From positions 360,001 to 392,000 of the forward strand of contig JALHOH010000002.1 in NCBI GenBank assembly GCA_022843095.1: DNA of 32,000 nt. The letters run 5' to 3'. The notes beneath the pieces were generated by a model. It was not told the origin of the DNA, did not search any database, and worked only from the letters and a program-made list of their open reading frames with translations. Within the stretch, counting starts at the first letter, position 1; every line of letters begins with the position of its first letter. Shown piece by piece: positions 1-32,000 of the stretch. This stretch comes from Candidatus Saccharimonadota bacterium. Lineage in GTDB: Bacteria; Patescibacteriota; Patescibacteriia; 2-12-FULL-60-25. Position numbers and translations under genes: made by a program.

Positions 1-207
1 ACGCGTCGCAGCAATCGCCGGAACCGGAATTCCGCGTACTTCTACGCCAAGCGGAGCCAGAACCTCTGCAAAATACCCCACTTTGATCTCGGGTACCGCC
101 ACGACCACGCGAAGGTCCGGTTCCTGTACAAGCGTCTTCAAAACGTCCGATCCCAGGATATTTTTTCCGATGTACCCATGAAACGCTCCCAGCAAAAGTG
201 TACGCAT
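1..207 (-). CDS. hypothetical protein, N-terminal fragment (gene runs off the left edge)
   Basis: Not in the ORF track. The reverse complement of 205-207 is ATG, 5 nt after the TAA (213-215) of the preceding gene. Hand translation reads MRTLLLGAFHGYIGKNILGSDVLKTLVQEPDLRVVVAVPEIKVGYFAEVLAPLGVEVRGIPVPAIAATR, with no stop before position 1. The beta-alpha pattern suggests a Rossmann/GT-B-like N-terminus; function is not assignable. Confidence 0.45.
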   Translation of the reverse strand, partial: MRTLLLGAFHGYIGKNILGSDVLKTLVQEPDLRVVVAVPEIKVGYFAEVLAPLGVEVRGIPVPAIAATR

Positions 208-212
208 AGACA

Positions 213-914
213 TTACGCGAAAGTCACCTCGTAACACACCTGATGGCCAAACAGATTAGGAAAGCGACGCATCCACCATCCGCCAAATCCATTGGATGCC
301 TCGACACGACGCACCGTCCCGCCCTGCGCGCGGAGCCAATCTAAAAAGTCCAGATGCGACCAAAAACGCAGGTGCTCTGACGGATGCGACACCCATTGCG
401 TAAAAAATCGTCCGCCAAAAAGAAGTCCGAACCGGTACCGATAATACGCGCTATTCGGCACAGAAAGCAGGAACGTTGTGCCAAATGGCTTGAGCGCATG
501 CAGCGCATTTTCCGGATAACGCAGATGCTCGAGCACCTCGGATAACACGATCACGTCATACCGTTGATCCAGTGCGATCGCTTCCGGACGCTCCAAATCC
601 ACCACGCGCGTCTCGATTGACTGGTTCGCGAATCCTTCCAACACCATGGGGCTCACATCCGCCACGGTCACGGGATTTCCACGATCGCGCAGCACAACCG
701 GCAATCGCGAGGTTCCGCACCCAATATCCAACACCCGCGCCGTTGCCGGAATCCAGGACGCGAACACCGCCTCCCGAGGCTTGAGCTTGGGATTGATCGC
801 AAACCCGCGTCCGCGCCAGTACGCGTCGTAATCCTGCACACCGGGACCCGGAAACACGGGAACGCGCGTCCCCGTAAACGCAAAGCGACGCCGGAGCGAG
901 GCGAAGATCCCCAT
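213..914 (-). CDS. class I SAM-dependent methyltransferase, MetW-like
   Basis: SAM motif I is VLDIGCGTSRL, followed by an acidic-loop region (VTVADVSP). The C-terminal part (SVPNSAYYRYRFGLLFGGRFF...HLRFWSHLDFLDWL) resembles the MetW methyltransferase family. The track start at 938 is GTG and overlaps the upstream stop. ATG at 914 (MGIFASL) lies 2 nt after the upstream TAG (917-919), so I prefer it; 938 remains possible. Confidence 0.8.
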   Translation of the reverse strand: MGIFASLRRRFAFTGTRVPVFPGPGVQDYDAYWRGRGFAINPKLKPREAVFASWIPATARVLDIGCGTSRLPVVLRDRGNPVTVADVSPMVLEGFANQSIETRVVDLERPEAIALDQRYDVIVLSEVLEHLRYPENALHALKPFGTTFLLSVPNSAYYRYRFGLLFGGRFFTQWVSHPSEHLRFWSHLDFLDWLRAQGGTVRRVEASNGFGGWWMRRFPNLFGHQVCYEVTFA

Positions 915-916
915 AC

Positions 917-1921
917 CTAGAACAGCCGATCCTTCCACGTGCGCGGAATCGCGTCCGTCACGATTTCAAGCGGAAGGTGGTAGGTGAACGGTTTTACGCC
1001 ACGGGTTTTGATGTACTCGATCATTTCCTGGAGACCTTGTTCCAAGGTGTACTGTGTTTTATATCCAAGCAACGTCCGTGCTTTTTGTGCGCTGCACGTC
1101 GCTTTCTTCACCTCGCGTGGACGATCCGGCATGTAGATCGGCTTACACTCGACGTTCAAGAGCCGTCCAATCGTTTGCGCAAGTTGGTTAATGGTGACGC
1201 TTTCTTCGTCCGGACCGACGTTGATCACCTGACCCACGACATCCGCGCGATGCATCAATTTTTCGAGCGGGTCAATGACGTCCTGAACAAAGCTAAAACA
1301 GCGCACCTGTTCCCCGTCTCCGTAAATCACCGGCTGACGTCCCTGCAGCATCAGGTTAATCATGATGGAGGCGACGTTTCGATACGGGTCATCGTATTTT
1401 TGCCGCGGTCCGATGATGTTGTGCGGCACGGCGATCACATACTCCATCCCATGCGTTTCGCACAGTTCGCGGATCGCAAGCTCTGCCGCATATTTGGCGA
1501 TCCCATACGGATCTTGCGGGCGCGGGGTCATGTCCTCCGTAAACGGGAGCGTATCCTGAGTCCCATACCGCGCCATGCTGGAACAAAACACAAACCGTTT
1601 GACCTTGTTGGCCACAGACGCAGAAAGCAAAGAAATCGTGTTGCCAAAGGTGTTTTGCGTCACGATATGCGGAGAAAACACCGATAAGCCTTCGTAGGCG
1701 GTGCAGGCACAGTGGTAAACCACGTCTACGCCCTCGGTCAGGCGCTGCATGGCCGCATGATCCAAACAATCCACCTGATGAAACTCCGCCCCTTTGGGGA
1801 CGTTATCCAAATAGCCGCCAACAAGCGTATCCACCCCGATGACCGTATGCCCTTCGGCAAGCAGCCGATCGGCCAAATGACTCCCCAAAAACCCGGCGAT
1901 TCCCGAAATAAAAATACGCAT
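917..1921 (-). CDS. NAD-dependent epimerase/dehydratase (extended SDR, GalE-like)
   Basis: ATG start. It has the N-terminal Rossmann motif GIAGFLGSHL and the catalytic YxxxK (YGIAKYAAE). At 334 aa it has the length typical of nucleotide-sugar 4-epimerases/dehydratases. Confidence 0.9.
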   Translation of the reverse strand: MRIFISGIAGFLGSHLADRLLAEGHTVIGVDTLVGGYLDNVPKGAEFHQVDCLDHAAMQRLTEGVDVVYHCACTAYEGLSVFSPHIVTQNTFGNTISLLSASVANKVKRFVFCSSMARYGTQDTLPFTEDMTPRPQDPYGIAKYAAELAIRELCETHGMEYVIAVPHNIIGPRQKYDDPYRNVASIMINLMLQGRQPVIYGDGEQVRCFSFVQDVIDPLEKLMHRADVVGQVINVGPDEESVTINQLAQTIGRLLNVECKPIYMPDRPREVKKATCSAQKARTLLGYKTQYTLEQGLQEMIEYIKTRGVKPFTYHLPLEIVTDAIPRTWKDRLF

Positions 1922-1951
1922 ACAGAATGGGACGATTGTACTCGCCGAAAT

Positions 1952-3049
1952 CTAGGATCGCAACCTCGACTCCATCGTATCTCGCAAGAGCTTCCCCAGC
2001 TGTTCCGTCGAAAAATGCTCCACAAAAACCGCTCGCGCCGCCTCACCAAGCGCCGATCGTCGCGCCGGATCACGCAGGGCACGCACCGCGTTTGCGAGCG
2101 CTTCCGGATCTCCGGGAGGAACGCGGAGCAGGGCGCGATCGTCCGTAAACCATTCTCGAAGGGCGGGAGAATCTGCCGTGATCACCGGTTTTCCCGAAGC
2201 AATCCCTTCGTACACCTTGTTCGGAATGACGAGCCGCGTTTTTACGGTCACTCCAAAAATCCCAAGGACAACGTCCGCCTCGCGCACATACGCCGCCACA
2301 TGTTTTGCATCCGGCGTCGGCTCATACGGCACGCGACCCAGCCAGGTGATGTTGGTACAGGCGTGTTCTTGCGCCAAGGCCTGCATCCGCGCATATTCCT
2401 GACCCGTCCCAATAAACGTAAACGCGACAGAAGGATCATCTTTCAACAGCGCGGCAGCGCGCACGATGGTCTCAACCCCTTGCAACGGAATAAAACTTCC
2501 ATGAAACAATACCTGCAACGGTGGATCGGTGCGCAGTGGCGCGGTGGAGGGAAAAAAGAGCCCGTCCTCCGCTCCGATCGGAATCCGCACGCACCGACGC
2601 GGATCCACCCCAAACACCCGTTCAAAATAGGCGATATGCGCATCCGTATCGAGCAAGATCACGGGTGCAACGTGAACCGTAATCCAATCCAGCACCCAAT
2701 CCTTCCAGGCAAAACGCGAGCGCGCGCCATACCGTCCACGGTCTTCGACATTTGAATTGTAGAGCGATACAAACACGTCCACTAGCACGCGTCGTCCGCA
2801 GCAGAGCCGGGCAAGCCACGCCACAGAATGCGCCGGAAACCCGACCACGACGGCGTCCGGATGTGTCCGACGCATCTGCCACGCCAGACGCACCAGCGTT
2901 TTCCACCGAGCAATCCCTTTTACCTGACGCGGATCCACACGATATTCGTCCACCTGTATCCCAAGGGCGCGCATCCCCTGAAGCAGAATACGATTTCTTG
3001 AATATCCGGGATCATACATCCCAAACCATGCCACGCGACGGATGCTCAT
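1952..3049 (-). CDS. GT-B fold glycosyltransferase (GT1/GT4-like)
   Basis: 365-aa ORF with an ATG start. The C-terminal half has a nucleotide-sugar-binding-type region (VLGIFGVTVKTRLVIPNKVYEGIASGKPVITADSP). Its start overlaps the next gene's stop as ATGA (3046-3049). Confidence 0.75.
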   Translation of the reverse strand: MSIRRVAWFGMYDPGYSRNRILLQGMRALGIQVDEYRVDPRQVKGIARWKTLVRLAWQMRRTHPDAVVVGFPAHSVAWLARLCCGRRVLVDVFVSLYNSNVEDRGRYGARSRFAWKDWVLDWITVHVAPVILLDTDAHIAYFERVFGVDPRRCVRIPIGAEDGLFFPSTAPLRTDPPLQVLFHGSFIPLQGVETIVRAAALLKDDPSVAFTFIGTGQEYARMQALAQEHACTNITWLGRVPYEPTPDAKHVAAYVREADVVLGIFGVTVKTRLVIPNKVYEGIASGKPVITADSPALREWFTDDRALLRVPPGDPEALANAVRALRDPARRSALGEAARAVFVEHFSTEQLGKLLRDTMESRLRS

Positions 3050-5166
3050 AGCGAAGAAAAAATCGACCGAAGTCTCCGGATCTGCTGCGCTAGACCATGC
3101 GTTTCCCGTGCCCAGACAGCAAGCGCGTCCCCGATCTGCTGACGCTCTTCAGGACGCATCCGCACGAGACGCTGGATCGCCTCCTGGATCTCCTGTTCGG
3201 TCGTTCCCTGCAGCCAGCGCAACCCATCCGGCAATCCTTCCGCAAATCCCGGCGTCGTCGCACACACGACACACCCGGACGCGGCCGCCTCGATGATGGT
3301 TTTATCCAACGATCCCGGCGTTGCATTCAAAACAATGTCCGCATTCGCATACAGCGCAGGCGTCTCACGCTCCGCCATCGCATGCGCCTCCCATGTCATT
3401 CCCGGAATCAACGCCTCATGCACCGCGGCAGTCGTCCCGGCATCCGACGACGCGCCAACGATCCGGACGGTCACCTCTCCACGCTCTACAAACGGACGCA
3501 GCAACGCGACCATCCAAGGGACGCGTTTTACGGGAGACACGCGCCCAAAAATCAACACAGACACTGGCTTCTTTCCCTGCGGACGCGTTCCAGAAAATCG
3601 CGTCGCATCAATATGGTGGCCAATGACGATCGCGCGGCGCAACGGATTCGAGGCGCGCACCGCCGTCACATGCGCATGAGGCCAAATCGATCCAAGCCAA
3701 AACCAGGGCGAAGGTGCCGCATAATGGGTGTACCAAAACACCAACCGCTTTTGAAGCAAACGCCACAACCACCCCGCAAACACCAGGTACTGCGCATCCC
3801 CTCGCACAAACACCCCGTCATAGATTGCACGATGAGTCCAGGACATCTGAAGCAGGGTTTTGATCACCGCGATACGCGAGCGCGACCCTTTCGGCCGTAG
3901 CGGAATCACCTGGACGGATGCCGGGAGATGGTGCGCGCCAACTCGAAGGGCGAGCACCGTGAGCCCAATCCCCTGTTTCGCCGCTTCCGCAAGCCAATGC
4001 ACAAAAAATCCAAAAAGCGGGTCTGCTTCATCGACTGCCTGACACACCACAAGCAGACGCGTTGGACGAGGTTCTGCCGCGCGCGCAAAGGCCTCCCTGA
4101 CCCCCGCGACACCGGGATGACGCGCCACAAATGCACGCGCCGCATCGCGCGCACGCGCACCGATTTGCAGACGTTCTTCCGCTGGAAGCTGTAGCATCTG
4201 GACCAGCGCATTCGCGAGCGCAGACACGTTTCCCGGAGGCACCACCCGCCCATGGACCCGATCCAAAATAACCTCCCCGGCGCAACCAACGTCCGTCATG
4301 ACAACAGGAACGCCCGCCGCCGCCGCTTCGAGAACCGCCATCCCCCACCCTTCAAACCGAGACGGCTGAACGTAGCAAGACGCCCGTTCAAGCGCTTGGG
4401 CAAGTTGCTCCACCGACGTACTCCGCCCTCGCCACACGATCGCATCGGCCACCTGCGACTCCCCGGCAAGTCGTTCTAACCCTGGACGCGCCGATCCATC
4501 ACCAATGATCTCCAGCGTTGCATCTGCCACCTGTTTTTTTACCTGTGCGAACGCACGAAGCAACCCATCCACGCCTTTTTCCGGCTCAAGACGGGCCACG
4601 CACACCATGCGCCCGGACACGGGGCGTGGAACCGCGGAAAAAAAGGGGGTGAGATCTTCGAGAATCGGCACCGTGTCGATTCGATCAGAACCGATGCGAA
4701 GCGCTGCAAGTCCACGCGCCCCCCGCGCACTCACCGTCCGGATGCGCTGCGCCTGACGCGCAAGCCAACGCGAAACCGGACGCAACACGCGCTCAACCCG
4801 TCCAAACGGCGCACGGGCAAACAAACCGCTATGATCCTGCAAGTGAAATGTCGTTTTTCCACGACGCGCGGCCCAATACCCCAGCATGCCACACCACAAC
4901 GGGTCCTGTGCCGACACTGCGTCCCAATAGCCATCACGGAGAAGCTGCGCTAATTCTCGTCTCGCGCGAAAAAACGCTGCGACGCGAGTCGCGCCCCCCG
5001 GTCGCACCACACGCAACCGCTCGCCAAGCATCACCTCTGCGCGTTCGCCCGTGCCAAGCAATACGATCGTCACATCCCAGCCGGCAAAATACGCCCGCTG
5101 CCGTTCGGCGGCGCGCGCATGCGGATCAAGCAACGATCCATCCAACCCAATCACGAGTAAGCGCAT
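3046..5166 (-). CDS. tandem (two-domain) glycosyltransferase fusion, 706 aa
   Basis: The N-terminal half is GT4-like, with YVQPSRFEGWGMAVLEAAAAGVPVVMTDVGCAGE. The C-terminal half is a second GT-B-like unit (LLVVCQAVDEADPLFGFFVHW ... LNATPGSLDKTIIEAAASGCVV). The track start at 5250 is TTG and lies inside the upstream gene. ATG at 5166 (MRLLVIGLDG) sits 1 nt after the upstream TGA (5168-5170). Confidence 0.8.
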   Translation of the reverse strand: MRLLVIGLDGSLLDPHARAAERQRAYFAGWDVTIVLLGTGERAEVMLGERLRVVRPGGATRVAAFFRARRELAQLLRDGYWDAVSAQDPLWCGMLGYWAARRGKTTFHLQDHSGLFARAPFGRVERVLRPVSRWLARQAQRIRTVSARGARGLAALRIGSDRIDTVPILEDLTPFFSAVPRPVSGRMVCVARLEPEKGVDGLLRAFAQVKKQVADATLEIIGDGSARPGLERLAGESQVADAIVWRGRSTSVEQLAQALERASCYVQPSRFEGWGMAVLEAAAAGVPVVMTDVGCAGEVILDRVHGRVVPPGNVSALANALVQMLQLPAEERLQIGARARDAARAFVARHPGVAGVREAFARAAEPRPTRLLVVCQAVDEADPLFGFFVHWLAEAAKQGIGLTVLALRVGAHHLPASVQVIPLRPKGSRSRIAVIKTLLQMSWTHRAIYDGVFVRGDAQYLVFAGWLWRLLQKRLVFWYTHYAAPSPWFWLGSIWPHAHVTAVRASNPLRRAIVIGHHIDATRFSGTRPQGKKPVSVLIFGRVSPVKRVPWMVALLRPFVERGEVTVRIVGASSDAGTTAAVHEALIPGMTWEAHAMAERETPALYANADIVLNATPGSLDKTIIEAAASGCVVCATTPGFAEGLPDGLRWLQGTTEQEIQEAIQRLVRMRPEERQQIGDALAVWARETHGLAQQIRRLRSIFSSL

Positions 5167-5167
5167 A

Positions 5168-6280
5168 TCACGGAAGCAGTTGCAGCGATGCAAGAACGGC
5201 CTGCGCAAACGTCTGTGCCGCGTCCGAAGGGGGGCGTACCTGTGCCGCAAAGGCCTTCATCGCATCATCATGCGTCGCGAGCCGTGCCAGCGCGACCGTC
5301 CACGCTTCGGCGTCCGTCGGAGGTAGTTCCAACATCCCGAGCACCCCCTCCGGCAACCCATGCTCCGCCGTCATGACCACCGGAATCCCAAGCGCATGCG
5401 CCTCCGCCACCACATTCGGACACACATCCGTCAGTGACGGAAGCAGCAACACATCCGCATCCGCAAGTCGTTCAAGCACCCGCGCACGCGCTGACGCACC
5501 CACAAAAGCGACCTGATCCACCCCCTGAAGCAGGCGTTCCGTTTCGGCGCGCGTCTCCCCTTCTCCCACAAACGTCATCTGAAACGGCACGCCACGCGCC
5601 GCGAGCGCACGCAAAACGGTTGCAAGAAACGGAACGTTCTTTACGCGGGCAAACCGACCTACATACAAAAAACGACGCGGATGGTGCGGACGCGCGACTT
5701 CCGCCACACGCGTAGCAAGCGCTGAAGGAATCATCGGAGCCGGATTTGGCACGATCGTCCACGGCGTACGTGGAGCGCACTTTCCCAGTACCGCATGCAA
5801 CAACCGAGAGGTCGCAAACACGCGTTCCGCACGCCCAAGGATCCATCGATACAATTGCTCTTCAAACAGCCGCCGCATCCCCCCAGGGCGCTGCCAATAC
5901 GCACGCAGGGTTCCTGCAAAACGCCCGCGCTCCACCGCAGTCTCCCACGCCCATTCGCCCCCTAATCGTACAAAAAATCGGTTTCGCCGCCCCATCACCG
6001 CAGCGCGCGCCGGAATCCCCACAGAAAACACGTCTGTCGTAAGCACGATCGTATCCGCCGTGCTGAGCCGTCGGATGGTGCGCAACATGCGCAGATAGCG
6101 CGCGACCACCGTCCCGCTTCGAGAAACCCGCACCACGCCAGCATCAGCAGAAGGGTCACCGTAGGTCACGACCAAAATCTCGTGTCCGCTTGCGCGTAAC
6201 TCCTTGGCCGCCTCCGCCATCGCCGAAGCAACCCCACCGATCTCCGGAGGAAAAATGCCTGTGACGAGGAGGATACGCAT
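5168..6280 (-). CDS. glycosyltransferase family 4
   Basis: The N-terminus MRILLVTGIFPPEIGGVASAM is typical of GT4. The E-x7-E-type region is LLLPSLTDVCPNVVAEAHALGIPVVMT. ATG start with a GGGAG motif about 11 nt upstream. Confidence 0.85.
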   Translation of the reverse strand: MRILLVTGIFPPEIGGVASAMAEAAKELRASGHEILVVTYGDPSADAGVVRVSRSGTVVARYLRMLRTIRRLSTADTIVLTTDVFSVGIPARAAVMGRRNRFFVRLGGEWAWETAVERGRFAGTLRAYWQRPGGMRRLFEEQLYRWILGRAERVFATSRLLHAVLGKCAPRTPWTIVPNPAPMIPSALATRVAEVARPHHPRRFLYVGRFARVKNVPFLATVLRALAARGVPFQMTFVGEGETRAETERLLQGVDQVAFVGASARARVLERLADADVLLLPSLTDVCPNVVAEAHALGIPVVMTAEHGLPEGVLGMLELPPTDAEAWTVALARLATHDDAMKAFAAQVRPPSDAAQTFAQAVLASLQLLP

Positions 6281-6301
6281 GCAAACGCACTCCCTGGTGA
6301 C

Positions 6302-7777
6302 TCACCCCTGTTTGGCGGGAACGTGTCCTTTTTCGAAGTATTCTTTCTCAGAACCGACGGCTTCGATATCACGACGCTTCCCATCCGCGATGCTTTTTGC
6401 CGCCAAAATCCCCATCTCCAGCGAATGATCCTGGTTGGTGTACTTAAACCGCCCAGGCCGTCCGATGTAATACAGGTTGGTGAATTGATCCAGGTACTTC
6501 TTTACGGTGGCGAGATTTTCCTCGTACGTCAAATCGTAGATCGGATAGTCTTTCCCCCCTGGTAGGCGATAGATGTGACGCACATCCGCCCGCGTAAAAA
6601 ACCCCATTTTTTCGATATGCGGCATCGCCTGCTCGAACAGCTCTTCCGCCGTCATCTTGGCGATCGGATCCTCCGGGTGGCAAAAGAACTCCATGAACCA
6701 GGAGGTCTTTCCTTCTGGACACAGCTTCTTGCTGAAGTTTTTCATTTCACTCGCCCGCGCGAACGGCACTTTGTCGTCCGGGAAATAAATCCATTGGTCA
6801 TCCGAAATCTTGTCTTTATTCAAGGTGACAAACAGGTGAACCTGCGAGCGGTATCGCAACTTCTTTGCCGCATCCAACACGGCCTGGGGCGGAAGCGGAT
6901 CCAGGAGCGTCAAAAAGTCCGTGATATGAATGGACTCCACCAAGTGATCAAACGTGATCTCACGAGCCCCCTCCGGCGTTTGCAGTGTCGCTGAATGCAC
7001 GCGCGTCCCGTCGTGGCGAATCTTCGAAGGCGCGACACCCGTCACAACAGGATGCCCCTGGGCCATCAACTTCTGCTGAATCGTCTCATAGATCATCCCG
7101 GTTCCATCTTCGGGATAATAAAACGAATCAACCAAGCTCTTTGCCGTGGCAGCCGAGTTTGGCGCGACCAGTTTGAGCACCATGTTTTTTGCAAGCGACC
7201 AGACGTTTAATCCGCTGATGCGCTGCTTTGCCCAATCCGGGTGCAATTGCTTGGTATCCACCCCCCAAATCTTCTCCGTGTAGTTCAAGATGTTGAATGA
7301 CGCCAGCGGATAGCCAAAACTTGCCACCGCATAATCGTAAAAGTTCCGTAGCGGCTTTTTCAAAAAGCCATACCGAAACCGCGCCCACGCATATCCAACC
7401 AAAATGCGGATCACGTTCCAGATCCCCACATTTTTTACCACCTGACCAAACTTTACCGGATAATCAAAGAACGTCCCGTTGATGTACTGCCGTGTCAGAC
7501 GATTCACGACAAGCCAGCGTTCATCAATCACATTCCCGATGAAGTCGTACAGGTATTTGTTTTTCGAAAAAAAGCGGTGCGGACCGTTATCTGTCTTAAA
7601 CACGAGCCCGTCCGGTTCGGTGATGGTGTACGTCTTCGCCAGACCACCAACCTGTGGTGCTTTTTCGACAACGGCAAACGATTTGCCAGCCCAACCAAGC
7701 TCCATCGCGGTCGCCATCCCCGCAGGTCCGGCGCCGATAATCAAGGTGTCTACGCGTTCAGGAAGTGAGGGAGTCAT
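6302..7777 (-). CDS. FAD-dependent flavoprotein, UDP-galactopyranose mutase-like
   Basis: The dinucleotide fold is LIIGAGPAGMATAMEL...VVEKAPQVGG. Motifs YTEKIWG and C-terminal GRPGRFKYTNQDHS parallel the YTEKQWG and GRLAEYKYYDM regions I recall from E. coli Glf. The protein is about 100 aa longer than classical Glf. The track start at 7819 is TTG; ATG at 7777 (MTPSLPER) is preferred. Confidence 0.75.
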   Translation of the reverse strand: MTPSLPERVDTLIIGAGPAGMATAMELGWAGKSFAVVEKAPQVGGLAKTYTITEPDGLVFKTDNGPHRFFSKNKYLYDFIGNVIDERWLVVNRLTRQYINGTFFDYPVKFGQVVKNVGIWNVIRILVGYAWARFRYGFLKKPLRNFYDYAVASFGYPLASFNILNYTEKIWGVDTKQLHPDWAKQRISGLNVWSLAKNMVLKLVAPNSAATAKSLVDSFYYPEDGTGMIYETIQQKLMAQGHPVVTGVAPSKIRHDGTRVHSATLQTPEGAREITFDHLVESIHITDFLTLLDPLPPQAVLDAAKKLRYRSQVHLFVTLNKDKISDDQWIYFPDDKVPFARASEMKNFSKKLCPEGKTSWFMEFFCHPEDPIAKMTAEELFEQAMPHIEKMGFFTRADVRHIYRLPGGKDYPIYDLTYEENLATVKKYLDQFTNLYYIGRPGRFKYTNQDHSLEMGILAAKSIADGKRRDIEAVGSEKEYFEKGHVPAKQG

Positions 7778-8681
7778 ACTGTGAATACCACGCCGCAGCC
7801 CGTGCAAGGCCTTCGGCAAAGGAGGTCTTCGGCGCGAATCCTAGCACGTCCCGCGCCCGTTGAATATCCGCTACAAAGCGAAGGACCTCGCCCGGCCGAT
7901 TTGGCTCTTCCGCCACCTCGACCGTGCGCCCGATCGCGCGTTGGATCTCGTGCGCAATGGCGCGGAGCGTCGTCCCCTCCCCTGCCCCCAGGTTAAATCG
8001 CCCGCCACGCGCATCCGAAAATCGATCCAAAAGCCGCACCACCCCGTCCACGGCATCATCCAAGAAGATCAGATCCATGACCTTGTCGGGCGCAAACAAC
8101 TGAAGCGGCGAACCACGGCGTACCAGCCGCAAAAATCGCGGGATCACGCGATCGGAGAGGTCGTAGCGTCCGTACACATTCGAAAAACGGACGAGCGCGG
8201 CCTCTAGCCCATAATTATTCGCATACGCCCAAACAAACGCCTCCCCCGCCCCTTTGCTCGCACTGTACGCATTTTCGGCTTTATGCGCATGTACCGGTTC
8301 TTCACGCACCGGAATCTCCTCGGACGTTCCATACACCTCGCGCGAAGACGCAAACACAAAACGGGGAATCCCCTTTTCTCGACACACCTCCAGCGCATGC
8401 GCCGTGGTCACCACATTTTCGACGGCAAGCAACGGTTGATGCACCAGGTCATACACCCGCGCCCACGCCGCCAAATGGACGCACGCATCCAATCCCGATG
8501 GGATCAATCGCCGACAAAGATCCAGATTCCGCAAATCCGCGAGAATCGTGCGGTCGCGCATCGCATCGGCCCAGCGCGGCGGCACGCGATCCACCCCCAC
8601 CACCTCATGCCCTTCGGCAAGCAACCGCTCGGACAGCGCCGTCCCGATCATTCCACTCGATCCCGTGACAAGAATCCGCAT
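7758..8681 (-). CDS. NAD-dependent epimerase/dehydratase (SDR)
   Basis: ATG at 8681 gives MRILVTGSSGMIGTAL (Rossmann motif). The catalytic YxxxK is YSASKGAGE. The track start at 8732 is GTG inside the upstream gene, whereas 8681 lies 8 nt after the upstream TAA (8690-8692). Confidence 0.85.
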   Translation of the reverse strand: MRILVTGSSGMIGTALSERLLAEGHEVVGVDRVPPRWADAMRDRTILADLRNLDLCRRLIPSGLDACVHLAAWARVYDLVHQPLLAVENVVTTAHALEVCREKGIPRFVFASSREVYGTSEEIPVREEPVHAHKAENAYSASKGAGEAFVWAYANNYGLEAALVRFSNVYGRYDLSDRVIPRFLRLVRRGSPLQLFAPDKVMDLIFLDDAVDGVVRLLDRFSDARGGRFNLGAGEGTTLRAIAHEIQRAIGRTVEVAEEPNRPGEVLRFVADIQRARDVLGFAPKTSFAEGLARAAAWYSQYDSLTS

Positions 8682-8689
8682 ACCGTATT

Positions 8690-9955
8690 TTACCGAGGAT
8701 GACACACCTGCAGTCGATCCATCAACGTACACGACAATGATGCATGCACGTCACGATCCCGCGCATCCAACGATGCTTCATCCCACACGATCACAAGATC
8801 TATCGCCTCTTGCGCCTTCGGATCCGTCGGCCATCGTCGCGGCAACGTCAAGAGATGAAACGGAACATCATACGGAAACGTCCCCAACACGGCCACCGTT
8901 TTTCCCTGGACCCGGGCTTGAAGCGCTGCGCCGTGACGCACAAAGAAATCCCGATCCGGTGGCACCAAATGCGTCAGATGCCATCCAAGCGTGACACACG
9001 CAGCAACCGCGAGGACCGGACGAAGCACAAGCGGCCATGCGCGCAACAGCCAAATCAGTGGGAACAGGACGAACCACATCCCATAGGGGCCGTAATAGAT
9101 TGCGGGATTTTTTCCCAGATACAACAAAAGCGGAACGGTCGAAATGCCCCAGAAGAGCCATTCCGCACGTGGAGCGCGCCGATAGCCAACGATGCCTCCG
9201 AAGAGAAGCAGCGGAAGCCACCACGCCCACGGAAGCAGCATCTGCAGACGATCATGAAACGCAATCCCCCGTCCGCCCACGGAAACAAGATCCGCGATGG
9301 CGAGCGGATTTGTCAGCATCCCAAGAACGACCAGCCCCGCTTGGACGCCGGCAATACCATACAGCGCAGCAAGCCACCCATCCTGGCGGAGCGCATCCCG
9401 ATGCCGCCACGCCATCCATACAACAACCGGAACGACTAACATCCCTTGCAACTGCGTCCACACTCCCAACACGGCGCCGAGCAGAAAAAGCGCATGCCCC
9501 TGCACGCGTGATGGTGCGGCCTCGATCTGCCGAAATCCGGCCGCCATCACCATCCATGTCGCCACAAGTGCGATGGGTAAATATCCATCTCGCGTCCAGG
9601 CGATCGTTGTAGGCACAAACGCAAGCACAAGTGCCAGCGCAAACGCCGTCGACCGCGAAACTCCCCGCGCAAGCGCCTCTCGCACGACCCCAGCCGACGC
9701 CATTCCAAGCAAAACCACGAGCGGAAAACGGACCGCCGCATTCCAGGGCCCCACCCAACGATACATCCAGGCCATGACGCTCGTGACGAGCGTTGGATGC
9801 GGAAACTCAATCCCAAGCGCAAACTTCGCCACATCCCCGCTTACATCCCAGGCGTTCAACCAAACGCTCGCAAGCACCACGACCACACCAAACACGCACA
9901 CGGACACAAGGCTATGGGGCAGGGATCTCATATTCGAGCACCACACGTTCTCCAT
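8690..9955 (-). CDS. polytopic membrane protein, putative GT-C fold glycosyltransferase (ArnT/PMT-like)
   Basis: About 10 or more hydrophobic segments. The first loop region WDVSGDVAKFALGIEFPHPTLVTSVMAW resembles the acidic first-loop plus HPP motif of GT39/GT83-type enzymes. ATG at 9955, with an alternative ATG at 9931 (MRSLPH). Either start overlaps the upstream gene's end (9912). The CDS is confident; the function is tentative. Confidence 0.6.
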   Translation of the reverse strand: MENVWCSNMRSLPHSLVSVCVFGVVVVLASVWLNAWDVSGDVAKFALGIEFPHPTLVTSVMAWMYRWVGPWNAAVRFPLVVLLGMASAGVVREALARGVSRSTAFALALVLAFVPTTIAWTRDGYLPIALVATWMVMAAGFRQIEAAPSRVQGHALFLLGAVLGVWTQLQGMLVVPVVVWMAWRHRDALRQDGWLAALYGIAGVQAGLVVLGMLTNPLAIADLVSVGGRGIAFHDRLQMLLPWAWWLPLLLFGGIVGYRRAPRAEWLFWGISTVPLLLYLGKNPAIYYGPYGMWFVLFPLIWLLRAWPLVLRPVLAVAACVTLGWHLTHLVPPDRDFFVRHGAALQARVQGKTVAVLGTFPYDVPFHLLTLPRRWPTDPKAQEAIDLVIVWDEASLDARDRDVHASLSCTLMDRLQVCHPR

Positions 9956-11351
9956 CTAACCGCGAAAGATCGACACGACACCGATCCGCCGCGCACCGCA
10001 AACGATCAAGCCGAACATACGTGAGTCCAATGCCGGATTCCCTGCGATACTGCTCGAGTGTTTTTTGGGTCGCGTGTCGGACGAGGCCTTGTGTATACAA
10101 CGGATGGATCGCCACCACCCGCGCACCAAGCGCACACAGCATCCATCCCGTCACAAGTCCGGCGAGGACGACTGCAAGTATCTTCCCTGTTGGTGGTGGA
10201 GGCATGGCCGTTCTCGCTCGCGTCGCCTGATCCAACATCTGCTGCACGCGCTTCGCGATTCCGTCCCACTGATACCGCGCACGCACCAACGCCTGTCCCT
10301 GTTTGATCAGCCGCGCACGCAGCGATGGCGTTTCTTGAATCCGACGAACGGCCGCGGCGATCGACGCTGGATCATTGGGTGCTGCAAACACGCCCGTCTC
10401 TCCATCGGTCAAAAACTCCGGAATCCCCCCGACCGGCGTTCCCACAATCGGAACCCCTGCGGCAAGCGCCTCCAAAAAAGAAATGCCCAACCCTTCGGAA
10501 CGCGAGGCGCGAACAAATACATCCGCCGCGTGCAAAACCGACGGGAGATCGGCTTGCGATACTTCTCCCAGCCAAATCACGCGCGACGCGACACCGAGTT
10601 CCTTCGCAAGCGCCTCCAACATCGGACGATCATCCCCCGATCCTGCCACGACTGCGCGGTACCGTTCCGGTAATACGGCAAGCGCACGAATCAGGTCATC
10701 CACGGCGTTTTTTGTCACCAACCGCGACACGGTGCACACCGCAATCTCATCATCCTTCACCCCCCACGAGGCGCGCATCGCCTGACGATCGACTTCCGCC
10801 ATCGGCTTCGCAAACCGTTCCACGTCGACGCCATTTGGCACTACGTCAGACACCCCACAAAACCCCATGCGCGTTGCCCAGCCTTCCAAAAAACGGCTGA
10901 TCGGCAACAACACATCCGCGCGACGAAACACGCGACGCTGCAAGAATCCAAGCATCCCCAACCGTTTAGCGTAGTGCTCCAGCGGATCGCCTTCTTGGAT
11001 AGACAGCACAAACGGCAGGCGCGGAAACCGTCGCAAAAAAAACAGCGCCGCAAACCCTGCGTAACTCGCCAACATGGACCACACCACCCGCACCGGACGT
11101 GCGCGTGCGATGCGCCACCCCTTCCATGCTCCCAAAAATGGAAAAAGGTACTTATCCCACGATCGTCCGAGCCCCACACGATGCACCATCACGTTTCCGA
11201 TGCGTTCAGTGTCCGACAATCCCGGACGCAACCGCGCGCAAATCAACTCCACCTCCCATCCCTGCAGACGATCCGTGATTTCCCGTATCGCAACCTCTGC
11301 CCCGCCGACAAGCGGTGCATACGCCACGGAAAACACGAGCACGCGCTTCAT
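9912..11351 (-). CDS. glycosyltransferase family 4 with C-terminal transmembrane anchor
   Basis: The N-terminus is [20 protein letters not shown] and the GT4 signature is [35 protein letters not shown]. After a PPPP linker comes a hydrophobic helix ([27 protein letters not shown]) and a tail of about 70 aa. ATG start overlaps the UXS stop as ATGA (11348-11351). Confidence 0.85.
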
Positions 11352-12292
11352 ACCGCCAGTGTGTGCTTGAAGTAGGCGATGGTTTTTTCAAGCCCCTGCC
11401 GAAGCGGAACGGTTGGCTCCCAGGCAAGTTCTTGCTTGGCGAGTGTGATGTCTGCCTGACGTTGCTTGGGATCATGCGCAACGGGCGGCAAATGAACGAT
11501 TTTAGACGATGATCCCGTCATTTCGATCACGATCTTCGCCAGTTCTCCAATCGTAAACTCCCCAGGATTCCCGATATTTACCGGGCCCGTAAACCCCTCT
11601 TTCTGCATCATTCGCATCATCCCTTCCACCAAGTCATCCACGTACTGAAACGAACGCGTGTACGAACCGTCCCCATACACCGTCAGATCCTCCCCTTTCA
11701 GCGCCTGCAAAATAAAATTGGATACCACACGCCCATCATCCGGCGCCATCCGCGGGCCATAGGTATTGAAGATACGGATCACGCGCACATCCACCCCGTA
11801 TTCACGATGGTAATCAAAACACAGCGTCTCAGCGCAGCGCTTGCCCTCATCGTAACAAGCGCGACGCGACGTCGGATCCACGTTACCCCAATACGTTTCT
11901 TTTTGCGGATGTTCCAGCGGATCGCCGTAGACTTCCGACGTCGAGGCCTGAAAAATCCGGGCACCCGTTGCCTTCGCGAGCTCAAGCATGTGGATCATCC
12001 CCATCACATTTGTCCGCACCGTCGCAACCGGATCATGTTGGTAATGTTTTGGAGACGCCGGACAGGCAAGGTTAAAAATCCAATCCACGGGCATGAAAAA
12101 CGGCTCTTGCACATCGCGGATGAGAAGCGAAAACCGCGGATGCGCCTTCAAGTGCTCCACGTTTGAGACGGATCCCGTAAACAGATTATCCAACACCGTC
12201 ACGGTGTGCCCTTCCGCAAGCAACCGATCACAGAGATGCGACCCCACAAATCCCGCTCCGCCGGTCACAAGAACGCGTTTTGATGCAGACAT
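11348..12292 (-). CDS. uxs: UDP-glucuronate decarboxylase (UDP-xylose synthase)
   Basis: Near full-length match to the UXS family as I know it: [47 protein letters not shown] (YxxxK) and [10 protein letters not shown]. 314 aa, ATG start. Confidence 0.9.
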
Positions 12293-12295
12293 ACG

Positions 12296-14143
12296 TTACG
12301 ACAAATCAGTAAGCCACGTGGCCAAAGCATACAGCATCCACAACCGGTTGCCATGGTCTTCCCCGCGATCGTTTCTGGCCAAATACCCCTGCACCCCCTC
12401 CTTGCGGCACACGCGCGCAAGCGGACTCGATGCCGAAAGGCACCGCGCCACAAACGCCTCGCGCAGCGGCCCGCGAAACCACGTCGCAAGCGGCACCTGA
12501 AACCCGCGCTTTGGCCGCGAAAACACCGCATCCGGCACACAACCCCGCATCGCATCGCGCAACAGCGGCTTCACGGAATGCCCGTCGAACACCATCGACG
12601 CCGGCAATCGCGCGACAAATCGCAACACCTCCTGATCCAGAAACGGCGCGCGTGCCTCAAGTCCGTGCGCCATGGTGGCACGATCCATCTTTACATTCAG
12701 ATCATCTGGAAGATAGGAGTCTCGATCAAACAACCACGCACCCTTCACCCCTTCTTGTTCGGCATACCGCTCGACAATGAACTCGGTCGGTGTCGAGGTG
12801 ATTTCGGCCAAAAACTCCGGCGTACACAACGCGGCCTGTTCCGCAGCCGAAAAATAGGATCCCTGAAATAACGCGGCGTATCCCTCTGCCGTCGAACGCC
12901 GAATGCCAGAAAGCGTCTCTGCCATGCGTCCAAAACGCGGATCCCGAAGCACAGCCCCACCTAATCGCGCGACCGGCGCAGCCATTCCGGCAATCGACTT
13001 CCATGCAAGCGCCTGCGCAAAATGACGATAGCGGCGATATCCCGCAAACGCCTCATCTCCCCCATCCCCGGTCAGAACCGCTTTGACATGCTTTTTCGTG
13101 TGCTGTGCCAGCAACCAACTCGGCAACGCAGAAGAATCCGCGTACGGCGCGTCGTAGTGCCGGATGACCGTGTCCGCGATCCCAAGAATCTGTTCCGGCG
13201 TCACCAAAAACGCGTGGTGCGTCGTCCCAAATTGCTTCGCAAGCGCCGCTGCTTCCGCACGTTCATCAAACCGCGGATCCGCAAATCCGATGGTAAAGGT
13301 CTGAAGATGCGAGACGGATTGCGCGGCCAGGGCGACCACGCTCGCGGAATCCACGCCTCCGGACAAGAATGCGCCGACCGGCACATCCGCAATCAACCGC
13401 AACTGGACCGCCTCTTCCAACAATCGCCGAACTTCACGCACCGCCTCTTCTCGGGATCCAGAAAAAACCGGCGTTGTTCCAAAGGTATCGTACGATTCAA
13501 TCGTCAGCGTTCCGTTCTGCAAGAAGGCGCAATGCGCCGGAGGCAACGTCCGAATCCCCTGAAACCCCGTCCACGGAGCCGGGACATACTGAAGCCCCAA
13601 AAAAAGGCGGACCGCTTCAAAGTCCGGCGATGCGGGCGCATCCTGAATTAACGCCTTCAGTTCTGACGCAAAGGTAAACACCCCACGCGCTTCACGATAA
13701 TACAACGGCTTCTTTCCGATTCGATCGCGCGCAAAAAACACAGCACCCGTCTCACGATCATGAATAGCGAAGGCAAACATCCCGCGCAAACGCGGGAGCA
13801 TCGCTTTTCCTTCCCGCGCAAACAGCTGCAGCAACACTTCCGTATCCGACGTCGAACGAAACGTCGCCCCTTGATTCGCAAGCTCCGTACGTAACGCCTG
13901 ATAGTTGTAGATCTCTCCGTTGAAGGTGATGGTATACCGACCCGAAGGATCTTGCATCGGCTGCGCGCCACTTGGATGAAGATCAACTAACGCCAGCCGG
14001 CGATGCGCAAACCCCACGTTCGCGTGACACCAAATCCCTGCGCCTTCCGGTCCACGATGCGCAAGCGCGTCAGCCATGCGACGCAACCGGTCTTCGCGGA
14101 CCGGGACCCCTTCTTTCTGCAAAATCCCTGCAATCCCGCACAT
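12296..14143 (-). CDS. asnB: asparagine synthase (glutamine-hydrolysing) family amidotransferase
   Basis: The Ntn nucleophile is at MCGIAGIL (Cys2) and the PP-loop is FLSGGVDSASV. At 615 aa it is typical of the AsnB family. ATG start at 14143. Confidence 0.9.
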   Translation of the reverse strand: MCGIAGILQKEGVPVREDRLRRMADALAHRGPEGAGIWCHANVGFAHRRLALVDLHPSGAQPMQDPSGRYTITFNGEIYNYQALRTELANQGATFRSTSDTEVLLQLFAREGKAMLPRLRGMFAFAIHDRETGAVFFARDRIGKKPLYYREARGVFTFASELKALIQDAPASPDFEAVRLFLGLQYVPAPWTGFQGIRTLPPAHCAFLQNGTLTIESYDTFGTTPVFSGSREEAVREVRRLLEEAVQLRLIADVPVGAFLSGGVDSASVVALAAQSVSHLQTFTIGFADPRFDERAEAAALAKQFGTTHHAFLVTPEQILGIADTVIRHYDAPYADSSALPSWLLAQHTKKHVKAVLTGDGGDEAFAGYRRYRHFAQALAWKSIAGMAAPVARLGGAVLRDPRFGRMAETLSGIRRSTAEGYAALFQGSYFSAAEQAALCTPEFLAEITSTPTEFIVERYAEQEGVKGAWLFDRDSYLPDDLNVKMDRATMAHGLEARAPFLDQEVLRFVARLPASMVFDGHSVKPLLRDAMRGCVPDAVFSRPKRGFQVPLATWFRGPLREAFVARCLSASSPLARVCRKEGVQGYLARNDRGEDHGNRLWMLYALATWLTDLS

Positions 14144-14193
14144 ATCAAGAGGCGCCTATAGACGCCGTATCCGCTCCATCCTATCCTTTCCCC

Positions 14194-15342
14194 ATGGAAT
14201 CCGCAAAAAAACACGTGGTTTTGGCCGTGACGCTTGCCGAACCCGGAGGTGTCCAGTCATTTTTGCTTGCCTTCGCGGAATGGCTGCGGACGAAGGGGCA
14301 TGACGTCACGATCGTCGCTGGTGACGGGATGTGGCTCTACGCCCAATGCCGTGTGCGCGGGATTCGCACAGTGCAACTTCGCCACCTCAAACGAAACATC
14401 TCTCCCCTGGAAGATCTGCGTGCCATCCGCGAATGCGCACGCGTGTTTGCGGAGCTCAAACCCGACGCCATCCATCTTAACAGCAGCAAAATGGGGGCGA
14501 TTGGGGCCCTCGCCACCGCCCGCATCCATCCAAAACCCCGCACTGTGTACCGCATTGGCGGCTGGGTCTTTTTGGAACCACTATCTGCCTGGAAACGCTG
14601 GCTCTACACCTGGATCGAACGAAAAACGGCGTCCAAGAAAGATGCGATCATCTGCGTTCATCCCGGCGATGCACAGGCGGCCGCGCAGAGAGGGATCACC
14701 CCACGTGAATCCATCGAGGTCGTCCCTAATGGGATTGATCTTCCTACCTTTCGGAGCCAACTGCTGGATCGCGAAACAGCGCGAGCAACGCTCGGAGTAC
14801 CGGCGGATGCGCGCGTATTTGGCACGATTGCGCATTTCTACCCACCCAAAGATCTTCCGCGCTACATGGAGGCTTGCAGCATCGTGGCACGCGCCATCCC
14901 AACAGCACGATTTGTGCTCGTCGGAGACGGGATGGAACGGCCAGCCATCGAAGCAGCGGCGCGCACGCACCAGGTGGATCGTCAGGTCCTGTTTGCCGGG
15001 GCACGCGATCATGCATCGCGTCTCCTTCGCGCGTTTGACACCTTTGTCCTCCCAAGCGCCAAAGAAGGGATGCCTTGGTCGGTCCTGGAAGCCATGGCTG
15101 CCGAAATTCCCTGCGTCGTGACCGACGTCGGCGCAAACCGCTGGATGCTAGAAGATGGCGCCGCTGGATGGATCGTGCTGCCACAGCACCCCGTCGCGCT
15201 TGCAAACGCCATGCAAGAGGCGCTGAACAATGCAGACGCGAGAGCAGAAAAAACGCGCCGGGCGATGCAGATCATCCAGACGCGTTTTCCTTTGGAGCGC
15301 ACGTTCCAAGAGAACGCGCGCATACTACTTGGTCGCCGTTAA
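14194..15342 (+). CDS. glycosyltransferase family 4
   Basis: ATG at 14194 (MESAKKHVVLAVTLAEPGGVQSF) is the first possible start after the divergent asnB start. The track start at 13972 is TTG, antisense inside asnB. The GT4 signature is FVLPSAKEGMPWSVLEAMAAEIPCVVTDVG. Confidence 0.85.
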   Translation: MESAKKHVVLAVTLAEPGGVQSFLLAFAEWLRTKGHDVTIVAGDGMWLYAQCRVRGIRTVQLRHLKRNISPLEDLRAIRECARVFAELKPDAIHLNSSKMGAIGALATARIHPKPRTVYRIGGWVFLEPLSAWKRWLYTWIERKTASKKDAIICVHPGDAQAAAQRGITPRESIEVVPNGIDLPTFRSQLLDRETARATLGVPADARVFGTIAHFYPPKDLPRYMEACSIVARAIPTARFVLVGDGMERPAIEAAARTHQVDRQVLFAGARDHASRLLRAFDTFVLPSAKEGMPWSVLEAMAAEIPCVVTDVGANRWMLEDGAAGWIVLPQHPVALANAMQEALNNADARAEKTRRAMQIIQTRFPLERTFQENARILLGRR

Positions 15343-17648
15343 CGACGCGGACCGCGAGAAGGGGTCGTGGTCGCAACCGGCTTGGTCGTGGACGGAGCCG
15401 GTGGAGTCGCAACCGGAATGGTCGTTGTCGCGGCCCCCGTTTCCTTGAACAGACTGTACGCGCGATGCACATCCGGACGACGGACCGCAGCGAGTTCGAG
15501 TACTTTGTCGCGTACCTCCGGCATGCCGCTTTGCTCAAAGCGTGATGCCGCTTTGACGAAGAAGGCGTCGTCTTCTCCCGCGATTTCTTTGGAGAAGGTT
15601 TTCTCGATCGCCTTCATCGCCTCCTCCTTTGGACGCACGACCGCAGCTTCAACCAGCAAACCAGCCTCTTGCGTGTTTCGCAGTTGGTACGGATACGCGA
15701 CCGTGACCGCCCGCAGCACCTCTGGCGCACCGTCTGCCGGACGCTGCAAATCCGCAAACAAGATCGCCCCCTTAATCCAAATCGGTTCGCCAAGCTCCGG
15801 ATCAAGTGCAATGACCTTGTCGTAAAGATTCATCGCCTCCTCTACCTTGCCAAACCGGAGATACAAGCTCGCCAAGCCGTAGAACACCTGCTGACGTTCC
15901 GGTGACGATTGCATGGCGCGCAGATATTCCTGCTCGGATTGCGCGGCATATTCTGGCTTCACGCGAGACAATTCCTGCAAAAACCGCGCATACAAGAATC
16001 GTGCGTGCGTATCGTTTGGATGGCGTGCAAAGTGTTCCGCATTCAAGGCGAGCGTCAGGTCCACCCAGCGCTGCGGCTGATACAATTTTTCGTACACGCC
16101 GGTCGATAACGCCTGCACCAAATTGCGGGAGTTCAAGAAGGTTTGCTCGTCCAGATAGGGCGTCCACCGCTTATTCGCCTCCTCTGCCCACGCGAGTCCC
16201 TGCTGCGTGCCATATGCCGCATTCGACATGAGCGCAAACTGCGAGGCACGGAACGGGATCACACTCGTGCGCCAGACCAGAACAAGTGCGGCGACGTAAA
16301 GCAGGGTGGCGAAGGTGAGCGGAAACCCGTGACGTTCCCCCTCGGTCGCGGGCGGGGTATTTTTCATGAACCCCTCCGTCGTCGCCGCGATCACCAACGC
16401 AAACAGCAGGTAACTCATGGAAAACCCTGCCGGGTGATCGAACACAAACAGGTTCTGCACAAAATACGCGAGTGGAAGCGCAGCCAAAACCGCCGCAAAC
16501 CGGACATCCAACCACCCGGCACGAAACGCCCGCCACAGCGAATGATACAGAACGGCAAACACGGCGATGAAGGTGATGAGCCCAAACAGTCCGGTCATCG
16601 AAAGGACGTCCATCACCGTGTTGTGTGCTCGATCAAACCACGTTTCATAGGCACCAAACCGCAAGGTCTCCGCAGGATACTTGAGGTTGAAAAGAATGTG
16701 GTAGTTATCAAACCCCCACCCCGTTAGTGGACGTTCTTTGAACCCTTCCCAGGCAATATTCCAGGCGTTTAAACGCGTCGCCACCGTCGCCTTCACATCG
16801 ACGAAACGCGCAAGCACCGACCGCGTCTCGATGAGATAATCGCGCATCGCAAAGAGCGTGCCGTATCCCGCAACAAGCGCAAGCAGCGCTCCTGCCGTCG
16901 CAAACCGCACCTTCTTTTGTTTGCTGAATATACCGACAAACAGGAAAAACGTGATGATCCCAATCGTCAGTCCCACCAATGCCCCACGGGACTGGGCGTT
17001 GATAAATGCCCCGATATCGACAATGGCGATCATCCCGTACCAGAGCCACAATCGGCGTGACTTTGTATGAAGTGCAAGAAGCGCCAAGAAAAACAGGTTA
17101 AAGATCTGATACGCTCCCATGTAAATCGGGTTGTCCAGCAACCCCCCAACGCGCGGACCCTGCACTTCAAACAGCAACAGATTTGGAATGGCGCGCTGCA
17201 AAATCGCAACAATCGCCATGAATCCGGACAAGACGACCTGATAATTCAACAAGCGCTTCCAATCATCCCATGTCTTTAAAAGCGATGTGGTCATCGTCAA
17301 CCACGCGAAAAAATGGAGCAATGTAAACAACCCGTTCATGCGCTCTTGGTTTCCCCACCAGGCTCGATAGGGATCTACGGCAAAGGCAACAGAGGTCGCG
17401 ATCGCCACAAAATATGCAAAGATCGCAAAATACAACCGGTGACCGCGCGGACGCATCTCTGGCTCCATCCACGCAAGCAGGAGATATGCCGGGAACGTTA
17501 CCCCAATCAACACCTGAAAGGCGATGAGCTTGGAAAAGACGAACGGAAAAATGACCGTCGGAATAAACACGAGTGGCATGAGCAGACCGCCGTACACCCC
17601 GACATACGTCAGTGCGCGTAGCACCTGGACACTGGTAGAACGATTCAT
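15339..17648 (-). CDS. Wzy_C-type (O-antigen ligase-like) polytopic membrane protein fused to C-terminal TPR repeats
   Basis: About 12 hydrophobic helices. Family-typical motifs are NAQSRGALVGL, RPLTGWGFDNYHILF and RAHNTVMDVLSMTGLFG. The C-terminal ~300 aa are helical-repeat/TPR-like (FYGLASLYLRFGKVEEAMNLYDKVIALDP) and end in a Thr/Pro-rich tail. The track start at 17690 is TTG; ATG at 17648 (MNRSTS) is preferred, and either is possible. Confidence 0.8.
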   Translation of the reverse strand: MNRSTSVQVLRALTYVGVYGGLLMPLVFIPTVIFPFVFSKLIAFQVLIGVTFPAYLLLAWMEPEMRPRGHRLYFAIFAYFVAIATSVAFAVDPYRAWWGNQERMNGLFTLLHFFAWLTMTTSLLKTWDDWKRLLNYQVVLSGFMAIVAILQRAIPNLLLFEVQGPRVGGLLDNPIYMGAYQIFNLFFLALLALHTKSRRLWLWYGMIAIVDIGAFINAQSRGALVGLTIGIITFFLFVGIFSKQKKVRFATAGALLALVAGYGTLFAMRDYLIETRSVLARFVDVKATVATRLNAWNIAWEGFKERPLTGWGFDNYHILFNLKYPAETLRFGAYETWFDRAHNTVMDVLSMTGLFGLITFIAVFAVLYHSLWRAFRAGWLDVRFAAVLAALPLAYFVQNLFVFDHPAGFSMSYLLFALVIAATTEGFMKNTPPATEGERHGFPLTFATLLYVAALVLVWRTSVIPFRASQFALMSNAAYGTQQGLAWAEEANKRWTPYLDEQTFLNSRNLVQALSTGVYEKLYQPQRWVDLTLALNAEHFARHPNDTHARFLYARFLQELSRVKPEYAAQSEQEYLRAMQSSPERQQVFYGLASLYLRFGKVEEAMNLYDKVIALDPELGEPIWIKGAILFADLQRPADGAPEVLRAVTVAYPYQLRNTQEAGLLVEAAVVRPKEEAMKAIEKTFSKEIAGEDDAFFVKAASRFEQSGMPEVRDKVLELAAVRRPDVHRAYSLFKETGAATTTIPVATPPAPSTTKPVATTTPSRGPRR

Positions 17649-17693
17649 AGATCTGCGTCGAAGGGTAACACGCGACCACGGCTGAGACAAAAC

Positions 17694-17717
17694 AAAACAG
17701 CCCCGGAGGGCTGTTTT
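17694..17717 (-). terminator. rho-independent terminator after the 1314-aa gene
   Basis: Perfect inverted repeat aaaacagccc / gggctgtttt (17694-17703 and 17708-17717) around the loop cgga. On the minus transcript the stem is followed by UUUUGUUUUG. It begins 18 nt after the TAA at 17735-17737. Confidence 0.75.
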
Positions 17718-17734
17718 GCTGTTTCCGCGCCGGA

Positions 17735-20700
17735 TTACGGCGTGGTCACCTGGCTCTGCGCAAGGTCCGTCAAGAGGACGTCATCCGTCCAGTCCTGGTT
17801 GCCTTGGCTTGCGCTGCCCGTGTCGGACAGATCAGACCAGACAAACGTACCTGCGACATCCGCCGTGCTGCACGGAGCAGCCGAGGACGTACAGATGTGA
17901 GGACCCGCAAGCGCCAACCCACTGACCGTGGTCGTGGAAGCGCCGTACGTCGTGAAGTAGCCACGCGAGGTGATCGTCGTGTTCGGGTTGGTCAAGAGTT
18001 TGACCGACACCGAGTCACCCGACACCCAGCCGGAGGCGTTCGCGCGGAGCGTGTAGGTCGTACCCGAGCCGGAGATCTGTTCCGGGTTCGTGAATTCGAC
18101 CACCACGTAACCGGTCGACGAAGCCGTGGACCAGGAACCCGCTTCAAGGTCTGCGCCGACACCCGTCACAATGCGGACGTCTGCGAGATCCATGACCTGG
18201 GAACCCTTCATCACACGGAAGCTCGAGAGCGAAAGGTTCGAGCTCGTCGTCGTGCTCTTGTCGAGCTGGAACGACATCTTCTTCACAGCAACCGGGCCCT
18301 GGGCATCAGCCGTGACCTGGAACTTGAAGAGGTCCGTCGTACCACCGAACTTGCCGGAGGTCGCCTGGTACGCCACCGTCGGGCGCGACTTGCGCAAAAC
18401 GAAGGTGTTGCCAACCAATCCGCCCGTCATGTTCGTGGACGTCGCAAGGATGCGATCCCCGGACGCCGCACCGACCGTCTTGATGTTGAACTTGTCGTTG
18501 TACGTGCTGTCGTATTCGCCGGACGTGACGCCCTGCGCAATGCCGAGCTTCACCTGGGAACCCGTGCGAGCAAAGCCCGTCGTGGCACCAGAAGCCGTGG
18601 AAGAAGACTGCACGCCTGCAAACTTCGCCCAGAGTTCGAAGGTGACGGAGCCATCCTTCGGAACCGTGATCGGGGAAGAAAGCGAGATGTCCTTGAACTG
18701 TGCGTTCCCAGCGGAGAGGGTTTCCTGACCGCGGATGGAACCGCCCTGTGCGATCGCGACAGCCGAGAAGACTGCTGCATCGCCCGTCGACGTCACTGCA
18801 ACGCGTTCAAGCGTCACGTTTTCGTACTGCGCGGAGGCGTTGAATTCGGACATCTTGACCCAGGAACCCGTGTTCCCGACACCGATCGTGGATTGCGGCA
18901 TGTTCCCAGCAGCAACCGTGAGGGTCGCGCCGTTCTTCACCGTCACCACAACGGCCGTCGGCGTCGCACCGGCGTTGGACGTCACCGTCCCGCCAAGCGT
19001 GATCGCGCTCGAACCGAGCGTGTTGGAGTCCTGATCCTGCGCCGTGATGTCGGCTGCAGCTGCGATACCGATGGCATACGAGTCACCAGCGGCCTGATCG
19101 ACGACGGAGTCCGCCGTGCACTTCACGAGAAGCGTCTTGGACGTCCCCTTCGTGATGTTCAGGTTCATGTTGGTGATGTTCATGAAGCCACCCGTCGCAT
19201 CTGGGGTCTGAGCAACGCCGACCGCGGTCGCGCCGTCGAACAAACCACACTGCGTCACCACATCATCGAGCTTCGCCAAGTCATACGACCCGGCGTTGTT
19301 GCCGCGACCGGTGAGCTTGAGGGCCGTGATCAACACGTCGCTCTGTTCACCTGCCGTGAGCACGAGACCAACGGATTCAACGTTCTGCTGCTTCTTCACG
19401 ATCGTCATGGACGTCGGGTTAGAAGCGAGCGCAACGCCGAGCGTGGCCTGCTTGACCGTCTGGTTGTTTCCGTTGATCGCCGTGTTCGGGACGATCTTCG
19501 TTGCAGCCAAGAATTCACCCGTGGACACCACGCGGACGTCCGTCGTGTTGAAGAGCTGTTCCCCAGCGGATGCCGTGGAGTCTCCGAGCACGACGCGGTA
19601 CGTGGAGGTACCGGCCAAGAAGTCATCACCGGAGTCCGCCGCGTTCGCGATGTCCGCCGTGATGGCAAGGTTCAAGACCTGACCTGCGTTGATGTTGTAC
19701 GAGTTGTTGATCGTGAGCTGCTGGGAGAAGTTCCCGGAAGCAGAGGCGGACGCGACCGAGCCCAAGTTGATCGGGCCAGCCATCGTCGCACCCGTGTCCA
19801 AGTTCTTCACCTTGATGTCACGGAAGTAGTCCGTGCCACTGGAGCCCTTGATGCGCGACTGTGCACCGCTCACCGTGATCCCTTCAAGCTTGAAGCGCGT
19901 GTTGCGGAGTTCAAGCGTGTTGTCCGGGGACGCGAGCGAGAATTTGAAGAGCGGGATATCCTGTCCACCCTTCATCACGTTCGACGTTGCAGGACCGTTG
20001 AAGGTCACCGTCAACTGACCACCCTGGGTCGTGACTTCGATGTAGTTCGTGGAAGAACCGTCGAAGGAACCCTGAGAAGCCGCGGAGCAACCACCCGTCG
20101 CCGTGGAGGCGATACAGACGGACGCACCGGAGTTGTAGACCTTATCAACCGCATAGACGTCCGTCGTATATTCGACGTAGGTCTTGATCGTGCGCGCAGC
20201 GCGACCACCGACGCGGGCCTTCAAGGAGAAGGTCTTCGTGGTGCCGTTCGCGAGCAAGTACGGCGGGTTGAAGTTCAAGACGATCTGGTTGTTCATCACA
20301 CCAGCCGCCTGCGCCACCAAGGTCGTGCCCTGGTAGAGCTTAAGGTCCGTCAGGTCCGTGTTCGTGATGGAACCGGCCTGGTAAAGCGTGACACGGCGGA
20401 TTTCGACGTCGTTCGTGCCAGCCTGAAGCTTGAAGTTGGAGATTTCCGCTTCCGTCGCCCCGATGTTCGGGTTCGTCGGCTGCGTCCCCTTCGTCACCGT
20501 CAACTGCGAAGCAGAGGCCGTCCCAACCGTGAACACGTTGCCGCGCACCGGGTAGGAACCGCTGATCGTCACGTTGCCAGACACGACCGTGGAGGCCGCA
20601 TCAGAGATTTCGAACGAGTGCTGACCACCCGTCGAACCGGACGCAACGCTGAAGTCACCGACCACGACGACGGAGTACATTCCGTTCGCCGGGACCGAGA

Positions 20701-21679
20701 TGTTGAGGGAGTTGAATTCGACCAAGTTCGTCACCGAGTTGACCGTGCGGCCCGTCGTCAAACGGTTGCCCGCCATGTCATACAGGTAGACGTTCGTGAG
20801 GTCCGAAGAGGAACCCACGCCGACGCGCTTGAGCTTAAGACCCGTGACGCTAACGGAAGAACCGCCAGCAACGAGGTTAAACTTCGCCATCTGGACCGCG
20901 GACGCATTGCGCGTGACCGTGGCGCCAGCCGGCGTGTCGGAAGCCAAGGAGACCGTGAGGCCGCCCGAGACCGGCGCGCCACCTGCACAGACCGCATCCG
21001 CCAAGTTGGCTTCGCGACCCGTGACGGCTGCACCGTCCGTGTAGTTAACCGACGTCGTCAAGACGTTGAGCGCGTTGAAACCGTTCGCCGCGAAGGACGC
21101 ATCGGTCAATGCACGCTTCTGGCCATCCCAGACAACGTAGCGCATGGCCGGGTTGGCCGCGTAGTTGATGAGGGAGCCATTCGGGTGGACCGCCGAGCTG
21201 ATCGACGAGCCAACCGTGTAGTTCACGAAGAAGCCATCCGGTACGTCGACCACTTTCGAGGCCCACGCTGCACCGAACAACGCCGTCGCGACTGCTTCGG
21301 ACTCAACCCAGTGAAGGACACCGCAGCGCGTAACCGCGTAGACCTTCGGGTCGGTCGTGATTTTGACAAGCTTCGTGCCCGGGCGAATGGTGACGTTACC
21401 GCCGATCGCGATCGCCGCGAGTTCTGCGTCCGTGATGGTCTTCACGGTCGAGAAATCGTTGAACCACGAGAAGTACGTCTTTTCGTTCGGGAACACGTAG
21501 CGCTTCTGATCGTTGCCGTAGTAATAAACGGCCGGACCGCTCGCCTTGATGAGGTCGCCGGAGGCAAGTGTGGCCGCGGACACCGCCGTTGGCAGTGCAA
21601 ACGTACCGACACCGACCGTCGACAGGACCGTCGTCATCGAGACGAATCCAGAAACGACTTTCTTAAAGAGATTATCCAT
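17735..21679 (-). CDS. giant secreted repeat protein (1314 aa), putative surface-layer/cell-envelope protein
   Basis: ATG start. The N-terminal hydrophobic signal is VLSTVGVGTFALPTAVSA|A. The composition is Thr/Ser/Val/Gly/Ala/Asn-rich, beta-type, with very few Cys. At least six modules of about 150-180 aa recur, starting near aa 240, 392, 556, 746, 919 and 1100. I recognise no enzyme motif. Confidence 0.85.
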   Translation of the reverse strand: MDNLFKKVVSGFVSMTTVLSTVGVGTFALPTAVSAATLASGDLIKASGPAVYYYGNDQKRYVFPNEKTYFSWFNDFSTVKTITDAELAAIAIGGNVTIRPGTKLVKITTDPKVYAVTRCGVLHWVESEAVATALFGAAWASKVVDVPDGFFVNYTVGSSISSAVHPNGSLINYAANPAMRYVVWDGQKRALTDASFAANGFNALNVLTTSVNYTDGAAVTGREANLADAVCAGGAPVSGGLTVSLASDTPAGATVTRNASAVQMAKFNLVAGGSSVSVTGLKLKRVGVGSSSDLTNVYLYDMAGNRLTTGRTVNSVTNLVEFNSLNISVPANGMYSVVVVGDFSVASGSTGGQHSFEISDAASTVVSGNVTISGSYPVRGNVFTVGTASASQLTVTKGTQPTNPNIGATEAEISNFKLQAGTNDVEIRRVTLYQAGSITNTDLTDLKLYQGTTLVAQAAGVMNNQIVLNFNPPYLLANGTTKTFSLKARVGGRAARTIKTYVEYTTDVYAVDKVYNSGASVCIASTATGGCSAASQGSFDGSSTNYIEVTTQGGQLTVTFNGPATSNVMKGGQDIPLFKFSLASPDNTLELRNTRFKLEGITVSGAQSRIKGSSGTDYFRDIKVKNLDTGATMAGPINLGSVASASASGNFSQQLTINNSYNINAGQVLNLAITADIANAADSGDDFLAGTSTYRVVLGDSTASAGEQLFNTTDVRVVSTGEFLAATKIVPNTAINGNNQTVKQATLGVALASNPTSMTIVKKQQNVESVGLVLTAGEQSDVLITALKLTGRGNNAGSYDLAKLDDVVTQCGLFDGATAVGVAQTPDATGGFMNITNMNLNITKGTSKTLLVKCTADSVVDQAAGDSYAIGIAAAADITAQDQDSNTLGSSAITLGGTVTSNAGATPTAVVVTVKNGATLTVAAGNMPQSTIGVGNTGSWVKMSEFNASAQYENVTLERVAVTSTGDAAVFSAVAIAQGGSIRGQETLSAGNAQFKDISLSSPITVPKDGSVTFELWAKFAGVQSSSTASGATTGFARTGSQVKLGIAQGVTSGEYDSTYNDKFNIKTVGAASGDRILATSTNMTGGLVGNTFVLRKSRPTVAYQATSGKFGGTTDLFKFQVTADAQGPVAVKKMSFQLDKSTTTSSNLSLSSFRVMKGSQVMDLADVRIVTGVGADLEAGSWSTASSTGYVVVEFTNPEQISGSGTTYTLRANASGWVSGDSVSVKLLTNPNTTITSRGYFTTYGASTTTVSGLALAGPHICTSSAAPCSTADVAGTFVWSDLSDTGSASQGNQDWTDDVLLTDLAQSQVTTP

Positions 21680-21856
21680 AGTGAACCGTTCGGTTCTTTG
21701 TTGCCCTAGAAGATCCTTTTGGGATCGGATCTAAAGCGAGATTGCAGATGAATAACCGGGACTATTGGCACATCGCGTTTCCGCGACGCTCGACCTTGAG
21801 CAGCCGTCCCGAGAGGCAACAACACGAGCGGGCAGATAGCCCTTCCCGTTCGGAAA

Positions 21857-21914
21857 GGTTCCCCACCCGACAGGGCGACCATGCAGGCATCGTCGCCCTG
21901 CTCCCTGGGGAACC
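21857..21914 (-). terminator. 58-nt nested GC-rich hairpin 3 nt after the anti-sigma-like gene stop (possible terminator or RNA element)
   Basis: The outer arms are ggttcccc (21857-21864) and ggggaacc (21907-21914), and the inner arms are cagggcgac (21871-21879) and gtcgccctg (21892-21900). They are separated by a symmetric 6x6 internal loop. The apical atgc/gcat pairing closes the structure. On the minus transcript only UUUCC follows, so the U-tract is weak. Confidence 0.4.
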
Positions 21915-21917
21915 ATC

Positions 21918-23102
21918 CTAGCGCGTTGTTGTCGTTGCATCCGTTACAGAAGTATTCGTTGATGTGGATCCGGAGGTAGATGTAGATCCTTCAACCGGCA
22001 AAATACTAGTAGATGTCGTCGCGGATGCGGCTACGCTTGCCGTCGTACTTGCCACCACCATCGATTTCGCCACGGTATCCACACTCACGACCGTCTTCAC
22101 CGTACTAGAAAGCGCGTCCTTCACCTCGACGAGACGATTTTCTTCAAGTAATTGCTCTGTTTTCTGAAGAACCGTCTCTGCTTGCTGGATCCGAGAGAAT
22201 GTGGAGCTTACCGATTCTTTGTTCAGCACATCCGGCGTGGTCGAGGTCGGGAGCAACGAGGCGGTGGAGGTTGAAATACCCGCGTCCGCCAACTTCCCCG
22301 CAGTTTCCGCGATCCCTTCTTTCAACCCTTCGACCTTGTTTTTTAAGCTCTCCTTCAGCTCTACCGCGGTAAACAGCGTCGACAACCGATCCGGATCAAC
22401 CTCGATGATCACCTCGATCGCCTTCACCCCCGTGTCAACCGCCGCAACCTGCGCTTCCATCACCTTCTGCTTTGTTTCCTGATCTTCTCCTACCGCCGCT
22501 TTGATCGTTTTTAATTCAGTTGCAATGGCTGCCGTTGTTTGATCGACCGCCTTGGCCGCTTCGACCGCGCGCGTCTCTTGCTTCACCTCTTGCAACTGCG
22601 CATTCACGGTGTTCAGATCACGTTTCAAGATCTCCGTAGCCTCTTTGATCCGCGCCTGTTTTTTTGGAACATCGGAGGTAGCAAGGGTTTTGAGCTCAAC
22701 CACACGACGCGTCACGAATTCTGATTTGAGCTTCAATCGATCCGTTTTGTCTTTGGTAAAGACCAATCGCGTTTGTTCAGCCGCCAATTTTACGGGATAG
22801 AGCCAATCACCGGGAAGTGCGGTTTCTGCTGCCGAAACGCTTGCGATGGAACCGCCCAAGATAACCGCGATCGTAGAAAGACTTGCGATGACCGAACCTC
22901 CTACTGCCCGCACTGCTCGGGATGGGCTAAAGAGGCGAAGCCATTCTGCCCAGGGACGCTCAGGCGCTAGATTGGCGAATGGCATTTCTTTTTCTACCTT
23001 CTTCAAGAACTCCGTCCGTGCACGCGAAAACCACGCGGGATCCGGCTGGATCTCGCGTGTCAGGCGGCGCACATCGCGCCGAGTGAAGCGTGCATCTGAC
23101 AT
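21918..23102 (-). CDS. single-pass membrane protein, DUF5667-like putative anti-sigma factor
   Basis: ATG at 23102, 11 nt after the sigma gene's stop. It has a cytoplasmic N-terminus of about 60 aa and one TM helix (VGGSVIASLSTIAVILGGSIASV). A long helical ectodomain follows, starting LPGDWLYPVKLAAEQTRLVF, which matches the pattern I associate with DUF5667. The C-terminal tail is Ser/Thr-rich. There is no HxxxCxxC zinc motif. Confidence 0.7.
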   Translation of the reverse strand: MSDARFTRRDVRRLTREIQPDPAWFSRARTEFLKKVEKEMPFANLAPERPWAEWLRLFSPSRAVRAVGGSVIASLSTIAVILGGSIASVSAAETALPGDWLYPVKLAAEQTRLVFTKDKTDRLKLKSEFVTRRVVELKTLATSDVPKKQARIKEATEILKRDLNTVNAQLQEVKQETRAVEAAKAVDQTTAAIATELKTIKAAVGEDQETKQKVMEAQVAAVDTGVKAIEVIIEVDPDRLSTLFTAVELKESLKNKVEGLKEGIAETAGKLADAGISTSTASLLPTSTTPDVLNKESVSSTFSRIQQAETVLQKTEQLLEENRLVEVKDALSSTVKTVVSVDTVAKSMVVASTTASVAASATTSTSILPVEGSTSTSGSTSTNTSVTDATTTTR

Positions 23103-23113
23103 GAAGAATGTGG

Positions 23114-23692
23114 TTATCCCCCCTCCGATACCCCTTCCAATGCCTTCACCGCTCGATGATAGATGACGCGGACATGGCCTGGTGTTTTTTGCAGAACCGA
23201 TCCAATTTCGTCGTAACTCAGCCCTTCGATGAGCCGAAGATGCAACACGTCTTGAAAGTCCTCCTTTAGCGCGGCAATGCGACGGATCAGCAGACTTAAT
23301 TCTGCCTGCGCTTCCGTCTGCGTCGCTCCACGCCCCCGATCCGTAAACACCGTTTCAGTATCAGTAGACGGAAGATCAGGGGAAAATGTTACAACTTCTG
23401 AAACCGCCAGAACCGTTTGCGCGTGTTCTCGATAATAATCTGCAATCAAATGACGTAGCGTTTGATATAAAAATGCCCGAAGATGCTGGATCGGTTTACG
23501 GGCTTTCAAATGCTCCCATGTACGCAAAAATACCTCAGACGCGATCTCTTCGGCCTGTTCTTTTGCCGGCACTTTCAAATAGGCGTAGCGATACATCGCT
23601 ACCGCATACCGGTCATAGATACGACCAAAAGCCGCCGCATCCCGCTTTACGCGGATTCGGTATAAGTAATACGAATCAACAAAGGAAAACAT
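23114..23692 (-). CDS. RNA polymerase sigma-70 family factor, ECF-type (regions 2 and 4 only)
   Basis: Region 2 is FGRIYDRYAVAMYRYAYLKV...AEEIASEVFLRTWEHL. The region 4 HTH is VLHLRLIEGLSYDEIGSVLQKTPGHVRVIYHRAVKAL. 192 aa, ATG start with GGGGAGG 7 nt upstream. Confidence 0.9.
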   Translation of the reverse strand: MFSFVDSYYLYRIRVKRDAAAFGRIYDRYAVAMYRYAYLKVPAKEQAEEIASEVFLRTWEHLKARKPIQHLRAFLYQTLRHLIADYYREHAQTVLAVSEVVTFSPDLPSTDTETVFTDRGRGATQTEAQAELSLLIRRIAALKEDFQDVLHLRLIEGLSYDEIGSVLQKTPGHVRVIYHRAVKALEGVSEGG

Positions 23693-23730
23693 TTGTCATG
23701 CCTCCCCGCAAACAACAACACGTTCATTGA

Positions 23731-23759
23731 ACCCTACCAAATGAAGCCATTTTTCGCAA
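23731..23759 (-). promoter_or_regulatory. candidate sigma70-type promoter of the sigma/anti-sigma operon
   Basis: The minus strand reads TTGCGA (23759-23754), a 17-nt spacer, then TAGGGT (23736-23731). A GGAGG RBS lies at 23701-23705 (plus-strand cctcc). The promoter sits immediately downstream of a terminator. This is a motif match by eye only. Confidence 0.4.
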
Positions 23760-23779
23760 GTATTGCTCTATATTTAAAC

Positions 23780-23816
23780 AAAAAATGCCTCATCTTGTGC
23801 AAGACGAAGCATTTTT
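23780..23816 (-). terminator. rho-independent terminator after the GT4 gene 23841-24971
   Basis: The minus transcript reads AAAAAUGCUUCGUCUU-GCAC-AAGAUGAGGCAUUUUUUG. The stem has two G-U pairs and is followed by a U6 tract. It starts about 25 nt after the TAG at 23841-23843. Confidence 0.7.
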
Positions 23817-23840
23817 CAATTCATCGTGACGGTGTCCTTA

Positions 23841-24971
23841 CTAAGCCGCTTCGAGAAGATCCAGAAACAATCCAATCAGGTCCCCAATACGTCCATCGTA
23901 AGAATAATGCGTAGACACGTGCGTTTTTACCCCCTTCGAAATCTCTTCACGACGCGACAGAGGCGCGTTCGCAAGCGAGCCAAGGGCAGTCGCAAGCGCT
24001 TCAACGTCCCCAACAGGCACCTGAATCGGCGCCGTACCAAGCGCTTCGATATTGTTGGGAAGATCCGTCATGATCACGGGTGCACCAAGTGCCCCGGCCT
24101 CCAACATGCTAAACGCCAATCCTTCGCTTGCGGTTGGAAAGACATATCCGCGAGGAAACGCCTGAAGGGCACGCAATGTCTCGCCGGTCTGCTCCCCAAC
24201 CATCATGACGCCCGGAATCTGTGCCGCACGCGCTTTCAGTTGCGCCACATACCCATCGGTAAACGAACCATCACCAACAATCACGAGCGGCATATCACGC
24301 ATGGAAGTAAAGCGTTCACACGCGCGCGCATAGGCCTCTAACAGGACGTGCACGTTCTTGTGCGGGATCAACCGAGAAACTGAGACAAAATATTGATCCT
24401 TTGTAAGCCCAAATTCCGCCAAAGCGTCTGCCGCGGGGCGTTCCATTTCTGGCATCGGATGCGTCACATAGAGCGCTTGGCAGCCGTAGGTTTTTTGACA
24501 ATATGCCGCCAACTCCTGAGCCACCGTAATGGTTCGATGCGCAAAACGACAGGTCATCCATTCCGCAATGCGTAGCACCAACCGAGCAAGCGGATTCCAC
24601 TTAGCATGCTCACGGTCCAAACAATGAAAGGTGATCACGAGCTTAGCCGATGGCACCAACAGTCGGGCAAGCGGAGCAATGATTCCGATACTCGGCCCCT
24701 GCAAATGCACGATATCCGGACGCAACTGACGCGCATCCCAAAGCGCTGTGATCCCATGGGTCACCGCATCCAGGTGCTTAGTATGAATTCCACGGGTAAA
24801 TCGCTGTTGAACCCCGTTCGGCAAAGCGGTTTCTTGGGTATACCAACGGCGTCCATACACGATGACCTCATGACCGGCGCGCGCCAAACCAGCCGACACA
24901 AAGTCGACATGGCGTTCGATCCCACCAGAGCGAGCTGGCAGGCCTTTTTGACCAATCATGGCAATACGCAT
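23841..24971 (-). CDS. glycosyltransferase family 4
   Basis: ATG at 24971 gives MRIAMIGQKGLPARSGGIERHV, an N-terminus typical of a GT4 subfamily. The signature is YVFPTASEGLAFSMLEAGALGAPVIMTD. The track start at 25019 is the TTG of a perfect TTGACA box and is therefore rejected. Confidence 0.85.
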   Translation of the reverse strand: MRIAMIGQKGLPARSGGIERHVDFVSAGLARAGHEVIVYGRRWYTQETALPNGVQQRFTRGIHTKHLDAVTHGITALWDARQLRPDIVHLQGPSIGIIAPLARLLVPSAKLVITFHCLDREHAKWNPLARLVLRIAEWMTCRFAHRTITVAQELAAYCQKTYGCQALYVTHPMPEMERPAADALAEFGLTKDQYFVSVSRLIPHKNVHVLLEAYARACERFTSMRDMPLVIVGDGSFTDGYVAQLKARAAQIPGVMMVGEQTGETLRALQAFPRGYVFPTASEGLAFSMLEAGALGAPVIMTDLPNNIEALGTAPIQVPVGDVEALATALGSLANAPLSRREEISKGVKTHVSTHYSYDGRIGDLIGLFLDLLEAA

Positions 24972-24990
24972 ACGGCGAAAACGTCCGTAT

Positions 24991-25019
24991 TGCTTACCAG
25001 AAAATGGCCATTTTGTCAA
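24991..25019 (-). promoter_or_regulatory. candidate promoter with a 14-bp perfect palindrome in the spacer
   Basis: The minus strand reads TTGACA (25019-25014), a 17-nt spacer ending in TGG (extended -10), then TAAGCA (24996-24991). The spacer contains the perfect palindrome aaaatggccatttt (25001-25014). The -10 element is weak. Confidence 0.35.
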
Positions 25020-25029
25020 TGGTTTTCCC

Positions 25030-25395
25030 CTATTCCCCGATCCGTGGAATCCATCGATACGTTACGGTTCCATCCGATGCCTCCTCAATCGCGAACGCAT
25101 CCAATTGAACGCTACCCAAATACCCCGTTCGCAGCAGATATACCTCCACCGCTCGCTGAAAATGCACCATTTTTTGCCTGGTTACCGCTTCTTCCGGGAA
25201 CCCGTACGCCCGAGAACGACGCATTTTAACCTCAACAAAATGCCTCACCCCGTCTTTTTCCACGATGACATCAATCTCCCCTCCCCGTGTCCGCCAATTT
25301 CGTTCTAGTATCCGAAATCCCTGAGACTCAAAAAACGCCGTGGCGATTGTTTCGCCGCGGCGTCCTGTGCGCTGTCGATGCGCATCCCGGGGCAT
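25030..25395 (-). CDS. yraN: YraN family (UPF0102) PD-(D/E)xK endonuclease-like protein
   Basis: The N-terminus GRRGETIATAFFESQGFRILERNWRTRGGEIDVIVEKDGVRHFVEVKMR fits the YraN pattern, with D and E-x-K catalytic-type residues. 121 aa, ATG start. Confidence 0.85.
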   Translation of the reverse strand: MPRDAHRQRTGRRGETIATAFFESQGFRILERNWRTRGGEIDVIVEKDGVRHFVEVKMRRSRAYGFPEEAVTRQKMVHFQRAVEVYLLRTGYLGSVQLDAFAIEEASDGTVTYRWIPRIGE

Positions 25396-25411
25396 ACCCC
25401 AGAAGCGTACC

Positions 25412-25831
25412 CTATTTTTTGGGCTTTGGCAGCCATTTCTCGTACGCGGCGCGTTCCAACGCCTCCCGGCGCTGCAACGGAATTTCGATCTTCACTCGGC
25501 GATAGAGGCGATACCCCCAATAGCCAAACCCGATCACCCAGACAACAAAGAAGATGCGCATGCTCAGCACCGGGATGCGCTGCCACGTCACTCCATACAG
25601 ATACAACCCCGAGATACCTGCAAGCCCAAGCACCGTCGCAAGCGACCGCTGCGTCTGACGCGCGGTTTTATCCTGGACCGCCTGTTGGGCGTACACCCAG
25701 ATTCCAATGCCAGACAACGTAAGTCCCAGCATGAAAATAAGGATCACCTTGTCCAACACCGGGGTAAACGGAAGCGCGGTCACGCTGAACCAAAAATTCA
25801 GGGTAAACAATGGCGCAATGACATTCCACAT
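25412..25831 (-). CDS. small integral membrane protein (about 4 TM), unknown function
   Basis: 139 aa, ATG start, with four hydrophobic segments and a basic C-terminal tail (KWLPKPKK). It is tightly packed between neighbouring genes. I recognise no motif. Confidence 0.65.
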   Translation of the reverse strand: MWNVIAPLFTLNFWFSVTALPFTPVLDKVILIFMLGLTLSGIGIWVYAQQAVQDKTARQTQRSLATVLGLAGISGLYLYGVTWQRIPVLSMRIFFVVWVIGFGYWGYRLYRRVKIEIPLQRREALERAAYEKWLPKPKK

Positions 25832-25850
25832 ACGGCCGGCACTCTACGAC

Positions 25851-26483
25851 TTAGGCTTTCCCGTGTAAAGCAAGGTCGTCCGGATGCGGCGTCGAATGTG
25901 CCAGCACCTGCGCATGGTGGCGATCCCCTTTTTTCCGAAACACGATGGCATCATGATGATCTCCCGCCGAAAACTCCCCATCATATTCCCACCCGGGTAC
26001 CCGCATCACTTCTGTTCGAATCGCGGTGGTCGACATGCGACGTTCCGGTGGAGGTCCAAGTGGAGACGGTTCCGGCGTCCACTCAATCACAAGAAGCGAT
26101 CCCCACGGCTTGAGCAGTCGCAGCGCCTCGCGCACAACACCTTCTCGATGTTGCGCAAGGTAAAAATTATTCGCGACGATGACCAAATCCAATGATGCGT
26201 CCTGAATCCGCGCTGCACCAACGACCTCGATGTCCGACCACACGGCGTGCACATTCCAGATTTGCGCATGTTTCGCCTTACGTTCGATCGCACGCACGAC
26301 ATCCTTATCCAAATCCACAGCGTATACAGCGCCGTTTCCTCCGACCAACTGGGCAGCAGGAAACACAAAATGCCCAAGCGCCCCGCATCCAAGATCCGCA
26401 ACCTGAAACCCCTGCTGGATTTTGGCAGACTCCAGCACCTTGAACGGATTAATGAGTTCGGTACCGCTTACGAGCATACGCAT
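25851..26483 (-). CDS. class I SAM-dependent methyltransferase
   Basis: Motif I is VADLGCGALGHF, followed by VYAVDLDKD (post-I acidic residue) and LKPWGSLLVIEW. 210 aa, ATG start. Confidence 0.8.
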   Translation of the reverse strand: MRMLVSGTELINPFKVLESAKIQQGFQVADLGCGALGHFVFPAAQLVGGNGAVYAVDLDKDVVRAIERKAKHAQIWNVHAVWSDIEVVGAARIQDASLDLVIVANNFYLAQHREGVVREALRLLKPWGSLLVIEWTPEPSPLGPPPERRMSTTAIRTEVMRVPGWEYDGEFSAGDHHDAIVFRKKGDRHHAQVLAHSTPHPDDLALHGKA

Positions 26484-26492
26484 CGCGAACTA

Positions 26493-26774
26493 CTATTCCT
26501 CCACCTGTTGCACGCGTCGCGGCGGTTCGGGAAACAAACGACCGATCGTCCCCTGAAGCAGGGCATCCCACATGTTCGTGGCCACAACAAAACCGATCAG
26601 CGTCACCAATATTCCCAAGAATTTATAAAAGAGACTCGTTCCGCCCCCACCAAGATTACGGTCCGCCCAATCCACATTTCCAAACATGTCGATGATGGTC
26701 CGGGTGCGGATGGTGAAAAAAATGCCCACCGCCGCAAGACCAAACCCAATCAGGATGCGTGTCAAAATACCCAT
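26493..26774 (-). CDS. small membrane protein (2 TM), unknown function
   Basis: ATG at 26774 (MGILTRILIGFGLAAVGIFFTI...) gives 93 aa with two hydrophobic helices. The track start at 26852 is TTG and would overlap the divergent gene, so it is rejected. Confidence 0.6.
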   Translation of the reverse strand: MGILTRILIGFGLAAVGIFFTIRTRTIIDMFGNVDWADRNLGGGGTSLFYKFLGILVTLIGFVVATNMWDALLQGTIGRLFPEPPRRVQQVEE

Positions 26775-26777
26775 AGT

Positions 26778-26806
26778 TTGAAGTGAAGAGCGTTCTCCCG
26801 TAGTGT
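26778..26806 (+). promoter_or_regulatory. candidate promoter giving a leaderless transcript for 26814-27611
   Basis: TTGAAG (26778-26783), a 17-nt spacer, TAGTGT (26801-26806), then exactly 7 nt to the ATG at 26814. No Shine-Dalgarno is present. On the opposite strand the same spot reads TGGTACACT (an extended -10-like motif) facing the divergent gene. Confidence 0.3.
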
Positions 26807-26813
26807 ACCACAC

Positions 26814-27611
26814 ATGAAGCCTCCTCGTCAGAACCGTTTTCGCCCACGCCAAGCTGCTGCAAAAAGCAGTTGGGAAGGCGTAGCCGATTGGTACGCCTCC
26901 TACCTAGCAAAGCCGGGCACCGTTCAGGCAAACATCGTGTTCCCAGGCGCCGCCCGCCTCCTCGCCCCGCAATCACGTGGACGCTATTTGGATATCGCTT
27001 GCGGAGAAGGACGTTTTGCCCATCAAATCGCACGCAACGCAAAAGAGGTGGTCGGCGTGGACGCAGCCCCGTCACTCATCGCCCGGGCAAAACAGGGGCC
27101 TTCAAAAAATACGCGGTTCATCGTGGCAGATGCGCAGGCCTTTGCGCGAACGGTACACGGCCCGTCGTTTGACGGAGCAAGCTGTATCCTGGCCATCCAA
27201 AACATTCCCAACATGCGCGCCGTCTTTGAGCAGGCCGCGGCCGTCCTTGCCCCGGATGCCCCGCTTGTCATCGTGATGAACCATCCGGCATTTCGTCAGC
27301 CGCGACAATCTGGATGGGGATGGGATGAGCAACGCAAACTCCAATATCGACGCATCGATAGGTATCAAACCCCGTACGAACAACCGATCATCGCGCATCC
27401 AGGCGCAAATCCGGACGTCCGAACCTCCAGTTTCCACCGTCCGCTCGCAGAATATATCAACGCCCTTGCAGACACGGGCTTTGTCATCGATGCCATGGAA
27501 GAGTGGGTGTCTGACAAGCAAAGTGATTCTGGGCCACGGGCCAAAGCCGAAAATGTGGCACGCGCCGAAATCCCCCTGTTTCTTGCACTTCGTGCACGAC
27601 GTCGCACATAA
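26814..27611 (+). CDS. class I SAM-dependent methyltransferase (type 11-like)
   Basis: Motif I is YLDIACGEGRFAHQI, then VVGVDAAPSLI and LAPDAPLVIVMNHP. 265 aa, ATG start. Confidence 0.8.
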   Translation: MKPPRQNRFRPRQAAAKSSWEGVADWYASYLAKPGTVQANIVFPGAARLLAPQSRGRYLDIACGEGRFAHQIARNAKEVVGVDAAPSLIARAKQGPSKNTRFIVADAQAFARTVHGPSFDGASCILAIQNIPNMRAVFEQAAAVLAPDAPLVIVMNHPAFRQPRQSGWGWDEQRKLQYRRIDRYQTPYEQPIIAHPGANPDVRTSSFHRPLAEYINALADTGFVIDAMEEWVSDKQSDSGPRAKAENVARAEIPLFLALRARRRT

Positions 27612-27612
27612 C

Positions 27613-27636
27613 ACACCCCTCCGATTGGAGGGGTGT
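27613..27636. terminator. bidirectional hairpin terminator between convergent genes
   Basis: Perfect 10-bp arms acacccctcc (27613-27622) and ggaggggtgt (27627-27636) around the loop gatt. The plus transcript continues UUAUUUAA, a good U-rich tail. The minus transcript continues GUUAUGUG, which is weaker. The hairpin lies between the stops at 27609-27611 and 27641-27643. Confidence 0.75.
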
Positions 27637-27640
27637 TTAT

Positions 27641-29626
27641 TTAATCATCATGTTCATCGTCATCATCACCGTCGTCGTCATCGGCGTCCGAACAATGCGC
27701 AGGACCCGACCCACCCGTATTGTACTGTTCAAAGGTAGAAGCCCATCCCGTCACTTGAGTCTTGGTCGCGCTTGGTAGTGACGACCAATCCTGCCAGTTC
27801 TTGGTCACAAGGAACGCGTCTGCGGCCGCCATGGTCGCGGCGATGCTGGAACCATCCGCTCCCCGCGCAATATTGAGCTTTGCCGCAAGCAACTGTGCAT
27901 ACACCTTCGTAATACCGTTTGAAGGAGAACCGTAGGTCGACTGTCCGAGCACATTTTTCGCTTGATCTTTGGTCGTCACGACAAGTGTTTTTCCACCGCC
28001 ACTTCCCAACGAAATCGGAAGGTATTGCGGGATGTATTCGTCATGATTCTTCCAATATCCCATACTTGATACACAGGATCCGCCCGTACAAGGAACCGTC
28101 ACACTGACGGACCAAGAATGCATGAGCGGTGTCCCCCCCGTGGGCGAAACAACCACCGTGTTCATGATTGTGCGCGGACCACAGGTCGTAAAAGGGCCGA
28201 TCGCGGCAACAAGCGGAACGGTGAGCGCTCCATTCACCAATTGATCGGTGCAATACGTTCCTCGGGCACCCCCCGCCGTATCCATGATGCTGACACACGA
28301 CCCTTGAGACGCGACCACCGCCTGTCCAAAATCAACCGGTGCGGAAGACGAAAACGCCGTTGTCACCGATGGAACCGAGGACGCAGGCGCCGTGTAGGTG
28401 TAATTTTGCAGCGTCACGGTTGCGGCGGACGTGACATTACTCGCATTGGTCAACGACCGGGTATAGGTACAGGTGAGCGTCTGATCCGCCGGAAGGGTGT
28501 AGGGAAAGGTCACGCCACACTGAACCGTGGCCGATGCCGCGCCGACTAAATCCGTCACACTCGCGATCGTCGCTCCCATCGGTGCCGGATTCGTGATCTG
28601 GATCGTCCCGGATGCCATCCAGCCCGATACCGTCGTCGTGCCCGTTAATCCGATCGAAAACGGTACAGATCCGCCCTGTCCTGCAGTTAACGTCAGCGTA
28701 GACGTACTTGGGGCACTTGCCGCGGTCCAAGAAGTTGTTTGCGCATAGGACGACTGCGCTGTCGAACTCACCTGCAACGCATAGCATTGAATCGCCGTGG
28801 ATGCACTGGCCGTTTCGCCCGTCCCCTGCACCGTTGCGGTTACCGTCTGCGTCCCCGCATCGGCATCACAAGTGGACGTTTGCGTAAAGGTGGTTTGCGT
28901 CGTAGTCGAGAACGTCCAGGTGTGACCCAGCGTATCCGAAACCTGCGCCGTTCCGCCGGTCACGGTGGGCGTGGCCGGCATCGTCACCGCCTGTACCGGC
29001 GAGACACCAAACGGACACACGGAAGGCCCCGCGCAAAACGCACTCCCGGGAATACTGTTTAGGTGGTTCGTGATCGTCACGTCCGACGCGACACGATACT
29101 GAGCGCCCGGTGTACGAGGAAATGAAATCGAATAGGGGTAACACGAGGATCCACCCGCCGCGATCATCGGCGCCGAAGCAACGCTGACCGAAGCGGTAGC
29201 TACCGATTGAAACGGTCCTGTGCCCTGCTGTTCTTGAACATGTGCCACGATGGCGAGTCCGGCGGTCGGCATCCCTCCGGTATTTGTGACACACACCGTA
29301 CCGCTCGCCACGGTCTGATCGCTCCCCATCGTCTTCGTCGCTCCAAGCGTGTATGTCGTCGCCACCGAATCGCCCCGAAACGCATTCCAAGAGGTCGGTG
29401 ATGCCTGCAGGGAAAGCTGCCAATCATGCGATTGCGTCCACGTGACCGATCCGGTCAACGAGGCATCAATGAACGTGAACCCGATGGCGGTCAACGCTTG
29501 CGATTCTCCAGGCGCGACCAATCGAACAAAGGCTGCAGTCCCAATTAACGCCACAGAGACGGCGAGCGTCCCAAGCGCGATCGCCCAAGGCGCGCGTGTG
29601 GACTTCTTCTTTTTTTTGAACGGCAT
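27641..29626 (-). CDS. secreted/anchored Thr-Ser-Cys-rich beta protein with C-terminal helical domain and poly-Asp tail (661 aa)
   Basis: ATG start. The N-terminus is MPFKKKKKSTRAPW followed by a hydrophobic helix (AIALGTLAVSVALIGTAAFV). The body is long and Thr/Ser-rich with about 15 Cys. The C-terminal ~140 aa start CVSSMGYWKNHDEY, and the protein ends DADDDDGDDDDEHDD. Confidence 0.8.
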   Translation of the reverse strand: MPFKKKKKSTRAPWAIALGTLAVSVALIGTAAFVRLVAPGESQALTAIGFTFIDASLTGSVTWTQSHDWQLSLQASPTSWNAFRGDSVATTYTLGATKTMGSDQTVASGTVCVTNTGGMPTAGLAIVAHVQEQQGTGPFQSVATASVSVASAPMIAAGGSSCYPYSISFPRTPGAQYRVASDVTITNHLNSIPGSAFCAGPSVCPFGVSPVQAVTMPATPTVTGGTAQVSDTLGHTWTFSTTTQTTFTQTSTCDADAGTQTVTATVQGTGETASASTAIQCYALQVSSTAQSSYAQTTSWTAASAPSTSTLTLTAGQGGSVPFSIGLTGTTTVSGWMASGTIQITNPAPMGATIASVTDLVGAASATVQCGVTFPYTLPADQTLTCTYTRSLTNASNVTSAATVTLQNYTYTAPASSVPSVTTAFSSSAPVDFGQAVVASQGSCVSIMDTAGGARGTYCTDQLVNGALTVPLVAAIGPFTTCGPRTIMNTVVVSPTGGTPLMHSWSVSVTVPCTGGSCVSSMGYWKNHDEYIPQYLPISLGSGGGKTLVVTTKDQAKNVLGQSTYGSPSNGITKVYAQLLAAKLNIARGADGSSIAATMAAADAFLVTKNWQDWSSLPSATKTQVTGWASTFEQYNTGGSGPAHCSDADDDDGDDDDEHDD

Positions 29627-29638
29627 AGGATTGCCAAG

Positions 29639-29665
29639 ACTTTACCACACTTTTTCTTGAGACAA
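29639..29665 (-). promoter_or_regulatory. candidate extended -10 promoter for the 661-aa gene (very short leader)
   Basis: The minus strand reads TTGTCT (29665-29660), a 15-nt spacer ending in TGG, then TAAAGT (29644-29639). The ATG lies 12 nt further on and there is no Shine-Dalgarno. It follows a terminator directly. Motif match by eye only. Confidence 0.3.
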
Positions 29666-29692
29666 AAAAAGACACGACCGAGATGCCGTGTC
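29664..29692 (-). terminator. rho-independent terminator after methyltransferase 29698-30381
   Basis: The arms are gacacg (29671-29676) and cgtgtc (29687-29692), plus an extra c-g pair. The minus transcript continues with U7 (plus-strand a-run 29664-29670). It starts 5 nt after the TAG at 29698-29700. Confidence 0.65.
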
Positions 29693-29697
29693 AGAAA

Positions 29698-30381
29698 CTA
29701 TCCACGCATCGCCAACCGCTCCAACCACCGCGTCTGATTCACCTCCCGTTCACGACTCCATTGGATGACGAAGCCGGATGCTTCCAACAGCGCATCCAAC
29801 TCCGGTCCATCAAACGAGGAGAAAAAGCGCGTGTACGGGGTGCCGTAATCCCGCTCTTCCACCAACGTCTCACCATCGGTTCCAGGTCGCGTTGCTTTCA
29901 CGCACAGAGACAACACTCCCGTGGGGGTCAAGAGCCCCCGGAGTGCAATCAGCACTCTCGGAATTTCCTGCTTTGGGATATGGAGCAGAGACGCCATCGC
30001 GTAAATCCCATCGAAGGTACGATGGAAAAGGTCGTATCGCGCCTGAACCAAATCCAATTCGTAGAACGTCGCCCGATCCATCCCAACACGCGCGCGTGCA
30101 AGCCGGATCATTTCGGACGAGCTATCGATGCCGCACACGCGGTATCCACGCTGGACAAATACCTGGGATTTCATCCCCGGCCCGCACCCCAGATCCAGGA
30201 TCAACCCGTTTGGCGGGAGCGCGGCCAAAAACAAATCCGCCCCTTCGCGCCACCAATCATCGTTTGCATGATCCCGTTCCCAGTCTTCGGCGATGACGTC
30301 GTACGTTTCGCGTGTCAGACGTCGAAGCGCCTCTGGCGCCGTGAGACCCACAGGAAAAAACCGTTTTTCGTCCCCGTTCAT
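29698..30381 (-). CDS. class I SAM-dependent methyltransferase
   Basis: Motif I is ILDLGCGPGMKSQVF, then VCGIDSSSEMI. ATG at 30381 (MNGDEKRF) is preceded by GGGAGG at a 7-nt spacing. The track ATG at 30396 lies inside that RBS, so 30381 is preferred. Confidence 0.85.
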   Translation of the reverse strand: MNGDEKRFFPVGLTAPEALRRLTRETYDVIAEDWERDHANDDWWREGADLFLAALPPNGLILDLGCGPGMKSQVFVQRGYRVCGIDSSSEMIRLARARVGMDRATFYELDLVQARYDLFHRTFDGIYAMASLLHIPKQEIPRVLIALRGLLTPTGVLSLCVKATRPGTDGETLVEERDYGTPYTRFFSSFDGPELDALLEASGFVIQWSREREVNQTRWLERLAMRG

Positions 30382-30396
30382 GAATCTACCTCCCAT

Positions 30397-30431
30397 AAAA
30401 AGAGCGTCGCCACTTTGACATGACGACGCTC
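30397..30431 (-). terminator. rho-independent terminator after secA
   Basis: The arms are gagcgtcg (30402-30409) and cgacgctc (30424-30431) around a 14-nt loop. The minus transcript continues UUUUUA. It starts 13 nt after the secA TAG (30445-30447). Confidence 0.6.
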
Positions 30432-30444
30432 GCTCGACCAGCCT

Positions 30445-32000
30445 CTACGCTCCGTGGCACTTCTTGAACTTTTTACCACTTCCGCACGGACATGGATCAT
30501 TCCGATCCGTATGGGCGAGTTCTTCCGCGGTAGGCTCACGCATCGTTGCATGCATCGCAGACGGTTCGTTTTCGGATTTTTCCGGCCCCGCAGTCGGGGT
30601 CGGCTCTGCGGCTTGGCGCGAGATCTGAACGCGGAACAAGGTATGCGCAACACGCGTCGAAATCGCCGCGAGCAATGCATGGAACATGCGATACGCCTCT
30701 TTCTTGTATTCCACCAGCGGATCGCGCTGGCCATAGCCCTGCAATCCAATCCCATGGCGGAGATAATCCATGTTCTCCAGGTGCTCCACCCACAAATCAT
30801 CCGTGGCACGGAGCAGCACCACCTTTTCGACTTCTGCCACAATCCCCGGGTCTGCAACCGCCGTCTCAAACTTGGCGTATGTTTCATCCACCATGCCGGA
30901 CAACGTTTCCAATAATTCCGTTCGGATCTTTACCAAATCCTCCTTTGATTCTGCGGCAGTGACACGTGTTTTGAGGGTCGTTGCCACTTGCGGGATGACG
31001 GGCAGCATCTGCTCGATCATCTCGCCGACTTTGTCCAACTCCCATTCCGACGGATCTTCACTCGTCGTATGAAGCGCGATCATGCGTTCACATTCTTCCA
31101 TGAACGCCTGTTTCACGAGCGCTTGAAGCGGACGGACCCCTTCAACCGTTGGCTTCGAAGCCACATCCAACAGCTCGCGACGTCGGCGGTAAATCGCCAT
31201 GCGATGCTTGTTCAACACGTCATCGTATTCCAGCAAATGCTTGCGAATATCGAAGTTGTGTCCTTCCACTTTTTTCTGCGCCGCCTCAATGGATTTGGTC
31301 AGCAACCCATTTTCAATCGCTTCATCATCCGGAAGTCCCAGGCGATCCATCATCCCCTTCATGCGATCGCTTCCAAAAATACGCATCAAATCATCCTCCA
31401 TCGAGACGTAGAACTGCGTTTCTCCCGGATCACCCTGACGGCCCGAACGACCGCGTAGCTGGTTATCAATGCGACGTGATTCATGACGTTCCGTCCCGAT
31501 CACGAACAACCCACCCAACGCACGCACTGCTTCGGCTTCGGTTGCGTCCGGCGGATTCCCGCCAAGCAAAATGTCGACCCCACGCCCTGCCATGTTGGTC
31601 GCGACCGTGACCGCACCGCGCCGACCGGCCTGCGCGATAATCTCAGCTTCCCCTGCGTGGTTTTTGGCATTCAAGATGTTGTGCGGAATCCCCTCCATCT
31701 TCAACATCTCCGAAAGCAACTCGTTTTTCTCGATCGACACCGTCCCAACCAGCACTGGCTGGCCTTTTTCATGTCGCTGCTTGATTTCACGCACCACCGC
31801 CTTGAACTTTCCTAATTCATTCTTGTACACGCGGTCACCATGATCGGTGCGCTTGTTCACTCGATTCGTCGGGATCGTCAACACCTCCAATTTGTAGATC
31901 TTGCTGAATTCCTCCGCCTCCGTCGCCGCCGTTCCCGTCATCCCAGACAACTTTTCGTACAACCGGAAATAGTTCTGGAACGTGATCGTTGCCATGGTCA
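30445..32000 (-). CDS. secA: preprotein translocase ATPase SecA, C-terminal ~518 aa (5' end beyond the window)
   Basis: Matching segments are ITFQNYFRLYEKLSGMTGTA, TVATNMAGRGVDILLGG and GGLFVIGTERHESRRIDNQLRGRSGRQGDPG, plus the C-terminal zinc motif CPCGSGKKFKKCHGA. The M at 31995 in the track is an internal residue, and the frame stays open to the window edge. Confidence 0.95.
   Translation of the reverse strand, partial: TMATITFQNYFRLYEKLSGMTGTAATEAEEFSKIYKLEVLTIPTNRVNKRTDHGDRVYKNELGKFKAVVREIKQRHEKGQPVLVGTVSIEKNELLSEMLKMEGIPHNILNAKNHAGEAEIIAQAGRRGAVTVATNMAGRGVDILLGGNPPDATEAEAVRALGGLFVIGTERHESRRIDNQLRGRSGRQGDPGETQFYVSMEDDLMRIFGSDRMKGMMDRLGLPDDEAIENGLLTKSIEAAQKKVEGHNFDIRKHLLEYDDVLNKHRMAIYRRRRELLDVASKPTVEGVRPLQALVKQAFMEECERMIALHTTSEDPSEWELDKVGEMIEQMLPVIPQVATTLKTRVTAAESKEDLVKIRTELLETLSGMVDETYAKFETAVADPGIVAEVEKVVLLRATDDLWVEHLENMDYLRHGIGLQGYGQRDPLVEYKKEAYRMFHALLAAISTRVAHTLFRVQISRQAAEPTPTAGPEKSENEPSAMHATMREPTAEELAHTDRNDPCPCGSGKKFKKCHGA

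Follow-up and report, generated by a model that had tools for sequence, protein, structure and literature searches.

In an ultra-small, Candidatus Uhrbacteria-like bacterium of the Patescibacteria, the genes for a sigma factor, a DUF5667 membrane protein and a giant secreted protein form a conserved unit, which lies beside a sugar-transferase locus resembling those that glycosylate the surface layers of Gram-positive bacteria. The reading favoured here, with a probability of roughly 0.55, is that the locus is a Patescibacteria cell-surface coat operon, comprising a sigma pair, a leader RNA, a giant coat protein and a Wzy_C-TPR protein for O-glycosylation. All eight features listed by an earlier note on this DNA were found in their places in the 32,000-nt window (the whole stretch analysed), which holds the following:

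23731..23759, minus strand: sigma-70-like promoter candidate TTGCGA-N17-TAGGGT upstream of the sigma gene, read from sequence (TTGCGA 23759-23754, 17-nt spacer, TAGGGT 23736-23731)
23701..23707, minus strand: Shine-Dalgarno GGGGAGG of the sigma gene, 8 nt before the ATG at 23692
23114..23692, minus strand: ECF-type sigma factor, 192 aa (Pfam, NCBIfam), with sigma2 at residues 25-91 and sigma4 at residues 134-185
23366..23393, minus strand: ECF-type promoter motif TGTAAC-N17-CGTCT, inside the sigma ORF
21918..23102, minus strand: DUF5667 single-pass membrane protein, 394 aa, candidate anti-sigma factor (PF18915, E 5e-10)
21680..21917, minus strand: conserved structured leader RNA, 238 nt (alignment of 47 leaders)
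21914-21907 with 21864-21857, minus strand: leader helix P1 (69% paired in a sequence-only alignment, moderate support)
21900-21892 with 21879-21871, minus strand: leader helix P2 (covariation)
21869-21862 with 21833-21825, minus strand: leader helix P3 (mostly one-sided changes)
21797-21790, minus strand: invariant AAGGTCGA in the leader, followed by P4
~21789-21770, minus strand: leader hairpin P4 (mean z -1.9)
21755-21749, minus strand: UUAUUCA in the leader
21737-21703, minus strand: leader hairpin P5
21696-21683, minus strand: leader hairpin P6, just 5' of the AUG
17735..21679, minus strand: giant secreted protein, 1314 aa (ORF, signal peptide)
residues 1-35 of the giant protein: signal peptide
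residues 36-240 of the giant protein (20960-21574, minus strand): three-repeat anchor module
residues ~240-1250 of the giant protein: six beta-sandwich domains, with a conserved C-terminal tail after them
17694..17717, minus strand: intrinsic terminator after the giant gene, a perfect 10-bp stem and then a T-run
17662..17690, minus strand: putative weak sigma-70-like promoter TTGTCT-N17-TACCCT for Wzy_C-TPR
15339..17648, minus strand: polytopic membrane protein with Wzy_C (O-antigen-ligase superfamily) and C-terminal TPR, 769 aa
13972..15342, plus strand: convergent GT4 glycosyltransferase (Pfam; orientation kept in 55/55 loci)
213..14143, minus strand: glycan-biosynthesis island (Pfam)

The arrangement of these genes is more than chance, since it recurs in 55-65 independent species-level genomes. 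Across a synteny sample of 80 species-level relatives, with 65 or 55 loci as the denominator for near relatives, the giant gene is directly preceded by the sigma gene in 65/65 and the DUF5667 gene in 64/65 loci, and directly followed by the Wzy_C-TPR gene and the convergent GT4 gene in 55/55 loci each, so that the four-gene order is indeed conserved among close relatives. Distant relatives retain only the sigma-DUF5667-giant trio, at 29-39% identity; Wzy_C-TPR is missing beside the giant gene there, yet sugar genes still lie nearby. The description of the locus as one co-directional module had to be abandoned: the first glycosyltransferase is encoded on the opposite strand, convergently, and a terminator divides the genes, which therefore make up at least two transcription units.

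Profile searches upheld the proposed domain calls (Sigma70_r2/r4, DUF5667, Wzy_C). The sigma protein exceeds the Pfam cut-offs for r2, r4 and r4_2 (Sigma70_r2 E 2e-10, Sigma70_r4 E 2e-9) as well as that of the NCBIfam ECF superfamily model TIGR02937 (74.9 bits, cut-off 42.9), confirming its ECF type. Upstream, both the promoter-like motif and the GGAGG ribosome-binding site are present, but a simple sigma-70 consensus scan left TTGCGA-N17-TAGGGT below threshold and unscored; the motif is a weak match, equal in quality to similar TTGnnn-N17-TAnnnT motifs upstream of orthologous sigma genes. Furthermore, TGTAAC-N17-CGTCT, a canonical ECF promoter motif that falls in the codons of the sigma2-sigma4 linker (residues 100-109), has a single match in the window, where 0.01 would be expected; a search of 80 loci returned 63 matches, of which 59 fall in or at the sigma gene, and the information at its third-codon positions amounts to 1.7-2.0 bits, the mean being 0.38, hence conservation at the nucleotide level. 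In six distant-clade loci the same motif stands at -32 from the sigma ATG. Directly before the giant gene, the TGTAAC..CGTC motif was found in none of the clades whose loci were searched, so control of that gene by the sigma factor would rest on presumed read-through.

The DUF5667 gene follows after a gap of 11 nt (-4 to +9 nt in most loci), and its product is the single-pass membrane protein with a helical ectodomain that had been described: hydropathy places one hydrophobic segment at residues ~64-92, after a cytoplasmic N-terminus of ~60 aa and before the helical ectodomain and a Ser/Thr-rich tail. No anti-sigma Pfam domain matched the protein, N-terminus included, and it is regarded here as a candidate anti-sigma factor. 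Physical coupling of the sigma pair to the giant gene is supported, because the leader starts just past the DUF5667 stop codon and an independent promoter was not found, the search for a conserved one having covered the leader and the last 200 nt of DUF5667.

The 238-nt hairpin-rich spacer, confirmed in size and position, is, as judged by alignment, a conserved structured RNA with covarying helices. Compensatory changes occur at all 8 pairs of P2, with 86% of cells paired against ~45% in slid controls; P4, P5 and P6 recur in nearly all loci with differing sequences, and for the P5-P6 part, 3' of UUAYUCA, z averages -4.1. AAGGTCG is present in 74 leaders, and all 47 leaders in the alignment carry AAGGUCG without variation. 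The leader has no Rfam match and no U-tract terminator was found within it. Its covarying helices begin 4 nt past the DUF5667 stop codon, which argues for co-transcription of the giant gene with the sigma pair.

The giant gene does encode a signal-peptide repeat protein, as borne out by its ORF, its signal peptide and repeats detected by hhalign. Its predicted structure (AF2 models with pLDDT 92.7 and 88.4) comprises an EccB-like anchor and six beta-sandwich domains; Foldseek matched the anchor module to EccB repeat domains and the body to generic Ig chains, the best matches being adhesin-like (e.g., PrgB, integrins), and returned no S-layer-specific match. The more than 1494 homologues, all from Patescibacteria and all annotated 'hypothetical', keep 50-66% identity, whereas S-layer proteins tend to be poorly conserved; in hundreds of species the family shows one uniform length and architecture. 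The anchor module is found in 4535 cluster representatives; subtilases, Ig-like, cohesin and DUF3048 proteins carry it at one end or the other. The giant gene has an extreme codon bias (ENC 31.3 vs 42-55 for other genes), and in 49/50 loci it ranks first in bias among three genes compared; its product is probably very abundant. Given the signal peptide, the mobile anchor module, the six beta-sandwich domains, an acidic pI and this codon bias, the protein has the appearance of an abundant structural protein of the surface, anchored to the wall, which fits the coat role suggested for it earlier, and an S-layer reading is plausible.

Beyond the giant gene, the perfect terminator hairpin (AAAACAGCCC/TCCG/GGGCTGTTTT, 17717-17694) and its T-run were confirmed, and 44/63 loci have an equivalent terminator no more than 110 nt from the giant-gene stop codon; Wzy_C-TPR is therefore predicted to be a separate transcription unit. 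Pfam confirmed the fusion of a polytopic Wzy_C protein (PF04932, 61.8 bits, cut-off 31.7, E 8e-17) to TPR repeats (TPR_19, 25.7 bits, barely over the cut-off of 25); homologues are confined to Patescibacteria, and the sole solved-structure match is the WaaL-like structure 7tpg (E 3e-6). Glycosyltransferase and nucleotide-sugar genes follow, as had been observed, although the first glycosyltransferase is convergent rather than on the same strand. The island, part of which recurs downstream in relatives, encodes an AsnB-type amidotransferase, three epimerase/dehydratases, a GLF-like flavoprotein, four GT4 glycosyltransferases and a methyltransferase (Pfam), together with an orphan polytopic membrane protein (8690-9955) that has one homologue only; Pfam recognised no initiating phosphoglycosyltransferase or flippase within the window.

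The earlier view that no characterised system has this composition is contradicted by several precedents. C-terminal TPR is carried by the S-layer O-OTase WsfB of Paenibacillus alvei, which Wzy_C-TPR resembles, and by PglL; the P. alvei slg locus also encodes WsfA, an asparagine-synthase homologue; and in Geobacillus the S-layer gene sgsE adjoins an slg cluster holding a Wzy_C O-OTase (PMC2943079). In addition, computational work has predicted for Patescibacteria an S-layer protein family (1131-1274 aa, six Ig-like domains) that would form p6 lattices (bioRxiv 10.1101/2024.05.28.596244), and homologues of this family are highly expressed (bioRxiv 10.1101/2024.05.28.596244; PMC10936435); by size and domain number the giant protein apparently belongs to the same family.

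On these analogies, the giant protein would most likely be the glycosylation acceptor of Wzy_C-TPR; a wall-polysaccharide role for Wzy_C-TPR fits the data equally well. It is a real, if lesser, possibility that Wzy_C-TPR and the island make a secondary cell-wall or capsular polysaccharide and leave the coat protein unglycosylated, with Wzy_C-TPR either polymerising the glycan or ligating it to an acceptor in the wall or of lipid nature. Both polymerases and lipid ligases are known in the Wzy_C family, the one structural match is a WaaL-like ligase, TPR domains are common in exopolysaccharide and polysaccharide-export scaffolds, the terminator puts Wzy_C-TPR on a separate transcript, and distant clades keep sugar genes but lack it beside the giant gene. 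Moreover, an anchor module common to thousands of surface proteins implies a common wall ligand, which such a polymer could supply (cf. SLH-SCWP in Bacillus, CWB2-PSII in Clostridioides). Against this stand the WsfB- and PglL-like architecture, the adjacency to the giant gene in all 55 near relatives, and the orphan membrane protein of the island, a possible polymerase in its own right. That the giant protein is instead an abundant wall-anchored adhesin or fibril for host-cell attachment, without a lattice, seems unlikely: the adhesin-like Foldseek matches, a conservation unusually high for an S-layer protein, the episymbiotic life of Patescibacteria (PMC7906910) and the reading by Kuroda et al. 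(PMC10936435) that Ig-like and PG-binding proteins with high expression serve in attachment favour it, but uniform length and architecture, extreme codon bias, the p6 lattices predicted for a same-size family, and an anchor shared with accessory surface proteins, mirroring the S-layer/S-layer-associated-protein pattern, speak for a coat.

As regards regulation, it is improbable that the sigma/DUF5667 pair exerts no control over the giant gene, with an unrecognised promoter in the spacer, a neighbourhood kept for other reasons and 5' hairpins that are the 3' end of the regulator transcript. Such an arrangement would account for the missing ECF motif and would resemble the monocistronic S-layer genes of Firmicutes (PMC2943079); invariant AAGGTCGA also has GTC at its core, and AAC-N16-GTCG is seen in a small number of distant loci. 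Nevertheless, the spacing from the conserved upstream block to AAGGTCGA varies over 11-17 nt, with three loci above 40 nt, neither the spacer nor the DUF5667 3' end shows a conserved sigma-70-type motif, the leader lacks a U-tract terminator, and the trio is kept down to 29% identity; covarying P4 starts at most 3 nt past AAGGTCG, and that region is therefore transcribed from further upstream. Least expected is that the leader, rather than being a passive stability element, represents a new class of riboregulator that responds to a ligand or protein and gates the coat gene, with mutually exclusive P1 and P3 as the switch. Both helices draw on the same G-run and each is supported, the single-stranded blocks are highly conserved, and Rfam offers no match; however, P3 changes are mostly one-sided, support for P1 is moderate, and neither a terminator nor another clear expression platform is apparent.

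Under the coat-operon reading, the sigma factor would be made from a weak housekeeping-type promoter and held inactive by the co-translated DUF5667 membrane protein; once released, it may act at its own promoter, TGTAAC-N17-CGTCT within the sigma coding sequence, to drive a transcript that encodes no functional sigma but carries DUF5667, the 238-nt leader and the giant gene, and that would stop at the strong terminator 17694-17717. The leader, with the A/U-rich single strand UUAUUCA between hairpins and a last hairpin covering a weak ribosome-binding site, could serve as a processing or stability and translation-control element, raising the output of the structural gene well beyond that of the regulators. 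The giant protein, which is Sec-exported, would be fixed to the wall by its anchor module, its six beta-sandwich domains building the periodic surface layer seen on CPR cells, in which an outer membrane is absent (PMC7906910). Separately transcribed Wzy_C-TPR and the island would assemble a lipid-linked glycan and, on the outer side of the membrane, transfer it to an acceptor that is most likely the coat protein, on the model of WsfB/WsaB-type S-layer O-glycosylation. Altogether, only the sigma/anti-sigma coupling of such a coat appears new.

On the minus strand, the locus consists of an ECF-type sigma factor gene, a gene for a single-pass DUF5667 membrane protein (a candidate anti-sigma factor), the gene for a 1314-aa secreted repeat protein (the giant protein, a candidate coat protein) and a gene for a polytopic protein of the O-antigen-ligase superfamily fused to TPR repeats (Wzy_C-TPR). 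This anatomy, proposed in an earlier note, is borne out by the ORF list and by profile searches, and profile HMMs likewise confirmed its sigma, DUF5667 and Wzy_C calls.

Features of the locus (coordinates or length, strand, feature and basis)
23692-23114, minus: ECF-type sigma factor; Sigma70_r2 and Sigma70_r4 above cut-off, NCBIfam ECF superfamily model above cut-off
23393-23366, minus: ECF promoter motif inside the sigma ORF, in the codons of the sigma2-sigma4 linker
11 nt, minus: gap between the sigma and DUF5667 genes; from the sequence
23102-21918, minus: DUF5667 protein; PF18915, E 5e-10; one hydrophobic segment
238 nt, minus: spacer (leader) between the DUF5667 and giant genes; from the sequence
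21679-17735, minus: giant ORF, 1314 codons; signal peptide
20960-21574, minus: anchor module, giant-protein residues 36-240; three tandem beta/alpha repeats, AlphaFold pLDDT 92.7
17717-17694, minus: hairpin terminator; perfect 10-bp stem and T-run
17648-15339, minus: Wzy_C-TPR protein; Wzy_C, E 8e-17
13972-15342, plus: GT4 glycosyltransferase gene, convergent; next gene beyond Wzy_C-TPR

The sugar genes expected 3' of the Wzy_C-TPR gene are present, but the first of them, the GT4 gene at 13972-15342, lies convergently on the plus strand. Beyond it, profile searches identify a minus-strand island comprising an AsnB-type amidotransferase, three epimerase/dehydratases, a GLF-like flavoprotein, four more GT4 genes, an orphan polytopic membrane protein and a methyltransferase. 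The region 5' of the sigma gene holds a GT4 gene, a UPF0102 gene, methyltransferases, two unknown ORFs and secA. A hairpin with a T-run behind it (AATGCTTCGTCTTG...CAAGATGAGGCATTTTTT, ~23781-23816, minus strand) separates the sigma promoter from the upstream GT4 gene, and the sigma unit therefore appears insulated against upstream transcription. A 1301-codon open frame on the plus strand (17804-21709) is antisense to the entire giant gene; it most likely arises from the strong GC3 and codon bias there and does not represent a gene. A 661-aa unknown protein (27641-29626), compared with the giant protein as a possible relative, bears no relationship to it.

Homologues of the giant protein number more than 1494, at 50-66% identity over the full ~1300 aa, all labelled 'hypothetical' and all from Patescibacteria or Candidatus Uhrbacteria. 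When one genome per GTDB species was scanned, at least 557 loci proved to encode a relative, of which 80 were fetched and compared with the window proteins by tblastn, neighbour counts being limited to loci of at least 42% identity with enough flanking sequence. Directly 5' of the giant gene, the sigma gene was present in 65/65 loci and the DUF5667 gene in 64/65; Wzy_C-TPR lay directly 3', and the convergent GT4 gene directly downstream, in 55/55 loci each, usually followed by AsnB, epimerase and GT4 genes. The four-gene order is therefore kept in close relatives, but nine distant loci (29-39% identity) retain sigma, DUF5667 and giant genes with Wzy_C-TPR not adjacent, which identifies the trio as the deep core and Wzy_C-TPR as a clade-level addition. 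Intergenic distances fit this division: sigma/DUF5667 gaps are mostly -4 to +9 nt (-4 nt in 20/69 loci), DUF5667/giant gaps have a median of ~255 nt and a minimum of 83 nt, and giant/Wzy gaps range from 47 to 3135 nt.

Some distant loci also carry tandem giant paralogues. Giant-like or secreted ORFs follow the first giant gene in tandem in loci L070 (3186-9440), L073 (10001-19726), L077 (9352-15582) and L080 (2155-9432), and subtilase-like N-termini occur among the tandem ORFs of L073 and L079, which suggests paralogue arrays or accessory surface proteins. Several records bearing this Patescibacteria locus have unexpected titles, among them 'uncultured Gammaproteobacteria bacterium' (MAG TPA_asm; L001, L002, L004, L011, L012 and many others), Methylomirabilis (L059) and Kapaibacterium (L079); these GTDB representatives are probably mislabelled or contaminated bins.

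The mature giant protein has a pI of 5.4, 22% Ser plus Thr and 8 Cys, with a signal-peptide cleavage site at VSA|A and no membrane segment besides the signal peptide. Structure prediction gave, for what had been called a repeat protein in the earlier note, a confident repeat module and an all-beta body. In the PDB, the N-terminal module is matched best by EccB periplasmic repeat domains (Foldseek E 1.5e-3, probability 0.97), at 10-13% identity and a low global TM-score of 0.24. For the EccB repeats, which belong to type VII secretion, a contact with peptidoglycan has been proposed; both share a fold of three small beta/alpha repeats, wall binding by the present module is predicted and, unlike in the EccB setting, no other type VII component is present. 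The 205-residue module matches 4535 cluster representatives; subtilases and Big_1, Big_5, invasin, cohesin and DUF3048 proteins carry it, N- or C-terminally. It lies outside all Pfam families and is neither SLH nor CWB2; by analogy with those two domains, its distribution is the signature of a surface-anchoring module, making it a candidate phylum-wide wall-anchor domain. The giant protein thereby combines a secretion signal with an N-terminal module common to many surface proteins, the pairing of signal and anchoring domain by which S-layer proteins are recognised.

The body (residues 241-1314, pLDDT 88.4) returned generic Ig-domain chains alone in Foldseek, and a PDB sequence search with the giant-family profile gave no match. 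Secondary-structure blocks and profile-profile comparison distinguish six domains in it, each of 150-190 residues; detectable homology links four or more of them. Codon bias, used as a proxy for expression, is extreme in the giant gene (ENC 31.3, GC3 0.79) as against ENC 42-55 for the other 22 genes, and exceeds that of both neighbours in 49 of 50 loci; a strong terminator follows within 110 nt of the giant stop codon in 44/63 loci.

Genome scanning has previously yielded a predicted Patescibacteria S-layer protein family of 1131-1274 aa, exemplified by A0A1G2EN61, A0A0G1WWP5 and GMX59286.1 and described as having 'numerous homologs across Patescibacterial classes' (bioRxiv 10.1101/2024.05.28.596244). 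In two Paceibacteria, homologues rank in the top five signal-peptide genes by expression (PMC10936435). The giant protein resembles this family in phylum, signal peptide and six Ig-like domains, its 1314 aa comparing with 1131-1274 aa. Among 149 anchor-bearing representatives, 44 show full-length body homology to the giant protein, at 1140-1540 aa with one exception of 857 aa. Given its size, its six domains and the length of these full-length homologues, the giant protein very probably belongs to the preprint's S-layer family, the likeness being one of size and description. The sigma/DUF5667 operon, the leader RNA and the Wzy_C-TPR neighbour are not described in that preprint (bioRxiv 10.1101/2024.05.28.596244). 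Altogether, codon bias, the anchor module and prior computational work support, indirectly, the coat-protein reading of the earlier note.

The sigma factor, of ~190 aa, carries only the two domains that define group IV, Sigma70_r2 (residues 25-91) and Sigma70_r4 (residues 134-185), both above cut-offs, and scores 74.9 bits against TIGR02937 (cut-off 42.9). It falls into no named ECF subgroup such as BldN, SigW or SigX: all NCBIfam equivalog and subfamily models scored far below their cut-offs, the best being BldN at 90 bits against 206. The DUF5667 protein comprises ~60 N-terminal cytoplasmic residues, a hydrophobic segment at ~64-92 and a Ser/Thr-rich tail, and contains no Cys. Pfam searches of residues 1-93 at E up to 10 detected no anti-sigma domain (ASD, zf-HC2 or RskA_N), and no mention of DUF5667 was found in the literature searched. 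Its gene does lie directly 3' of the sigma gene at spacings compatible with translational coupling (11 nt in the window, mostly at most 9 nt in relatives), the arrangement by which anti-sigma genes are recognised. Both the DUF5667 protein (21918-22100, minus strand) and Wzy_C-TPR (15339-15440, minus strand) end in Ser/Thr/Pro-rich low-complexity tails which, if extracellular, could serve as linkers across the wall or be O-glycosylated themselves.

When AAC/CGT-type motifs were sought, TGTAAC-N16/17-CGTCT emerged within the sigma ORF of ~55 loci, at positions +288 to +300. The motif matches once in the window, against 0.01 matches expected, and 63 times in 1.48 Mb of loci, 59 of these in or at the sigma gene. 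A codon alignment of 66 sigma genes places the constraint at the nucleotide level, with third-codon information of 1.7-2.0 bits at residues 100, 101, 108 and 109 against a mean of 0.38 (sd 0.45), while residue 100, within the motif, takes 11 different amino acids. One subgroup (L015, L021, L027, L030, L039, L057 and L068) lacks an exact match. Six distant-clade loci (L070, L073 and L077-L080) carry the motif outside the gene, 32-33 nt 5' of the sigma ATG, which is the classical autoregulatory position and would probably yield a leaderless mRNA.

The sigma factor is thus accompanied by a cognate-type promoter with the AAC (-35) and CGT (-10) elements typical of ECF sigma factors. Promoters of the B. 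subtilis sigma-X, -M and -V type read TGTAAC/TGCAAC-N16-17-CGTC, to which the present motif is equal in -35 'AAC', -10 'CGT' and spacing; unlike that type, the promoter of the Uhrbacteria clade lies within the sigma ORF. Because of this location, it cannot raise sigma itself, only downstream genes. Uhrbacteria sigma genes have a TTGnnn-N17-TAnnnT motif upstream instead of the ECF motif. In this clade, sigma would be made constitutively, and active sigma would raise only the genes past codon 110.

The 238-nt leader between the DUF5667 and giant genes (21680-21917, minus strand) is built from a series of helices, P1 to P6, delineated in an alignment of 47 spacers. It opens with a long hairpin, P1 plus P2, whose first base lies 4 nt past the DUF5667 stop codon. 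A G-run has alternative partners in the 5' C-run (P1) and in a downstream GCCCGCUCG block (P3), and 3' of this region come a variable hairpin and a conserved AUCCUCGCC block. The single-stranded heptamer AAGGUCG, invariant in 47/47 leaders, immediately precedes the P4 hairpin, past which an invariant, single-stranded UUAYUCA leads into a long two-tier hairpin, P5. The short P6 hairpin ends 2-6 nt 5' of the AUG and holds the only Shine-Dalgarno-like G-run in its 3' arm.

Pairing is retained in 86% of cells for P2, with compensatory changes at all 8 pairs (slid controls, ~45%), in 69% for P1, with double changes at 8/10 pairs, and in 82% for P3, where changes are mostly one-sided. P4, P5 and P6 recur in nearly every locus with differing sequences, at a mean z of -4.1 against shuffles for the P5-P6 part and of -1.9 for the P4 segment. 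The leader has at least five covarying helices and a hairpin over a weak ribosome-binding site; RNAalifold recovered only P2 and P3 from the raw MAFFT alignment, in which the variable hairpins are out of register. Rfam gave no match, either for the whole window at gathering thresholds or for 21600-22000 at E up to 10.

A separate promoter for the giant gene is the alternative to read-through from the DUF5667 gene. A conserved promoter of sigma-70 or ECF type was found neither in the leader nor in the final 200 nt of the DUF5667 gene, and a shared-motif test did not find AAGGTCG upstream of sigma genes. The pair ATCCTCGC-N-AAGGTCGA was considered as such a promoter and rejected: its two halves stand 11-17 nt apart, or further where insertions exceed 40 nt, and the covarying P4 begins at most 3 nt after the motif. 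Covarying helices run from stop codon to AUG without a U-tract terminator, so the simplest reading of the sequence is that leader and giant gene would share one transcript with DUF5667. This argument for co-transcription, together with the embedded ECF promoter, strengthens the regulatory link between the sigma/DUF5667 pair and the giant gene.

Leaders with a processing or stabilising role are familiar from papBA and from S-layer mRNA 5' UTRs. In E. coli papBA, differential mRNA stability acts on a regulator and an abundant surface-structure gene encoded on one transcript, and the slpA genes of Lactobacillus and Thermus have long, structured, hairpin-rich 5' UTRs that stabilise the message. 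The present locus is comparable in its candidate shared transcript and long hairpin-rich leader, with no sequence similarity to those elements; by analogy, its design fits a processing and stabilising role. A metagenome scan with the leader 16-mer CCTGACGGGCGGGGGA placed only 2 of 123 matches upstream of a giant gene and is uninformative on specificity, because the pattern is GC-rich and nearly all matches are chance occurrences in unrelated genomes. Among the contigs retrieved, a GC-rich palindrome (...CCCCCCTCTCCCCCTTGCCCTGACGGGCGGGGGAGAGGGGGG...) is repeated in many copies in an unrelated organism (L086, L091, L119, L126, L134, L137, L143, L144, L147 and L159; Ga0209721 and related contigs); it has the 16-mer in common with the leader by chance.

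The Wzy_C-TPR protein scores 61.8 bits against PF04932 (cut-off 31.7) and has ~13 hydrophobic segments, with the Wzy_C domain at residues 223-375. Its catalytic region matches the WaaL-like structure 7tpg (E 3e-6), and the TPR region at residues ~555-700 matches OGT-type and consensus TPRs. Relative to the 12-helix WaaL fold, whose C-terminus is inside, a 13th helix would put the TPR domain outside the membrane. Homologues of this architecture occur in Patescibacteria only and are annotated 'O-antigen ligase family protein'. Wzy_C followed by a C-terminal TPR is also the architecture of the O-oligosaccharyltransferase (O-OTase) type found in WsfB and PglL, while the S-layer enzyme WsaB, which like WsfB is a predicted S-layer O-OTase containing Wzy_C, has a TPR protein, WsaA, encoded adjacent to it (PMC2943079). 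A role as LPS ligase is excluded by context, since these cells are without an outer membrane (PMC7906910). The main rival to O-glycosylation of the giant protein is a role of Wzy_C-TPR in wall polysaccharide, and O-OTases, WaaL ligases and Wzy polymerases are not distinguishable by sequence; the link from Wzy_C-TPR to the giant protein as acceptor is drawn by analogy with S-layer glycosylation (slg) loci.

In those loci (Geobacillus stearothermophilus sgsE with wsaA-P; Paenibacillus alvei spaA with wsfA-P), as here, glycosyltransferases, sugar-nucleotide enzymes and methyltransferases accompany a large secreted surface protein, which is the acceptor there and a predicted one here (PMC2943079). 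The sgsE gene adjoins its slg cluster, the P. alvei locus includes an asparagine-synthase homologue, WsfA, and wsfB is transcribed on its own (PMC2943079). The neighbourhood of Wzy_C-TPR, AsnB, glycosyltransferase and methyltransferase genes follows the slg-locus pattern. It differs from slg loci in phylum, in a coat protein without an SLH domain and in having no Wzm/Wzt ABC transporter or WbaP-type initiating enzyme recognised within the window. Inside the sugar island, the 421-aa polytopic membrane protein (8690-9955, minus strand) matches no family, and its only homologue among 5.8 billion proteins is 97% identical. A serotype-specific gene of Wzy or Wzx type would show such a pattern.

The S-layer genes known so far stand in monocistronic units without a dedicated sigma/anti-sigma pair, whereas a sigma/DUF5667 pair lies upstream here. 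A regulatory parallel is Streptomyces sigma-BldN with RsbN, which control the chaplin and rodlin genes of the surface sheath; in both cases an ECF sigma factor and a single-pass membrane partner, whose anti-sigma role is predicted here, go with a structural gene of the surface coat. The genes under BldN control are scattered and have individual promoters, unlike the giant gene, which is a downstream cistron. No description was found in the literature of an S-layer gene sharing an operon with a sigma/anti-sigma pair, of a sigma ORF that carries its ECF promoter internally or of this structured leader RNA. The known part of the locus is an S-layer gene beside a glycosylation locus, of which the composite is a variant; its novelty lies in the ECF/DUF5667 pair within the operon, the intragenic promoter, the structured leader and the anchor module, which has no name yet.

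Taken together, these parts could form a novel surface-layer homeostat, combining a sensor ectodomain, a sigma-gene promoter circuit, a leader RNA and O-glycosylation, a reading to which we assign a probability of roughly 0.2. The DUF5667 ectodomain would sense the condition of coat or wall and release the ECF sigma factor, whose sole promoter lies inside its own gene; activation would then raise the anti-sigma factor and the coat protein, never sigma. A new class of leader RNA, with a switchable or pseudoknotted P1/P3, would set the stoichiometry of regulator and coat, and the six-domain coat protein would be O-glycosylated by the Wzy_C-TPR enzyme.

If true, the Candidate Phyla Radiation would have its first regulated system for an S-layer glycoprotein. 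Patescibacteria represent a large share of bacterial diversity, and periodic surface layers have been seen on them by microscopy. Across at least 557 species-level genomes, the locus supplies testable parts: a candidate coat protein whose anchor module tags thousands of other surface proteins; a dedicated pair of ECF sigma factor and membrane partner, with inferred co-transcription with the coat gene; an ECF promoter located within the coding sequence of its own sigma factor, an unusual circuit design; an undescribed structured leader RNA; and a predicted WsfB-like transferase. If confirmed, the system would connect the supply of S-layer protein with sensing of the envelope, in organisms for which growth in isolation is not yet possible.
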